Part shown: piece after piece, positions 1 through 64,000 of the stretch
How the letters are laid out: every line of letters begins with the position of its first letter
Position numbering within the stretch: position 1 is the first letter of the stretch
Assembly: GCA_964621395.1 (NCBI GenBank)
Contig: CAZULS010000001.1
Coordinates: 245,106 to 309,105 of the forward strand
From: an uncultured Candidatus Saccharibacteria bacterium
Lineage (GTDB): Bacteria > Patescibacteriota > Minisyncoccia > Phycocordibacterales > JACNGX01
Direction of reading: 5' to 3'
DNA length: 64,000 nucleotides
Program-made: the position numbers and the translations under genes
The notes under the pieces: generated by a model
Databases searched by the model: none
Told to the model about the DNA's origin: nothing
What the model saw: the letters and a program-made list of their open reading frames with translations, nothing else

Positions 1-1194
1 TTGGATCGCAATGACCTTATCTATCAAACAGAAAAAGGGAAATTTACGGCTATTGCGCGCAAGGTAAAAGAGCTTCAAGACAAAGGACAGCCGGTACTCA
101 TCGGTACGGTCTCGGTGGAGAATAACGAGCTTCTTTCGGCGTATCTCACGAAAGAGGGAATTAAACACAACGTGCTCAACGCCAAGCAGCATGAATCTGA
201 AGGTGAGGTAATTGCTCAGGCGGGAAGGAAGGGCTCGGTTGTGGTGGCAACCAACATGGCAGGACGCGGTGTCGATATTAAGCTTGGGGGAAATCCGTGT
301 ACGGAAGAGGAATATGAAGAAATAAAATCACTGGGCGGACTCTTTGTCCTTGGTACTGAGCGTCATGAAGCGCGCCGTATTGATGACCAGCTTCGTGGTC
401 GTGCCGGTAGGCAGGGAGATCCCGGAGAGACGCAATTTTTTGTGTCGCTTGAGGATTCACTTATGCGCGTGTTTGCCTCTGATGCCATTAAATCCATGAT
501 GGGACGTTTTGGAATCCCTGAAGATGAGCCGATTGAAAATAAAATGATTACACGCTCACTTGAGACAGCGCAGAAAAAGATAGAAGGGTTCAACTTCGAC
601 GCTCGTAAGCACGTGCTTGAATTCGATGATGTTTTAAATCGTCAGCGCACATCGATTTATGATCGCCGTCGCATGCTTCTTCTTGGAGAGCGTGAGGATG
701 TGATTGCGTTCTTTGAGGAGATAAAGAATGTGTATCCGGATTTGGAGAAAACGATAGAAGAGAAGAGCGCGCTCATGGGGGAAGAGGGGTTTTGGGAGAC
801 GGCACGCCGTGTGGCGCTTCAGGTGATTGATATGCTCTGGATGGAACACCTTACCACTATGGACCATCTTCGCAGCTCGGTAAACCTTCGCGCCTACGGA
901 CAGCGAGATCCACTTGTTGAATACAAGAAAGAAGGATTGCGCATGTTCCATATTCTTGAGGAGGCCATCTTTGATCAGATTGCGCAGACAGTGCCCAATA
1001 TTGGTGAGGGGGCATTTAAACGTGAAGAACAAAAACTCGAGGAGACGAAAAAGAGCATGGAGAATGCGCGCACTAATACAAACGGCGATGAGAAGGTTGC
1101 TCAAACACCCGTACGTGCCGATGAGAAGGTGGGGCGCAATGATCCATGCCCGTGCGGAAGCGGGAAAAAGTATAAGAAGTGTTGTGGAGCGTAG
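1..1194 (+). CDS. secA: Preprotein translocase SecA, C-terminal portion (5' end outside window)
   Basis: ORF 1..1194 enters from the left edge. The translation has SecA helical-scaffold/C-terminal linker sequence and ends with the zinc-binding tail CPCGSGKKYKKCC typical of SecA. Confidence 0.85.
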   Translation: MDRNDLIYQTEKGKFTAIARKVKELQDKGQPVLIGTVSVENNELLSAYLTKEGIKHNVLNAKQHESEGEVIAQAGRKGSVVVATNMAGRGVDIKLGGNPCTEEEYEEIKSLGGLFVLGTERHEARRIDDQLRGRAGRQGDPGETQFFVSLEDSLMRVFASDAIKSMMGRFGIPEDEPIENKMITRSLETAQKKIEGFNFDARKHVLEFDDVLNRQRTSIYDRRRMLLLGEREDVIAFFEEIKNVYPDLEKTIEEKSALMGEEGFWETARRVALQVIDMLWMEHLTTMDHLRSSVNLRAYGQRDPLVEYKKEGLRMFHILEEAIFDQIAQTVPNIGEGAFKREEQKLEETKKSMENARTNTNGDEKVAQTPVRADEKVGRNDPCPCGSGKKYKKCCGA

Positions 1195-1200
1195 GAATAT

Positions 1201-1503
1201 ATGGAGATGTTGTTTGCATATGAGACACTGCAGGATACTTCTATCTTGAAAGAAGTGATTGGGCGGAGCATGAAGGGAATCCCAGACGTTCTTTGTGGAT
1301 ACGAAAGAGACAAGATTGTTATTGAGGGGGAGACATATGTGGCAATTGTCCCTAATAGCGATTCTTTGGTTGTGGGCAGATGTCTTTCAGTGACGACTGC
1401 TGAATTAAAGATGATTGACGAGTATGAGACGGAAGCGTTTGCGCGTGTGCAAGTGACCCTTGAGAGCGGAGTGAAAGCATGGGTGTATGTGAAAGAAGAG
1501 TAA
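1201..1503 (+). CDS. Gamma-glutamyl cyclotransferase-like (AIG2/GGACT family) small protein
   Basis: 100-aa ORF starting MEMLFAYETLQD, resembling the YGTL N-terminal motif of the GGCT/AIG2 family. It is followed by a UUCG-loop terminator hairpin. Confidence 0.4.
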   Translation: MEMLFAYETLQDTSILKEVIGRSMKGIPDVLCGYERDKIVIEGETYVAIVPNSDSLVVGRCLSVTTAELKMIDEYETEAFARVQVTLESGVKAWVYVKEE

Positions 1504-1536
1504 AAGCGCGGCGACCTTCGGTCGCCGCGCTTTTAC
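1502..1536 (+). terminator. Rho-independent terminator (gcgcggcgacc-ttcg-ggtcgccgcgc + T tract)
   Basis: GC-rich 11-bp stem with a UUCG-type tetraloop followed by tttt, directly after the stop of ORF 1201..1503. Confidence 0.6.
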
Positions 1537-1747
1537 TCTCCCTCTATTATTGTCACCAAGCACCAAACTTATGACTGAGACGACACGGAGAATGTTAAGA
1601 AGTAAAATCACTGAGGATGATATATCAGATTTCAAAAATCATAGATTTGGTGCTCGGTCTCGGGGGAATTATTTCAAAAAGTGGGCCACGAACAAAACCA
1701 AAGACTATCTTTGGTATATATACCAAAGATAGTCTTTGGTTTTGTAA

Positions 1748-1877
1748 GATCCCGCATCACCAGAGCCCCACTTTCACCAATATCATTTGCAGTAAAACAT
1801 CTTTTTCCCCTCTCCTACAATCTACGATTTCTTAATATATTCAGTGAAAGTGAAGCTCGGCAGGAGCCAGGAATGAC
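1748..1877. repeat. MITE-like element, family 1 (about 130 nt, 'cactttcac' family)
   Basis: gatcccgcatcaccagagccccactttcacc...ttcagtgaaagtgaagctcggcaggag... The ends are roughly 35-nt inverted repeats. Near-identical copies lie at 11940..12070, 12337..12468 and 41488..41618. Confidence 0.7.
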
Positions 1878-1935
1878 AAAATTTGTTTTTGTTTCCCTAT
1901 AAGCTATCAGCTAAAAGCTCTAAGCTATAGTGCTC

Positions 1936-1963
1936 TTGACAAACCCCGTCCATCTGCTATAAT
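1936..1963 (+). promoter_or_regulatory. Sigma70-type promoter (TTGACA-16 nt-TATAAT)
   Basis: ttgaca at 1936-1941 and tataat at 1958-1963, preceded by the recurrent 'aagctatcagctaaaagct' motif; drives the small ORF at 1995. Confidence 0.6.
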
Positions 1964-1994
1964 TGACACATTAGTAATTAAGTTGCTTTGTCTT

Positions 1995-2186
1995 ATGGAA
2001 AATCAATTTGATAAAGAAGGATTTCTGAAGACACCGACTGAACAACTTCAGGAGGCGATGGATACATATGGCACCTATGAGAATGTTCCTCAGGAGATAA
2101 AAAATTCACTGGAAGAACAATTTGGTTCTAAGGAACTTGTTCGCATAGAAGTTGAGACAATAGAAGAAAAACTTGAAGCTGCGTAA
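1995..2186 (+). CDS. Hypothetical small acidic protein (63 aa)
   Basis: In-frame ATG inside ORF 1983..2186 (MENQFDKEGFLKTPTEQ...). Strong promoter upstream and terminator downstream; no recognisable family. Confidence 0.3.
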   Translation: MENQFDKEGFLKTPTEQLQEAMDTYGTYENVPQEIKNSLEEQFGSKELVRIEVETIEEKLEAA

Positions 2187-2202
2187 TAAACGAATACACA
2201 AA

Positions 2203-2236
2203 ACAGCGCGGGCGAAAGCCCGCGTTGTTTTTGTGG
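2203..2236 (+). terminator. Rho-independent terminator (cagcgcgggc-gaaa-gcccgcgttg + T tract)
   Basis: GC stem with GAAA loop followed by tttttgtgg. The TTG start of track ORF 2225 lies inside it, so that start is rejected. Confidence 0.6.
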
Positions 2237-2272
2237 TACGAAAATGAGAGCGAGTGCGGTATACTTAATACA

Positions 2273-3568
2273 ATGATTCAAAATCACAACGATATCGCTA
2301 CAACTCCTTTGCGGGAAGATGCACTCGCTATTCTTGAGGCGGGGTATATGGCGATTGACACAAAAGAAGCTATGGGGCGACAGTTTAGAAAAGAGGGCAA
2401 TACGCTTTTCATTGGCGATACCACGTACGATCTTTCTTCCTATAGCCATGTATATGTTGTGGCTTTTGGGAAATGTGCCGCTCTCGCCTCGGAAGTGGTG
2501 GAAGAGGTATTGGAGGAAGTAATCACCGATGGTGTTGTCATTGATGTGCGCAGTGGTGCGGAGCTCTCGCGTTTGCAGTATCACAAGGGAACGCATCCGT
2601 TTCCTTCCGAGGCAAATGTCATGGCAACCCACAATATTGAGGCGATGTTGAAAAAGGCAACGGAAAAAGACTTGGTCGTGGTCGTTGTTTCAGGCGGTGG
2701 CTCTTCTTTACTGTGCTCTCCACACGACATGACATGCGAAGCGCTCACCGATATCACGGATGCGCTCTTCCGCGCGGGCGCAACGATTGATGAATTGAAT
2801 ACCGTACGCAAGCATACATCGCGTGTGCAGGGCGGACAGCTTGCCGCGCTGGCGCATCCTGCGACGGTCGTCTCCTGTGTGTTCTCCGATGTTCCCGGGA
2901 ACAATCTCTCGGTCATTGCTTCGGGTCCAACAATTCTTGACCAAACAACCAAAGAAGATGCGGCACGCGTCCTCGCGAAATACGACATTCTTGAAATATG
3001 CACGCTGCCGGAGTGTGAACTCGTGGAGACACCAAAGGACCCGCATATATTCGCACGTGTCTACCATACGCTTATCGTCACCAACGACAGTATGCTTTCG
3101 GCAATGGCAAAGGAAGCACACAAAAGGGGATATGACGCTCGTATTGAGGGCACCAATGTGCAGGGTGAGGCCTCACGTGTTGGTGCTCGAATTGCACGTA
3201 ATGCATGTGCACGAAAGAGCTGTCTTCTCTATGGCGGAGAAACGACGGTAACCGTCGGCAATGCAAAAGGAAAGGGAGGACGCAATCAAGAGGTGGCGCT
3301 TGGTGCGCTCGTACACATGATAGATTCTCTGGACACACCACAAAAACTGGTACTCGGCGCTGCCTCCGACGGATGGGATAATGGTCCTGTTGCAGGAGCA
3401 ATTGCCGATAGCTCTGTTGCAGCGAGTGCCGCTCTTTCTGGGCTTGATCCGGAAGCATATCTTGAAGCCCATGATGCATATCCATTTTTTGAAGAAACGA
3501 ACGCACACATCATCACTGGACGAACAGGCGCAAATGTTGCCGATGTGTATATGAGTTTGACCGCATAA
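2273..3568 (+). CDS. Glycerate 2-kinase (MOFRL family, GckA/TtuD-like)
   Basis: Internal ATG (MIQNHNDIATTP) of ORF 2225..3568. N-terminal DUF4147-like region (VVAFGKCAALASEV) and C-terminal MOFRL motif (GGETTVTVGNAKGKGGRNQEVAL). Confidence 0.65.
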   Translation: MIQNHNDIATTPLREDALAILEAGYMAIDTKEAMGRQFRKEGNTLFIGDTTYDLSSYSHVYVVAFGKCAALASEVVEEVLEEVITDGVVIDVRSGAELSRLQYHKGTHPFPSEANVMATHNIEAMLKKATEKDLVVVVVSGGGSSLLCSPHDMTCEALTDITDALFRAGATIDELNTVRKHTSRVQGGQLAALAHPATVVSCVFSDVPGNNLSVIASGPTILDQTTKEDAARVLAKYDILEICTLPECELVETPKDPHIFARVYHTLIVTNDSMLSAMAKEAHKRGYDARIEGTNVQGEASRVGARIARNACARKSCLLYGGETTVTVGNAKGKGGRNQEVALGALVHMIDSLDTPQKLVLGAASDGWDNGPVAGAIADSSVAASAALSGLDPEAYLEAHDAYPFFEETNAHIITGRTGANVADVYMSLTA

Positions 3569-3670
3569 ATACTTTTTGTTTTAATCAGGGAAGTTGGAAC
3601 ATTGCATTCGTGTGCAATGTTTGTTTTTTACAGAAAAAAGAATAAAAAGAAAACTACAAGGAGAGAAATT

Positions 3671-5491
3671 ATGTGTGGAATAGTAGGATACATAGGGAAA
3701 AAATCTGCAACTGAAGTCGTACTCGATGCCCTTAAGCGTATGGAGTATCGGGGGTATGATTCTGCCGGATTGTATCTTGACGGTCTGTATGAGCGCGTAA
3801 AGAAAGGTGAGAGTCTCAGGGAAAGAGTTTATCGTCTACCTGGTCATGAAGCTAAAAAGGGGCTTGGTATTGGGCACACTCGTTGGGCAACGCATGGGGT
3901 GGCAAATGAACAGAATGCTCATCCCCATACCGGTATAAATGAACGTGTCTTCGTTGTCCACAATGGCATGATTGAGAATCACACAGCTCTTCGTGATGAG
4001 CTGGAAAAGAAGGGGGTGCAATTTTCTTCCGAAACAGATACGGAAGTTATTCCGCAACTCATTGAGCAGTACCTCCGGGAAGATCTTTCTTTTGAAGACG
4101 CAGTGTACAAGACATTGAGTCGGCTTGAGGGAACATATGGTCTCGTTATTCATGACACTGAGAATCCAGACATGCTGATGGTGGCTCGCATGAGCTCACC
4201 GGTTATTCTTGGTGTAGGAGACGATGAGCACATTGTCGCCTCTGATGTCATTCCGATTGTGCGGTACACAAACAAGGTTATCCATCTTGAAGATGGTGAT
4301 GTTGTGATCATGAGCCCTTCTGGGTATGCAATAAAAAGCAATGGGAGAAGTATCAAGCGGGCGATTGAGACACCTGATGTCGAAGTAGCCGCTTCTGAGA
4401 AAGGGGAATTCCCGCATTATCTCATTAAAGAGATTATGGAGTGCCCCGAAGTATTACAGAACACGCTTCGCGGGCGTGTACTCCCTTCCTATGAAGATGT
4501 GAAGCTGGGTGGTCTTACTGATTATGAGGATGTTCTCAAGAAAGTAGAACGCATCATCATTGTGGGATGTGGGTCAGCACTTCATGCCGGATATGTGGGC
4601 GAGTATCTTTTGGAAGAATACGCTCGTATTTCCGTTGAGGTACAAGACGCGTCCGAATTCGCCGATCGAAACCAGCCGTTTACAGAGGGGACGCTCATTA
4701 TAGCCGTCTCTCAATCGGGGGAGACGGCTGATACACTTCTCGCCATACGAGAAGCGAAGAGAAAAGGTTTACCGGTGATTGGCATTACCAACGTCGTTGG
4801 ATCGACAATTGCTCGTGAGACCGATGCTGGCATATATAATCATGTGGGACCAGAGGTGAGTGTGGCATCAACAAAGGCATTTATCTCACAGGTGATTGTA
4901 TTCATACTCCTTGCCGTGTTTTTCGGTAGACGAAAAGATCTTGCACCTGCAGATGCGAAAGAGATACTTTCAGAACTTACATCCCTGCATGAAAAAGTCG
5001 AGAGGGTCCTTTCCAGGTGGGAAGAGATTGTCGCTGTGGGAAAACAATATGCTTCGTATAACAATGCGTTGTATATCGGAAGAAGGTTAAGTGCTCCTGT
5101 TGCATTGGAGGGGTCTCTGAAACTCAAGGAGATCTCCTACATTCATGCTGAAGGATATTCTGCCGGGGGAATGAAACATGGACCACTGGCACTTATCGAT
5201 GAGGAGTTTCTCACCGTGTGTGTCATTCCGTATGACAATGTCAGGCAGAAGACATTGTCGGCAATGGAGGAGATTAAGGCGCGAAAGGGGAAAATCATCG
5301 CAATTGCGACAGAAGGTGACACTGAAGTCGAAAGACTTGCCGATACTGTTATCTTTATTCCCGAGACGCTGAAGGCGCTGTATCCCATATTGTCTTCCGT
5401 CGTTTTACAACTTTTTGCCTATGGCGCTGCGGTTGAGAGAAAGTGTGATGTCGACCAACCGCGTAATTTGGCAAAGTCGGTTACCGTGTGA
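3671..5491 (+). CDS. glmS: Glutamine--fructose-6-phosphate aminotransferase (GlcN-6-P synthase)
   Basis: Starts MCGIVGY (catalytic Cys2 of the class II amidotransferase domain). Two SIS domains, about 606 aa. The upstream part of track ORF 3602 is a K-rich artefact overlapping the previous terminator. Confidence 0.9.
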   Translation: MCGIVGYIGKKSATEVVLDALKRMEYRGYDSAGLYLDGLYERVKKGESLRERVYRLPGHEAKKGLGIGHTRWATHGVANEQNAHPHTGINERVFVVHNGMIENHTALRDELEKKGVQFSSETDTEVIPQLIEQYLREDLSFEDAVYKTLSRLEGTYGLVIHDTENPDMLMVARMSSPVILGVGDDEHIVASDVIPIVRYTNKVIHLEDGDVVIMSPSGYAIKSNGRSIKRAIETPDVEVAASEKGEFPHYLIKEIMECPEVLQNTLRGRVLPSYEDVKLGGLTDYEDVLKKVERIIIVGCGSALHAGYVGEYLLEEYARISVEVQDASEFADRNQPFTEGTLIIAVSQSGETADTLLAIREAKRKGLPVIGITNVVGSTIARETDAGIYNHVGPEVSVASTKAFISQVIVFILLAVFFGRRKDLAPADAKEILSELTSLHEKVERVLSRWEEIVAVGKQYASYNNALYIGRRLSAPVALEGSLKLKEISYIHAEGYSAGGMKHGPLALIDEEFLTVCVIPYDNVRQKTLSAMEEIKARKGKIIAIATEGDTEVERLADTVIFIPETLKALYPILSSVVLQLFAYGAAVERKCDVDQPRNLAKSVTV

Positions 5492-5505
5492 CAAAAAGCA
5501 TGTGC

Positions 5506-5537
5506 ATGGCCGCCCTAAGAGGCGGCCTTTTTTGCGG
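5506..5537 (+). terminator. Rho-independent terminator after glmS
   Basis: ggccgcc-ctaaga-ggcggcc hairpin followed by ttttttgcg. A second UUCG-like hairpin terminator follows at 5574..5607. Confidence 0.55.
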
Positions 5538-5636
5538 GTTGTGTTTGATAGAGTAAAGGAATATGAAAGCAAAAACGCGGCGACCAAAGGTCGCCACGTT
5601 TTTTTTGGGCAGTGTGCTCTCTAGAACAAATATGTT

Positions 5637-5712
5637 GTCATCCCGCACTTGATGCGGGATCTAAACGTTAAGAAACAATTCTCTCGAGATCCCGCATCAA
5701 GTGCGGGATGAC
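5637..5712. repeat. Hairpin-unit pair (gtcatcccgcacttgatgcgggatc ... gatcccgcatcaagtgcgggatgac), family 1 short form
   Basis: Two 25-nt palindromic units in inverted orientation, separated by 25 nt. The same unit recurs at more than 20 intergenic sites, for example 15504..15529, 15561..15586 and 61088..61220. Confidence 0.7.
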
Positions 5713-5800
5713 AAGATGTGTCTTTTTACCGTTAACTTTTTTTAATCTCCTAATATTTTAATTTTCTTTTTTGTTTGTTCTTCTTTTTTATTCTCCTACT

Positions 5801-5833
5801 GTGCCCGAGCACGACTTGTCGTGCTTTAGGGTC
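5801..5833 (-). repeat. REP-like 30-nt hairpin repeat (gcctaaagcaYgacRagtcRYgctcggcca family)
   Basis: The reverse complement matches copies at 13511..13540 and 47631..47660. Confidence 0.5.
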
Positions 5834-5967
5834 GTTCATCGTTCCTGTTATCAACAGTTCGTAAAAAATTTTTGTAGCACGCATGATATGATTAAGATAC
5901 AAAATTTTATTTTTCGTTTTCAATTTTTTATTTTTCTTTTTACCGTTAATCGTTTATTGTTTTTTAT

Positions 5968-8478
5968 ATGAAAGACAAACGTCACGCGCTCATCCTTCGA
6001 CTCTCGGATCTCTCCAATGATGATGTTGCACTCGTGGGAGGGAAAAATGCATCACTCGGAGAGATGTATAACGCTCTCTCGGGGAAAGGAGTCGTTGTTC
6101 CCGATGCCTTTGTGGTGACGGCCCATGCGTATCGCACGTTTGTTTCGGGAAGCGGCCTCTCGGAGGTTATCAAGAAAGAATTGAAGGGTCTTGATACACA
6201 CGATGTTGTTGCGCTCGCTCGAGCAGGGCGTCGTATCAGGAGCGCTTTCATGCGCAAGCGCATGCCGAAAGTGATTGCCGATGAAATTATCGCTGCATAC
6301 GAAGTATTGTCTCAGGAATACGATATGACGGCGGCTGATGTTGCGGTGCGTTCCTCCGCTACCGCAGAAGACCTTCCCGGCGCATCATTTGCCGGAGAGC
6401 ACGAAACATTCCTCAATGTGCGCGGTGGAAATCACGTGGTAGCTGCAGTGCAAAAAGCGTTCGCCTCACTCTTCACCGACAGGGCGATTTCCTATCGCGT
6501 GGATAAGGGCTTTGCACATACCGACATTGCACTTTCCGTGGGCGTGCAAAAAATGGTGCGCAGTGATAAGGCGTGCTCGGGTGTGATGTTTACTCTCGAC
6601 ACTGAGACGGGCTTCCCACATGTGGTACAAATCTCCGGTTCGTTGGGCTTGGGAGAGATGGTGGTACAAGGAAAGGTGACGCCGGATGAGTTTCTTGTCT
6701 TCAAGCCCTCACTTCTCTCAGGGCATGATGCGATTTTAAAGCGCAGTGTTGGCGCGAAAAAAACGAAGATGATTTACGGCGGTGCGCGCACGGAGCCGAC
6801 ACGCGTGATGCCGGTGCCGGAAGACGAGCGCGGAGAGCTGGTGCTTTCCGACGCGGAAGTCCTCGAGCTTGCGCGCGCGGGCGTGATAATCGAAGAGCAC
6901 TATAGCAAGCGTGCCGGAAAGGCGATGCCGATGGATATGGAATGGGCGAAAGACGGCGAGTCAGGTGATCTCTTTATCGTGCAGGCGCGTCCGGAGACGG
7001 TACAGTCGGAGAAAAAAGGATTTTCATACACGGAGTATCATTTATCACCAACGAAAAAGAAACCGATTGTGGAGGGCATTGCCGTGGGCACAGCCATTAC
7101 CTCAGGGAAGGTGCGTGTGATTGCAAATGCCAATCGCATGGACGAATTCCGTGATGGTGAGGTGCTTGTGGCAACCATGACCGATCCAACGTATGAACCG
7201 ATTATGAAAAAAGCGGCGGCGATTGTCACCGAAAAGGGCGGACGAACCTCACATGCGGCAATCGTTGCTCGTGAGCTCGGTATTCCGGCGGTGATTGGTA
7301 CGGGCAATGCACGGAAGATGCTCAGTACCGGCGACGTGGTCACAGCAGATACATCTTCGGGTGTGGTCGGGCGAATATATCCCGGGAAGATTAAATGGGA
7401 AGAGAAGACATACGACTTCAAGAAAATTCCTTCACTCCGTACGAAGCTGTGTTTGAATGTGGGTGACCCTGAGGGTGCGTTTCGTCTTGGTATGCTGCCG
7501 CAAGAGGGAGTCGGACTTGCTCGAGAAGAGTTTATAATCGCCTCACATATCGGCATTCATCCGCTCGCGCTTCTTCACTTTGACAAAATCTCGAATTGGA
7601 AAGTGAAAGAAGAGATTGAGAAGAAGACAGCAGGATTTAAGGATAAGAAGGAGTTTTTCATTCACACACTTGCTGAAGGCATTGCGCGCATTGGCGCCGG
7701 ATTCTGGGACAAGGATGTAATCGTGCGGTTCTCCGATTTTAAGAGTAATGAATATCGTACGCTTCTCGGAGGAGATCTCTTTGAGCCGGAAGAAGAAAAC
7801 CCAATGATTGGATGGCGCGGGGCGTCGCGCTACGTGCATCCTAATTATGAGAAGGCGTTTCTCTTGGAAGTGGAAGCATTGAGACGCGTGCGTGAAGACA
7901 TGGGCATGACGAATGTGCATGTGATGGTGCCGTTCTGTCGCACCCCCGAAGAAGGGCAAGCGGTACTCGATATTTTGGAAAAGCATGGTCTTTCTCGTGA
8001 ACCAAAGAAGAAAAACGGACTCAAGGTACACGTGATGTGTGAGCTTCCGACCAATGTACTGCGCGCGAATGACTTCCTCGATATCTTTGACGGCTTTTCC
8101 ATTGGTTCCAACGACCTCACGCAGCTTACACTTGGTCTGGATCGCGACTCGGCAATTGTCGCAGGTATTGGAAATGAGAATGATGCGGCGGTGAAAGCAC
8201 TCGTCTCACAAGCCATTGCCGTGTGTCGAAAGCGCAAGAAGTATATTGGCTTCTGCGGACAGGCGCCGTCAGATTATCCCGAATTTTTGCGATTCCTCGT
8301 GGGAGAGAAGATTGAAGCGATCTCACTCTCACCCGACACACTTCTCCCGATGATGAAGGAGGCGGCTAAAGTGGAGAAAGATGAAAAGACGACAATAAGA
8401 AGGATAGTGCCCCAAAAGAAGCCTAAGTCATCGAAGATGACCGGCCAAGGAAAAACAAAGACGACAAAGAAGAAATAA
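5968..8478 (+). CDS. ppsA: Phosphoenolpyruvate synthase (pyruvate, water dikinase)
   Basis: 836 aa. N-terminal VGGKNASLGEM ATP-grasp motif, central phospho-His domain and C-terminal PEP-utilising domain. Unusual Lys-rich C-terminal tail (KKPKSSKMTGQGKTKTTKKK). Confidence 0.85.
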   Translation: MKDKRHALILRLSDLSNDDVALVGGKNASLGEMYNALSGKGVVVPDAFVVTAHAYRTFVSGSGLSEVIKKELKGLDTHDVVALARAGRRIRSAFMRKRMPKVIADEIIAAYEVLSQEYDMTAADVAVRSSATAEDLPGASFAGEHETFLNVRGGNHVVAAVQKAFASLFTDRAISYRVDKGFAHTDIALSVGVQKMVRSDKACSGVMFTLDTETGFPHVVQISGSLGLGEMVVQGKVTPDEFLVFKPSLLSGHDAILKRSVGAKKTKMIYGGARTEPTRVMPVPEDERGELVLSDAEVLELARAGVIIEEHYSKRAGKAMPMDMEWAKDGESGDLFIVQARPETVQSEKKGFSYTEYHLSPTKKKPIVEGIAVGTAITSGKVRVIANANRMDEFRDGEVLVATMTDPTYEPIMKKAAAIVTEKGGRTSHAAIVARELGIPAVIGTGNARKMLSTGDVVTADTSSGVVGRIYPGKIKWEEKTYDFKKIPSLRTKLCLNVGDPEGAFRLGMLPQEGVGLAREEFIIASHIGIHPLALLHFDKISNWKVKEEIEKKTAGFKDKKEFFIHTLAEGIARIGAGFWDKDVIVRFSDFKSNEYRTLLGGDLFEPEEENPMIGWRGASRYVHPNYEKAFLLEVEALRRVREDMGMTNVHVMVPFCRTPEEGQAVLDILEKHGLSREPKKKNGLKVHVMCELPTNVLRANDFLDIFDGFSIGSNDLTQLTLGLDRDSAIVAGIGNENDAAVKALVSQAIAVCRKRKKYIGFCGQAPSDYPEFLRFLVGEKIEAISLSPDTLLPMMKEAAKVEKDEKTTIRRIVPQKKPKSSKMTGQGKTKTTKKK

Positions 8479-8525
8479 CACAAAGCGCGCCCGGAGGGCG
8501 CGCTTTGTGATATCATATACCCATT

Positions 8526-9728
8526 ATGACATACGTACATATCGAACGGATTACGGCTCGCGAAATTCTTGATTCTCGCGGAAAGCCAACGGTTGAGGTT
8601 GAAATCTCGGGTAATGGACACACGGCCAAAGCTGCCGCACCATCGGGGAAGAGTACCGGCGTGAATGAAGCTGTTGAATTGCGCGATGAAAGCGGCGGTG
8701 TCTCTGGGGCACTCAAAGCAATTGAGAAGGATATTGCGTCGAAGCTCATTGCCGGAGAATTTACTTCACAAAAAGAAATTGATGCACTTCTTCGCGATAT
8801 CGACGGCACAGAGAATTTCTCTCGTATTGGTGCAAATGCAGCATTGCCTATTTCCATTGCCGCACTTCGCCTCGCCGCACTAGAAAGGGAGGTAGAGTTA
8901 CGAAACCACATTGCTGATATTGCCGGCACGAAAAAGAGCAAGCAAGCACCTCGTTTGTATGTGAACGTGATAAACGGTGGTGCACATGCAGATTTCACAT
9001 TGCCGTTTCAGGAATATATTATTGTACCGGAACACGAATCGGTACATGATGCCTATGCGTATATTGTAAAAGCAATTGATATTCTCGGCGGGCTCATAGG
9101 AGAGCGATATGGAAATGTGCCGCTTGGCGATGAAGGTGGATATAGTTTTGCATCAGAGAGCATTGAAGAGCCGTTTGAGCTTATTGGAAAAGCGATTGAA
9201 AAAGCAGGTGGAAAGGCCCACATTGCAATTGACGCTGCGGCGTCGGCCTTCTTTGAGGACGGTGCATATACGCTCTCGGGAGGGAAGGTCACCCCTGAAG
9301 GATTGCAAAAGGTGTATGAAAAAATCGTTGCCACATTTCCGCTTAAATCAATCGAAGACCCATTTGAAGAGCTCGATACGAAGCACTTTGCTGCACTTTC
9401 TTCTGCGCTTCCCAATACCCTCATCGTGGGCGACGATTTCACTGTAACCGACCCGGAGCGTATTGCCGATGCTGCCAAGAGAGAGGCGGCAAATGCGGTC
9501 ATCATTAAGCCCAATCAAATTGGCACCGTCTCCGATACACTTGAGGCAATTTCTGCGGCGCACAATGCCGGATGGAAGACAATCGTCTCTCATCGTTCCG
9601 GAGAAACACTCGATACATTTATTGCCGACTTGGCAGTCGGCACCGGTGCATATGCCATGAAAGCCGGCTCACCCCTCCAAGACGTCCGCCGAGTAAAATA
9701 TGAACGACTCCTTGAGATTGTGGAATAA
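8526..9728 (+). CDS. eno: Enolase
   Basis: 400 aa; SRGKPTVEVE, GGAHADF and IKPNQIGT motifs. A terminator hairpin follows at 9729..9757. Confidence 0.9.
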   Translation: MTYVHIERITAREILDSRGKPTVEVEISGNGHTAKAAAPSGKSTGVNEAVELRDESGGVSGALKAIEKDIASKLIAGEFTSQKEIDALLRDIDGTENFSRIGANAALPISIAALRLAALEREVELRNHIADIAGTKKSKQAPRLYVNVINGGAHADFTLPFQEYIIVPEHESVHDAYAYIVKAIDILGGLIGERYGNVPLGDEGGYSFASESIEEPFELIGKAIEKAGGKAHIAIDAAASAFFEDGAYTLSGGKVTPEGLQKVYEKIVATFPLKSIEDPFEELDTKHFAALSSALPNTLIVGDDFTVTDPERIADAAKREAANAVIIKPNQIGTVSDTLEAISAAHNAGWKTIVSHRSGETLDTFIADLAVGTGAYAMKAGSPLQDVRRVKYERLLEIVE

Positions 9729-9757
9729 AAAATACCCACCTCGGTGGGTATTTTGCC

Positions 9758-10261
9758 TCATAACGAAAGTTCTTCCAGCTCCTCTATAGTAAGAGCTGTT
9801 CCGTCCACTCTCTTTCCGATACAGATTCTCGTAATCTGTTCGGTTGTTGTTTTGGGATCAAACTTGATGCTTACCCAACGTTTCTGAGCAAGTTCTTTTG
9901 CTTCGGAAAATGTTGCTGTCCCGTAAAGCACAAGAATGACGGTTGACTCGTGAAATCCTTCTCGCATGTACGCAAAGATATATTTTTCGTCTTTGCGAAG
10001 TGCGACATCCTTAATCTTTTGCGACGGTTTCGGTTTGTCAACGATAGGACTGGCGTCCTTCTCCCACACTTCAAGAGAAGGGTCGCTGATCTCACCGTGT
10101 TTTGAATCATAGCATAACCGCTCCCACAGCAGTATTGCTTCTTCAAGCGCCGCTTCTTTTTCGCGGGCATTAAGAGGCTCTTGAAGGTAGCCCCTGCACC
10201 CTTCTTTGTACTGAAGGACAAATTTTTGTGTTGATCTCAGGTCTTTTGTTGCTTTTGCCAT
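9758..10261 (-). CDS. Hypothetical protein (167 aa)
   Basis: Clean minus-strand ORF between eno and the 2-hydroxyacid dehydrogenase gene, co-directional with the small ORF 10273..10455. No recognisable motif. Confidence 0.35.
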   Translation of the reverse strand: MAKATKDLRSTQKFVLQYKEGCRGYLQEPLNAREKEAALEEAILLWERLCYDSKHGEISDPSLEVWEKDASPIVDKPKPSQKIKDVALRKDEKYIFAYMREGFHESTVILVLYGTATFSEAKELAQKRWVSIKFDPKTTTEQITRICIGKRVDGTALTIEELEELSL

Positions 10262-10272
10262 GTTCGTTGTCT

Positions 10273-10455
10273 TTAGTGTTGATATCTTCTTTCTAACTTT
10301 TCCGCGTATGCGGAGAGTTTTCTTTCTATCCTTGCTACCTTTGGGTTCATCGGTAGTTGTGCTCGCTCTTTCAATGCGAGAGTCGCGAGAGCAATAAGAA
10401 GCCAGTCAGGCATTTTCTCTAGCCATTTTGCGACATCGTTGTCTATGTTTGCCAT
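10273..10455 (-). CDS. Hypothetical small protein (60 aa)
   Basis: Internal ATG (MANIDNDVAKWLEKMPDWLL...) of ORF 10273..10518; contains a hydrophobic helix. Confidence 0.25.
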   Translation of the reverse strand: MANIDNDVAKWLEKMPDWLLIALATLALKERAQLPMNPKVARIERKLSAYAEKLERRYQH

Positions 10456-10784
10456 GGTATTCTTTTTAGGGTTGTGCAAGACTGCTCTTTTTCTACCAAT
10501 TTTGAGATAAAAAAGCAAGGGGAGTGAACGAAGACTTACTCACTTTATTGTCATCCCGCACTTGATGCGGGATCTTCTCGAATAGTACAAAAAACTTTAG
10601 ATTCCCGTTCAAGCTGGGAATGACAGGGGAATAAATGATGTGCAACAAAGTCAGATTCGTATGTTCGTACACATTCGTACTTCGTACCCATTTCAGGAAA
10701 TAAGCCCTATAAGCTATCAGCTAAAAGCTACAAGCCAGATATGATATAATATCAGTGTTTTAATCATTACATTATTAAACCTGT

Positions 10785-11795
10785 ATGAAAATCGTTAGTT
10801 TTTATAATGAGCCGTGGGAGAAGGAATATCTTGCGGAGAAGTTGTCCGCGTATGATATCGTCTTTTACGATGGTATTTTGCAGGACCATACTGATGTCAG
10901 CGATGCTGATGTGGAAGCGATGCTGGTATTTGTGAAGTCGCATGTGGGTGCTGAAGAGATGGATCAATTCCCCAATCTTAAATACATTGCCACACGCTCT
11001 ACAGGCTTTGACCACATTGATTTGGATGAGGCGAAGAAGCGAGGCATTGTCGTGTCTAATGTGCCGACATACGGAGAGAATTCCGTTGCTGAGATGGCAT
11101 TTGCACTTCTTCTTGCTCTTTCCCGCCGTATTTACGACGGCTATAAGCAAGTGGTGGAGGAGAGTAATTTTTCTCCCAAAGGACTCACCGGCTTTGATCT
11201 CAAGGGGAAGACTTTGGGCATTGTTGGGACCGGCCATATCGGCTCGTATGCAATTCGCATGGGGAAGGGTTTTAGTATGGATGTGATTGCATTTGACCCG
11301 AATCGCAATGCCACGCTTGCTCAAGAGCTTGGCTTTCGCTATGTTGATTCGATTGAAGAGCTTTTTGCGCAGTCGGATGTGATTAGCTTGCATGTGCCAC
11401 ACAATGAGCATACACATCACATGATTAATATGGAGAGTATCAGTAAGCTTAAGAGGGGTTCGGTGCTTATCAATACCGCCCGCGGACCGGTGGTTGAGAC
11501 GATGGCAATGGTGAAGGCGCTTGAAGAGGGGATTTTGGCAGGTGCGGGACTCGACGTGCTCGAAGAAGAGGATGTAATGATGGATGAAATGGCGCTTCTT
11601 CGTGAGGAGGTGCCAACGAGCGAAGAATTGCGCAATGTGCTTGCGAATCAGTATTTGATTGATCATCCGCGCGTGATTGTGACGCCGCACAATGCATTCA
11701 ATACCAGAGAGGCACTGCATCGCATCTTGGATACCACGGTGGAAAATATCGAAGGATTTACGAAAGGCGAGCCGGTGAATGTGGTGTCAAAGTAG
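10785..11795 (+). CDS. D-isomer-specific 2-hydroxyacid dehydrogenase (D-lactate/phosphoglycerate dehydrogenase family)
   Basis: 336 aa; NAD-binding GIVGTGHIGS; catalytic-domain similarity to the LdhA/SerA family. Confidence 0.75.
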   Translation: MKIVSFYNEPWEKEYLAEKLSAYDIVFYDGILQDHTDVSDADVEAMLVFVKSHVGAEEMDQFPNLKYIATRSTGFDHIDLDEAKKRGIVVSNVPTYGENSVAEMAFALLLALSRRIYDGYKQVVEESNFSPKGLTGFDLKGKTLGIVGTGHIGSYAIRMGKGFSMDVIAFDPNRNATLAQELGFRYVDSIEELFAQSDVISLHVPHNEHTHHMINMESISKLKRGSVLINTARGPVVETMAMVKALEEGILAGAGLDVLEEEDVMMDEMALLREEVPTSEELRNVLANQYLIDHPRVIVTPHNAFNTREALHRILDTTVENIEGFTKGEPVNVVSK

Positions 11796-11939
11796 AAATA
11801 CGAAAAACGAAATATGAAATATGTATAAGCGGCGCGGGGCTTTCGCCCCGCGCCGCTTTTCTTTTCGTACCTTCTTTCTTTGTCATTCCGGACTTGATCC
11901 GGAATCTTCGACAGGTTGTTTTCGAAGGCTGTTTGGGGA

Positions 11940-12070
11940 GATCCCGCATCACCAGAGCTCCACTTTCACCAATATCATTTGCAGTAAAACATCTTTTGTC
12001 CCCTCTCCTACCGTCTACGATTTCTTAATATATTCAGTGAAAGTCGAGCTCGGCAGGAGTGCGGGATGAC
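11940..12070. repeat. MITE-like element, family 1
   Basis: Same termini and core as 1748..1877. Preceded by a solo hairpin unit gtcattccggacttgatccggaatc (11882..11906). Confidence 0.7.
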
Positions 12071-12107
12071 ACCATATCTTTACTTATACAAAAAAGTATC
12101 GTAAGAT

Positions 12108-12284
12108 ATGGACATGGAACTCTATAGTTACAAAGTCATTATTGAGCCGGAGGAGGACGGCGGATACCACGGATCTGTGCCCTTGCTCAAGGGTGTGCAT
12201 GTGTGTGCCGACACGATTGATGACACAAAAGACGATTTGAAAGAAGCGATTCGATGTCATATTCAGGGGCTTTCGATTGCATAG
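12108..12284 (+). CDS. HicB-like (UPF0150) antitoxin-family small protein
   Basis: 58-aa ORF below the track cut-off: MDMELYSYKVIIEPEEDGGYHGSVPLLKGVHVCADTIDDTKDDLKEAIRCHIQGLSIA. The pattern Y-x-V-I-E-x-E-E-D-G-G-Y, P-L-L-K-G-V, and G-x-T-I-D-E/D-A is the HicB/UPF0150 signature. It sits between two family-1 MITEs. Confidence 0.45.
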   Translation: MDMELYSYKVIIEPEEDGGYHGSVPLLKGVHVCADTIDDTKDDLKEAIRCHIQGLSIA

Positions 12285-12336
12285 ATTCTGTCATTCTGAG
12301 CTCGACTCAGAATCTCCAATATATTTTTTCAGACTA

Positions 12337-12468
12337 GATTCCGCATCACCAGAGCCTCACTTTCACCAATATCATTTGCAGTAAAATATCTTTCATCCCT
12401 TCTCCTACCGTCTACGATATCTTAATGTGTTCAGTGAAAGTGAAGCTCGGCAGGAGTGCGGGATGACA
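12337..12468. repeat. MITE-like element, family 1
   Basis: gattccgcatcaccagagcctcactttcacc...gtgaaagtgaagctcggcaggagtgcgggatgaca. Confidence 0.7.
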
Positions 12469-12514
12469 ATTTCATTTTATGAAGCGGCGCGGCTATGCCG
12501 CGCCGCTTCATATA

Positions 12515-12553
12515 TTAATCTCCTAACATATTAATTTCCTAATCTCCTGACGT
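12515..12553 (+). promoter_or_regulatory. Conserved 5' module (taatctcctaacatattaatttcctaatctcct-N5-ATG)
   Basis: Same about 40-nt sequence immediately 5' of obg, gap (19268..19313), rpiB (20722..20764), ORF 41725 (41683..41724) and, diverged, the csaA-like gene (23555..23620) and rpe. Confidence 0.5.
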
Positions 12554-13516
12554 ATGTCTTTTATCGACGAATACCAGTTTAATGCAAAAGCAGGGAAGGG
12601 CGGCGACGGTGTCGTTCGTTGGTTGCATATGAAAGGAAAAGAATTTGGCGGTCCTGCAGGTGGCGACGGCGGCAAAGGTGGCGACGTGTATATTCGTGGT
12701 GTGCGCGATGTGGCGCTTCTTGCTAAGTATCGCAGTAAGAATGAATTTATCGCTGAACATGGGGAGAGCGGTGGTGGCAAAAAAATGAAAGGAAAAAATG
12801 GAGACGATCTCTATATCGATTTGCCTATCGGTTCGCTCGTCACCAATACCGATACGTATGAGACGTTTGAGATTATGGAAGAAGGAGAGAGTCATTTGGT
12901 TCTTGCCGGAGGTGAGGGTGGTTTGGGCAATGATCGTTTCAAAAGTTCACGAAATATCCGTCCGGAAGAATCCACGCCCGGGCAAGTTGGGCAGGAAGGA
13001 CATTTCTCCGTAGAGCTTCGTCTTATTGCTGATATCGGCTTGGTGGGCATGCCCAATGCCGGAAAGTCGTCGCTCTTGAATGCGCTTACCAAAGCAGAAG
13101 CGAAAATCGGCGCGTATCCTTTCACTACGCTTGAGCCGAATCTCGGCGTGCTCTACGGACGCGTGATTGCCGATATTCCCGGCCTCATCGAAGGTGCGTC
13201 AGAAGGGAAGGGTGTAGGGCACAAATTTCTTCGCCATGTGAGCCGCACACGCATGCTTGTGCATTGTGTCTCGTGTGAACACGAGAATGTGAAAGAAGCG
13301 TATGAAACGATTCGCGCGGAGCTCGAAGCGCACGGTGACGGGCTCTCAGAAAAGAGTGAAATGATCCTTCTCACGAAGACCGATATGTGCACGTCGGAAG
13401 AGGTGCAAGCAAAAAAAGAAGCACTTGCGACATACGGCAAACGTGTGGAAGACGTGACCGTCCTTGATGATGACATGGTGAAGCGGATAGGGGAAATCTT
13501 TGTTGGGAATGCCTAA
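12554..13516 (+). CDS. obg: GTPase Obg/CgtA (short form, no C-terminal OCT/TGS domain)
   Basis: 320 aa. N-terminal Gly-rich Obg fold (AGKGGDGVVRW, GGDGGKGGDV). G domain with GMPNAGKSS (G1) and DIPGLIEGA (G3). Confidence 0.85.
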   Translation: MSFIDEYQFNAKAGKGGDGVVRWLHMKGKEFGGPAGGDGGKGGDVYIRGVRDVALLAKYRSKNEFIAEHGESGGGKKMKGKNGDDLYIDLPIGSLVTNTDTYETFEIMEEGESHLVLAGGEGGLGNDRFKSSRNIRPEESTPGQVGQEGHFSVELRLIADIGLVGMPNAGKSSLLNALTKAEAKIGAYPFTTLEPNLGVLYGRVIADIPGLIEGASEGKGVGHKFLRHVSRTRMLVHCVSCEHENVKEAYETIRAELEAHGDGLSEKSEMILLTKTDMCTSEEVQAKKEALATYGKRVEDVTVLDDDMVKRIGEIFVGNA

Positions 13517-13540
13517 AGCACGACAAGTCGCGCTCGGCCA
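13511..13540 (+). repeat. REP-like hairpin repeat overlapping the obg stop codon
   Basis: gcctaaagcacgacaagtcgcgctcggcca; the taa stop of obg is inside the repeat. Confidence 0.5.
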
Positions 13541-13658
13541 CAGTAGAAAAATGAAATACGAAATATGTATGCGCGGACCTGTCGGTCCGCGCGGGATTAA
13601 AAAATAAGGAGGACAACCAAACAAGGTTGTCCTCTCTGAGTAGGAATAGGTCCGATAC

Positions 13659-13997
13659 CTAATCCATGAAGTAGATTTTCTGAAGGAGGTTCCAGATGAA
13701 CCCTCTCTTTCGTGTTTTTATCACGAAGACACGGAGTTCAGGTCTGAAATTATATCCGACACAGTCACCAGGTTCAACCTGGGACATTTCAGATGCTCCT
13801 CCCTCAGTTTTTTGGTTTTTTGGGAGGAAGACCCTTGAGTGGCATCCTCTTCCAAACTCTTCAAGCGTGACGTTCCCTCTCCTCCTTCCAGGTTCTATTG
13901 TTCCTGGAAAAATGATGTCGTACCCTCTTGCGAGAAGATGAAGAGGGGAAACGATTTCCCGCATTTGTTTCATCTCTTTTTCTTTCATTTCTGTCAT
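13659..13997 (-). CDS. Hypothetical protein (112 aa)
   Basis: Minus-strand ORF between obg and the DHH gene. Possibly an ASCH/PUA-like small domain, but no confident motif. Confidence 0.3.
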   Translation of the reverse strand: MTEMKEKEMKQMREIVSPLHLLARGYDIIFPGTIEPGRRRGNVTLEEFGRGCHSRVFLPKNQKTEGGASEMSQVEPGDCVGYNFRPELRVFVIKTRKRGFIWNLLQKIYFMD

Positions 13998-14154
13998 TTC
14001 TGCTCCTTTTTAAATTTACGGTATCAAGTACCAATTTATCTGCCCTGCGTATATCCTAGCATACTTTATTATATATGTCAACCCCCATAATTTGAAGCAT
14101 TACTTGCATGTGTCTTTTGTCCAATAGGCTCATACACTGTGTTATACTGTCTCA

Positions 14155-15030
14155 ATGAAACAATTTCCTGAAGCGAAGGATGTTGCCATTGTCTACGACG
14201 CTGATTGTCCTGATGGATTTGGCGGGGCGTGGGCGGCGTGGAAGATATTTGGTGATGATGCACTGTATATCCCCGGGCATCATCAAGAGGAACCGACAGA
14301 TGAACTTTTCGGCAAGCATGTATATTTTATTGATTTTTGTTATGAGAAAGAGAGAATCGTTGCGCTCCGTCCGAATGTGGAGAGTATGACACTCATCGAT
14401 CATCATAAGTCACGTGCCGATATGGTGGAGATGAAAGAATTTGACGATACACTTTTTACAATCGAAAATTCAGGCGCGGTCCTTGCATGGCGATATTTTC
14501 ATGGTGAAGAAAAAGTCCCCGACATTCTCCTCCACATTGAGGATTTGGATTTATGGAATTGGGAGCTTGCCGACTCCGCAGAAGTGACGTCAATGCTTTC
14601 AACATACCCGTTTAGTTTTTTGGTGTGGGAAGATATTATTTCAGCGTTTGAAAAAGGAGGAACACTCAAAGAGCGATATATGGCAGAAGGCGCAGCTATT
14701 GTGCGAAAGCGTGATATGAATGTGGAGCGTGTGGTGGATGATGCAGAAGAGGTTGAATTTGAAGGAATTAAATGTCTGCTCGCAAATTCTCGTGAAAGTG
14801 TGTCGCATGTTGGGCATGCACTGGTAAAAGAAATGCCTCCCATTGCAATTATTTGGTCTCGACGCGACCAGCAGCTTATCTGTTCGCTTCGCAGCGATGG
14901 CTCGGTGGACGTCTCCGAGCTTGCCGCAAAGTATGGTGGGGGAGGACATGCGGTAGCAGCAGCATTCCGTATCCACGATCCCGATTTTACGAAACTTCAT
15001 GAGATGTTTAAAGCGAACGATAAACGATAA
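14155..15030 (+). CDS. DHH/DHHA1 family phosphoesterase (NrnA-like nanoRNase/pAp phosphatase)
   Basis: 291 aa; DHH motif (TLIDHHKS) and C-terminal DHHA1 GGGH motif (KYGGGGHAVAAAF). Confidence 0.65.
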   Translation: MKQFPEAKDVAIVYDADCPDGFGGAWAAWKIFGDDALYIPGHHQEEPTDELFGKHVYFIDFCYEKERIVALRPNVESMTLIDHHKSRADMVEMKEFDDTLFTIENSGAVLAWRYFHGEEKVPDILLHIEDLDLWNWELADSAEVTSMLSTYPFSFLVWEDIISAFEKGGTLKERYMAEGAAIVRKRDMNVERVVDDAEEVEFEGIKCLLANSRESVSHVGHALVKEMPPIAIIWSRRDQQLICSLRSDGSVDVSELAAKYGGGGHAVAAAFRIHDPDFTKLHEMFKANDKR

Positions 15031-15043
15031 ACTTTTGAACGAT

Positions 15044-15069
15044 AAAAAAAGCGGCGAAAGCCGCTTTTC
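15044..15069. terminator. Bidirectional terminator hairpin (aaaaaaagcggc-gaaa-gccgctttt)
   Basis: A-tract/stem/T-tract symmetry between the convergent DHH gene (+) and ORF 15068..15388 (-). Preceded by the aacgataaac tandem motif. Confidence 0.55.
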
Positions 15070-15388
15070 AAATGTATCCCTCTGCCTCTGCCCATTGTGT
15101 CCATAATTTTTCTTTTAAACAGAAACGCAACCTGGACCAATCGCTATTATTCATTCCAAAGGGTGGGCCTCCAATGACTGCATATAAGAGCTCGAGATGC
15201 TGTTCTCTTAAAATACGCAGTTCATTAACACGGGTGTTTTTCAGGAAAACAGTACGACAGAAATCTTCTTCCCCCATGCTTTTTCCAAGAGGGACAAGTC
15301 TCTTGGTAAGTGACGAGTTAACTTGTCCTACGCGTATTTCTTTTTCCCACTCAGTGAAGAGTTCCAAGAATTCCTCTGCTGCATTCAT
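15068..15388 (-). CDS. Hypothetical protein (106 aa)
   Basis: Clean minus-strand ORF convergent with the DHH gene. Confidence 0.3.
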   Translation of the reverse strand: MNAAEEFLELFTEWEKEIRVGQVNSSLTKRLVPLGKSMGEEDFCRTVFLKNTRVNELRILREQHLELLYAVIGGPPFGMNNSDWSRLRFCLKEKLWTQWAEAEGYI

Positions 15389-15734
15389 GAGTCGTACCTT
15401 TTGCTTTGATTTTAGTTAATGTACTTTCCACAGCAAGCATAACACATGATTCGTTAGAATGAAACACGCACGGCACGGTAGATATGGGATATACAAATAA
15501 GCTGTCATTCCGGCCTGCGAGCCGGAATCTAGGATTGTGTCTCTGGTGGTGGTTTGCGAAGATCCCGCATCAAGTGCGGGATGACAGGAACCTTTTGTTT
15601 TTAGAAGAAGTGCGCGGCGCCGTAGGCGCCGCGCACTTCTCGCAACAGGGTGCTCACAACTCGAAACTCACAAAAATGACAATATAAGCTATTTCTGCTA
15701 TTCTTAATCCGTAATTCTTAATTCCCTTGGCCGT

Positions 15735-15775
15735 CCAAGCAATACTTTTGCGTAACCGCAGAAGTATTGCTTGGA
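15735..15775 (+). promoter_or_regulatory. Long perfect hairpin (17 bp, one G-U) in the gatB leader
   Basis: tccaagcaatacttttgcg-taacc-gcagaagtattgcttgga, ending 25 nt before the gatB ATG at 15800. Confidence 0.35.
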
Positions 15776-15799
15776 TTAGGCTTTATTCTTCATTCTCCC

Positions 15800-17215
15800 A
15801 TGTCATATATTCCCGTTATCGGTCTTGAGATTCACGCTGAGCTTCATACAAACACGAAGATGTTTTGTTCGTGTAAGAATGATCCTGAAGAAACACGTCC
15901 GAATGTGAATGTGTGCCCGGTGTGTATGGCGCATCCGGGGACGCTTCCCGTTATCAATAAAAAAGCGGTGGAACATGTGCTTCGCGTTGGTTCAGCACTA
16001 GGGGGCGATTTGGCGTGGGATTACACCGAATTTGATCGTAAAAATTATTTCTATCCGGATATTCCAAAAGGATATCAAATCAGCCAATATGCGTATCCGC
16101 TTGTACGGGGAGGATCGCTTGCCGGCGTGGATATTACTCGTGTGCATCTCGAAGAAGACACCGCCACATCAAAGCACGATATGAGCGAGGATTCGCTGAT
16201 GGATTTTAATCGTGGAGGCGTGCCTCTTATGGAGCTTGTCACCGAGCCGGTGATTGCCGATGCTGAGACCGCACTTGCCTTTGCGAAAGAGCTTCGCTTG
16301 CTTCTGCGTACTCTTGGAGCAAGTGAGGCAAATATGGAAAAAGGACAGATGCGCGTAGAGGCGAATATCTCCGTATACAAAGAAGGGGAGGAACGACTTT
16401 CAGGCACAAAGGTGGAAGTGAAAAACCTCAATTCCTTTCGCGTGGTGGGCAGAGCGATTGAATACGAGATCAAGCGTCAGATTGCCGCGCGTGAAGCAGG
16501 TGAGGAAATTGTGCAAGAGACACGCGGTTGGGATGAGAATAAAGGAGAGACATTTTCCCAGCGCAAGAAAGAATCATCACATGATTATCGATATTTCCCG
16601 GATCCGGATTTGCCTAAGCTTGTGCTGAAAGAGATGCAGGGTGAGTTTGATCTCGAACTTCCGGAGCTTCCGTGGGAAAAGCGAGAGCGATACATGAGTG
16701 CATATGGCATTAAGGCGGAAGATGCCGAAAGTTATGTAAACTCCGACGAGATGGGAATGTATTTTGAGAAGGTGGCAGAGCTTCTCGGGGGAGATGCCGA
16801 AAAAGTAAAACTCGCATCCAATTACATCACGTCTGATATGGTGGGATTGAATGCTCAGCGAGATACTTCCATTTTTGTAGATATTCTCCCTGAGCATATT
16901 GCCGAGCTGGTGGAGATGGCACACGGCGGGGAAATCTCTTCGCGCGGTGCCAAAGACATTCTCGCACATATGAGTGAAAAAGGAGGGAGTCCGCAAAGTA
17001 TTGCTGAGAGCGAAGGGTTGTTTCAAAAGAGTGATGAGGGGGAGCTTGGCGAGATTGTGGAGGCAATTATTGCTCGAGAAGAAAAGGCGGTTGCCGAATA
17101 TCGCGCCGGCAAAGTTCAATCAATGCAGTATTTGGTAGGACAGGGCATGAGAGAAACGAAAGGTTCGGCAAACCCAGGCGTGCTCAAGAAGATGTTTGAG
17201 GAGAAATTGGGTTAG
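15800..17215 (+). CDS. gatB: Asp/Glu-tRNA(Asn/Gln) amidotransferase subunit B
   Basis: Internal ATG MSYIPVIGLEIHAELHT (canonical GatB N-terminus). The track ORF begins with a TTG inside the upstream hairpin. C-terminal YqeY-like domain present. Confidence 0.9.
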   Translation: MSYIPVIGLEIHAELHTNTKMFCSCKNDPEETRPNVNVCPVCMAHPGTLPVINKKAVEHVLRVGSALGGDLAWDYTEFDRKNYFYPDIPKGYQISQYAYPLVRGGSLAGVDITRVHLEEDTATSKHDMSEDSLMDFNRGGVPLMELVTEPVIADAETALAFAKELRLLLRTLGASEANMEKGQMRVEANISVYKEGEERLSGTKVEVKNLNSFRVVGRAIEYEIKRQIAAREAGEEIVQETRGWDENKGETFSQRKKESSHDYRYFPDPDLPKLVLKEMQGEFDLELPELPWEKRERYMSAYGIKAEDAESYVNSDEMGMYFEKVAELLGGDAEKVKLASNYITSDMVGLNAQRDTSIFVDILPEHIAELVEMAHGGEISSRGAKDILAHMSEKGGSPQSIAESEGLFQKSDEGELGEIVEAIIAREEKAVAEYRAGKVQSMQYLVGQGMRETKGSANPGVLKKMFEEKLG

Positions 17216-17242
17216 AGATTAGAAGTTAGGAATTAGGAACAC

Positions 17243-17274
17243 AAAAGGCGCGCGACCCTTCGGGTCGCGCGCCT
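17243..17274 (-). terminator. Terminator hairpin (ggcgcgcgaccc-ttcg-ggtcgcgcgcc); T tract on the minus strand
   Basis: Perfect 12-bp GC stem with a UUCG loop. On the minus strand it is followed by ttttgtgtt, so it serves the minus-strand ORF 17315..17767 and possibly gatB. Confidence 0.5.
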
Positions 17275-17314
17275 GTGTATACAAAAAAGTACACCCATTG
17301 AGAGTGTACCCGCT

Positions 17315-17767
17315 TTAGTTTTTCCCCATACTGAATATTTCCTTGATGCCGTAAAAAAGAATACAACATGTCTTCACGGAGTAATCTTCCGTAGGAATAA
17401 CAACAATTCTAACCACAAGGAAATTTTCATTCGTATCATCAAGAGGGGCAATTCTTTTCTCGTATAGATATTGGTTTTCCTTGCAATCATTTTTTGTTGT
17501 AAGAAAAGGAAAGTTTTCTAGACATGTTTGGTCTTTGGGAAAAACGATATTGAACATGTCGCCCAGGAATGCATACATTGATTCCAGGGGCAATTCTTGA
17601 GAATTGCTTATTTCTATTTCCTCCAAAAAACATACTTGGAAAACAGAGACGCAGGACGACGTGAACCCTTGAGCTTCTGGGGCATCTTTAACCCTGGGGG
17701 TTGTTTTGAAGACTTTTGTTTTTTTGATGACGGGACGGAGAGCGTCGAGGAGTGTGACAGTGCTCAT
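17315..17767 (-). CDS. Hypothetical protein (150 aa)
   Basis: Minus-strand ORF, no recognisable motif. Confidence 0.3.
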   Translation of the reverse strand: MSTVTLLDALRPVIKKTKVFKTTPRVKDAPEAQGFTSSCVSVFQVCFLEEIEISNSQELPLESMYAFLGDMFNIVFPKDQTCLENFPFLTTKNDCKENQYLYEKRIAPLDDTNENFLVVRIVVIPTEDYSVKTCCILFYGIKEIFSMGKN

Positions 17768-17865
17768 GAGGATTGGTTTTAAGGTTCTTTAGGATGCTGA
17801 GACCATGTAATCATATCCGCTTAGTTAGGTCAATACTCTGTGCCGGTGCATAATAATTCATAAGT

Positions 17866-17895
17866 AATAAAAAAAGCGGCCCCGAAGAGCCGCCT
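17866..17895 (-). terminator. Terminator for thyX (gcggcc-ccgaaga-ggccgc, T tract on minus strand)
   Basis: Hairpin immediately 3' of the thyX stop. Confidence 0.5.
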
Positions 17896-17898
17896 TGT

Positions 17899-18633
17899 TT
17901 ACGATGTCTTTTCAAAAAATCGCAAGCCGTTTTTGTCTTCCCCCGCTTCAACAAGATTTTCGAAAACGCACGGAGCAAGTTTTTGAAATTCAACGGCGAG
18001 ATTTCCCATAACCCTGCGGATTTCCCAATGCGCGTATCGGGAAGTACGCAAAGCAAGAATATATCGCCATTCACGGAAATTTGCCGTCATGCCGATTTGC
18101 GACCGGAGACCGATAGGCAAAATCTGCCGTGCATCTTCCGGTGCCCACCTCGCTTTTCGAAGTGCGCGGTAGAATTGCTCGATTTCACCAAACATATCTG
18201 CCGCACTCATCTTTCTACCATCCGCGAGAGTAACTTTTTCATGCTCGTCATGGTGCGGAGGAACAACACAGTGAATTTGAAACTCGTCCAAATCCACTTC
18301 TCCTTTCGCGTAGTCCACATATCGGGTGGATTCCTGTGACGGACTCATGAGCCGATGGCGAACAAGTTCGTGGGTGAATCCGCGTGAGCAATTGTTGAAT
18401 CGCACGGAGATGGAACCATGTTCAAGAACACTCTCATGCCCTCGACGGATAATCATACGGATGAATTTTTTAGCCGTTTTTGTTGTAATTCTTCCTTTTT
18501 CTGATTGATAGCAGGTGCGTCCCATGCGTTCAATCTTTCTCATCTGTGCTTCAATTTCCTTTTGGTTTGTGAAAATATCAAACGAACTCTCGTTTTTTAG
18601 TATGTGCATTTTCTTGAAGTCTAAATGTTCCAA
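17899..18633 (-). CDS. thyX: Flavin-dependent thymidylate synthase
   Basis: 244 aa; ThyX signature RHR-x7-S (ELVRHRLMSPSQESTRY). Confidence 0.8.
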   Translation of the reverse strand: MEHLDFKKMHILKNESSFDIFTNQKEIEAQMRKIERMGRTCYQSEKGRITTKTAKKFIRMIIRRGHESVLEHGSISVRFNNCSRGFTHELVRHRLMSPSQESTRYVDYAKGEVDLDEFQIHCVVPPHHDEHEKVTLADGRKMSAADMFGEIEQFYRALRKARWAPEDARQILPIGLRSQIGMTANFREWRYILALRTSRYAHWEIRRVMGNLAVEFQKLAPCVFENLVEAGEDKNGLRFFEKTS

Positions 18634-18703
18634 GAGACTTTACCATACACGACTATATCACAATGAGAGAAAAATAAAAGCGGCTCGGCGGCCGCTTTGT
18701 CTC

Positions 18704-19102
18704 TCAGTACGTAAGGGACAAGAATATTTTCAAATCCATGGGGTTGGATTCAAGATATTCCACAAATTTTCGCCATGCTTTCTCCTTTCCCAATTTTTTC
18801 TCAAAAGAGGCGAGTACTTTTTTCAAATTCCCTTTCAAAACCTGCATGAAGAATATATCAAACCTCTTGAGCTCCTCGAAAGAGAACTTATTACATTCGA
18901 GAGAGGTTATAAAGCGGTCCGCCGGGCTCATATCGTTAATTACTATACCCACGATATTTTCCTGCAACACATCTCTTTCTCCATCTCTCCATTCCTCAAG
19001 CTCTTTCATTGAGGAAAGGGCAACCTTGTCTTTTGTGCCTAACAAGTCAGGGAGGTCTATCTCCCATATGTGCTTGCTCAAAGTGTAAACGTAATAGTGC
19101 AT
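18704..19102 (-). CDS. Hypothetical protein (132 aa)
   Basis: Minus-strand ORF upstream of thyX, possibly co-transcribed; no confident family. Confidence 0.3.
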   Translation of the reverse strand: MHYYVYTLSKHIWEIDLPDLLGTKDKVALSSMKELEEWRDGERDVLQENIVGIVINDMSPADRFITSLECNKFSFEELKRFDIFFMQVLKGNLKKVLASFEKKLGKEKAWRKFVEYLESNPMDLKIFLSLTY

Positions 19103-19313
19103 GAGGTCATCCTGTTTTTTCGGTTAAAAGGTGTTACGTCCTCTCCTTTTGTACCATAAACATGTGGAAAATCAAAATGTGGTATACTGTGTATAAGAGC
19201 TCTTCGGGTTTCTGGTACTGTATGATAAGATTCCGAATCAAGTCCGGAATGACACTCATTGGCTTTTAGGTATTTTTAATTTCCTAATCATTAACCTCCT
19301 AATCTCCTGTACT

Positions 19314-20354
19314 ATGTCTTCACGTATTGCCATCAATGGTTTTGGTCGTATCGGCCGGGCATTTTTCAAGGCCGCGTTTTCTCGCCCTGAGATTGATATT
19401 GTCGCTGTCAACGATCTGGGTGATCCCGATAATCTTGCCTATCTTCTCACATACGACACCGCATATGGGAGAAGTCGGTTTGATGTGCAGGTAGAGGGTG
19501 ACACACTTGTCGTTTCGGGTGGTGAAGAAGAAAAAGAAATTGCGCTCATCTCTGAGCGAGATCCTGCGGCATTGCCGTGGGATGATATGGACATTGATAT
19601 CGTGGTTGAGTGTACGGGCGTGTTTGCCGGCTATGAAAAATCAAAACCACACCTCGAGGCCGGGGCCAAGCGCGTGGTGATTTCCGCTCCGGTAAAAGAT
19701 ACTCCTGAAGAGGCGGGAGTGAGCGGCGCGACGATTATTCCGGGAGTCAATGACGAAGAGTTGGAAACGGCACAAATCTCATCCAATGCATCATGCACAA
19801 CCAATGCGGCAACACCGCTTATCGAAATTCTCCATGAAGGGCTCGGTATTGAAAAAGCGGCGCTCAATACGGTGCATGGATACACCTCAACACAGCGCAC
19901 GGTGGATCTTCCGAATCCAAAAGATTTCAGACGCGGGCGTGCGGCGGCGCAGAACATCATTCCCACAAGCACCGGAGCGGCAATTGCCACAACAAAGGTG
20001 GTGCCGGCTCTCGAAGGAGCCTTCGATGGCTTGGCAATGCGCGTGCCGGTGATTGTTGGCTCTATTGTCGATATCACATTTGTCGCATCGCGGGAGACGA
20101 GTGTGGAAGAAGTGAATGATATTCTCCGAACAGCGGCGGGAGAGGAACGCTGGAAGAGCACACTTTCAACCGTGGAAGAGCCGATTGTGTCGTCTGATAT
20201 CATTGGCTGCCCGTATGCATCGCTTGCTGATTTGTCACTCACCCAGGTGATTGGCGGTACGCTCGTGAAAGTGCTTGCGTGGTATGATAACGAAACCGGC
20301 TATGCCAATGCGCTGACCGAACACGTCATTGCAAGCGCACAATACATAGAATAA
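19314..20354 (+). CDS. gap: Glyceraldehyde-3-phosphate dehydrogenase
   Basis: 346 aa; NGFGRIGR Rossmann motif; active site SNASCTTN. Preceded by the conserved 5' module. Confidence 0.9.
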   Translation: MSSRIAINGFGRIGRAFFKAAFSRPEIDIVAVNDLGDPDNLAYLLTYDTAYGRSRFDVQVEGDTLVVSGGEEEKEIALISERDPAALPWDDMDIDIVVECTGVFAGYEKSKPHLEAGAKRVVISAPVKDTPEEAGVSGATIIPGVNDEELETAQISSNASCTTNAATPLIEILHEGLGIEKAALNTVHGYTSTQRTVDLPNPKDFRRGRAAAQNIIPTSTGAAIATTKVVPALEGAFDGLAMRVPVIVGSIVDITFVASRETSVEEVNDILRTAAGEERWKSTLSTVEEPIVSSDIIGCPYASLADLSLTQVIGGTLVKVLAWYDNETGYANALTEHVIASAQYIE

Positions 20355-20487
20355 AAATTCCAAATAACAAAAAACAAATTTCAAATAATACCAAATATAC
20401 AAGGACTCCGAATATACAAATCATTACAAAAATACAAATGGTACAAATATGTACGAATATGAATTTGTGTTTAAAAATAAATTGTTT

Positions 20488-20619
20488 GTCATTCTGAACT
20501 CCTGCCGAGCTTCACTTTCACTGATTACAGAAGAAAACAATAGACGATAGAAGAAAGAACAGAAAGTATGTGGATGAAAAATGCTATTGGTGAAAGTGGG
20601 GCTCTGGTGATTCAGAATC
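20488..20619. repeat. MITE-like element, family 1 variant (gtcattctgaac...gattcagaatc termini)
   Basis: Part of a composite gap-rpiB spacer (20355..20764): tacaaat/tacgaa-rich stretch, this MITE, a solo hairpin unit (20634..20659), a TTCGTA x4 array, then the 5' module. An about 85% identical composite fills rpiB-rpe (21233..21598). Confidence 0.65.
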
Positions 20620-20764
20620 TAGGAGACGACGAAGATTCCGCATCAAGTGCGGAATGACAATGAAAGTGGATAATGTACTAAAAGTCAGATTCGTATGTTC
20701 GTACACGTTCGTAGTTCGTAACCTTTGTAATCTCCTAACATTTAATTTCCTAATCTCCTCAATT

Positions 20765-21232
20765 ATGCTTATTCACATCGCATCAGATCACGCAGGACTT
20801 GCGCTCAAAGAACATCTTCAGGGCGTGCTTGAGTCTCTCGGGCATGAGGTTGTTGATTATGGTCCGAACGAGTATGACAAAGACGATGACTATCCTGATT
20901 TTGTCCGTCCGGCGGCGGAAGCGGTGGGGGAGGCATATTGCTCAGGACAAACAGACGTGCGCGGTATTGTCATTGGCGGCTCCGGGCAAGGCGAAGCGGT
21001 TGTGGCTAATCGCGTGAAGGGTGTTCGTGCAGCAGTGTGGTATGGTGGCGATATGCACTTGGTTATGCTTTCTCGAGAGCATAATGATGCAAATGTTCTG
21101 TCGCTCGGAGCGCGATTCATGGATAAAGGGATTGCCGAAGAAGTGGTGAAGATGTGGCTTGATACACCGTTTTCCAATGACGAGCGCCATATTCGGAGGA
21201 TTAAAAAAATCGATAAAACGAATTACGAATAA
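20765..21232 (+). CDS. rpiB: Ribose-5-phosphate isomerase B
   Basis: Internal ATG MLIHIASDHAG (RpiB/LacAB family) of ORF 20654..21232. The upstream part of the track ORF is translated repeat sequence. Confidence 0.85.
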   Translation: MLIHIASDHAGLALKEHLQGVLESLGHEVVDYGPNEYDKDDDYPDFVRPAAEAVGEAYCSGQTDVRGIVIGGSGQGEAVVANRVKGVRAAVWYGGDMHLVMLSREHNDANVLSLGARFMDKGIAEEVVKMWLDTPFSNDERHIRRIKKIDKTNYE

Positions 21233-21598
21233 GTACGAATATACGAACGGTACAAATCTCTACAAATATGAATTTACGTTTAAAAGCTCATTATTTGTCA
21301 TTCTGAACTCCTGCCGAGCCCCACTTTCACTGGACACATCAAGAAATCATGAACGATAGAAGAAAAAATGAAAGATATGTTACTGCAAATGATATTGGTG
21401 AAAGTGGGGCTCTGGTGATTCAGAATCTAGAAAACGATGGAGATTCCGCATCACCAAGCACCATTTTCACTAAAGTGAAAAAAGTGCTCGGCACAGAGTG
21501 CGGAATGACAATGAAAGTGGATGATGTGCTAAAAGTCAGATTCGTATGTTCGTACTCATTCGTACTTCGTACCCGATACCATTCTTAATTCTCTTCTC

Positions 21599-22297
21599 AT
21601 GCTTGAAATTATCCCTGCCATTATTCCGGAAAGCGTAGAGGATCTCTCCGAAAAGCTTTCTCGTGTTGCCGGTCTTGCATCTGTTGTGCAAATTGATTTT
21701 GTCGATGGTGTGTTTGTGCCCGATGCCGCTCCTTCGTGGCCGTTTCATGACACAAAAGAAGAAGGGGTGTTCAGCACGCTCGGTACAGAGGAAGAAGGTT
21801 TGCCTTTCTGGGACACTTTTTTCTTTGAAGCTGACCTCATGGTAAAAGAGCCCGAGCATATCATCGACGATATTATCGGTGCCGGATTTTCTCGCGTTAT
21901 TCTCCATGCCGGGAGCTCCGGGAAGATTGCCGAAATCTTCGATACACTGCGATCGTATGACATTGAGACAGGTCTTGCTCTTTCTGTCGGCGACGATATA
22001 GAACAATATGCATCGCTTCTTGAAAAAGCGGATGTCATTCAAGTGATGGGCATTGAGCACATCGGCAGGCAAGGAGAAAGGCTGTCTCCGGACGCACTTC
22101 TTCTCTTATCCACTTTGCGGGGGCAGTATCCCGAGCGTATAATAAGTGTCGATGGAGGCGTGAATGTGGAGAACGCGCCCATTCTCGTTGGCGAGGGAGC
22201 CGACCGTCTTGTCTCAGGTTCCGCACTTTTCGGTAGTGATGATATTGCCGGAGTGCTGGCAAAATTTTATTCTCTGGAAGAACCTGTCTCAAGTTAA
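21599..22297 (+). CDS. rpe: Ribulose-phosphate 3-epimerase-like TIM-barrel protein
   Basis: 232 aa. QIDFVDGVFVP resembles the Rpe HLDVMDGHFVPN metal site. The last 19 nt including the stop lie inside a family-2 MITE. Confidence 0.6.
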   Translation: MLEIIPAIIPESVEDLSEKLSRVAGLASVVQIDFVDGVFVPDAAPSWPFHDTKEEGVFSTLGTEEEGLPFWDTFFFEADLMVKEPEHIIDDIIGAGFSRVILHAGSSGKIAEIFDTLRSYDIETGLALSVGDDIEQYASLLEKADVIQVMGIEHIGRQGERLSPDALLLLSTLRGQYPERIISVDGGVNVENAPILVGEGADRLVSGSALFGSDDIAGVLAKFYSLEEPVSS

Positions 22298-22473
22298 ATG
22301 GCTTATTCTCGTTCCGAGCATTCGAGCGAGTCGAAGTCTCGGAGACTGAAGCGTACTGTCTGTACGATGAAGTTGAGAGACAAGACGCAGCCGGATGCTC
22401 GGTGCGAGAATTGCCAAGCGCACACGAAGTGAGGTGAATATTATGTGGGCGTTTTAACGTGAGACAGGTTCTC
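22279..22473. repeat. MITE-like element, family 2 (about 195 nt)
   Basis: aagaacctgtctcaagttaaatggcttattctcg...gagaattgccaagcg...ttaacgtgagacaggttctcag. Copies at 29928..30125, 32835..32938 (short form), 36680..36877, 43062..43259 and 44526..44724. Confidence 0.7.
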
Positions 22474-22493
22474 AGAAGAACGGATTCAGATAT

Positions 22494-23357
22494 ATGAAAC
22501 ACTTAAGCGATGGCGATGTCCATACAATCATTCAGAAAGCAAATACCATCCGCAGAAGCGTGATTGAAATGCTTCTTGAAGCCGGATCGGGGCACACCGC
22601 CGGACCGCTTGGTATGGCGGATATTTTCGCGCTTCTGTATTTTCATGTCCTTCGACACCGCCCCGATGAGCCGGAGTGGTCAGCACGCGACCGACTGATT
22701 CTTTCCAACGGGCACATTTGTCCGGTGCTCTACGCTGCAATGGCACATGCGGGATATTTTCCGGTATCGGAATTGAAGAGCTTGAGAAAGTTTGGCACAC
22801 GACTCCAGGGACACCCGCATCGTGAATGGCTACCGGGTATTGAAACAAGCTCCGGTCCGCTGGGCTCCGGACTTTCACAAGCAGTCGGGATGGCGCTTGC
22901 TGAGCGCATGGACCGCGGAGTTTCGAGTGATAAATATTTTTATGTCATCCTTGGTGACGGAGAACTTGATGCCGGTCAGGTATGGGAAGCGATGATGCAG
23001 GCAGGGAAGGAACGCCTTTCCAATATTATTGCCATTGTCGACCGCAACAATATCCAAATCGACGGCTTTACCTGGGATGTGATGCCACTTGAGCCGTTGT
23101 TTGAAAAATGGGAGAGCTTTAATTGGCACGTGCAAGAAGTGGACGGACACAATATTGAAGCAATGAATGAAGCGATTGGTGAGGCGCAGTCGGCATATGG
23201 ACAGCCGTCGGTGATTATTGCCCACACGATTCCGGGCAAAGGGGTGCAAGAGTTTGAGCGCGATTTTTCATGGCATGGCAAACCGCCCCGCGCAGAAGAA
23301 GCAAAGCGGGCACTGGAAGAGCTGCGCACATTGGGAGGGAAGATACATTGCGATTAG
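22494..23357 (+). CDS. Transketolase, N-terminal (TPP-binding) subunit
   Basis: 287 aa; GDGE TPP-binding signature (VILGDGELDAGQVWEA). Split-Tkt arrangement with the C-terminal subunit at 24460. Confidence 0.85.
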   Translation: MKHLSDGDVHTIIQKANTIRRSVIEMLLEAGSGHTAGPLGMADIFALLYFHVLRHRPDEPEWSARDRLILSNGHICPVLYAAMAHAGYFPVSELKSLRKFGTRLQGHPHREWLPGIETSSGPLGSGLSQAVGMALAERMDRGVSSDKYFYVILGDGELDAGQVWEAMMQAGKERLSNIIAIVDRNNIQIDGFTWDVMPLEPLFEKWESFNWHVQEVDGHNIEAMNEAIGEAQSAYGQPSVIIAHTIPGKGVQEFERDFSWHGKPPRAEEAKRALEELRTLGGKIHCD

Positions 23358-23620
23358 CAATGAAATGCACAAATCACAAGCATCAAATAACAAATAATAC
23401 TCAAATTCGAAATATCAAAATCTATGAGTTGTCATTCCGGGCTTGACCCGGAATCCAGGAAACACACGAAGATTCCGGATCAAGTCCGGAATGACAATGA
23501 AAGTGGACAATGTGCCAAAAGCTAGATTCGTATGTCCGTACAAATTCGTAGTTCGTAACCTTTTATTCTCCTTATTTACTAACATACTTATCTCCTAACG
23601 TGTGATTTATAATTCTATAT

Positions 23621-24013
23621 ATGACTACCGATACTTCAATAAAAGAACAGAGCGAAGATTCAAAGACAGACGCTTCATCTGCCATCGCCTACGACGATTT
23701 CCTCAAATGTGATATTCGTGTTGGCACTATCGTGAAAGCGGAGCTTTTCCCCGAAGCACGTAAGCCGATGCATAAATTCGAAATTGATTTCGGGGAGGAA
23801 ATTGGCATACGTCGTTCATGCGGACAAATCACCCAAAATTATGAACCGGAAGATTTGGTGGGGAAACAGGTGGTAGGCGTGGTGAATTTTCCGGAGAAGC
23901 AAATTGGTCCGTATACGTCGCAGGCTCTTACTCTTGGTTTTCGTGATGCGGAGGATGGCGTGGTCCTTATTTCACCTGAGAAGGAAGTGCCCAACGGTGA
24001 AAGGCTTTTTTAA
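23621..24013 (+). CDS. tRNA-binding domain protein (CsaA/EMAP-II-like)
   Basis: 130 aa; KCDIRVGTIVKAE...HKFEIDFGEE, the Myf/CsaA OB-fold. Confidence 0.6.
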   Translation: MTTDTSIKEQSEDSKTDASSAIAYDDFLKCDIRVGTIVKAELFPEARKPMHKFEIDFGEEIGIRRSCGQITQNYEPEDLVGKQVVGVVNFPEKQIGPYTSQALTLGFRDAEDGVVLISPEKEVPNGERLF

Positions 24014-24014
24014 T

Positions 24015-24455
24015 ATGATAGATCATTTTGACATTCACAGTCCTGAAATACAGTCACGCCTTATTGTTGAGAACAATCTCGCTTTTGCTTTTCCCACACA
24101 TACCCCTATCGTACCCGGACATGTCCTTATCTGTCCGAAGCGCCCTGCGAAAACATGGGATGAATTAGAGGGAGAAGAGATTGAAGCAATATTTGATTTA
24201 CGAAAGAAATTAAAGCAAGCCATGAAAGAAGTTTTTGATGCTGAGGGATTTAATTATGCGTGGAATGAAGAGAAAATCGGTGGACAAAGCGTGCCCCATG
24301 TTCATCTTCATATGTTGCCAAGGAAAGAGGGTGATGCCGGTATTGTAGAATACGAGCCAAGAAAATTTTTGTACCGTCCCGGTGTAAGAGATGTTTCTCC
24401 CAAAGAGGAACTTTCCGATGTTTCCCGATTATTACGAGACGCGATAATACAATAA
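24015..24455 (+). CDS. HIT family hydrolase
   Basis: Internal ATG MIDHFDIH. Histidine triad HVHLHMLPR. Confidence 0.75.
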   Translation: MIDHFDIHSPEIQSRLIVENNLAFAFPTHTPIVPGHVLICPKRPAKTWDELEGEEIEAIFDLRKKLKQAMKEVFDAEGFNYAWNEEKIGGQSVPHVHLHMLPRKEGDAGIVEYEPRKFLYRPGVRDVSPKEELSDVSRLLRDAIIQ

Positions 24456-24459
24456 CAAT

Positions 24460-25449
24460 ATGCCCATTATTTCTTCCGCACACTTAAATAAAAAAGTATT
24501 TGACGCCGACGTGGAGCACATACCGATTCGTAATGGGTATGGCGAAGGACTTGTTTTGGCTGGGAAGCGTGATGCGCGTGTGGTGGCATTGTGTGCTGAT
24601 CTCACGAGCTCCACGCGCACTGTTCGTTTTGCAAAGGAATTTCCCGATCGTTTTGTGGAGATGGGTATTGGTGAGCAGTCGATGGCATCGGTGGCTTCCG
24701 GTATGGCGGCAATGGGGAAGATTCCGTTTATTGCTTCGTATGCAATGTTTTCTCCCGGTCGCAATTGGGAGCAGATTCGCACCACCGTGTGCTACAACGA
24801 TGCAAACGTGAAGATTGCCGGAGCACATGCCGGCGTGTCTGTGGGTCCTGATGGCGGCACCCATCAGGCGATTGAAGATATTGCACTCACGCGAGTAATC
24901 CCGCGCATGAGTGTGCTCGTGCCCTGCGACGTGCATGAAGCAAAAAGAGCAACACTTGCCGCAGCTGCCCACGACGGACCGGTATACATTCGCTTGGCAC
25001 GTGAGAAAACACCGGTTGTCACCACTGAAGAGACACCATTTGAAATTGGTAAGGCACAACTCTTCTTTGAACCGAAGAAAGGTGTGAAAAAAGAAATTGG
25101 TCTCATTGCAAGCGGTTCACTTATGCACAATGCGCTTATGGCGGCAAAAGAATTGGAGAGTGAGGGTATTGGAGTGTCTGTCTTAAACCTTGCCACCGTG
25201 AAGCCCTTGGACGAAGAAGGAGTGCTCGCATTCGCAAAGAAACACAAGGTTATCGTGACCGTTGAAGAACATCAAATTGCCGGTGGTGTCGGCTCGGCAA
25301 TTGCGGAATTCCTTTCCGAAAAGCATCCTATGCCCGTGCACCGTATTGGCGTGAAAGATCAGTTTGGACAATCAGGCACACCGGAAGAATTGATTGCGCA
25401 TTATGGTATGGATGTGGAAGGGATAAAGCAGACAATACGACTTATATGA
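24460..25449 (+). CDS. Transketolase, C-terminal (pyrimidine-binding + C-terminal) subunit
   Basis: 329 aa; Tkt pyrimidine-binding and C-terminal domains. Its stop overlaps the next gene's start (ATGA). Confidence 0.85.
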   Translation: MPIISSAHLNKKVFDADVEHIPIRNGYGEGLVLAGKRDARVVALCADLTSSTRTVRFAKEFPDRFVEMGIGEQSMASVASGMAAMGKIPFIASYAMFSPGRNWEQIRTTVCYNDANVKIAGAHAGVSVGPDGGTHQAIEDIALTRVIPRMSVLVPCDVHEAKRATLAAAAHDGPVYIRLAREKTPVVTTEETPFEIGKAQLFFEPKKGVKKEIGLIASGSLMHNALMAAKELESEGIGVSVLNLATVKPLDEEGVLAFAKKHKVIVTVEEHQIAGGVGSAIAEFLSEKHPMPVHRIGVKDQFGQSGTPEELIAHYGMDVEGIKQTIRLI

Positions 25450-26288
25450 AACACGTAATCCTTGATACTGATTTGGGTGGAGATGCTGACGATATATTTG
25501 CATTGCTATTTGCTATCCACTCTCCTGAATTGAAAATTGATTTGATTGTAACGAGTGACGAACACAATAGTCACCGAGCAAGATATACTGAAGAATTTCT
25601 TGAATTGATACATGCAGACATCCCAGTTGTTGCTGGGCTTGATGTGGGAAATACAAAGCTGTTTGTTGTGGATGAACAAATAAAAGATAAACAAAGAGTC
25701 GTTAACAATAATTTTTTAGAAGAAATTAAAAAAGTTATTGAAAAAAATGAATTGACCCATTATGTATGTATTGGTCCACAGTCTAATCTTGCGGCATTTA
25801 TCAAAAAGTACCCCGAATTAAAAAGCAAAATAACAATATTATTCATGGGCGGTGCAATAAATTATAGAGTACCCAATTCTCCCGAACATAATGTTAAATA
25901 TGACGTACAATCTGCCATTGATGTTTTTCATTCAGACTGGAATAAAAAGTATGTTCTGAGTGATGTTACATTTAAAGAAGAAATAAAAATTGATAAAAAA
26001 TCAAAAATGTTTAAAGAACTTGAAGAATTAGACAAACCCCACCTAAACTTCATCATTGAATCAATGAATCTTTTATTTAAGAAGGTTACTCCTGAAACGT
26101 ATATGCATGATCCTATTACTCTCTCTTATCTTATAGATAATCAAATAATTAATTTTGAGAGACAAAAACTTAAGATGAGTAAAAGAGGAATTATGCAGAT
26201 TAGTCCGAATGGTCAAGAAACGATTGTGTCTACATCAGCAAATTACGAGGCATTCTTGAGAATATTTAAGGAAAGAATATTGAAATGA
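25446..26288 (+). CDS. Nucleoside hydrolase (IU-NH family)
   Basis: 280 aa; N-terminal DTDLGGDADDIFAL aspartate cluster. The gene is markedly AT-rich (about 35% GC) relative to its neighbours. Confidence 0.7.
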   Translation: MKHVILDTDLGGDADDIFALLFAIHSPELKIDLIVTSDEHNSHRARYTEEFLELIHADIPVVAGLDVGNTKLFVVDEQIKDKQRVVNNNFLEEIKKVIEKNELTHYVCIGPQSNLAAFIKKYPELKSKITILFMGGAINYRVPNSPEHNVKYDVQSAIDVFHSDWNKKYVLSDVTFKEEIKIDKKSKMFKELEELDKPHLNFIIESMNLLFKKVTPETYMHDPITLSYLIDNQIINFERQKLKMSKRGIMQISPNGQETIVSTSANYEAFLRIFKERILK

Positions 26289-26401
26289 GAAAAGGAAATT
26301 AAAGAGGAGATTAGGAGATTAAAAAACGATAAACTGTAAACGATGAACGATAAATAAAAAACTTCAAACAAAAAAACAAAAAGGCGCTGCACGCGCCTTT
26401 T

Positions 26402-26776
26402 CTACAATCGTATTTCGAATCCTACGATGTATTTAAGTACCAAACTTTTAAGTGCGTCAATAAATGTTGGTTTGCAGTAGAGGATATAATCTTCCTCACA
26501 CCCTTCCAGACATTTCCACACATTGGTACTGTTTGGTCCGGTATCCAGTCCGATCCCGTTCATGCTTCCCACCATGGAGAAACCTCTCAGGGTCTGTATA
26601 ATACGGACCGCTTTTCCAGGGTGTTTTTGTTGTACACGGTCTACGAGATCACAGATACGACCGGACCTCTCGGTGACAATAATCTGAAGCAAGTCAAACA
26701 CGAGTGGGTCTACTTCAGATGCTTTTTTGTGCGTAACACGTTTCCCTGTTATAGGTAAAGTTCTCTGTTTTTTCAT
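26402..26776 (-). CDS. Hypothetical basic protein (124 aa)
   Basis: Internal ATG (MKKQRTLPITGKR...) of ORF 26402..26950. Confidence 0.3.
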   Translation of the reverse strand: MKKQRTLPITGKRVTHKKASEVDPLVFDLLQIIVTERSGRICDLVDRVQQKHPGKAVRIIQTLRGFSMVGSMNGIGLDTGPNSTNVWKCLEGCEEDYILYCKPTFIDALKSLVLKYIVGFEIRL

Positions 26777-26871
26777 GGTAACAGTGTTTTGAAGTTTCGA
26801 TGCTACTCCAAAGATATATGAACTCAATGTATTTGTCAAAAATAAACGGCGTTTTTGGCGCCGTTTGTGTG

Positions 26872-27135
26872 CTACTGCACTATTTTTGTTTTTAATGTCG
26901 GAAACGGGGATGGATATGTCTCTGCCATGCGCGCCGGAGTCATCCACCATCGTTCTCCTTCTCTGCCGAACACGATAACGTGCCCGAGCAGTTCACATCT
27001 TTCGATAATAGTCTCGGTCAATTTTTCATGTCGGCCGAGAAAATCGCGGATATCTTGAACTTTTATTTTTGATCGTACCAACATGTACTGCAGTACGTTT
27101 TTTTCTCCCCTTTGTATTTTTTCTGCAACAGTCAT
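26872..27135 (-). CDS. Hypothetical small protein (87 aa), possible wHTH regulator
   Basis: Internal ATG (MTVAEKIQRGEKNVLQYMLVRSKIKVQDIRDFLG...). Confidence 0.25.
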   Translation of the reverse strand: MTVAEKIQRGEKNVLQYMLVRSKIKVQDIRDFLGRHEKLTETIIERCELLGHVIVFGREGERWWMTPARMAETYPSPFPTLKTKIVQ

Positions 27136-27333
27136 GGTCGCTAATTTTTTTGTGAACAAAGATTCAATCGGAACTATATTGAATATATAAGAGGAGATAT
27201 GTCTTTGTCAAGCAGCGCGTGGTAGCGCGTACTAAAAACTAACAACTACCAACCCCACTTCGCCAAGGCTTTGCGGGGCGGGCTAAAAACTGAAAAGCGC
27301 GGGAATGAGGCCCTGCCTCATTCCCGCGCTTTT

Positions 27334-28023
27334 CTAATGCGCCACGGCGCAGCAGATTATTTTTTGTGCACCGGCTTCCTTCAGCGCACGGCGGGCTTCG
27401 GCGAATGTGGCGCCCGTTGTGGTGACGTCGTCGATGACGATAACAACACGCCCAAGAGCACGTTCAGGATTAGGGACAGCGAACGCACCGCGGAGATTTT
27501 CAAGACGGGTTTTACGGTCTTTGGTTGTCATTTGAGATTGTGTTTCGCGAGTCTTTATAAGAACGCAATCACCGTTTTCAGTTTCATTATCCATGAGGTG
27601 CGCCAGTGATTGTGCAATAAGCGCGGATTGATTATAGCCGCGCTCTTTTTCTCTTTCAGGGGAAAGAGGGATTGGAACAAGAATCGGTTTTCGATCACTT
27701 TCCATGAGTGAGGTTTCGGCGATGATTTCGGTGAGTATGTCGGTGAGAGTGTGTGCCGCCGTCTCGGCGAGCGCCGTCTGAGAACGATACTTTAATTTCC
27801 AGAGGATGGTGTGAGCAAGTGTGTCGCGATATGACCATACGGCATATGTTTCGGGGAAAGGGGGTGTTTCAGCACTCTCAATATGCGAAAGACACGCAGA
27901 GCACAGATGGGTACCGAGCGTGCCGCAGCCAATACACCTGGAAGGGAAGAGCGCTTCAATGCAGATGTGAGAAGTGCTTCGAGTAATATCAACGATTCTC
28001 TCATACACATCAACGATTTTCAT
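27334..28023 (-). CDS. comF: ComF family competence protein (phosphoribosyltransferase domain)
   Basis: 229 aa. N-terminal Cys4 zinc finger (CIGCG...CSAC) and PRTase motif VIVIDDVTTTGATF. Divergent from pilM. Confidence 0.75.
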   Translation of the reverse strand: MKIVDVYERIVDITRSTSHICIEALFPSRCIGCGTLGTHLCSACLSHIESAETPPFPETYAVWSYRDTLAHTILWKLKYRSQTALAETAAHTLTDILTEIIAETSLMESDRKPILVPIPLSPEREKERGYNQSALIAQSLAHLMDNETENGDCVLIKTRETQSQMTTKDRKTRLENLRGAFAVPNPERALGRVVIVIDDVTTTGATFAEARRALKEAGAQKIICCAVAH

Positions 28024-28037
28024 GATATAATCGTAGC

Positions 28038-29186
28038 ATGGCTGATTTTCTCAAACAAATCACGTCTTCTTTCTTGTCGGTAAAAAATAGTAGCGTCATT
28101 GGCATCGATATTGGATCGTCGTTTATGAAGGTAGTGCAGTTGAAGCGCAAAGGAGGGAAAGCCGTCTTGGAGACATACGGTGAACTTGCATTGGGACCAT
28201 ATGCTGACGCGGCAATTGGTCAAGCGACACAATTATCTCCCGATAAAATCGCTCCAATTCTTCTCGACCTTCTGAAAGAGGCAAATGCTACAACAAAAAA
28301 TGCCGGTGTGTCGCTGCCACTACAGTCGAGCTTATTGTCGCTTATGAAGATGCCGAATGTCGACGAGAAAAAGCTTGCCCAGATGATTCCACTTGAAGCG
28401 CGGAAATATATTCCGGTTCCTGTTTCCGAAGTGTCACTTGACTGGTGGGTGCTTCCGAAAAGAAAGGAACAGATTGTGGATGGAAGCGATCCAACAAAGG
28501 TGGAAGAAGAGGGGAAAGAGAACAGAGCGCCCGAAGGAAACATGGTTGATGTATTGGTTGTGGCACTTCTCAATGAAACAATCAATAACTATAATACAAT
28601 TATCTCTTCTTCCGGTTTAGAGAACACTTTTCTTGAGCTCGAGGTATTTAGCACGGTGAGGAGCACCTTCGGTCATACGTCTGCTCCGGTTCTCATTTTT
28701 GATATGGGTGCGCGAACAACAAAAATTGCCATTATGGAATACGGCATTATTCGCGCCCAACATATTATCAATCGCGGATCGCAAAATATTACCGTTGCCC
28801 TCTCTGAATCACTCGGTGTGCCAATTGCTCGTGCAGAACAAATCAAACGCGATGTTGGCCTCACTGGAGAGGGAAACAATGCAGACGCGTCGGCAACCGC
28901 ACAGCTTGTTGTTGATCATGTTCTTGCAGAAACACAAACAGTACTTCTTGACTATGAGCGGAAATATAATCGCATGATTAAGCAAATAGTACTCACCGGA
29001 GGAGGAGTGCTCTTGAAAGGGCTGTACGAAAGAGCCGACCGGGAATTTGAGACAGAAGTAACCTACGCTGATCCATTTGCTCGTACCGAAGCGCCGGCAT
29101 TCTTGCACCCTGTTCTTCGTGATGCCGGTCCGGAATTTGCTGTTGCCATTGGGCTGGCTCTGCGTAAACTTGAAGAGCAATCATAA
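28038..29186 (+). CDS. pilM: Type IV pilus assembly protein PilM (actin-like ATPase)
   Basis: 382 aa; GIDIGSSFMKVVQL N-terminus. Confidence 0.8.
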   Translation: MADFLKQITSSFLSVKNSSVIGIDIGSSFMKVVQLKRKGGKAVLETYGELALGPYADAAIGQATQLSPDKIAPILLDLLKEANATTKNAGVSLPLQSSLLSLMKMPNVDEKKLAQMIPLEARKYIPVPVSEVSLDWWVLPKRKEQIVDGSDPTKVEEEGKENRAPEGNMVDVLVVALLNETINNYNTIISSSGLENTFLELEVFSTVRSTFGHTSAPVLIFDMGARTTKIAIMEYGIIRAQHIINRGSQNITVALSESLGVPIARAEQIKRDVGLTGEGNNADASATAQLVVDHVLAETQTVLLDYERKYNRMIKQIVLTGGGVLLKGLYERADREFETEVTYADPFARTEAPAFLHPVLRDAGPEFAVAIGLALRKLEEQS

Positions 29187-29353
29187 TTCAGCCCCGCCCT
29201 TTTGTACCACGTTCGGGAGAATGTATGTCTCAAAGTAACAACATCATTTTCAGTCTAATGCCACAACGTGCTCGGTACAAAAGGGCGGGGCTAGGTTAAT
29301 CCACAAGACATTGCTTTTGTCGAAGAGAAAAAAAGTGCATAATAAAGATACCT

Positions 29354-29923
29354 ATGACACCCGCTACCACTTCTTTTATTCCCAAACAATCAGCCCCTGA
29401 AAAACGAAAACGACGTACGTCGGGTTTACGTTTTCTTGTTGTTATCGGGGGAATTGTCTTCTTCGGTTCACTTGCTGCTGCAGGCGGTGTGTATGGGTAT
29501 GAGCAATTTCTGACAAATCAAATCAGCCAGATGCGCGCATCGCTTGAACACAATCAATCAACACTCAGCGCTAAAGATATCAGCGAATGGAAACGTCTTG
29601 ACGACCGTATCATGACGCTCGAGGATATCCTCCATCAGCACGTCGCCTTCTCATATTTTTTCGGCATACTTGGAGATGCAACATTGAAAAATGTGTGGTT
29701 CTCTCAGTTTGAATATGAATTTTCAAGTGAAGGAGCGCTCATCACGCTCTCCGGTGAAGCGCCCGATTACAGCACGGTCGTTTCTCAATCAGACATCTTT
29801 GGCCGCCACGAAATGATACAGGACCCTATTTTTGCAGACTTAAGTCTCGATGAAGCAGGAAATGTTTCATTTAGTGTAACATTTTCTGTTGATGCGGACG
29901 TTATATTGTACGATGCAAAGTAA
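29354..29923 (+). CDS. PilN-like single-pass membrane protein
   Basis: 189 aa; basic N-terminus, one TM (LVVIGGIVFFGSLAAAGGVYG), coiled-coil periplasmic part. Operon position after pilM. Confidence 0.4.
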   Translation: MTPATTSFIPKQSAPEKRKRRTSGLRFLVVIGGIVFFGSLAAAGGVYGYEQFLTNQISQMRASLEHNQSTLSAKDISEWKRLDDRIMTLEDILHQHVAFSYFFGILGDATLKNVWFSQFEYEFSSEGALITLSGEAPDYSTVVSQSDIFGRHEMIQDPIFADLSLDEAGNVSFSVTFSVDADVILYDAK

Positions 29924-29927
29924 TGTA

Positions 29928-30125
29928 TAGAACTCATCTCATGTTAAACCGCTGGAAACAACACTTTTCACTTCGTTCATATGCTTGGCAATTCTCGCAC
30001 CACATATTCGGCTGCACCTTGTCTCTCAACCGCACCGCACGAACAGTGCGGCACGGTCTCCGAGACATCGGCTCGCTCGAATATTCGGCACGAGAATAAG
30101 CCATTTAATATGAGATGAGTTCTAG
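29928..30125. repeat. MITE-like element, family 2, inserted between the pilN-like and pilO-like genes
   Basis: tagaactcatctcatgttaaa...ccatttaatatgagatgagttctag. Its terminal ATGAGTTCTAG supplies the ATG (30115) of the downstream gene. Confidence 0.7.
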
Positions 30126-30669
30126 TTACACCATGCCATATATTATCTTCACAATTGCACTGCTCGTTGCCGCCGGAGGCGTGTTTTTCGGATTTACCGA
30201 TGAGCGCTACGCGGTGATTCAAAATCTTGAGGAAGAAAAACACGAGCTTGCCCGGGCAGCTGATAAGATGAACGAGCTCAATGAAGTGCGCGATGAGCTT
30301 TTGACACGCCGAGCAGCGTTTTCTGCGCAAGATATTGAACGCCTCGAGAAGGCGCTTCCCGATAATGTCGATAATATTCGTTTAATTAACGATCTGAACG
30401 GTATTGCGTCGCAGTACAATATGTCGGTTCGTGGGGCATCAATATCGTTTGCCACAGACGCTTCCGGCGACATTATTGTCGATGAGGATGCATACGGTGT
30501 TGTGACCGTTGATTTTTCCGTGTCCGGCCCATATCAGACATTTCTCAATTTCCTTGATAAGCTGGAACAGAGCTTGCGCATCGTTGACGTGAGGAGTATT
30601 TCATTTTCTTCCAGCAAAGAAGACTTTTACGATTATCATATTTCCTTACAGACCTACTGGCTTCAGTAA
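30115..30669 (+). CDS. PilO-like membrane protein
   Basis: 184 aa; one N-terminal TM and a coiled coil; operon position. Its first codons (MSSS) are encoded by the MITE terminus. Confidence 0.4.
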   Translation: MSSSYTMPYIIFTIALLVAAGGVFFGFTDERYAVIQNLEEEKHELARAADKMNELNEVRDELLTRRAAFSAQDIERLEKALPDNVDNIRLINDLNGIASQYNMSVRGASISFATDASGDIIVDEDAYGVVTVDFSVSGPYQTFLNFLDKLEQSLRIVDVRSISFSSSKEDFYDYHISLQTYWLQ

Positions 30670-30690
30670 TAGAAGACACATAACAGTCAT

Positions 30691-31020
30691 ATGATGAATA
30701 TTCTTAAAAACAAAAAAATACTGATTGGTATCGCTATTATCATTGTCATTCTTCTGGGATATCAAATGTTTTTTGCTGGCGAAAACAATACCGGACCCTC
30801 TGTGGTCATAAGTAGCGCAGGAACACAATCGGAAACTGAACGTGATATTCTGAGGTTACTGACAGACCTTCGTTCGGTGAATTTAAGTCACGATCTTCTT
30901 GATACAAAAGTATTTTTGAGTCTCAAAGACTATAGTGTCTTTATCGAAGAAGGGCCAACAGGAAGACGTAATCCGTTTGAACCCGTTGGAGGAAATTCTC
31001 TTCCTTTGGAAGGGCAATAA
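30691..31020 (+). CDS. Small membrane protein in the PilP position
   Basis: 109 aa; N-terminal TM (ILIGIAIIIVILLGY). Confidence 0.3.
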   Translation: MMNILKNKKILIGIAIIIVILLGYQMFFAGENNTGPSVVISSAGTQSETERDILRLLTDLRSVNLSHDLLDTKVFLSLKDYSVFIEEGPTGRRNPFEPVGGNSLPLEGQ

Positions 31021-31119
31021 TTATTTTTTTGCTCGTGTATAATGATGCATTAAGCCGACAAGAATATATTTTCTTCCTTTAATTCCGTTGAGATTATAAA
31101 CAGGCTCTTAGTTCCACCC

Positions 31120-32835
31120 ATGGCTTTTCTTGATTATCTCTCACAAAAAAATATTATTGATCAACGCGCGGTGAAAGACGTGCAGAAGCGTGTATTTCAG
31201 GGGGGAGAAAGATTTGAAGAGGTACTTGCTTCTCATGGTGTTGAACCAAATCAGCTCCTTGCGTTTAGAAGTGAATATTCCAGTATTCCTGTGCGAGATC
31301 TTAAGGAAAAAGAGATTTCTTTTAAGTCACTTGAATACGCTCCGGAAGAATCAGCACTTCATTACCGCTTCCTTCCTCTTGGTATTGCGAACGATGTCCT
31401 CGAGGTTGGTATTGTTGATCCCGATAATATCGGTGCTCGTGATGCAGTACAGTTTATCGCCAATAAACTTGATGTGCCATTTAAGTTTTTTCTTATTTCG
31501 GAAGAAGATTTTATTGAGAATGCAAAGAAATACAAAGGTCTTTCCGGTGAAGTGAATAAAGCGCTCTCCGAACTTGAGACAGAGCTCGACGATACCGAGC
31601 GAGCAATTGCCAGCGTTGAGCCGGCACAAGATCTTTCCAAAACACGTATCATTGAGGATGCACCGGTGACGAAAATCGTTGCGGTGATTTTGCGTCATGC
31701 TATTGAAGGAAAAGCTTCCGACGTGCATGTAGAACCGCTCGAAGACAAGATACGAGTCCGTTTTCGTGTTGATGGTACCATGTATACAAGCTTGGTTCTT
31801 CCAAAGCAAGTCAATAATGCCGTCGTTGCCCGCATTAAGATTCTTACCGGAAGTATGAAGCTTGATGAGAAACGAAAGCCCCAAGACGGTCGTTTCTCGG
31901 CACATATTGAAGGAAGAAAAGTTGATTTTCGTGTGTCGACCTTCCCTACCTATTACGGTGAGAAAGTGGTGATGCGTATTTTGGATACGGAAAAAGGAGT
32001 CCTCTCCCTGACCGAACTTGGTATGACAGAGACTCAAAAGAAAGTCGTAGAAAAAGCAATTAATCGTCCGTACGGTATTATTCTTCTCACCGGACCAACC
32101 GGATCGGGAAAAACAACAACATTGTATTCAATGTTGAATGAACTTGATAGAAATTCCAACAATGTGGTGTCACTTGAGGATCCGGTGGAGTATAATATGG
32201 AAGGAGTGAGCCAGTCACAAGTGCGACCTGAGATCGGGTATACGTTTGCAGGAGGTTTGCGAAGTATTTTACGTCAGGACCCCGATATTATCATGGTCGG
32301 TGAGATTCGTGATAAAGAAACGGCACAACTCGCGATTCAGGCCGCGCTCACTGGTCACTTGGTGTTTTCAACACTCCATACCAATACGGCGACGGGTGTG
32401 ATTCCACGACTTGTGGATATGGGTGTTGATCCATACCTCATTGCTCCGACCCTCGTTCTGGCGATTGGTCAGCGCTTGTTGCCACGTATATGTCCGGAGG
32501 CGAAAAAAGAACGGCTGTTTGAAGGAGGTATGAAGGAAATGGTTGAGAAACAAATCGAAGATATGCCGGAAGAAAAGAAAGAGCTCTTTCGGGGGGCTAC
32601 TCATGTGTATGAGGCGCAACCGACAGAAGAGTGTCCTTCGGGGACACGCGGGCGTATCGGTATCTTCGAGATGTTTGAAGTCGATGCGGATATTGAGACT
32701 GTTATTGTTTCTAATCCTGTGGAGGAAGATATCTACGCCATTGCACGAAAGAAGGGTATGCTTACGATGAAAGAAGATGCGGTATTGAAGTCGTTTGATG
32801 GGCAAGTCTCTTTCGATGAAATTAGCTTCTTATAA
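31120..32835 (+). CDS. pilB: Type IV pilus assembly ATPase PilB (GspE family)
   Basis: 571 aa; Walker A GPTGSGKTTTLYSML; Asp and His boxes; tetracysteine motif. Confidence 0.9.
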   Translation: MAFLDYLSQKNIIDQRAVKDVQKRVFQGGERFEEVLASHGVEPNQLLAFRSEYSSIPVRDLKEKEISFKSLEYAPEESALHYRFLPLGIANDVLEVGIVDPDNIGARDAVQFIANKLDVPFKFFLISEEDFIENAKKYKGLSGEVNKALSELETELDDTERAIASVEPAQDLSKTRIIEDAPVTKIVAVILRHAIEGKASDVHVEPLEDKIRVRFRVDGTMYTSLVLPKQVNNAVVARIKILTGSMKLDEKRKPQDGRFSAHIEGRKVDFRVSTFPTYYGEKVVMRILDTEKGVLSLTELGMTETQKKVVEKAINRPYGIILLTGPTGSGKTTTLYSMLNELDRNSNNVVSLEDPVEYNMEGVSQSQVRPEIGYTFAGGLRSILRQDPDIIMVGEIRDKETAQLAIQAALTGHLVFSTLHTNTATGVIPRLVDMGVDPYLIAPTLVLAIGQRLLPRICPEAKKERLFEGGMKEMVEKQIEDMPEEKKELFRGATHVYEAQPTEECPSGTRGRIGIFEMFEVDADIETVIVSNPVEEDIYAIARKKGMLTMKEDAVLKSFDGQVSFDEISFL

Positions 32836-32938
32836 GAACCAGTTTCAGAAAAACGGCTTGTTCTTACGCCCAAACAGCGAGTGCGTAGCTCCGAAATGAG
32901 ATCATCTCATTTTACAAGGTTTTCAGTGAGACTGGTTC
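32835..32938. repeat. MITE-like element, family 2 short form (about 104 nt)
   Basis: agaaccagtttcagaaaaacggcttgttcttacgcc...cagtgagactggttc, between pilB and the receiver gene. Confidence 0.6.
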
Positions 32939-32957
32939 AAGGTATAATACTTTGTGT

Positions 32958-33347
32958 ATGGCACAAGAAACACACAAACCAACAGTTCTTATCATCGATG
33001 ATGACAAATTTCTCCTGGACATGTATGCTTTAAAGTTTTCTCAGGATGGTTTTTCCGTTGTGGCTGAGCCGGCGGCGGACCGTGCCCTTGAGCGTCTACG
33101 TGATGGATTTCTCCCCGACGTCATTCTCACTGATGTACTCATGCCGGGAGTGGACGGCTTTACCTTTCTGAAGCATATTCAGAACGAGAAGTTGGCTCAA
33201 AAGTCAAAGATTATCGTATTATCCAATAAGGGTGAAAAACACGATATTGATCAGGGGGTGTCGCTTGGTGCTGATGGCTACATTATCAAGGCAAGCATGA
33301 TCCCATCTGAGGTTGTTGACAAAGTGCGTTCGATAATGGATAAGTAA
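32958..33347 (+). CDS. Response regulator receiver domain protein (CheY-like, stand-alone)
   Basis: ATG 8 nt after a TATAAT box (32944-32949). VLIIDDD, phospho-acceptor Asp in ILTDVLMPGVDG, conserved Lys. Confidence 0.7.
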   Translation: MAQETHKPTVLIIDDDKFLLDMYALKFSQDGFSVVAEPAADRALERLRDGFLPDVILTDVLMPGVDGFTFLKHIQNEKLAQKSKIIVLSNKGEKHDIDQGVSLGADGYIIKASMIPSEVVDKVRSIMDK

Positions 33348-33528
33348 CTTTTATCCACAGAGGGTGCTTTTAGGGTATATAAAATGGTATAATGAACCTA
33401 TCCTGTTTATAAAGGTGTTCGGCATATGGTTTGGCGATAAGAGCGCTCTTGTCGTGTCATCGTGTGCTGAACGGTATGTGTGATAAAAACGTACCACTTT
33501 TAACCATTTATTTCTTTTTATTTTCATT

Positions 33529-33978
33529 ATGATGAAACCCAATCGAGGTTTTACCCTCATTGAACTTCTTGTGGTGATCGCAATCATCGGTATCCTTTCT
33601 TCCGTTGTGCTTGCATCACTCAATTCTGCACGTGAGAAATCACGTGACGCACGTCGTATCTCCGACATTAAACAGCTTCAGCTTGCTCTTGAGCTGTACT
33701 TTGACGACAACAGTGCATATCCGTCGGCGACAACATCGGGATTGGCGCCAACATACATTCCGGCGGTTCCGGTTGATCCGTTGGGTGATCCGTACCCGTA
33801 TGCAAACGCGACAACAGGTACTGACGGCTATTGTGTCGGTGCAAACCTTGAAGACACGACTCACAATGCACTACAGACCGATGCGGATGAAACGCAATGT
33901 GACAACTTCGATGGCGAAGATGACTCCGACGGTTGTGGCGGTGAAACAAATGTTGCGTGTTACGACATTCGTGACTAA
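33529..33978 (+). CDS. pilA: Type IV major pilin (PilA-like)
   Basis: MMKPNRGFTLIELLVVIAIIGIL: a class III signal with G-1, F+1 and E+5. 149 aa with C-terminal Cys pairs. Confidence 0.75.
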   Translation: MMKPNRGFTLIELLVVIAIIGILSSVVLASLNSAREKSRDARRISDIKQLQLALELYFDDNSAYPSATTSGLAPTYIPAVPVDPLGDPYPYANATTGTDGYCVGANLEDTTHNALQTDADETQCDNFDGEDDSDGCGGETNVACYDIRD

Positions 33979-34087
33979 TGATTGTCTCAGAGCCTGTTCA
34001 TAGTCTCAACGTAAAAAAATACGAACAGGCTCTTACCAACACCAAAAAATCCGCCCGAGGCGGATTTTTTGGTGTATACTGTAGGGA

Positions 34088-34912
34088 ATGATAACTCTTG
34101 CATATATCCTCGTTTTTGTATTCGGCGCAATCATAGGGAGCTTTCTCAATGTGCTTATTTTGCGTCATGGTACCGGTCGCTCCTTCGTTTCTGACCGTTC
34201 AGCGTGTTGGAGTTGTGGGAAAACTCTCGGGTGGTATGAGCTTGTGCCAATTGTGAGTTATGTCGTTTTGCGTGGGAAGTGTTCCGCATGTAAGACGCGT
34301 ATTTCCCTCCAATATCCGATTGTTGAGTTTCTCACAGGAGCGCTTTTTGTGCTCGGTACATGGAGTATTATTGATATACTGTTTCTCCCTCTGTGGGGAA
34401 TTGTTTCCTTGGCGGTGCTCCTTGCCCTCATCATATCGCTTTCTGTCATGATCACATTCTACGATATTCGCCACACCATTATTCCCAATATGTGGGTCTA
34501 TGTGTTCGCCGCTACCACTCTTCTCTATACGGCAGTCTTTCATATGGCTGCATACGGCACTCTCGCAGAGTGGTCGGTGTGGGACATGGCAGCCGGACCA
34601 ATCCTCTCATTGCCATTTGTTGCTCTTTGGCTCTTTTCCAAGGGAAAGGTAATGGGTCTGGGAGACGCAAAGCTCGTCCTTGGTATCGGCTGGCTTCTTG
34701 GACTCATGGGCGGACTCTCGGCGCTCATCCTTGGATTTTGGTGTGGAGCAATTACAGGACTCATACTCATGGGTATGCACAGGGTAAAAGGATTGTTCGG
34801 TATACAGAAACGGTTTACAATGAAGAGTGAAATTCCTTTCGGTCCGTTTCTTCTCCTTGGTATGTATATTGTTTTCTTTTTTCACATTCAAGCACTCTAT
34901 CTCTTTATTTAA
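34088..34912 (+). CDS. pilD: Prepilin peptidase (A24 family, PilD)
   Basis: 274 aa; N-terminal CxxC...CxxC zinc motif (CWSCGKT...CSACKT); multi-TM with catalytic Asp pair. Confidence 0.8.
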   Translation: MITLAYILVFVFGAIIGSFLNVLILRHGTGRSFVSDRSACWSCGKTLGWYELVPIVSYVVLRGKCSACKTRISLQYPIVEFLTGALFVLGTWSIIDILFLPLWGIVSLAVLLALIISLSVMITFYDIRHTIIPNMWVYVFAATTLLYTAVFHMAAYGTLAEWSVWDMAAGPILSLPFVALWLFSKGKVMGLGDAKLVLGIGWLLGLMGGLSALILGFWCGAITGLILMGMHRVKGLFGIQKRFTMKSEIPFGPFLLLGMYIVFFFHIQALYLFI

Positions 34913-34915
34913 GAC

Positions 34916-35566
34916 ATGAGCACATTTTCATTACCGAGCATAAAAGGATTTACCCTCATCGAACTTATGGTTGTCGTCGGTATTTTCGCATTCATGAGCG
35001 CGCTTATTCTCGCGAATTACCCTCGATTCAACGCACAAATCATCCTTGAGAATACGGCACATGAAGTGGCACTTGAAGTGCGCCAAGCTCAAAGCTTCGG
35101 ACTCGGTGTGCGTGAGACATCTCGTGGTTCAGAGGAGTATCCGGCGTATGGTGTATATATTGATGAGATTGACGGTGATTCTGAAAACAAAACAAAAGTA
35201 CATCTCTATGCTGATGAAGATGAAAGTCAAACGTATACAAACATGGCAGAACGCATCGAAGTTCTCACCCTCCGCAATCATTATGTGGCGGCATTGTGTG
35301 GGGATATGAAAAAAGATTACCCTTCAGTTGGTCCATTTCGAACAATCGATGAGGTTATTGATTTCAGTAATGCACATCCTTTGTATTGTGATAAAGACAG
35401 TATTGATATTCTCTTCACGCGCCCAAATCCGGATGCTGCATTAAAGAGTTACATCGATGGTGGGTCGGAAACTGAACACAATGATATCGCTATTATTGTA
35501 TCAACACCAAAGGGGGATGTGCGGAGTGTCGTGGTGTGGTCGACAGGGCAAATTACCGTTGAATAA
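34916..35566 (+). CDS. Pseudopilin / minor pilin (prepilin-type N-terminal cleavage/methylation domain)
   Basis: KGFTLIELMVVVGIFAFMSALIL. Confidence 0.6.
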   Translation: MSTFSLPSIKGFTLIELMVVVGIFAFMSALILANYPRFNAQIILENTAHEVALEVRQAQSFGLGVRETSRGSEEYPAYGVYIDEIDGDSENKTKVHLYADEDESQTYTNMAERIEVLTLRNHYVAALCGDMKKDYPSVGPFRTIDEVIDFSNAHPLYCDKDSIDILFTRPNPDAALKSYIDGGSETEHNDIAIIVSTPKGDVRSVVVWSTGQITVE

Positions 35567-35572
35567 CATACT

Positions 35573-36106
35573 ATGCAAACTTCTTTCCATATACATATCC
35601 ATACCAGAGGTTTTACACTCGTTGAAATGATTGTGTCAGTGGCTATTTTTGCGACGGTAGTCTTAATTGCCGTTGGCGCACTTCTTTCGATTATCGATGT
35701 GAACAGAAAAGCAAATGAACTCCGGGTTGTGATGGAAAATCTCAATTTCGCTGTCGAAAGTATTGCACGCGATGTCCGTACGGGAACAGATTATGGATGT
35801 GCAACCATCCCGGGGAATTGTGATGATGGGAGCGAACTTTACTTTATTGATCAAGGAGGAGACGATGTAAGGTACGCACTTACAGGCACTGCTATCACTC
35901 GACGTGTAGAGAGTGGAGGAGACGTGATCCCTGTGACCTCCTCAGAAATTATTATTGAGGGTCTTCACTTTTGGGTACGTGGTGTGGGTCCTGACCAAAA
36001 ACAACCCCGTGTACTTATGACCGTACAGGGCATGGCGGGTGTGGAAGGAAAGAATGAGACGCGGTTTAGCTTGCAGACGACGATTTCACAACGCGATACT
36101 GAATAA
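35573..36106 (+). CDS. Pseudopilin / minor pilin
   Basis: RGFTLVEMIVSVAIFATVVLIAV. Confidence 0.6.
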   Translation: MQTSFHIHIHTRGFTLVEMIVSVAIFATVVLIAVGALLSIIDVNRKANELRVVMENLNFAVESIARDVRTGTDYGCATIPGNCDDGSELYFIDQGGDDVRYALTGTAITRRVESGGDVIPVTSSEIIIEGLHFWVRGVGPDQKQPRVLMTVQGMAGVEGKNETRFSLQTTISQRDTE

Positions 36107-36108
36107 CT

Positions 36109-36648
36109 ATGAGAAAAAAGGTAACAAACACAAGAGGGTTCTCACTCATCGAAACACTGATTGCAGTGTCGGTGCTTATGATGGCTGTTGCCGGACCGCT
36201 TTCAATTGCGGCGCGTGGGCTTATTTCTGCGCAATTTGCTCGAGATCAAATTATTGCATTTCATTTGGCACGGGAAGCAACCGAACTTATCCGTAACAAG
36301 CGGGATGCGAATATTCTTGCGGGGCAAGGCTGGCTCGAAGGAATGACAGCGTTACCGAATTGTCTTACGCCGAATGTGTGTCGTGTAAGTCCAACAGAAG
36401 GGGATGTAACGTTTACATTATGCTCAGGGGGTGTGTGTGATCCACTCTCTATACACACAACAAACGGTGTGTACGATTACGATTCAGGAACTGATTGGCG
36501 AGAATCACGATTTATACGAAGTATTTCTTTCGAACAAGTTCCCAATCATGCAGATAATGAAATCATTGCCAATATAACAATTGAGTGGAGTACAGGATCG
36601 CTTTCAAAAGAGTTTACCATTACCGAACATTTCTTCAACTGGAAATAG
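36109..36648 (+). CDS. Pseudopilin / minor pilin
   Basis: RGFSLIETLIAVSVLMMAVAGPL. Confidence 0.6.
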   Translation: MRKKVTNTRGFSLIETLIAVSVLMMAVAGPLSIAARGLISAQFARDQIIAFHLAREATELIRNKRDANILAGQGWLEGMTALPNCLTPNVCRVSPTEGDVTFTLCSGGVCDPLSIHTTNGVYDYDSGTDWRESRFIRSISFEQVPNHADNEIIANITIEWSTGSLSKEFTITEHFFNWK

Positions 36649-36679
36649 GTATACATATATCGTATGACGTATCATCTTT

Positions 36680-36877
36680 CTAGAACCAGTCTCACTGAAA
36701 ATGGCTTGTTCTCACGCCCAAACAGCGAGCGAGCCGACGTCGCGGAGACCGTGCCGCACTGCCGTGCGGTGCGGTTGAGCGACAAGGCGCAGCCGCCACG
36801 TGGGCGTGGGAACTGCCAAGCGCAGCTCTTGAATATGTTTCCATTATTTTTCAATGTTTTCAGTGAGACTGGTTCTA
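36680..36877. repeat. MITE-like element, family 2
   Basis: ctagaaccagtctcactgaaaatggcttgttctcacgcc...gggaactgccaagcg...cagtgagactggttcta. It overlaps the 5' part of track ORF 36664 and contains the only in-frame ATG (36835) for the downstream pilin-like gene. Confidence 0.7.
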
Positions 36878-37401
36878 ACAATGTACACAATCGAGGGTTC
36901 GCTATTTTGTTTGCCGTGCTTGTTTCTGGTATTCTCCACACGATTGGTTTGGGTATTTTTAGTATTACCTATAAAGAACTTCTCCTTTCGTCATCTGATC
37001 GCGAATCGCAAGTTGCTTTTTATGCGGCTGATACGGGAACGGAATGTGCACTCTACTGGGATATTCAGCACCCTGATACGCCATATAGTGTATTTGGCCT
37101 TGTGCTATCTCCGGCGACAACAAGTCCTCCAGACGAAAGTAGCCCTATCTTGTGCGGGAATCAGGACGTTATATTAAACGGATACTGGAGTCCGGGAGGG
37201 ATGGCAGCGCCAATTGAGACAACGTTTCGTATTGAGAACATTGGTGGGACGAGTGCATGTGCTGATGTGACGGTTACGAAAGATTATGATTCAGGGGAGG
37301 GAAAGAGGACAACTCAAATTGATTCACGTGGATTTAACACGTGTGACACCAATGCATCACGACGCGCCGAGCGTGGTTTGCGGGTTGAGTATTCGATATA
37401 A
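36835..37401 (+). CDS. Degenerate pilin-like protein
   Basis: MFPLFFNVFSETGSNNVHNRGFAILFAVLVSGILHTIGL: a pilin-like G-F hydrophobic N-terminus lacking E+5. The start codon is inside the MITE. The rest of track ORF 36664 is translated MITE. Confidence 0.35.
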   Translation: MFPLFFNVFSETGSNNVHNRGFAILFAVLVSGILHTIGLGIFSITYKELLLSSSDRESQVAFYAADTGTECALYWDIQHPDTPYSVFGLVLSPATTSPPDESSPILCGNQDVILNGYWSPGGMAAPIETTFRIENIGGTSACADVTVTKDYDSGEGKRTTQIDSRGFNTCDTNASRRAERGLRVEYSI

Positions 37402-37437
37402 CACAAGGAGAATAGGAGATTAAATATTAATCATTAA

Positions 37438-39504
<2,067 letters not shown>

Positions 39505-39698
39505 ATACATTATCACTGTCATTCCCGCCCCCGAGCTGGAATCCTGCTGTAATTGATTCGGAAGATAAGTTAGAAAGAAGCCGCGACACTAAAGGTGCCG
39601 CGACATCTTTTTCTTTTTTACATATTTATATCTGTCATCCAAATTTCCCTCTAAGCTAAAAGCTATCAGCTACAAGCTCTATATGCTATACTACCCCT

Positions 39699-39986
39699 AT
39701 GACACAAGAGGAATTGCAGAATCTGGCAAATCTCTGCCGGATTGATATGGATGAAAAAGAGCTCGAAGCTATCGGAGGGGACATCGCCTCCATTTTGTCG
39801 TATGTGGAGCATATTTCCGAGGCAACGACTGACGATCACCGCGCAGAAGCAGGCATCCACAGAAATGTCATGCGTGAAGATGAGAACCCGGCAGAAAGCG
39901 GCACCCACACTGAAGATATCCTGAAAGCAGCACCGCGCACGGAGAACGGTTTTATTGCGGTGAAAAATATGTTTAAGAAATCATGA
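39699..39986 (+). CDS. gatC: Asp/Glu-tRNA amidotransferase subunit C
   Basis: 95 aa; LANLCRIDMDEKELEAIGGDIASILSYVEHI. Its stop overlaps the gatA start (ATGA). Confidence 0.75.
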   Translation: MTQEELQNLANLCRIDMDEKELEAIGGDIASILSYVEHISEATTDDHRAEAGIHRNVMREDENPAESGTHTEDILKAAPRTENGFIAVKNMFKKS

Positions 39987-41437
39987 GCGAGCAAGATATT
40001 ACAAAAAAATCCATAAAAGAATTGCAAGAGCTTATGGAAAGCGGAGAGCTCACATCTGAGCTCACCGTCTCCGCATATCTCGAAGAAATCAAAAAGCGAG
40101 ATGGCGATATTCATGCATTTTTGGAAGTGTATGATGATGCTCTCGCACAGGCAAAATATGCTGATGCTCGTCGTGCTTCCGGAGAGAAGGGAACGCTTCT
40201 GGGTATTCCCGTGGCTCTTAAGGATAATCTCTTGGTGAAGGGGAGAGTGGCGAGCGCTGCCTCAAAGATTCTTGAGCACTATGTTGCCGTATATGATGCC
40301 GAAGTGGTGGAGCGACTCAAAGATGCCGGTGCGGTGCTTATTGGTCGCACCAATATGGATGAGTTTGCCATGGGGTCATCAACGGAAAATTCGGCTTTTG
40401 GACCCACGAAAAATCCACACGATACATCGCGCGTGCCGGGAGGGTCGTCGGGAGGATCGGCGGCGGCTGTCGCGGCAGAGTTTGTACCCCTTGCACTCGG
40501 AAGCGATACAGGAGGCTCCATCAGGCAGCCGGCGGCTTTGTGTGGAGTTGTGGGATTGAAGCCCACGTATGGCGCCGTGTCACGTCGTGGTGTGATGGCA
40601 ATGGGCTCGTCGCTTGACCAGATTGGTCCTTTTGCGCGGAGCGTGGAGGAAGCGGAGATGTTGTTTGAAGTGATTGCCGGCTATGATGAAAAAGACAGTA
40701 CCTCGCTTCCCGAAAGAACACGCAAAGAAATTCGCGGCGACAAGCCACTTTCTAAAAACATGCGCATTGGTGTGCCGGAAGATTTTGTCTATGCTGAAGG
40801 AATTGATGAGGATGTTAAGAGGCGATTCACGGAGACGCTTGCAGCACTGAAAGCGCAAGGGCATGAGGTTTCGCCGATAACGCTTCCTACAGCGAAATAC
40901 GGACTCGCGGCATATTACATCATTATGCCGGCGGAAGTCTCCACCAACCTTGCTCGTTTCGATGGCATTCGCTACGGACTCTCTGAAGATGCAGACGACA
41001 TTGTGAGTGTGTACACAAAGACGCGCGGAAAAGGATTTGGCAAAGAGACACGACGCCGTGTCATGCTTGGCACCTATGTACTCTCGGCAGGATATTACGA
41101 TGCGTATTATAATAAAGCTATTAAGGTACGTGAAAGTATTCGTGAAGATTTTGCGAAGGCGTTCGAAAACGTGGATGTGATCGTGACTCCTACATCACCG
41201 ACACCGGCATTCAAAGCGGGGGAGAAGACAGATGATCCGCTTCAGATGTATATGGCTGATATCTTTACCGTGCCGGTGAATATCGCGGGTGTGCCGGCAT
41301 TGTCGGTGCCTATGGGGGAGGTGGAGCGTGAAGGAGCAACACTTCCGATAGGATTTCAGATCATTGCCCCCGACATGCGCGAAGACATGCTCTTTACCCT
41401 CGGGAAAGACGTAGAAAAGGTGTACGCTAAGAAATAA
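39983..41437 (+). CDS. gatA: Glu-tRNA(Gln)/Asp-tRNA(Asn) amidotransferase subunit A
   Basis: 484 aa; amidase signature GGSSGGSAAAVA; catalytic Ser-cisSer-Lys triad context. Confidence 0.9.
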   Translation: MSEQDITKKSIKELQELMESGELTSELTVSAYLEEIKKRDGDIHAFLEVYDDALAQAKYADARRASGEKGTLLGIPVALKDNLLVKGRVASAASKILEHYVAVYDAEVVERLKDAGAVLIGRTNMDEFAMGSSTENSAFGPTKNPHDTSRVPGGSSGGSAAAVAAEFVPLALGSDTGGSIRQPAALCGVVGLKPTYGAVSRRGVMAMGSSLDQIGPFARSVEEAEMLFEVIAGYDEKDSTSLPERTRKEIRGDKPLSKNMRIGVPEDFVYAEGIDEDVKRRFTETLAALKAQGHEVSPITLPTAKYGLAAYYIIMPAEVSTNLARFDGIRYGLSEDADDIVSVYTKTRGKGFGKETRRRVMLGTYVLSAGYYDAYYNKAIKVRESIREDFAKAFENVDVIVTPTSPTPAFKAGEKTDDPLQMYMADIFTVPVNIAGVPALSVPMGEVEREGATLPIGFQIIAPDMREDMLFTLGKDVEKVYAKK

Positions 41438-41487
41438 TTAAGATGTTGTCATTCCGGCCCCCGAGCCGGAATCCAAAAAATCACGAA

Positions 41488-41618
41488 GATTCCGCATCAC
41501 CAGAGCCCTACTTTCACCAGTATCATTTGCAGCAAAACATTTTTCATTCCTTCTTCTACCGTCTACGATTTCTTAATGTATCTAGTGAAAGTGAGGCTCG
41601 GCAAGAGTACGGAATGAC
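41488..41618. repeat. MITE-like element, family 1
   Basis: gattccgcatcaccagagccctactttcacc...agtgaaagtgaggctcggcaagagtacggaatgaca, followed by the TTCGTA array and the 5' module. Confidence 0.7.
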
Positions 41619-41724
41619 AATAGAAGTGGATAATGTACTAAAGGTCAGATTCGTATGTTCGTACCGATTCGTAGTTCGTAACCTTTTTATTCTCCTAACC
41701 TTTAATTTCCTAATCTCCTGATGT

Positions 41725-42330
41725 ATGGAAGGCCCCTTCATTGATCTTGAATACGTGTTTTACCAAATATATTCATTTGTATTTGGTATTCCTTCTGCAA
41801 CATCGACCGAAAACGCAACGTCCACGGGTCTATTATCGACTATCACCTCTTTTGACCCAAACCCGACATTTATCATTGCAAAAAATGTGATATCGCTTGT
41901 CATATTACTGCTGATTGCGGGCATTGTGTATGTGCTTGTGCGTCTCTGGGAAGTACAAAAAGAAGAAGAGGCGCAATTTGTCTTCGCTGAGCCTGAACAC
42001 GGACATGGAGAAATTAAGAACGAGCAATGGGAGCTCATTGAAGAGCACATCTCGTCAGAGAATACTTCGGATTGGCGTGTGGCAATCCTTGAGGCAGATA
42101 ATATGCTTGAAGACATGCTGGTGCGCATGGGCTACGACGGTGAGAGCATTGCCGATCGCTTGCGTGCGGTAGAACCAAGCGACTTTACTCATATCCAAAG
42201 TGCATGGGAGGCGCATAGAGTGCGTAATCAGATTGCGCATGAAGGAGTGAATTTTGTCGTTACTCAACGTGAAGCCCGCAGAGTGATTGAGCTGTATCGA
42301 AAAGTGTTTGAGGAATTCCACTATATTTAG
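41725..42330 (+). CDS. Hypothetical membrane-anchored protein with HEPN-like R-x4-H motif
   Basis: 201 aa; one TM (ISLVILLLIAGIVYVLV); C-terminal AWEAHRVRNQIAHEG. Confidence 0.35.
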   Translation: MEGPFIDLEYVFYQIYSFVFGIPSATSTENATSTGLLSTITSFDPNPTFIIAKNVISLVILLLIAGIVYVLVRLWEVQKEEEAQFVFAEPEHGHGEIKNEQWELIEEHISSENTSDWRVAILEADNMLEDMLVRMGYDGESIADRLRAVEPSDFTHIQSAWEAHRVRNQIAHEGVNFVVTQREARRVIELYRKVFEEFHYI

Positions 42331-42657
42331 GAACTAGAATAAAGAATGAAGAATTATGCCTAGCCCGTGCCGAGCCACGGTCGGCCTAGGGAATAAAGAA
42401 TAAAAGGTGCGGCTCACGCCGCACCTTTTATGTATCCCACTTGTCATTTCGTACCCAAACTCTGTCATTCCGGGCTTGACCCGGAATCTCAAAAACAATC
42501 CCACACCTCTCAACACTTCAGAAAATAAAAAAAGCCCGCGGCTTTTGCCAAGGCTCCGCGGGGCACTCGTGCGGCTTGCGTAATAAAAGAGGATATGGTA
42601 CTATCGTGTATACGAAGCCGAGAACGGCTTTTTCATTTGAAATATATGGTATTCCAT

Positions 42658-42728
42658 AGGGGGGTAGAGAAGTAGTATCTCGGGAGGCTCATAACCTCCA
42701 GACCTAGGTGCAATTCCTAGCCCCCCTA
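42658..42728 (+). ncRNA. tRNA-like cloverleaf, anticodon CAT, non-canonical D/T loops (possible pseudo-tRNA or att remnant)
   Basis: Hand fold: 7-bp acceptor (AGGGGGG/CCCCCCT), U8, 3-bp D stem, 5-bp anticodon stem ggagg/cctcc with loop cUCAUAa (U33, A37), 4-nt variable loop, 5-bp T stem ctagg/cctag with loop tGcaatt (G at position 55), discriminator A then CC. Confidence 0.3.
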
Positions 42729-43040
42729 CCTGTACACCAAAAAGACACGACAAGCGTGTCTTTTTGGTGTATACAGGAGGGAGGGATGAGAATGCATTTA
42801 TGCATTCTCATTAGGAATTGCAAGCCGCAGCCATATCGGAGCAACTTGTTGCGACGATGGCGAGGCCGGGCAGGAGCCACACGCACTTTTCCGAGCTTTT
42901 GCGAAGGAAAAGGGCGATGTGAGCTGCGCCAATTCCTAGCCCCCCTACACCCGAATACAAAAACGGCACAAATGTGCCGTTTTTGTGTTTTAGGGTACAA
43001 ATGTAAATTGCGCCAATTGCAAGCCGAAAAAAGTTGAGAA
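42700..43040. repeat. Diverged tandem duplication of a (tRNA-3'-end)-(long hairpin)-(aattgcaagccg) module
   Basis: aattcctagcccccctac at 42712 and 42925. Hairpins caccaaaaagacacg-acaag-cgtgtctttttggtg (42735-42769) and acaaaaacggcac-aaat-gtgccgtttttgt (42950-42979). aattgcaagccg at 42815 and 43015. Confidence 0.5.
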
Positions 43041-43061
43041 TACACCAAAAACCTGGTATGC

Positions 43062-43259
43062 TAGAACCCATCTCATATTAAATGGTGTATTCTCGCGCTC
43101 TCTCGCTGAGCGAGTCGATGTCGCGGAGACCGTGCCGCACTTTCGTGCGGTGCGGTTGAGCGACGAGACGCAGCCAGCGAGAGAGTGCGAGAATTGCCAA
43201 GCATGATACACAGAGTGTAGAAGTATTGTTTCTGGCGGTTTAATGTGAGATGGGTTCTG
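43062..43259. repeat. MITE-like element, family 2
   Basis: ctagaacccatctcatattaaatgg...gagaattgccaagc...taatgtgagatgggttctg; lies 8 nt before tRNA-Met. Confidence 0.7.
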
Positions 43260-43267
43260 TACACCTT

Positions 43268-43344
43268 GCCGGGGTAGCTCAGTCGGTTAGAGCGAAGGAC
43301 TCATAAGCCTTAGGTCGTGGGTTCGATCCCCACCCCCGGCACCA
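43268..43344 (+). tRNA. tRNA-Met (anticodon CAT; elongator, initiator or Ile2 not distinguishable)
   Basis: Cloverleaf by hand: acceptor gccgggg/ccccggc, D arm gctc-agtcggtta-gagc, anticodon loop cucauaa, T arm gtggg-ttcgatc-cccac, discriminator A, encoded CCA. A terminator hairpin follows at 43345..43392. Confidence 0.8.
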
Positions 43345-43431
43345 CTCCGCAAAAAAAACTCCTTGAGGAGTTTTTTTACGGAGTGGTGCCGGACAAGCCC
43401 GGCTTACATTACCCTATTCAAACACAAGGTA

Positions 43432-43460
43432 TTGACATGATTCCCATACTATGTTAGGAT
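43432..43460 (+). promoter_or_regulatory. Sigma70-type promoter (TTGACA-17 nt-TAGGAT) for ORF 43620
   Basis: ttgaca at 43432-43437 and taggat at 43455-43460. A 14-bp leader hairpin tgccatagcagaaa...tttctgctatggca follows (43488-43538), and an AGGAG RBS lies 8 nt before the ATG. Confidence 0.55.
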
Positions 43461-43619
43461 GTCTACAGGATTCCTTGTAAGACTCGCGTCTGCCATAGCA
43501 GAAAGTGTCTAATTCTTGGACTTTTTCTGCTATGGCAAACCTCAATATCGAGTGAGGCCCGCTGGCACGTGACTATTTGTCCAATATGGACTACTTGTCA
43601 CAAAATCAGGAGACTAATA

Positions 43620-44195
43620 ATGAGTACTGAACTTACTCTTGGTGTCAAACTGGCCGGCAAACTCCAGGATGCCCTGGAGCGCAATGGTATTACCGACCTG
43701 GCTGATGTTGACTGGCTCGCGTCCGGTGACAACGTCGCCAAGATGCGCCGTGTGCGACTCGGTCACGCCGAAATCGTGACCCCCGAGCACGTCATCGACT
43801 GCGATGTCGATCCGTTCGTCCCTGACGGCTGGTCTGTCGAGGAGCACCGCAGGGGAGGCATGGTCAAATGGGACCCCACCCTCGTCTGGCTGTACCTTGA
43901 CAGGCTCCAGAAGAGCGGCGTAGTCGGGGGCGACAAGCTCCACAAGGCACTGGCGAAAAAGCCGGTGTTGAATGCAAATGTGCTCGATTACCTGCTCGCG
44001 TACCCGCACCTCATCCCAGAGGAGTGGGAAGGTAAGTACGTCTTCTTTTGGGGGACGATTTACCGCCGCCGCGGCCGGTACGGCCGCCTCTACGTCCGCT
44101 TCCTCCTTCGGCGCGGTGGTGAGTGGCACTGGCACTTCTACTCGCTCGGCCGTGTTTGGGGCGGCGTTGACCCAGCTCTTCTCCTCGCAAGTTGA
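43620..44195 (+). CDS. Hypothetical W/R/G-rich protein, GC-rich (about 62% GC), likely horizontally acquired
   Basis: Internal ATG (MSTELTLGVKLAGKLQDALERNG...) of ORF 43569..44195; own promoter, RBS and terminator (44214..44249). Composition contrasts sharply with the flanks. Confidence 0.4.
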   Translation: MSTELTLGVKLAGKLQDALERNGITDLADVDWLASGDNVAKMRRVRLGHAEIVTPEHVIDCDVDPFVPDGWSVEEHRRGGMVKWDPTLVWLYLDRLQKSGVVGGDKLHKALAKKPVLNANVLDYLLAYPHLIPEEWEGKYVFFWGTIYRRRGRYGRLYVRFLLRRGGEWHWHFYSLGRVWGGVDPALLLAS

Positions 44196-44365
44196 GCCTT
44201 GTTCTTTTGTTTCTGGCTCCATATTAACAACATGGAGCCAGTTTTTTATGAAATGGTTTTGGTAAACACGGCAAGCAGACTTTCATTTTCCTTGCATTCC
44301 AAGAATATCTATAGTATGCTATGTCGCACGTGCTTTTGCTTTGAATATTGAAGGCACTCACTACT

Positions 44366-44524
44366 ATGTCACAGGATAGACTCATTAAATTGGCTTGTGC
44401 GGACTGTAAGCGAATCAATTATTGGTCCCGCAAGAACAAAAAGAAAGTTGAGCGCAAGATTGAGCTCGACAAGTATTGTAAGTGGTGCAAGAAGCACACA
44501 ACACATAAAGAGACGAAGAAGTAA
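44366..44524 (+). CDS. rpmG: 50S ribosomal protein L33
   Basis: 52-aa ORF below the track cut-off: [53 protein letters not shown]33 Cys4 zinc ribbon (C..C...C..C) with the KNK and HKE context. Confidence 0.7.
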
Positions 44525-44525
44525 T

Positions 44526-44724
44526 CAGAACTCATCTCACATTACATGGCTTGTTCTCGCGCCAAGGATTCGAGCGAGTCGCAGTCTCGGAGACCGAAGC
44601 GTACTATTGTACGATGAGGTTGAGAGGCAAGACGCAGCCGAATACTTGGCGCGAGAACTGCCAAGCGATTATGCGTAGCGTGAGAATATCACTACCTTAG
44701 CGGTGTAATGTGAGATGAGTTCTG
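44526..44724. repeat. MITE-like element, family 2
   Basis: Starts 2 nt after the rpmG stop and ends 16 nt before tRNA-Asp: cagaactcatctcacattacatggcttgttctcgcgcc...gcgcgagaactgccaagcg...taatgtgagatgagttctgg. Confidence 0.7.
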
Positions 44725-44739
44725 GTGTCGTTTAGAGCT

Positions 44740-44814
44740 GCGGCCGTGGTGTAGCTCGGTTAACACGTCGCTCTGTCACAGCGAAGATCGCCGGTTCAAA
44801 TCCGGTCGGCCGCG
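44740..44814 (+). tRNA. tRNA-Asp (GTC)
   Basis: Acceptor gcggccg/cggccgc, D stem gtgt/acac, anticodon stem tcgct/agcga with loop cuGUCac, T arm gccgg-ttcaaat-ccggt, discriminator G; no encoded CCA. Confidence 0.85.
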
Positions 44815-44934
44815 CAAAAACAAAAAACACTAGCTCTCGCTAGTGTTTTTTGTTTTTGGCAAAGCGGCCGAACGGAACTTCACTGTGATTTTTTTCTTGA
44901 AAACCGTTACCAAATATAGTACTCTATACAGCAC

Positions 44935-45007
44935 GCCAAGATAGCTCAGTTGGTAGAGCACACCCATGGTAAGGGTGAGGTCCCGGGTTCAAACCCCGGT
45001 CTTGGCT
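44935..45007 (+). tRNA. tRNA-Thr (GGT)
   Basis: Acceptor gccaaga/tcttggc, D arm gctc-agttggta-gagc, anticodon stem caccc/gggtg with loop auGGUaa, T arm ccggg-ttcaaac-cccgg. Confidence 0.85.
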
Positions 45008-45447
45008 CACGAGCATAGCGAGTGAACCAAGACAGAAAGCCCACTGCTGGGCTTTCGTCGGGGTTTGAACGGCGGAGTATGTCTGAGTGGCTTGCCACGA
45101 AGACAGCGAGCCGCGTCCAGCGATACTTATCAGAATACGAGCCCTTGGGCGAAGTATTATGATTAGTAATCGTGGGACAACCCCGGTTGCGGATTGCGAA
45201 TACCTGGAGCAATACGCTTAATAACTCCGGGACAACCCCGGCCCTGTTGTGGCTCACGAGCTCCTCGGACCGAGCACCATCCAAGCACCACTTTCACCAA
45301 CTACTCTATAATTTGTTAAAGAGGAGTTTAAGAATTTCCTTTCCAAAAAGTTGATGATAGGGTGTAATAGTGAAAGTGGTGCTCGGTGGTGCTTGGGAAG
45401 CGAGTGTATTCTTAATTCTTAACTCCTAATTCTTCATTCTAATCATC

Positions 45448-45520
45448 GCCACCTTAGCTCAGTTGGTAGAGCGATCGCTTCGTAAGCGATAGGTCCCCAG
45501 TTCAATCCTGGGAGGTGGCT
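45448..45520 (+). tRNA. tRNA-Thr (CGT)
   Basis: Acceptor gccacct/aggtggc, anticodon stem atcgc/gcgat with loop uuCGUaa, T arm cccag-ttcaatc-ctggg. Confidence 0.85.
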
Positions 45521-45748
45521 CAGAAAATCAAAAGACAAAAAACAATAGTCAAATACCAAATAAAAAGGAAATATCAAACACAAAAACACAAAAGCGGCGC
45601 GTAGCGTCGCTTTTTGATACACGGCATTATTTGTCATTCCCAGCTTGACTGGGAATCTTCGCTGTTTTGTTTTTAGAGGTTATTCGAGAAGATCCCGCAT
45701 CAAGTGCGGGATGACAGGATATGTGTGTTCCGTGCTATACTGTCCACT

Positions 45749-46645
45749 ATGACAGACACGCGGACAAAAGAGGAGAAGCAAATGCGACTCAAGGAGATTG
45801 AGGCGGCAATGAATAGCGCCGATTTTTGGAGCGATAAAGACAAAGCACAATCGCTTATTGCCGAAATGCAGGAGCTGAAAGACGATATTGAAGGTGTCTC
45901 AAAATATGATCGCATGGGCGCTATCATTTCATTTGTTGCCGGTGCGGGGGGAGACGACGCGGAAGATTTTGTGGCGATGCTGTATCGGATGTATGCGAAG
46001 TATGCGGAGAATCGTGGGTGGAGCATGGAGGTGCTCCATAAAAATGAAAATGATCATGGCGGTATTCGCAATCTCACCGCAGAGATTACAACGAAGAATG
46101 CATACGGCACACTCAAGCATGAATCAGGGATCCATCGACTCGTGCGCCTCTCTCCTTTTAATGCCAAGAGTCAGCGACACACGTCTTTTGCACTTGTGGA
46201 AGTGGTGCCGAAAATCGACAAGCGCGGCGGTATCGACATTAGAGACGAAGATGTGAAGGTGGAATTTGCACGATCATCAGGTCCGGGCGGGCAGAATGTG
46301 AATAAGCGGGAGACGGCAGTGCGTATTGTGCATCTGCCGACCAATATCGCCGTCCACGCCGAATCAGAGCGCACACAGGAGCGCAATCGCGATAAGGCAA
46401 TGGAGATTCTCGAAGGACGCTTGATTCGCAAGCAGGAAGACGACCGTGCTCGCGAGCTTGCCGGATTGTCTGTGTCAAAGACAGTGCAGATTGAATGGGG
46501 GAATCAGATTCGCTCGTATGTCCTTCACCCATATAAAATGGTGAAAGACCACCGAACGGATGTGGAAGTGCGCGATGCCGAAAAGGTCTTGGAGGATGGT
46601 GTTATTGAGCCATTTTTGGACGCTGAAAAAGAGCTTTCACAGTAA
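45749..46645 (+). CDS. prfB: Peptide chain release factor 2 (N-terminally short, no frameshift site evident)
   Basis: ATG 8 nt after TATACT (45735-45740). SPF tripeptide motif (RLSPFNAKSQRHTSFA) and GGQ (SGPGGQNVNK). The alignment begins at about residue 25-30 of E. coli RF2. The track's GTG start at 45704 lies inside a hairpin repeat. Confidence 0.8.
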   Translation: MTDTRTKEEKQMRLKEIEAAMNSADFWSDKDKAQSLIAEMQELKDDIEGVSKYDRMGAIISFVAGAGGDDAEDFVAMLYRMYAKYAENRGWSMEVLHKNENDHGGIRNLTAEITTKNAYGTLKHESGIHRLVRLSPFNAKSQRHTSFALVEVVPKIDKRGGIDIRDEDVKVEFARSSGPGGQNVNKRETAVRIVHLPTNIAVHAESERTQERNRDKAMEILEGRLIRKQEDDRARELAGLSVSKTVQIEWGNQIRSYVLHPYKMVKDHRTDVEVRDAEKVLEDGVIEPFLDAEKELSQ

Positions 46646-46910
46646 CGCCTTTCGTGTTCAGTATTGTCAAAAAAGCGAAGATCCCGCATCAAGTGCGGGA
46701 TGACAGGTACTTTTATTGTTTATTTTCCATTGTTTGTTCGTAGGCATTTTTTGCTTTTTTCGTTTTGGTGTATAATACTCTTACGAACGTACAAATTGTT
46801 ACATATCTACAAATGGTACGAATAATACAAATCCGTTTCTAACGCCAGGTGGTCATTTGTATTATTCGTACCATTTGTAAATTAGTATGTATTCGTAGAT
46901 TTGGAGTCTT

Positions 46911-47603
46911 ATGATTCACTTCGATCATGTGTCAAAAGAATATCGCGACAATGGCAACGGAGTAACACTTGCGCTCGATGACATCTCTCTCGGTATTGAG
47001 AGAGGTGAGTTTGCCTCCATCGTGGGGCATTCCGGTGCAGGGAAGACAACACTTCTCAAAATGCTTTTTGCCGAAGAGTCGCCGTCGACCGGAGCGGTCT
47101 ATTTCGAAGAGCGCGATGTGCACACCATGCCGGAGAAAGAAATTCCGACACTGCGCCGCCGTATTGGTACTGTCTTCCAGGATTTCAAGCTTCTCCCGAA
47201 TAAAACCGCATACGAAAATATTGCATTTGCCATGGAGGCGGCAGGGCGCACTGATGCGGAGATTGCCGCCGACGTTCCTCAGGCGCTTGAACTTGTGGAT
47301 TTGGAAGATAAGATTTGGAACTTTCCACACCAGCTTTCCGGAGGGGAAAGACAGCGCGTGGCAATTGCTCGTGCCATCATCAATCAGCCCGACCTCCTCA
47401 TTGCCGACGAGCCCACAGGAAACCTCGACCCAATCAACACGCAAGACATTGTAAATATTTTGCGAAAGATTAATGAACTCGGCACGACGATTCTCTTGAC
47501 GACTCACAATAAAGGAGTGATTGATTCTCTCGGCAAGCGCGTGATTACCATGGATGAAGGGAAGATTGTCCGTGACGATAATAAGGGGAGGTATGTGTTA
47601 TGA
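46911..47603 (+). CDS. ftsE: Cell division ATP-binding protein FtsE (ABC ATPase)
   Basis: 230 aa; Walker A GHSGAGKTT; ABC signature LSGGERQRVAIARA; Walker B LLIADEPTGNLD. Confidence 0.85.
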   Translation: MIHFDHVSKEYRDNGNGVTLALDDISLGIERGEFASIVGHSGAGKTTLLKMLFAEESPSTGAVYFEERDVHTMPEKEIPTLRRRIGTVFQDFKLLPNKTAYENIAFAMEAAGRTDAEIAADVPQALELVDLEDKIWNFPHQLSGGERQRVAIARAIINQPDLLIADEPTGNLDPINTQDIVNILRKINELGTTILLTTHNKGVIDSLGKRVITMDEGKIVRDDNKGRYVL

Positions 47604-47630
47604 GAACGATGAACGGTAAACGATAAACGA

Positions 47631-47660
47631 GCCTAAAGCATGACGAGTCATGCTCGGCCA
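47631..47660 (+). repeat. REP-like hairpin repeat (gcctaaagcatgacgagtcatgctcggcca)
   Basis: Third copy of this family; preceded by the aacggtaaacgataaacg motif. Followed by a family-1 MITE variant (47685..47751) and a solo hairpin unit (47765..47789). Confidence 0.5.
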
Positions 47661-47840
47661 CGTAAAAATAATTTGTCATTCTGAACTCTCGCCGAGCTCG
47701 ACCCAGCTCTTTCTCGGAAAGGGCTGGGTGGGGCTCTGGTGATTCAGAATCTAAGAATTCTTGGATTCCGGGTCGAGCCCGGAATGACCGCAGAGCCGCG
47801 GAGCGGCGATTCCTAGAAGCTAAAAGCTATTTCCTAATAT

Positions 47841-48767
47841 ATGTTATTCACCCACATCAAACGCATCAGTAAAGCCGGCTTCGTGAGCTTCTGGCGCAAC
47901 GGCGTTGTTTCGGTAACATCCGTGCTTATGATGACGGTCACGCTCTTTGTCATTGGCATCACCATTTTCCTCGGTGCTCTCTTGAACAGCTCTCTGGAAT
48001 ATATTAAAGATAAGGTTGATGTGAATATCTATTTTGTGACCGATGCAGCTGAGGAAGATATGCTCGCGCTGCGGGCGGCGATTGATGCATTGCCGGAGGT
48101 TGCAAGCACAGTCTTCATCTCTCGAGAAGAAGCGTTGGAGAATTTCCGTACACGACATGAAAATGATTACGTGACAATTCAAGCACTTGATGAGCTTGAA
48201 GAAAATCCGCTCGGTGCCTCACTGTCTATCAAAGCAAAAGAAACATCACAATACGAAACAATCGCTCGTTTTTTGGAGGATAATAACGCGCTCGGAGAAA
48301 GTGAGGAGAGTATCGTTGATAAGGTGAACTTCTATCAAAATGAAGTTGCCATCAATAAATTGACCAATATCATACACGGTGTGGAGCTGATCAGTTTGGT
48401 CATTACCATTTTCTTGGTTGTCGTCTCGGTGCTCATTACCTTTAATACGATTCGCTTGGCGATTTATACTTCGCGTGAGGAAATCGGTGTGATGCGTTTG
48501 GTGGGGGCGGGAAATGCGTATGTGCGCGGTCCGTTTCTTGTGGAAGGGTTTCTGTATGGCGTGGTTGCCGCAATCATTACACTCATCGCGCTCTATCCGG
48601 CAACAGCATGGCTTGGAGACGCCACCGAGCGTTTCTTCGGCACGATGAACATTTTCAATTACTACATGGATAATGCCGGATGGTTTGCGCTTATCATTCT
48701 CCTTGCCGGTATCGCACTCGGTGTCATTGCAAGCTTTTTGGCAGTCCGCCGATATCTGAAGAAATAA
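47841..48767 (+). CDS. ftsX: Cell division permease FtsX
   Basis: 308 aa; N-terminal TM, large periplasmic loop and three C-terminal TMs; adjacent to ftsE. Confidence 0.7.
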   Translation: MLFTHIKRISKAGFVSFWRNGVVSVTSVLMMTVTLFVIGITIFLGALLNSSLEYIKDKVDVNIYFVTDAAEEDMLALRAAIDALPEVASTVFISREEALENFRTRHENDYVTIQALDELEENPLGASLSIKAKETSQYETIARFLEDNNALGESEESIVDKVNFYQNEVAINKLTNIIHGVELISLVITIFLVVVSVLITFNTIRLAIYTSREEIGVMRLVGAGNAYVRGPFLVEGFLYGVVAAIITLIALYPATAWLGDATERFFGTMNIFNYYMDNAGWFALIILLAGIALGVIASFLAVRRYLKK

Positions 48768-48772
48768 TTTCT

Positions 48773-50524
48773 ATGGCACCATCTCGCAACACACCAAAAT
48801 CAACCGCGCGCGCTTCAAAGAAGCGCGCGCGAAAATATATCTTCGTCGTCGGCGGTGTTATCTCCGGCGTGGGGAAGGGAGTAACGGCATCATCGATTGC
48901 CAAAATCATTCAAAGCCGTGGCTTCAATGTCACGGCAATCAAAATCGATCCGTATGTGAATGTCGATGCCGGCACCATGAACCCCACAGAACATGGCGAA
49001 GTGTTTGTGTTGAATGATGGCTACGAAACGGATCAGGACCTCGGAAACTACGAGCGATTTTTGAATATTACCTTGCCGTCGAAGAATTATATGACCACCG
49101 GTCGGGTGTACCAAGCGGTGATTGAGCGTGAACGCAACCTCGGCTATAAAGGAAAATGTGTGCAAGTGGTGCCGCATATTCCGCTTGAAGTGGTATCGCG
49201 TATTAAAAAGGCTGCAAAAGATGCTGATGCTGATGTGACCGTGGTGGAAGTCGGTGGCACCGTGGGTGAGTATGAAAATATTTTGTATCTCGAAGCAGCC
49301 CGCATGCTCAAGAGTGAAGACCCAAAGAGCGTCATGACGGTCATGGTCTCATATTTGCCAACGCCACCAAAGGTGGGGGAAATGAAAACAAAGCCAACAC
49401 AGCATGCGAGCCGCTTGCTCAATTCTGCCGGTTTGAATGCGGACATTATCATTGCTCGATCAGAAATGCCGATTGATAAAAAACGCAAGGAAAAAATTGC
49501 TACGTTCTGCAGCATTCTCCCTGAGCGAGTGATCTCCGCACCCGATGCCGATAGTATTTATGATATTCCGGTCAACTTTGAAAAAGACAATCTCGGCGAT
49601 ATCATGCTCGATTTGCTCGCACTTCCGAAGCGTGATCGCGATATGGCACACTGGCGTGCGTATGCATCGCTCGTAAAGCGTGTGTCGGAACCGGTGCATG
49701 TGGCGATTGTAGGAAAATATTTCAGCACGGGCGACTTTGTACTCTCCGATGCATATATTTCGGTCATTGAATCAATCAAGCACGCCGCCTACGGACTCAA
49801 GAAAAAGCCGAAAATCTCATGGCTCTCGGCAGAACAGTTTGAAGACACAAAAAATCTCAGAGAGCTCAAAAAGTATGATGCGATTTTGGTGCCGGGTGGT
49901 TTTGGTGAGCGCGGTATTGAGGGGAAACTCAATGTCATTTGCTACGCGCGCGAGCAAAAGATTCCGTATTTCGGACTCTGCTACGGTATGCAGCTTTTGG
50001 TAACTGAATTTGCTCGACACAAAGCAGGTCTCAAGGGCGCCAACACCGCTGAAATCGATGAAAACGCTCCGCATGTGGTAATTGATATTATGGACGACCA
50101 AAAGAAGAAACTCGAAGAAGGCGACTACGGCGGCAGTATGCGTTTGGGTGCGTACCCGGCGGTGCTTCGTAAAGGCACCATTGCGCGCAAGGCATATAAA
50201 TCAGAGGACATCAGCGAACGACACCGTCATCGCTATGAAGTGAATCCCAATTATATTGCCAAGCTCGAGGATGCCGGTTTGATATTCTCCGGCACCTCGC
50301 CCGACGGCAGACTCATGGAAATTGCCGAGCTTCCCGCAAGCAAACATCCGTTCTTCCTCGGAAGCCAATTCCACCCCGAATTCAAATCACGTCCGCTCCA
50401 CCCCCATCCGCTTTTCACCGCATTTATGAAAGCAGCTTCAAATCGTGCACTCTCGCGCAAGTCCAAAAGCACCAAACCGGCCAAAGTTTCAAATAAGAAG
50501 AGGAAGTCCAAGAGTAGAAAATAA
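48773..50524 (+). CDS. pyrG: CTP synthase
   Basis: Internal ATG (MAPSRN...KYIFVVGGVISGVGKG). Synthetase domain plus glutamine amidotransferase domain (GLCYGMQ, HPEF). Basic 22-aa N-terminal extension and Lys-rich C-terminal tail (SRKSKSTKPAKVSNKKRKSKSRK). Confidence 0.9.
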   Translation: MAPSRNTPKSTARASKKRARKYIFVVGGVISGVGKGVTASSIAKIIQSRGFNVTAIKIDPYVNVDAGTMNPTEHGEVFVLNDGYETDQDLGNYERFLNITLPSKNYMTTGRVYQAVIERERNLGYKGKCVQVVPHIPLEVVSRIKKAAKDADADVTVVEVGGTVGEYENILYLEAARMLKSEDPKSVMTVMVSYLPTPPKVGEMKTKPTQHASRLLNSAGLNADIIIARSEMPIDKKRKEKIATFCSILPERVISAPDADSIYDIPVNFEKDNLGDIMLDLLALPKRDRDMAHWRAYASLVKRVSEPVHVAIVGKYFSTGDFVLSDAYISVIESIKHAAYGLKKKPKISWLSAEQFEDTKNLRELKKYDAILVPGGFGERGIEGKLNVICYAREQKIPYFGLCYGMQLLVTEFARHKAGLKGANTAEIDENAPHVVIDIMDDQKKKLEEGDYGGSMRLGAYPAVLRKGTIARKAYKSEDISERHRHRYEVNPNYIAKLEDAGLIFSGTSPDGRLMEIAELPASKHPFFLGSQFHPEFKSRPLHPHPLFTAFMKAASNRALSRKSKSTKPAKVSNKKRKSKSRK

Positions 50525-50757
50525 AAGACCACCAGGTTTAACCTCGGGCTTGTCCCGAGGTTAAACCTTGGGAACGTGAAGCAATACATAAAACACAAGA
50601 GCGCGGAGACATGAAATGTCTCCGCGCCCTTGTGTTTTGTCCGTCATTCCACACATGATCCTAAACCGCAAGCGGTCGGATACAATGCGGGATTTCGTAA
50701 TACTGCACCACGCCACGCTGGAAAAACGCTATATTGTATGCTATTCTATGAAAACCT

Positions 50758-50831
50758 TGCCGGGTCATCTAGTGGTAGGATGCGAGTTTCTGGCACTCGT
50801 CACCGGGGTTCGAATCCCTGCCCGGCAGCCA
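50758..50831 (+). tRNA. tRNA-Gln (CTG)
   Basis: U1:A72 acceptor (tgccggg/cccggca) typical of bacterial tRNA-Gln, anticodon stem cgagt/actcg with loop uuCUGgc, T arm ccggg-gttcgaatcc-ctg, discriminator G, encoded CCA. Track ORF 50616..50837 overlapping it is spurious. Confidence 0.8.
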
Positions 50832-50881
50832 ATTTGAGATAGGTTCAGAATCCGAGTACCATATCTCAGATAAGAAACAAT

Positions 50882-51586
50882 ATGACTAAAGAACAACACT
50901 TTCTTCCTGAACACGCACAAGGGCAATTTCATTGCCCACATTGCGGTGTTTATGCAAAACAGCGATGGTCGCACTTAAGTGCAGTGGGTGACGTGCATAC
51001 CACCAAATGGGGTGGCGGCTCTGTTAAGAATGCCTCAAGTATTCTCGGAACTACTCTTACTAACGGCAATCTCACAGATGATTGGTCCCTCTCTGTTTGC
51101 GAGCACTGTAATGGATTATCTATATGGCATAAACGTCGAATGATTTATCCAGAAAAGATTATTGTTGAGGAGCCCAATGCAGATTTGTCGGGAGAGATTC
51201 AAAAGGACTACCTGGAAGCCGCGAATGTACTTGCCAATTCACCACGCTCAGCAGCAGCGATTCTACGGCTTGCTCTCCAAAAACTTTGTAAACAGCTGGG
51301 CGAGAAAGGAGAAAACATAAACGATGATATTGGTGCACTTGTAAAGAAAGGGCTTAATCCTGCGATCCAAAAATCTCTCGATGCGCTTCGTATCACTGGG
51401 AATAACGCTGTTCATCCAGGGGAACTCGACATTACAGAAGAACCAGGGCGGGTCATTAAGCTTTTTGGTCTTCTGAATTTTATTGCAGAAAAAATGATTA
51501 CCGAACCGAAGGAAATTGACTCATTCTACGAAGGATTACCAGATGGTGCGAAACAAGCGGTAGAAAAGCGTGATCAAGACAAATAA
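50882..51586 (+). CDS. Zinc-ribbon + putative HEPN/DUF4145-like protein
   Basis: 234 aa; N-terminal Cys4 (CPHCG...CEHCNG); C-terminal alpha-helical region with AILRLALQKL and LRITGNNAVHPGE (R...GN..H). First gene 3' of tRNA-Gln. Confidence 0.35.
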   Translation: MTKEQHFLPEHAQGQFHCPHCGVYAKQRWSHLSAVGDVHTTKWGGGSVKNASSILGTTLTNGNLTDDWSLSVCEHCNGLSIWHKRRMIYPEKIIVEEPNADLSGEIQKDYLEAANVLANSPRSAAAILRLALQKLCKQLGEKGENINDDIGALVKKGLNPAIQKSLDALRITGNNAVHPGELDITEEPGRVIKLFGLLNFIAEKMITEPKEIDSFYEGLPDGAKQAVEKRDQDK

Positions 51587-51695
51587 CGGATCCCAACTTT
51601 TTACTGGTTTAAAGTAAAAGAAGTAGAGAAAGAAATAATCAAAATGAAACAAAGTCTCATTTTGAGCGAAAAATATATGGCACTAGATTTTTTGT

Positions 51696-52076
51696 ATGAA
51701 AATAAGAAAAGAAAACATATTAATTCGAGCGATAGGGTTTCTACTTTCTCTTGTTTGGTTTGGTATAAGTTTTATCAAAATGTTATTTTCAATGCTTAAG
51801 GAAAAAATACAAAAAAGAAAGAAAATGACACTAGAAGAGACTGATGAGTTTTTAAATAAAGAAATAAAACGTGTCATTAAACATCTCGTCGAATCTTTTG
51901 AAAGAGGCGAAGTGGATGAAGATCAGCTTCTTGGTGAGCGCAGGATCGTCATTGCTATTGTCTTCGACAGGGAAAGATTGCTCCCTGACGGTTTTACCAA
52001 AGAAGAAGCAATGGAAAGATTGACACCTTCGTGGCGTGAGGAAGTGAGGTATCACTACAGGCTTCGCCATAAATAA
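51696..52076 (+). CDS. Small membrane protein (126 aa)
   Basis: N-terminal TM (AIGFLLSLVWFGISFIKMLF), charged C-terminus. Its stop lies 2 nt before the Nudix start. Confidence 0.3.
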   Translation: MKIRKENILIRAIGFLLSLVWFGISFIKMLFSMLKEKIQKRKKMTLEETDEFLNKEIKRVIKHLVESFERGEVDEDQLLGERRIVIAIVFDRERLLPDGFTKEEAMERLTPSWREEVRYHYRLRHK

Positions 52077-52078
52077 CT

Positions 52079-52663
52079 ATGGACATCCAAAAACCAAAAT
52101 CAGCACAGCCAATTCCTGAACACGCCAAGTGTGTGTTTAAGGGCGTGATGTTTGACGTGTATCAATGGGAGCAGGAATTATATAACGGAACAACGACGAC
52201 GTTTGAGAAATTGAAGCGTGCTGATACGGTGATGGTGTATCCAGTACTTCCCGATGGCAAAATTCTTTTAGCCGAACAAGAACAGCCCGGTAAAGAACCC
52301 TTTATAAGTGCTGCGGGTGGTCGTGTTGACGAGGGGGAAGAAGTGTTTGACGCGGCGAAGCGTGAACTTTTGGAGGAGACGGGATATGAGGCAGATGAAT
52401 GGACTCTTTGGAAAGCAGTACAGCCGGGAAGTAAAATTGATTGGGCGGTCTATTCTTTCATTGCTAAGGGACTACGGAAGGTTGCTGATTTGAATCTCGA
52501 TGGTGGCGAGAAGATTACTCCCAAGCCGGTGACATTCGAAGAGTTTCTTGAGATGGGCACGAATGACCGGTTCGGTGAAAAGGAAATTGTTCCCGAACTT
52601 CTCCTGGCGAAAATTGATTCGGAAAAAGAGAGGGAAATAAGAGCATTATTTTCCGCAGATTAA
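52079..52663 (+). CDS. Nudix hydrolase
   Basis: Nudix box GGRVDEGEEVFDAAKRELLEETG (G-x5-E-x7-REUxEExGU). Confidence 0.7.
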   Translation: MDIQKPKSAQPIPEHAKCVFKGVMFDVYQWEQELYNGTTTTFEKLKRADTVMVYPVLPDGKILLAEQEQPGKEPFISAAGGRVDEGEEVFDAAKRELLEETGYEADEWTLWKAVQPGSKIDWAVYSFIAKGLRKVADLNLDGGEKITPKPVTFEEFLEMGTNDRFGEKEIVPELLLAKIDSEKEREIRALFSAD

Positions 52664-52698
52664 GGTCTCACCTTAATCTAATCCTTAATCAAGATTTG

Positions 52699-52740
52699 AA
52701 GCGTATCAAACGCTTGCTTTTATCGTATCACAATGATACG
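52699..52740 (+). promoter_or_regulatory. Two palindromic operator-like sites sharing CGTATCA half-sites
   Basis: aagcgtatcaaacgctt (52699-52717) and cgtatcacaatgatacg (52724-52740), about 100 nt 5' of the AbiEi-like gene. Confidence 0.45.
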
Positions 52741-52838
52741 AAAAATGACCTGAGATGATACGATATTTCTTGCTTTTGAGGGGAAACGGGTTGTTGTTTG
52801 ACACTGTATTTCACATATGATACACTATTGTCATACTT

Positions 52839-53456
52839 ATGAAAAGCAAAGAAAATTTGTTATATCAGTTGAATCTCTTGCCTCATTTTACCAAAGACAC
52901 GGTATATCGTCTTGGAGAGCAGTTGGGGCTTCGGAAAAGCACGGTTGACACATATATCAGCCGGTTTTTGAAGCGCAAGGAAATAATACGATTGAAAAAA
53001 GGATTGTACATATCGTCGGTGTTTTATTCGACACATGTAAGCGATATGTCGTATCTGTTTTGTCTTGCCAATATTCTCCGAACGCCTTCATATGTAAGTT
53101 CATGGACAGCGCTTCAGTATTATAATCTTACAACCGAAGTGATACACCCGATTATATCAACAACGACAAAAGTGACACGGACGCAGGAAACGAAGGTGGG
53201 GACGTTTTCGTATCAGTCAATTCGGAACGATCTTTTTTCAGATTATGTGCGTGTGAACGGGGCATTTGATTTTTTCATTGCGACACCGTCGAAGGCATTG
53301 TTCGATCTCTTGTACTTCAGGACACGGCAATTTCGCGGCGTGAACCGCGGGGATATTGATCGCATAGTTGAAGAACTGCGGATTGATATTGACGAAATAA
53401 ACGATACCGAGCGAAGCAAGTTTTACACGTATATCAAAGAATACATTCATGAGTAA
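52839..53456 (+). CDS. AbiEi-like antitoxin (type IV TA / abortive infection, N-terminal wHTH)
   Basis: 205 aa. 8-nt overlap with the downstream NTase-fold gene. Size and architecture match the AbiEi_4-type partner of AbiEii; family assignment is from motif memory only. Confidence 0.45.
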   Translation: MKSKENLLYQLNLLPHFTKDTVYRLGEQLGLRKSTVDTYISRFLKRKEIIRLKKGLYISSVFYSTHVSDMSYLFCLANILRTPSYVSSWTALQYYNLTTEVIHPIISTTTKVTRTQETKVGTFSYQSIRNDLFSDYVRVNGAFDFFIATPSKALFDLLYFRTRQFRGVNRGDIDRIVEELRIDIDEINDTERSKFYTYIKEYIHE

Positions 53457-54732
53457 TCATATTATTGCCATGCTGAAAAAACGAATCGAGGAGCTTGATA
53501 TGTATGACACACTGGATGCCGAGACTCGTCGCAATGTGCTCAAAGAAGAGCTGCAGTTTTACGTGCTTGATTTCATCTATCATCATCCCGAATATCATAG
53601 ATGGATTATGTACGGCGGTTCCGCATTGCGTATTCTGCACGGATTGAATCGCATGTCGGTGGATTTGGATTTTGAAGTGTCGCGCGCGGTAACGAATGAT
53701 TTTTTGCAGACACTTAAGAATGAGATTGAAACTCACTTCTCACAGACGTACGGGACCGATACTGATTTTCTCACAGCCAAGGTCGTTGGTGGCAGAGGGC
53801 TGAAACTCAAGTTTCATATTGGTGAAATGCTCGGTATTGACCACCCTTCGAAACAGGTTCATGTAAAGATTGACCTCAATCGCTTTGTCGCGCCAAAAAC
53901 GGTGACCGAACGAATACCGGTGTCTCGCAATCAGCTTTCTTTTGTGATTCTGACGTACAATATGTCGGCGCTTATGGCAAGTAAAATCGCCGCCATTGTA
54001 TTGCGCGGTGCACGCATAGTCGGCAAAAACGTGTATGAAGAGAAAGGGAGAGATATATACGACCTTCTGTGGTATATGGAGAAAAAAATTGTACCCGATT
54101 TTGATTATTTGGTTGCCAAAGAGATTGATATTCGCAACCTTCGTGCGCTTTTTGACACGCTGACGCTTCGTATGAACACGGTAAGCACGGAGAATCTCAA
54201 GCAGGATCTTACTCCTTTGTTTGAGCATAAAACATTTATCGATAATTGGATGACGCATTGGCTGGAACAGTATTTTCATCTTCTTGAAGAATATCATATT
54301 CGGACGGTAACCGATGTGAAGCGTATAGGAGTATACCGGGATTTCTCGTCCGATAATTTCTACTTTACGTATACCTATGATACAGAGGAAAAAGATCCGA
54401 TACGAGTGATATACGCGATGAGCGATTATTGGATTGACTTTGCGCCTCATGCACTGCCGAATGATGTTGATGAAAAGATAGCATCACTGATTGGGTTTGG
54501 TGGCAACGGCATGACAAGCCATCCTTCTTCTGAGGAAATGATAAAGAAGTATACAACGTTGTTTTTTAAGAAGACGGAAGAGTATTTTAAGAAAACACAT
54601 AACGTAGTGGTGGGAGATATGCTGGAGACGAAACTGATACGCATGACGGCGGACAATCTCAATCGCAATACAGAGATTGTTCTTACGATGCCGACGCTTT
54701 TGTCATGCGAACTCGATGATTTGTTGAAGTAG
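53449..54732 (+). CDS. AbiEii/AbiGii-family nucleotidyltransferase toxin-like protein (DUF1814-like)
   Basis: 427 aa; N-terminal NTase signature YGGSALRILHGLNRMSVDLDFEV (GG[ST]-x9-R-x-S-x-D-x-D); long C-terminal extension. Confidence 0.55.
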   Translation: MSNHIIAMLKKRIEELDMYDTLDAETRRNVLKEELQFYVLDFIYHHPEYHRWIMYGGSALRILHGLNRMSVDLDFEVSRAVTNDFLQTLKNEIETHFSQTYGTDTDFLTAKVVGGRGLKLKFHIGEMLGIDHPSKQVHVKIDLNRFVAPKTVTERIPVSRNQLSFVILTYNMSALMASKIAAIVLRGARIVGKNVYEEKGRDIYDLLWYMEKKIVPDFDYLVAKEIDIRNLRALFDTLTLRMNTVSTENLKQDLTPLFEHKTFIDNWMTHWLEQYFHLLEEYHIRTVTDVKRIGVYRDFSSDNFYFTYTYDTEEKDPIRVIYAMSDYWIDFAPHALPNDVDEKIASLIGFGGNGMTSHPSSEEMIKKYTTLFFKKTEEYFKKTHNVVVGDMLETKLIRMTADNLNRNTEIVLTMPTLLSCELDDLLK

Positions 54733-54741
54733 TTATCATCT

Positions 54742-56910
54742 ATGAGTACGCTCTCAAAACAGGAACGGATTGATCTTTTTAGAGATTTGTTTCGCGGTCG
54801 GGAGGATGTGTTTGCGCGGCGATGGGAGAAATACGGCGGAGGAGTAAGCGGGTACGCGCCGGTGTACATGGACTGGCGGAAGAAGGAGGCATATGTACCA
54901 CTTTCGGATGCGCACATCGAGCGACATTTGACCGGCAACGCTACGCTCGGCGTGTACGCGCTTATTGAAGACAACACCTCGCGTTTTCTTGTCGTTGATT
55001 TCGACGGTGACGGATGGCGGAGCGACGCGCGGAAGTTTTGTGATGTGTGTGCCCCGCGAGGAGTGCCGGTATATGTGGAGCAGTCGCGGTCGGGGAACGG
55101 CGCGCATGTATGGTGCTTTTTCTCCGAGCCGGTTCAGGCGTATATGAGCCGCGCCGTCTTTTTCCGGCTGCTGCGTGAGGCGCGGCACATTGGTGAGTAT
55201 GAAAGGGATGATAGTTTTGACCGGCTGTTCCCCAATCAGGATTATCTTTCGGGAAAAGGGCTGGGGAATTTGATTGCGCTTCCCTTGCAGGGGAAGTCGC
55301 GCAAGGAAGGAAATACGGTGTTTGTGAATCCCGACGATGATTTTGCCGTGTATCCCGATCAGTGGGAGTTTTTGACGAATGTGAAGCGTGTGTCGCGCGG
55401 CGAGATGGAATTGCTGTACGCGGATGGTGTCGCGGATAGCGAATACGGTTCTGGAAAGGGCGATGCAAGGAGGAAGGGGAGGCGCGCGCAGCTTCGCGGC
55501 GCGCGCAATCCGTCCGCCATTCACATCACGCTCGCGCACGACCTCACGATTCCGAAAAAAGATGTTCCTCCAACAATTGCCGCGTATCTGCGCGACGAGC
55601 TGAATTTTTTCAACGCACAGTACGCGATCAAACAGCGCATGGGATTCAGTCCGCACGGCGTGGAAAAATATATCCGCGCCGTCTACGACGATGACACACA
55701 TGTGCATATTCCGCGCGGGTGGTTATCAAACGTTAAAGAGAAATGCGCCGAAGAAGGGTTGGCGGTCGATATCTCGGATATGCGATCTGACGGCGCGCGT
55801 GTCGCGTACACGCCGAGCATTACGCTTCGTCCGTACCAGAAAAAAGCGGTTGACACACTCACTGCAGAAGGAGGTGGCGTGCTTGTTGCGCCGCCCGGCG
55901 CGGGAAAAACGATTATCGGCATCATGGCTGCGGCGAAACTGAAACGCTCCGTGCTTATTCTTACGCATCGCGCGCAAATCTTTAATCAGTGGATCGACGC
56001 GGCGGAATCTTTCCTGGGTATGCCAAAGAAAGACATCGGTCGGTATTCGGGAGCGGAAAAACGCGAAGGAAAAGGATATGTCACCGTTGCCATGGTGCAG
56101 ACAATCGCGCGGATGTCCGATGAAGATACGCGGGTGCTTCGCGACAGATTCGGCATGGTGATATTGGACGAATGCCATCATGTACCGGCGCGTATGTTTC
56201 GCGATTGTGTCGCGCGTTTCAATCCGCGGTATCTCTACGGGCTCACGGCAACGCCAAAGCGCATGGGCAACGACGAAAAACTCATCACCGCGTATCTCGG
56301 GGATACGGCGCATGTGGTTGAGCCGGCGGACATGTGCGGAAATGCGGAAGGAAAAAGCGGGAACGCACAAACACTCGATATCGCAGTACGCGAGACGAAA
56401 CTATCGCTGCCGTTTTCGCCAAAAGCGACCGACATGCCGACGCTTGGGCGTATTGTCTCTCACGACGCCGAGCGGAACGCGCTAATTTCTGCAGACGTGA
56501 GAAAAGAAGTCGAGAAAGGGAATGCGTGTCTTGTTCTCACCGAGCGGAAAGAGCATGCCGATGTGCTGGCATGGTACTTGAGACGCCACGCGGACACAGC
56601 GCTCTTTACCGGAGACCTTTCGGGACGAAAACGGCGGGATACCGAAGCGCGGATAAAGAAGGGGGATTTCGACGTGATTGTGGCAACTGGACACATGCTC
56701 GGCGAAGGAGCCGATATCCCCGCTCTTTCACGACTCTTTCTCGCGTTCCCGTTTTCATTCGAGGGTAAGCTGATTCAATACCTCGGCCGTGTCGGACGAA
56801 ACGATTTGCCCTCGCGCGTCTACGACTACCGCGACAGCAACATTCCGCTTTTGGAAAAGAAATTCACCGCGCGTCGCAGACGGTACCGAAAAATGACAGA
56901 TGCTATATAA
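54742..56910 (+). CDS. Archaeo-eukaryotic primase (AEP/PrimPol)-like domain fused to SF2 DEXH-box helicase
   Basis: 722 aa. N-terminal AEP motifs: FLVVDFDGDG (motif I, DxD), SGNGAHVWCFF (motif II, sGxGxH), DRLFPNQD (motif III candidate). C-terminal helicase: LRPYQ (Q motif), APPGAGKT (I), ILDECHH (II), GLTATP (III), QYLGRVGR (VI). GC-rich (about 58-60%). Confidence 0.6.
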   Translation: MSTLSKQERIDLFRDLFRGREDVFARRWEKYGGGVSGYAPVYMDWRKKEAYVPLSDAHIERHLTGNATLGVYALIEDNTSRFLVVDFDGDGWRSDARKFCDVCAPRGVPVYVEQSRSGNGAHVWCFFSEPVQAYMSRAVFFRLLREARHIGEYERDDSFDRLFPNQDYLSGKGLGNLIALPLQGKSRKEGNTVFVNPDDDFAVYPDQWEFLTNVKRVSRGEMELLYADGVADSEYGSGKGDARRKGRRAQLRGARNPSAIHITLAHDLTIPKKDVPPTIAAYLRDELNFFNAQYAIKQRMGFSPHGVEKYIRAVYDDDTHVHIPRGWLSNVKEKCAEEGLAVDISDMRSDGARVAYTPSITLRPYQKKAVDTLTAEGGGVLVAPPGAGKTIIGIMAAAKLKRSVLILTHRAQIFNQWIDAAESFLGMPKKDIGRYSGAEKREGKGYVTVAMVQTIARMSDEDTRVLRDRFGMVILDECHHVPARMFRDCVARFNPRYLYGLTATPKRMGNDEKLITAYLGDTAHVVEPADMCGNAEGKSGNAQTLDIAVRETKLSLPFSPKATDMPTLGRIVSHDAERNALISADVRKEVEKGNACLVLTERKEHADVLAWYLRRHADTALFTGDLSGRKRRDTEARIKKGDFDVIVATGHMLGEGADIPALSRLFLAFPFSFEGKLIQYLGRVGRNDLPSRVYDYRDSNIPLLEKKFTARRRRYRKMTDAI

Positions 56911-56919
56911 TGGACATGT

Positions 56920-57459
56920 ATGATTGCGTTTGAAACACATGCGGGGAAGGAGATTAATCTTGATGCCGTGGAAGCGGTGATGCTCGGGAAACATGCCGAG
57001 CCGCGCTTTTTGGACGTGGTGACGGGGCGGGTTGAGAGTGAGCCGAGTGTGACGCGCATGGAGATTCCGGTGATATCCAAGGAGCGATTTGAAAAAGAAA
57101 TGCGGTCGTTTATTGATATGATGGCGGTATGGGAGAATGATGAATCCGATGCGTGTATAATTGAGAAACTAACAGCGCTTCTTTCAGGAAAAGAGGTGTA
57201 TGATAAGGCGATGCAGATACTTCAAACGGACGAAGCATGGATGATTGGCTGGCGCGAATGGATTTCCACAAGCGTGTGGGAAGAAATGCGCGCGTGGCTG
57301 CTTTCCGCCGATAACGGTATCGTTGAGGTTGCAACATTCAATTGCTCATGCGCGCTCTGTCACGACATGGCGCAAGGCATGAAAGGCAATGAACGTATTC
57401 GTGTGGATTGGAATTTGGATAATATGAATGAGGATGGAAATGATAAGCTAGAAAAATGA
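56920..57459 (+). CDS. Hypothetical protein (179 aa) coupled to the AEP-helicase gene
   Basis: Starts 10 nt after the helicase stop; same GC-rich composition. Acidic, with a Cys cluster CSCALCH near the C-terminus. No known family recognised. Confidence 0.35.
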   Translation: MIAFETHAGKEINLDAVEAVMLGKHAEPRFLDVVTGRVESEPSVTRMEIPVISKERFEKEMRSFIDMMAVWENDESDACIIEKLTALLSGKEVYDKAMQILQTDEAWMIGWREWISTSVWEEMRAWLLSADNGIVEVATFNCSCALCHDMAQGMKGNERIRVDWNLDNMNEDGNDKLEK

Positions 57460-57506
57460 AATGTGCATAAGGCACTTTCGCGTCCATTTTGGTATACTAG
57501 ACCGGT

Positions 57507-58721
57507 ATGATTAGCTTCTTAGCCGAGCGGCGGGCACTTATGTCGCTGTATGGTGGACGAGTATTCCTTTCCATGGCGGAGACCATGGTGGGGATTTTTC
57601 TTGCCATTTTCATTTTTGAGCTCTTCGGACGGCAGCTCTGGCCTGTTTTCGCGTATTATCTTTTTCGTCATCTTGCCTATGGTCTTCTTGTGCCACTCGG
57701 CGGCATTATCCTTGATCGTATCGGCTCACGCGTGCCGCTTGTCTTGGGAGTATGTTCATCGGCTGCGTTTATCACCTCGCTCTATGGTGTTACAACAAGT
57801 GAAGGGACAACACAGCTTCTCTTCCTCGGAGCAGCACTTATCTTTACCGTCACCTTTCGTGTGTTTTTCTGGACACCATTTCATGTGGATGTGGCGACAC
57901 ATACAAATCGTGCCGTGCGCGGAAAAGAAACCGGTGTGCTTCTTGCGGCCCTTACTGTCGTGTCGGCAACAGCGCCGGCAATCGGTGGCTTCCTCATTTC
58001 CTCGTATGGGTATGCCATGTTGTTTATCGTTGCGGTATTTGTGAGCCTTGCAGCAATTATTCCTTTTATCTCCGTGCCCAAGCGCGACGAAACATTCTCT
58101 TGGGGATATGGAGAGACGTTTCGTCGTGTCTTGGCTCCCGAGAGCAGACGCCTTGTTGTCTCAAGCATGCTCCTTGGCGCTGAAAACATTATTGGTGTTC
58201 TCATCTGGCCGCTCTTTATCTTCTTGCTGCTCGACGGACAGTATTTGGATGTTGGTATTATTTCATCGCTCATCGTGATTGGTACGGCGATGTTTCAGCT
58301 TGTTGTCGGCGACAGATTAGACAAGCATGCCAAGGCGGATGTGATGCGCGGGTGGACACCGTTTACAGCAGTTGCCTGGGTGCTTAAAATTTTTGTGGCA
58401 ACGGCATTTCAGATTTTTATTGTTGGCGCATATCACAGTATTGTGCGCTCGTTTCGAAGCGTATCATATGAGGCGTTTTTCTATGAGCTTGCCGCCGACG
58501 GTGGACAGTATGTCGATGAGTATACGGTTGTGCGTGAAATGGCCATTCAGTTTTCAAAAGTAATCACCGTTGCAATCATTGCTCCCATCGCCTTTTTCTT
58601 TGGCTTACAGTGGACTTTTCTCATCGGATTCATCACATCAATCCTTCTGAACATGTTTTTGAAGCATGATACTGAGGAGGAGATGCAGGAGAAGGCGCGG
58701 GAGGTAAATATTAGAAATTAG
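57507..58721 (+). CDS. Multi-pass membrane transporter (MFS-like)
   Basis: 404 aa, about 12 predicted TM segments. A TATACT box lies 8 nt 5' of the ATG. Confidence 0.45.
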   Translation: MISFLAERRALMSLYGGRVFLSMAETMVGIFLAIFIFELFGRQLWPVFAYYLFRHLAYGLLVPLGGIILDRIGSRVPLVLGVCSSAAFITSLYGVTTSEGTTQLLFLGAALIFTVTFRVFFWTPFHVDVATHTNRAVRGKETGVLLAALTVVSATAPAIGGFLISSYGYAMLFIVAVFVSLAAIIPFISVPKRDETFSWGYGETFRRVLAPESRRLVVSSMLLGAENIIGVLIWPLFIFLLLDGQYLDVGIISSLIVIGTAMFQLVVGDRLDKHAKADVMRGWTPFTAVAWVLKIFVATAFQIFIVGAYHSIVRSFRSVSYEAFFYELAADGGQYVDEYTVVREMAIQFSKVITVAIIAPIAFFFGLQWTFLIGFITSILLNMFLKHDTEEEMQEKAREVNIRN

Positions 58722-58794
58722 AAAATAAGCACTTCGTTTCGTTTGTGTTGCAAGTCTATGCCTGTACTGTTAGTATTGTCGCATATCCATAAGT

Positions 58795-59217
58795 GTGAAT
58801 CTCTATATGAATATGAATTCCTCAAACATAATTGTTATCCTAGCGTTACTTCTTGGAGTGTCCGTCTATTTTAATGTGCAAGGATCCAAGAAAAAGGATT
58901 TAATTTTTGAGAACAACTTGAGATGCGCACAATATATTGAGCAGGAGAATGAAGAAGCGGACAGAATCGCAGACTTGCCTATTAATCAGACAAGAATAGT
59001 GTCTGTTCCCAAAGTATTTTATAGTCCCGTATTGAATACATGTGTTAGTGCTCTTAGGATTGATGATTTTAGAGAAGGTTTCAGTAGTTATTATGTTATT
59101 AAGGATCTGTTGATTAACGAGTCCATTTTGGAGGTAAATGGACTCAGAAATGAAATATCCGGTCAAATTGCATCGGACCAGTATCATGCAAAACTGGAGG
59201 AGTTAAGCGGCCGATAG
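58795..59217 (+). CDS. Hypothetical signal-anchored protein (140 aa)
   Basis: N-terminal hydrophobic segment IIVILALLLGVSVYF; very AT-rich. Confidence 0.3.
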   Translation: MNLYMNMNSSNIIVILALLLGVSVYFNVQGSKKKDLIFENNLRCAQYIEQENEEADRIADLPINQTRIVSVPKVFYSPVLNTCVSALRIDDFREGFSSYYVIKDLLINESILEVNGLRNEISGQIASDQYHAKLEELSGR

Positions 59218-59261
59218 CCAGAGCATAAAGACAAGGAAATCGGGAACTAGAAATTAAAAAT

Positions 59262-59822
59262 ATGGTACTGAAGAAACTATCAAGAATCGTTGACGAAATA
59301 CTTCCGCGCTCTGAATTTTTGGAGATGCATGGTTATCATATCGAGTCTTTTTATCTCTTGGCCGCAATATTAGAAATAGAAATAGAACGCCTGCTCTCTC
59401 TATATGAACAAAATGTTTCTTTTTTTGTTGAGAAAGGAGAAAGCGAAAGTGATTTTAGTTTTGATGTAGAGTCTTTTAAGAAAAGGTATCTAAGGAATAA
59501 GATGACGATTGGACAATCTATTGAATACATGTCATTTTTCTGTAAAGACGACAAGATTCTAAAAGAATTACAATATTTTAACGACTTACGACGGAAGTGT
59601 GTTCACGGACTTTTTGACGAGAAAAATAATTTATCAGAATTGGACATTCTTGTTTCTGGAGACCAGGAAAGATTTTTTAAATTATTGGAAGATATAGATA
59701 AGTTACAAGGTGAGTTAATTGATTCGCTGATGGAGAAGTGTGAATGTATGAGAGGAAGGGAAGAAAAAGAGTGTCTCAGTAAACTGTATGACTTTGATTT
59801 TCTTCGAGACAACAAAGAGTAA
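59262..59822 (+). CDS. Hypothetical acidic protein with R-x4-H (possible HEPN-like) motif
   Basis: 186 aa; NDLRRKCVHGLF; AT-rich. Confidence 0.25.
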   Translation: MVLKKLSRIVDEILPRSEFLEMHGYHIESFYLLAAILEIEIERLLSLYEQNVSFFVEKGESESDFSFDVESFKKRYLRNKMTIGQSIEYMSFFCKDDKILKELQYFNDLRRKCVHGLFDEKNNLSELDILVSGDQERFFKLLEDIDKLQGELIDSLMEKCECMRGREEKECLSKLYDFDFLRDNKE

Positions 59823-59827
59823 TCACC

Positions 59828-61075
59828 ATGGAAAAACGTGATGCAAACGAATATGTGGATGTGATTGTGATTGGGGGTGGGGCTTCGGGGCTTTTTGCTG
59901 CCGGGAGGGTCGCTGAGCGCGGGAAGAAGGTGCTTGTTCTGGAGAAGAATCCCTCATGCGGCAAGAAGCTGCTTCTTACCGGCGGTGGCAGGTGTAATAT
60001 TACCAATGAATGTGACACACGCACCTTTCTTGAGCATTTGGGTAAGGGGACGGAAGCGCTTTTTTCGGCATTTGCGCAGTTTGATGTGAAAGACACTTTT
60101 ACTTTCTTTGAGGAGCGAGGATTGCCTTTGGTGGTGGAGGCGCGCGGAAGAGCTTTTCCGAAGTCGCAGCGCGCACAAGATGTGCTTTCTGTGCTTGAGA
60201 AGTATGTGCGCGACAATGGCGGCACCATTCGCACGAAGGCAAAGGTAAAGAAAGTGAAGGTAGATGAAAGCGGGGTATTGGTGGAGACACAGAGTGCGAC
60301 GATTGCCGCCGACTCACTCATTATCGCTACGGGCGGTTTATCGCATCCTGAGACCGGCTCCACAGGGGACGGCTTCCGATTCTGCGAATCACTTGGTCAC
60401 AGCGTGTTTGAGCCGAGTGCTGATTTGGTGCCGATTGAGGCCCTAGACGAGTGGGTAAAGCGCCTCTCAGGTACGTCGTTGTCATTTATGAAAATGACAG
60501 TATTTCTCAATGGAAAGAAACAATTCTCTAAAAAGGGGAAGGTGCTCTTCACACACTTTGGCCTTTCCGGACCGCTTATCCTAAACAGTGCGCGAAGCAT
60601 CGGCGAGCTTCTGAAGAAGGGAAGCGTGATGATTTCAATCGACGCGTATCCCGATACCGACATTGCCGAGCTTGATGAAAGAATCGTGAAGGTATTTGAA
60701 AAATCGAAGAACAGAATGATAAAGAACGTTGCCGATGAGATTGTGCCGCACGGTATGGCGGATATTTTCTCACTTCTCTTCCCGAATATTGAGGGCGGAA
60801 AGAAAGTGCACAGTGTCTCAAAAGAAGAACGTCAAACGATTGCGCGCACATTAAAAGCGCTTCCAGTGCATGTGAGCGGGCTTATGGGCATGGATAGGGC
60901 GATTGTCTCTGATGGCGGTGTCCCTCTCGAAGAAATCGATACCAAATACATGCGTTCACGATTGCACCCTCATGTGTATGTCACCGGCGACATGCTCCAC
61001 ATCAATCGCAAGTCGGGTGGGTATTCACTTCAAATCGCATGGACAACCGGTTATGTGGCGGGGGATTCGGCGTAG
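59828..61075 (+). CDS. HI0933/BaiN-family FAD-dependent oxidoreductase (aminoacetone oxidase family flavoprotein)
   Basis: 415 aa; VIVIGGGASGLFAAGRVAERGKKVLVLEKN dinucleotide fold; CGKKLLLTGGGRCNITN signature. Confidence 0.7.
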   Translation: MEKRDANEYVDVIVIGGGASGLFAAGRVAERGKKVLVLEKNPSCGKKLLLTGGGRCNITNECDTRTFLEHLGKGTEALFSAFAQFDVKDTFTFFEERGLPLVVEARGRAFPKSQRAQDVLSVLEKYVRDNGGTIRTKAKVKKVKVDESGVLVETQSATIAADSLIIATGGLSHPETGSTGDGFRFCESLGHSVFEPSADLVPIEALDEWVKRLSGTSLSFMKMTVFLNGKKQFSKKGKVLFTHFGLSGPLILNSARSIGELLKKGSVMISIDAYPDTDIAELDERIVKVFEKSKNRMIKNVADEIVPHGMADIFSLLFPNIEGGKKVHSVSKEERQTIARTLKALPVHVSGLMGMDRAIVSDGGVPLEEIDTKYMRSRLHPHVYVTGDMLHINRKSGGYSLQIAWTTGYVAGDSA

Positions 61076-61087
61076 ACCTTTTTCTCC

Positions 61088-61220
61088 GTCATCCCGCACT
61101 TGATGCGGGATCTCCAATATATTTTCACTAAAAACTGTTTGAAAACCAAAGTTGAGCTTTGATATGAATACCAAAGCTCAACTTTGGTTTTCTGGATCCC
61201 GCATCAAGTGCGGGATGACA
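61088..61220. repeat. Hairpin-unit pair element (family 1 short form) with an internal 16-bp hairpin
   Basis: gtcatcccgcacttgatgcgggatc ... accaaagttgagctttg-N14-caaagctcaactttggt ... ggatcccgcatcaagtgcgggatgaca. Confidence 0.65.
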
Positions 61221-61267
61221 AGTGGAAAATAATTGACAGTAAACTGAGAAAAATAAAAACCCCGTCA

Positions 61268-61546
61268 TTATAACGGGTTTCGCAAATTAGTTAGAAAGAC
61301 CACCAAAAGAGCTGGAATATGCACAATGGGAATGAAAAAAAATGTTCCCACGACGCTAATTTGCATCGTCGTATGGACGAATCCTCCGGTTAGTCCCGAA
61401 AGGATGAAAAAAGCAAACATTACTCTGACACTTTCTTTCCTGCTTTTGGGCTCCCAGGTTGTGTAGTAGAGCCCAATACCGGCGAATGCCGTTAACCATA
61501 CGAGCATCAAAAATTGTACGGTCGGTTCAAAGATCTCGATAACCAT
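61268..61546 (-). CDS. Small membrane protein (92 aa)
   Basis: Three predicted TM helices. Confidence 0.3.
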   Translation of the reverse strand: MVIEIFEPTVQFLMLVWLTAFAGIGLYYTTWEPKSRKESVRVMFAFFILSGLTGGFVHTTMQISVVGTFFFIPIVHIPALLVVFLTNLRNPL

Positions 61547-61644
61547 AATTTCAAATTTAAGTTTCCCGAGGGTGTTTTTCCATTCTGTAAGGTATCATGT
61601 CATACGTAACATGTCAATGGACAGTGCATGATATTATTACATAC

Positions 61645-62739
61645 ATGAACATACCATTTCGAATCATGTTTCTCACATTGTTGCTCATCGCAATGCCGTT
61701 TTCGATGTGTTTTGCACAAACGAATGAGATGGTGGAAACCGTCCGTGCCGAGGTGGTGGAAGTATTTGACGTGCGTGATGAAATTATTTTTGGCACAGAG
61801 GCGTCGCATACCATTCAAGATATTGAAGTGCGGATTCTTGAAGGAAGTAAAAAGGGAGAAACGGTGCGTTTTGACAATGACTTTATTATGCTCGAGCGGG
61901 GAGATTCTTTTTATCTCCGCATCACCACACAAGGGAGTGGCACTATCGGTTATAGAGTGGAAGAATATGACCGACGCGGGGTGTTGTGGGGACTTTTTGC
62001 ACTATTTGGCGTCTTGATTGTGCTTTTTGCCGGCAAGCAAGGGCTTCGCTCGCTCGGCGCGCTTCTTGCGAGTTTGCTTGTGGTCGGTTTCATTCTTGTG
62101 CCGTCGCTTGCTTCCGGTGTTTCTCCGGTGCCGGTGTCGATTGGTGTTGCTGCAATCGTTCTTCTTTTTGCCATCGGCATGACACATGGAGTGAATAAAG
62201 GATCGGTCATTGCCTATATCGGTACCATGGTTGCCGTTGTGTTTGCCGGTGGGCTTGCATCTCTCTCTATTTTAGGTGGACATTTGAGCGGAAATGTAAG
62301 CGATGAGACACTTGCGCTCTTGGTGCAAACGGGTGGCTCCATTGATCTTGGCGGACTTCTTCTTGCGGCTATGATTATCGGTATGCTTGGAGTACTCGAT
62401 GATGTGGCAATTACACAAGTGTCGGTGGTGCGGGAACTTTTTGACGCCAATGGTGGCATGAGTCGAAAAGAAACATATAAACGTGCCATGCGTGTGGGGA
62501 GGGATCATATCGGCTCGCTTATTAACACGCTGGTACTCGCGTATACGGGAGCCGCATTACCGCTCCTCATTCTCTTTTCATACGGTGAGAGCGACTTTTT
62601 CCATATCATGAACAGCGAAATCGTGGCAACGGAGATTGTCCGCGCGCTCGTGGGAAGCATCGGCCTCATCATCGCCGTGCCGGTGACGACGGGACTGGCG
62701 GTGTGGGCGCATAAATCACAAATCTCAAGCACCAAATAG
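61645..62739 (+). CDS. YibE/F-family multi-pass membrane protein
   Basis: Internal ATG MNIPFRIMFLTLLLIAMPF (signal-like). Gly-rich TM helices typical of YibE/F. Confidence 0.5.
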   Translation: MNIPFRIMFLTLLLIAMPFSMCFAQTNEMVETVRAEVVEVFDVRDEIIFGTEASHTIQDIEVRILEGSKKGETVRFDNDFIMLERGDSFYLRITTQGSGTIGYRVEEYDRRGVLWGLFALFGVLIVLFAGKQGLRSLGALLASLLVVGFILVPSLASGVSPVPVSIGVAAIVLLFAIGMTHGVNKGSVIAYIGTMVAVVFAGGLASLSILGGHLSGNVSDETLALLVQTGGSIDLGGLLLAAMIIGMLGVLDDVAITQVSVVRELFDANGGMSRKETYKRAMRVGRDHIGSLINTLVLAYTGAALPLLILFSYGESDFFHIMNSEIVATEIVRALVGSIGLIIAVPVTTGLAVWAHKSQISSTK

Positions 62740-62850
62740 CAAATAATATCAAAATACCAAAGCTTAAAATCAAAACACGACGGCACCTGTCCCTCAGTGT
62801 CACCATATTTTGTGATACAATAAAAGATATTGGTAATACTCTTTTATTGT

Positions 62851-63279
62851 ATGAAAATCTCCACACAGCTTCCTCAGTGTACAGACGAACCGACGCTTCT
62901 GTGTACGCTCGGACGACGGCTCTCTGTTTTCTATGTTGCCTATAGCGGCGCGATTGAAAAGGTCGCGAGTGTTGAGCAGGAAAGGCGTAAGTATAGCGAT
63001 AGAGAAGGAATGTTTGTCTCCGGTAAAAGTAAACGCGGTGCGGTGTATGAAATGCCGCGCGAAGAGACACGCCGTCGCTTTGCGAAAATGGTTGCCGAGA
63101 AAGCGCGTGATATGGTGAAAGTGCATGGAGTGAGTCGTGTGTATCTCTTTGAGCCGTCGTATATGAAAGGGGAGATTGAACATGCACTTGCCGCTAATGT
63201 GAAGAAACTCATTGTACGAAGGTTCTCAGGTAATTTTACGAAAGCACATCCGTTTGATTTGCTGAAGAAGATAACATAA
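62851..63279 (+). CDS. Hypothetical protein (142 aa)
   Basis: Internal ATG (MKISTQLPQ...) of ORF 62830..63279. Followed by aacgataaac motifs and a terminator hairpin agcagcgcgggacc-tttg-gccccgcgctgct. Confidence 0.3.
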   Translation: MKISTQLPQCTDEPTLLCTLGRRLSVFYVAYSGAIEKVASVEQERRKYSDREGMFVSGKSKRGAVYEMPREETRRRFAKMVAEKARDMVKVHGVSRVYLFEPSYMKGEIEHALAANVKKLIVRRFSGNFTKAHPFDLLKKIT

Positions 63280-64000
63280 GACGATTAACGATAAACTTTT
63301 AGACGATAAAGAAGCAGCGCGGGACCTTTGGCCCCGCGCTGCTTTCGATTCCGGTTCTATACTGTCATCCTGCACTTGATTCTATATTGCCGCGCGGATG
63401 CAATGCGGTATCTTTGCAGATTCTGAATCAAGTTCAGAATGACAAAAATAATGTATATGTCACAAAAAAGCCGCGCTATACGCGCGGCTCTTGTCATCTT
63501 GTGTCCCATCGTGTTGCGGCAAAAAACGCAATCTGGGCGAGTATTTCCGCATTAGGCACTAAGGCTTCCGCAGACTCTTTGTCCGGAAAGGTGTCTTCCG
63601 ACTTAGAATCTTTTCTCTGATGCTCCTGCTTTTTCGTTTCCTCATTTTCATCCCCCGACATTATTACCACCTCCCTTTTTGAAGCACGAGTAGGTTATGG
63701 ATTCTCTAATCTCCTCCACAACATCCCCCGAGCCGTTCGCTCGTCTCCTAGCTTTGTCTTTTTTCGATTTCTTATCTGTCAGGGAGCATTTACATTCTCC
63801 CTTCTGTCTCTTGTCGTTTCCCGTACTGTGTGTACAGACGTGATAACCTGTGTCTGCCATACGTTTTTATTTTTTGAGGATTTACAAATATTACAAAAAG
63901 AACATAAAATATAACCTCCTTAGTAAATCATATATTGCTTTGTAAATCAATTGTTCTTTTCTTCTATACGTCAATTTGATATACTGGACATGTTATGGGA

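Follow-up and report, generated by a model that had tools for sequence, protein, structure and literature searches.

IEE, annotated in E. coli O157:H7 Sakai as 'IS-excision enhancer IEE' (ECs_1305, also Z1568), is a protein in which an AEP domain is fused to an SF2 domain (PMC9943667). It is a Mn-dependent error-prone polymerase and a DNA-dependent ATPase that does not unwind DNA; both domains are required for MMEJ, and residues K451 and R735 sit in the GKT motif and in the Q..GR of motif VI, respectively (PMC9943667). In E. coli, the targets of IEE are the copy-out intermediates of IS elements, and the outcome is IS excision (10.1101/2023.06.07.543989). The 'Z1568-like' AEP family, which belongs to the Prim-Pol clade, is listed as one of 13 classical AEP families (PMC5862659). 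TOTE conflict systems are described as systems of TPR, OB, TBP and Effector components (10.1101/2025.09.15.676423), and MMEJ, translesion synthesis or defence-type roles are reported for the Prim-Pols of mobile elements (PMC11724360; PMC7693054).

Here we describe an AEP-SF2 fusion gene found in a window of 64 kb (the whole stretch of DNA that was analysed) from a CPR bacterium. A first-pass annotation had presented it, together with a 179-aa partner, as a candidate undescribed defence or selfish-replication module. The main value of the present analysis is corrective: the apparently novel 'AEP-SF2 defence module' is part of a large curated family, one member of which has been characterised biochemically, and the 179-aa ORF is a neighbour by coincidence rather than a partner.

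Domain architecture of the fusion protein

Two consecutive ORFs had been called, and a set of AEP and SF2 motifs had been quoted for the first of them; both ORFs were recovered at their positions, with a 9-nt gap between them, and every one of the motifs was located in the 722-aa protein. The features are as follows.

54742..56910, + strand: intact IEE / Z1568-like (Pfam PF22548, AEP-TOTE) gene, 722 aa (ORF, Pfam, alignment with IEE)
54763..55410, + strand: AEP (Prim-Pol) catalytic domain, residues 8-223 (PF22548, PADLOC PrimPol, PDB CAPP 7nqd, Foldseek)
54997-55005, + strand: AEP motif I, DFD
55084-55113, + strand: AEP motif II, SRSGNGAHVW, residues 115-124
55216-55242, + strand: AEP motif III, FDRLFPNQD, residues 159-167
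55411..55515, + strand: basic, variable, low-confidence linker, residues 224-258 (pLDDT, alignment)
55516..55779, + strand: conserved small alpha/beta domain, residues 259-346 (pLDDT, conserved motifs, Foldseek)
55807..56841, + strand: SF2 ATPase core of the XPB/Rad25-UvsW type, residues 356-700 (ResIII, Helicase_C, PDB, Foldseek)
55891-55911, + strand: Walker A, PPGAGKT (GKT, residues 388-390)
56167-56181, + strand: DECHH, residues 476-480
56245-56256, + strand: TATP, residues 502-505
56776-56799, + strand: motif VI, QYLGRVGR, residues 679-686
56920..57459, + strand: 179-aa ORF of a small family without annotated domain (neighbouring gene)

The DFDGDG sequence around motif I occupies residues 86-91. 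In an alignment of 33 homologues the motifs were found to be invariant or nearly so: D86/D88, D160, K389, DECHH and R683 show no variation and H122 almost none, and the 722-aa protein keeps all of the catalytic residues (D86/D88, H122, D160/D167, K389, DECHH at 476-480 and R683).

Pfam, PDB profile searches and the AlphaFold model agree with the original view that an AEP primase-polymerase domain is joined to a complete SF2 core of the XPB/UvsW type. PF22548 'AEP-TOTE' is matched over model positions 1-228 of 230 (E=2.1e-75, 253.7 bits; the curated cut-off is 27 bits), with ResIII (1.5e-27) and Helicase_C (1.8e-10) behind it, and the AEP domain also matches the PADLOC CRISPR-associated 'PrimPol' model at 9e-68. 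The PDB profile search returned the CAPP Prim-Pol domain 7nqd for the AEP half (2.7e-25), and XPBII (1e-30) and UvsW (1e-18) for the helicase half. The AlphaFold model (pLDDT 81.8) bore out the expected AEP fold of the N-terminal domain; using Foldseek, it was aligned to the CAPP Prim-Pol domain with a target-normalised TM of 0.81-0.83, and to XPB with E=1e-21 in alignments of ~490-500 columns.

CAPP (PDB 7NQD/7NQE/7P9J) is the closest solved structure to the AEP domain, at 28-31% identity. Unlike the 722-aa protein, however, the solved construct has no fused XPB-like ATPase; moreover, the 722-aa protein scores 109.6 bits against an equivalog cut-off of 200 for NCBIfam NF040561, and neither cas genes nor a CRISPR array was seen near the fusion gene. 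For residues ~260-720, the best matches in sequence and structure are XPB/Rad25 (archaeal XPB-Bax1 and TFIIH XPB) and T4 UvsW, and the NCBIfam XPB model matches at 5e-29 with 101 bits, below its cut-off of 610. XPB is a dsDNA translocase, which fits the ATPase activity without unwinding that characterises IEE. The 722-aa protein differs from XPB in having no Bax1-like nuclease partner and in being fused to a polymerase.

The two halves had been thought to be separated by a 120-aa linker. A flexible part does exist, but it is confined to ~35 low-confidence residues: pLDDT is <50 at residues 231-256, the alignment shows gaps and no conservation there, and the stretch includes the basic sequence GKGDARRKGRRAQLRGARN at residues 238-256. 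What follows, at residues ~259-346, is a folded and conserved domain, with pLDDT values mostly of 85-94 (dipping to 67-74 at residues 291-310) and conserved LREELNF...PRGF motifs. It precedes the ATPase core, at the position of the XPB N-terminal domain, and matches to phage helicases start within it, at residue 276; we infer that it is equivalent to the damage-recognition domain of XPB.

Relationship to IEE and other described systems

Although the fusion had been regarded as undescribed, its family is already curated as PF22548 'TOTE conflict system AEP', and IEE is an end-to-end homologue. The Pfam name AEP-TOTE reportedly originates from the TOTE conflict systems of Aravind, Iyer and Burroughs in 2022. 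In a BLASTP alignment, residues 1-718 of the 722-aa protein were matched to residues 42-773 of IEE with 33% identity (E=9e-116), and IEE itself matches PF22548 at 1.7e-98 (329 bits). The two proteins are collinear (N-terminal Prim-Pol AEP, middle domain and C-terminal SF2 ATPase) and have the catalytic residues in common, the GKT lysine and the Q..GR of motif VI lining up with their IEE counterparts, and both genes reside in horizontally acquired islands. The 722-aa protein is best explained as a horizontally acquired member of the known IEE / Z1568-like AEP-SF2 family.

The differences from IEE are of several kinds. The 722-aa protein is 64 aa shorter and has no counterpart of the N-terminal 41 residues of IEE; a neighbour-joining tree placed it in an environmental/CPR clade, apart from the IEE-proper clade; and it comes from a CPR bacterium, whereas the host of IEE is E. 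coli, and the window shows no IS. Transfer of function from IEE is uncertain, since the sole characterised member is only 33% identical and belongs to a separate clade. A 4-Cys insertion found in the N-terminal region of IEE is missing from the 722-aa protein and its nearest relatives. Most members of the environmental/CPR clade are without this insertion and one sub-branch of the clade carries it; it is not known as a defining feature.

The AEP domain fits the TOTE effector family model almost fully, and the genomic setting is likewise of the conflict type. However, no TPR or CSD (TPR-OB gene) was revealed by Pfam searches of the flanking genes (five upstream, four downstream), no TBP was detected in the unannotated neighbours of the fusion gene at E values up to 10, and the 25 families listed from the operonic surroundings of 76 relatives include neither TPR-OB nor TBP. 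On accessory DNA, Prim-Pol/helicase pairs are also represented by the pAgo-associated AgaPP and by Ppol-Hel of Thermus ICETh2; these Prim-Pols belong to other AEP families and have their helicases as separate proteins, and the partner of AgaPP is a PriCT-DUF3987 5'-3' helicase rather than an XPB-like SF2 ATPase.

Genomic setting

The genes on the upstream side of the fusion gene are listed below.

50758..50831, + strand: tRNA-Gln(CTG), left edge of the variable island (ARAGORN, Rfam)
50882..54732, + strand: island genes before the fusion gene
50882-51586, + strand: PD-T7-4/DUF4145 (PADLOC PD-T7-4, 5e-82)
between the PD-T7-4/DUF4145 and Nudix genes, + strand: 126-aa ORF
52079-52663, + strand: Nudix (Pfam NUDIX, 1e-13)
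52839-53456, + strand: AbiEi (PADLOC, 2e-34)
53449-54732, + strand: AbiEii (PADLOC, 1e-31)

The Abi pair, HEPN-like gene and Nudix gene reported previously were thus recognised as AbiEi/AbiEii, a DUF4145 gene homologous to PD-T7-4, and Nudix, and the annotation of the neighbours bore out a setting of defence genes, without replication or structural genes close by. The raised GC of the fusion gene was confirmed (0.552 vs 0.465 for the window). In close relatives other genes are found downstream of pyrG, and the fusion gene is missing from the same island in relatives that share a 90%-identity CTP synthase cluster with this genome. The gene is located in a hypervariable, tRNA-Gln-adjacent defence/accessory island; the genome is of the Parcubacteria group (CPR). 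With a panel of 18 proteins, no transposase or integrase could be detected in the 64-kb window, which therefore offers no obvious IS substrate close by. Around the island, searches for repeats resembling att sites or iterons gave short, chance-level matches only. The window also contains repeats of 120-170 nt, which are candidate MITEs.

Relatives and their neighbourhoods

Full-length relatives of the 722-aa protein number at least 7,978. CPR bacteria account for many of these, and 98 plasmids carry such relatives. The neighbourhood census covered metagenome and viral contigs, a single-protein scan of genome contigs having given one locus only. Relatives were found near Fic, SLFN_AlbA_2, type IIG methyltransferases, AbiE, RhuM, HipA, integrases and IS elements. 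Among the 93 operonic neighbours surveyed at 76 related loci, for which 25 families were listed, Fic (15), SLFN_AlbA_2 (8), Eco57I-type methyltransferases (6), AbiEii (5), RhuM (3) and HipA (2) were recorded. One plasmid was found to encode a separate RepA for its replication, with the fusion homologue beside recombinases, and on two further plasmids the homologue is adjacent to recombinases or IS elements. None of the cultured phage genomes carries the whole fusion; their match is to the helicase half only. The AbiE pair of the window was considered as a conserved module with the fusion gene, but it belongs to a different subfamily from the AbiE that adjoins other IEE-like genes, and its presence here looks like island co-location rather than a conserved module.

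The downstream 179-aa ORF

The 179-aa ORF had been described as a coupled partner that shares the high GC of the fusion gene. Its GC is in fact host-like (0.481, with GC3 of 0.528; the host genes pyrG and MFS have 0.492 and 0.485), as against 0.552 for the fusion. The protein has no Pfam, PADLOC or NCBIfam match, and the family is small (26 representatives among 1.84 billion proteins; three close homologues were found); AlphaFold, run with three sequences, gave a mostly helical model of low confidence (pLDDT 46). Were the 179-aa protein to act as a sensor, inhibitor or adaptor, indispensable to the fusion protein, in a two-gene module, the shared strand, the 9-nt gap and the lack of a terminator-like site in that gap in a promoter/terminator scan would be as expected. 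Such spacing does not single out this pair, however, since AbiEii and the fusion gene downstream of it are also 9 nt apart. Co-occurrence was likewise not observed: an IEE-like gene is present at 0/8 of the other loci of the 179-aa family, and a 179-aa relative at 0/167 loci that carry a relative of the fusion or just of its helicase half. At two other contigs and a short duplicate (L001/L002 and L176) the family is preceded instead by a PRiA4_ORF3 gene and a ~165-aa gene. At L003, the Fic upstream of a 181-aa homologue is only ~27% identical to the Fic that precedes IEE-like genes, so a hidden three-gene cassette is not present. The pair as a conserved module is refuted by these observations, the chance that the two proteins are obligate partners being slight in the extreme, and the 179-aa ORF is an unrelated neighbour of the fusion gene. 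A 195-aa gene downstream of a 50%-identical homologue of the fusion (L006), examined as a counterpart of the 179-aa gene, proved to be unrelated to it.

Proposed function and alternative explanations

We consider it probable that this is an IEE-like locus, that is, a horizontally acquired AEP-SF2 gene that acts on mobile or invading DNA. The 722-aa protein would most likely combine a dsDNA translocase with a polymerase, tethered to it, that switches templates and joins ends. From the homology with IEE (PMC9943667), the ATPase half is predicted to bind a DNA end or the double-stranded portion of a primer-template, and it probably translocates on the duplex rather than unwinding it as a classical helicase would. 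The AEP domain, so positioned, would extend 3' ends in an error-prone manner and could change template or join ends at short microhomologies, with the expected outcome that replicative intermediates of mobile or invading DNA are aborted or resolved. Candidate targets in the CPR host are IS elements, plasmids or phages.

An alternative that we regard as possible but unlikely is that the gene encodes a stand-alone anti-phage/anti-plasmid effector, of the TOTE type but without TPR-OB and TBP. Invader DNA would be sensed, whereupon synthesis or rearrangement of nucleic acid by the AEP-translocase would block replication of the invader; in the window, the protein would act alone, its translocase loading the Prim-Pol on invader DNA, and the Prim-Pol would abort replication via aberrant priming or template switching. 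The Pfam domain name comes from a predicted conflict system, the island is shared with PD-T7-4 and AbiE, operonic neighbours at the 76 related loci are mainly defence/toxin-type genes and no IS element was seen in the 64-kb window, all of which is consistent with such a role. In Thermus, a mobile-element primase-polymerase encoded beside a putative helicase is reported to take part in defence against environmental DNA (PMC7693054). However, no experimental phage-defence phenotype for the IEE / Z1568-like family was found in the literature searched; PADLOC has no dedicated model and returned only the generic CRISPR-associated 'PrimPol' match and partial matches to helicases of other systems; and TPR-OB and TBP are absent both locally and from the 25 families listed around the relatives. 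The island location is itself weak evidence when taken alone, as defence islands gather mobile-element-related genes too. It is similarly doubtful that the environmental/CPR clade as a whole constitutes a distinct anti-phage/anti-plasmid effector and not an IS-excision factor.

Two further explanations fit less well. In the first, the gene would encode the replication initiator (primase-helicase) of a plasmid remnant or, as had also been suggested, of a minimal integrative element, and AEP-helicase pairings are indeed typical of mobile-element replication modules (PMC5862659); the occurrence of full-length relatives on plasmids, the foreign GC content and the adjoining tRNA gene could be read in the same way. 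Nothing in the window was found to support it: iterons, att repeats, integrase and partition genes are lacking around the fusion gene, no PriCT or zinc-binding domain was found, and the helicase is of the XPB-like SF2 type and not a hexameric SF3, DnaB or MCM. Together with the separate RepA of the inspected plasmid, the recombinases or IS elements beside the homologues, the absence of the whole fusion from cultured phage genomes and the lack of unwinding by IEE, this leaves the initiator explanation weakly refuted and, in our estimate, very improbable. That the protein serves a reduced CPR genome as a housekeeping enzyme of DNA repair, MMEJ/NHEJ-like or by gap repriming, appears at least as improbable: XPB-like ATPases have repair roles, and MMEJ and translesion synthesis are carried out by IEE (PMC9943667) and by the pAgo-associated PrimPol (PMC11724360), but close relatives have no such gene at the same locus, its GC is atypical, and both its patchy distribution and its island-like location speak against a housekeeping role.

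With IEE-like action on mobile or invading DNA as the preferred explanation, the remaining interest lies in a family that is abundant in CPR/Patescibacteria, resides in hypervariable defence islands and is often Fic-coupled. Beyond E. coli, IEE-like enzymes may be general anti-mobile-DNA factors. The coupling to Fic is translational, an upstream Fic-wHTH gene being joined in this way to a member of the environmental/CPR clade in at least 12 loci.

The fusion protein and its family

The first-pass annotation had seen a candidate for an undescribed system, but the 722-aa protein belongs to a family already known, curated and in part characterised, as a new and divergent representative from the CPR clade. 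Both reading frames lie as that annotation had placed them, at 54742..56910 (+, 722 aa) and 56920..57459 (+, 179 aa) with a gap of 9 nt, and every motif quoted from the larger protein was found.

Motifs of the 722-aa protein
Residues 86-91, DFDGDG
Residues 115-124, SRSGNGAHVW
Residues 159-167, FDRLFPNQD
Residues 384-390, PPGAGKT
Residues 476-480, DECHH
Residues 502-505, TATP
Residues 679-686, QYLGRVGR

Searches against Pfam assigned residues 8-223 to PF22548, 'AEP-TOTE' (E=2.1e-75), residues 360-507 to ResIII (E=1.5e-27) and residues 589-687 to Helicase_C (E=1.8e-10), all far above chance level. Across an alignment of 33 homologues, every catalytic position of the AEP and SF2 domains is invariant or near-invariant, and both the domain architecture and the conservation of the active sites are evident. 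A profile built from these homologues matched, in the PDB, the solved Prim-Pol domain of CRISPR-associated Prim-Pol (CAPP; 7nqd, 2.7e-25), XPB/Rad25 (1e-30) and UvsW (1e-18). The AlphaFold model made on the same alignment has a mean pLDDT of 81.8, and Foldseek matched it to XPB (E=1e-21, ~500 columns) and to the CAPP Prim-Pol domain (target-normalised TM 0.81-0.83, identity 28-31%); the AEP fold proposed for the N-terminus is therefore upheld. Of the supposed 120-aa linker between the two halves, only ~35 residues are variable and of low confidence, including residues 231-256 (pLDDT below 50) and, within this segment, a basic stretch at 238-256. The remainder is a small, conserved and confidently folded domain (~259-346) ahead of the ATPase core, which we infer to be equivalent to the N-terminal domain that likewise precedes the ATPase core in XPB.

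PF22548 takes its name from the TOTE conflict system of Aravind, Iyer and Burroughs 2022, an acronym of TPR, OB, TBP and Effector (cited from bioRxiv 10.1101/2025.09.15.676423). The same AEP-plus-SF2 architecture is found in the IS-excision enhancer (IEE) of E. coli O157:H7, whose AEP represents, within the Prim-Pol clade, the 'Z1568-like family' (PMC9943667), which is counted with the classical AEP families (PMC5862659). Residues 1-718 of the window protein align with residues 42-773 of IEE at 33% identity (E=9e-116); the latter is annotated 'IS-excision enhancer IEE' on the Sakai chromosome (ECs_1305) and itself matches PF22548 at 1.7e-98. The family is very large, with at least 7,978 protein clusters matching the window protein at E below 1e-10. 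The best matches listed are full-length (~700-730 aa, 43-55% identity), many of them from Candidatus Pacebacteria, Kaiserbacteria, Uhrbacteria and Moranbacteria. Full-length relatives at ~34% identity were found on 98 plasmids, and cultured phages carry the helicase half only.

Subgroups and variants

In a neighbour-joining tree of 131 sequences, the window protein falls in an environmental/CPR clade, apart from an IEE-proper clade that includes E. coli IEE, copies from a Pantoea plasmid and from Gemmobacter, and a 966-aa group found on viral contigs of gut origin. IEE carries a 4-Cys zinc-ribbon-like insertion (C-x8-C-x9-C-x2-C, residues ~84-104), also present in one environmental sub-branch (homologues P0072, P0083, P0086 and others), whereas the window protein and its nearest relatives lack it, the corresponding place being residues ~43-50 (nt ~54868-54891); its presence or absence may bear on the ability to prime de novo.

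Longer variants were also observed. About a dozen members of ~1,000 aa have a 288-aa C-terminal extension without a Pfam match (loci L051, L053, L058, L067, L068, L071, L081, L082, L085, L087, L090), and at L064 a homologue of this extension is a separate gene directly downstream. A branch of IEE-proper of 964-1017 aa (L092-L109, on IMG/VR contigs, many with human-gut-type sample ids) has a C-terminal segment with a weak resemblance to PLD (PLDc_2, E=1.6e-4, which does not reach the curated cut-off). Two genes upstream are conserved, one encoding DUF3307 and the other a 237-aa protein whose HTH resembles sigma-70 region 4. Bacteroidetes-type tyrosine integrases lie nearby, and the branch probably resides on integrative elements and not on true phages.

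Genomic setting

The fusion gene lies in an accessory island that begins directly after tRNA-Gln, and the Abi pair and Nudix gene named by the first-pass annotation were recovered there with Pfam and PADLOC.

Features of the island and its surroundings
50758-50831, tRNA-Gln, directly before the island
50882-51586, PD-T7-4 homologue, 234-aa DUF4145 protein (PADLOC E=5e-82)
126-aa ORF
Nudix gene
AbiEi and AbiEii genes
IEE-like gene and 179-aa ORF
57507-58721, MFS transporter gene, after the 179-aa ORF, on the right-hand side of the island
51696-52076, 58795-59217 and 59262-59822, small low-GC ORFs without annotation

PD-T7-4 is a single-gene defence system, and its homologue here is probably the gene previously called HEPN-like. 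The three small ORFs, which flank island genes, are markedly poor in GC (0.34-0.37; window 0.465) and perhaps represent additional foreign insertions. AbiEii (53449-54732) overlaps AbiEi by 8 nt at its start. With 427 aa it is unusually long; its Pfam AbiEii domain is confined to residues 45-242, and the C-terminal extension of ~180 aa beyond this carries no annotation. Two strong hairpins (50534-50568 and 50590-50638, with 15-nt and 23-nt arms) between the end of pyrG and tRNA-Gln probably form the pyrG terminator region.

The upstream CTP synthase (pyrG) belongs to a 90%-identity cluster shared with 'Parcubacteria group bacterium' proteins. In relatives with pyrG in this cluster, wholly different genes follow it: an IS1595 transposase, PGA_cap, PRiA4_ORF3 and a homologue of the 179-aa protein (L001), acetyltransferases (L172) or Cas1 (L174). 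This marks the site as hypervariable and the IEE-like gene as accessory. Its absence from close relatives and its atypical GC (0.552; GC3 0.609) contradict a housekeeping role in repair. No att-like or iteron-like repeats were found around the island, and a panel of 18 proteins detected no transposase or integrase anywhere in the 64-kb window.

The 179-aa ORF

The 179-aa protein had been proposed as a coupled partner sharing the anomalously high GC of the fusion gene. Its own GC (0.481; GC3 0.528) equals that of host genes (pyrG 0.492, MFS 0.485), so the claim of a shared anomaly is wrong; since the same 9-nt gap separates AbiEii from the fusion gene, the spacing reflects a compact genome and not coupling. 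Nor do the two families occur together, whichever is taken as the starting point: tblastn found no IEE-like protein at any of the eight other loci with a 179-aa family member, and tblastn with hmmsearch found no such member at any of 167 loci that encode either a relative of the fusion protein or one of the helicase half by itself. We reject the partnership; these results refute the two-gene module as a conserved unit.

The 179-aa ORF has no match in Pfam, PADLOC or NCBIfam; an index of 5.8 billion clusters yielded only three look-alikes, and HMMER, run exhaustively against 1.84 billion representatives, gave a family of 26. A PRiA4_ORF3 gene and a ~165-aa gene precede the family member at L001/L002 and L176 (two contigs, one of them also present as a short duplicate), which may be its real conserved context; elsewhere it is preceded by a Fic gene (L003) or by a gene for a protein with a SEC-C-like motif (L177-179), or lies between NikA-like and PPDK_N genes (L180). 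Within the family a W-rich helix is invariant and the motif F-x-C-S-C-x-L-C-H-D-M-A is conserved; the AlphaFold model (pLDDT 46) is unusable.

Neighbours of relatives

Up to four genes per side were clustered at 94 loci, and Pfam was used to scan 93 same-strand, closely spaced neighbours from 76 loci.

Families among the 93 operonic neighbours
Fic, 15
SLFN_AlbA_2 / HATPase_c_4, 8
Eco57I / N6_Mtase, 6
AbiEii, 5
RhuM, 3
HipA, 2

HTH_40-bearing helicases of RecQ or PIF1 type also occur among them, and the 25 families listed include no TPR, cold-shock or TBP family. Fic is the clade's most frequent operonic neighbour. At no fewer than 12 loci (L008, L009, L013, L017, L052, L054, L060, L062, L066, L074, L080, L089), among them those of the window protein's closest relatives, a gene for a Fic protein of ~350 aa that ends in a wHTH-like tail directly precedes the IEE-like gene on the same strand, with gaps of -4 to +38 nt. 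Fic and the IEE-like gene may form a conserved cassette, of which no description was found. In the window AbiEii takes the place of Fic directly upstream; the AbiE pair here was considered as the AbiE seen near other family copies and rejected, being of a different subfamily. Plasmid relatives adjoin resolvases, a tyrosine recombinase trio or clusters of IS elements.

Proposed mechanism

XPB is a dsDNA translocase, and for this reason ATPase activity without unwinding, as in IEE, fits an XPB-like fold. IEE has been shown to be a Mn-dependent, error-prone DNA polymerase that tolerates primer/template dislocations and can join 3' overhangs sharing 4 bp or more of microhomology, for which both domains are required. 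Its SF2 half hydrolyses ATP in a DNA-dependent manner, unwinds no duplex and seems to grip the double-stranded portion of the substrate (PMC9943667). Copy-out-paste-in ISs are excised more often in vivo in the presence of IEE, in a transposase-dependent way, according to one proposal because IEE switches strands in the course of copy-out (10.1101/2023.06.07.543989). From this biochemistry, and by homology, we propose that the translocase half of the window protein would tether the polymerase to DNA, where it could carry out template switching and end joining on intermediates that arise when mobile or invading DNA replicates.

In the window no IS is visible, and the gene's location is a defence island, a context that favours a stand-alone defence effector; we regard that reading as improbable. 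It is likewise doubtful that the environmental clade, often Fic-coupled, constitutes a distinct anti-phage or anti-plasmid effector and not an IS-excision factor. A replication initiator is unlikely: the helicase is of the wrong type, neither PriCT nor a zinc-binding domain is present, an origin and an integrase are lacking, the single plasmid inspected on this point encodes a Rep protein of its own, and the fusion is absent from cultured phages.

Dispersed repeats

A hairpin of ~26 nt (TGTCATCCCGCACTTGATGCGGGATCT and variants), REP-like or terminator-like in appearance, is scattered over at least 13 sites in the window, and two families of 120-170-nt repeats occur in both orientations at 62-93% identity.

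Sites of dispersed repeats
Hairpin: 5625-5724, 10549-10625, 11874-11919, 12287-12327, 15535-15589, 19203-19257, 20608-20662, 23430-23503, 42461-42501, 45630-45719, 46654-46708, 61085-61223
120-170-nt repeats, first site group: 1746-1878, 11939-12071, 12336-12468, 20415-20767, 21224-21618, 23483-23604, 41487-41727
120-170-nt repeats, second site group: 22279-22419, 29983-30123, 36680-36821, 43061-43202, 44525-44666

The longer repeats may represent MITE-like elements or regulatory modules present in several copies; should they prove to be MITEs, they would be a conceivable class of substrate for an IEE-like enzyme.
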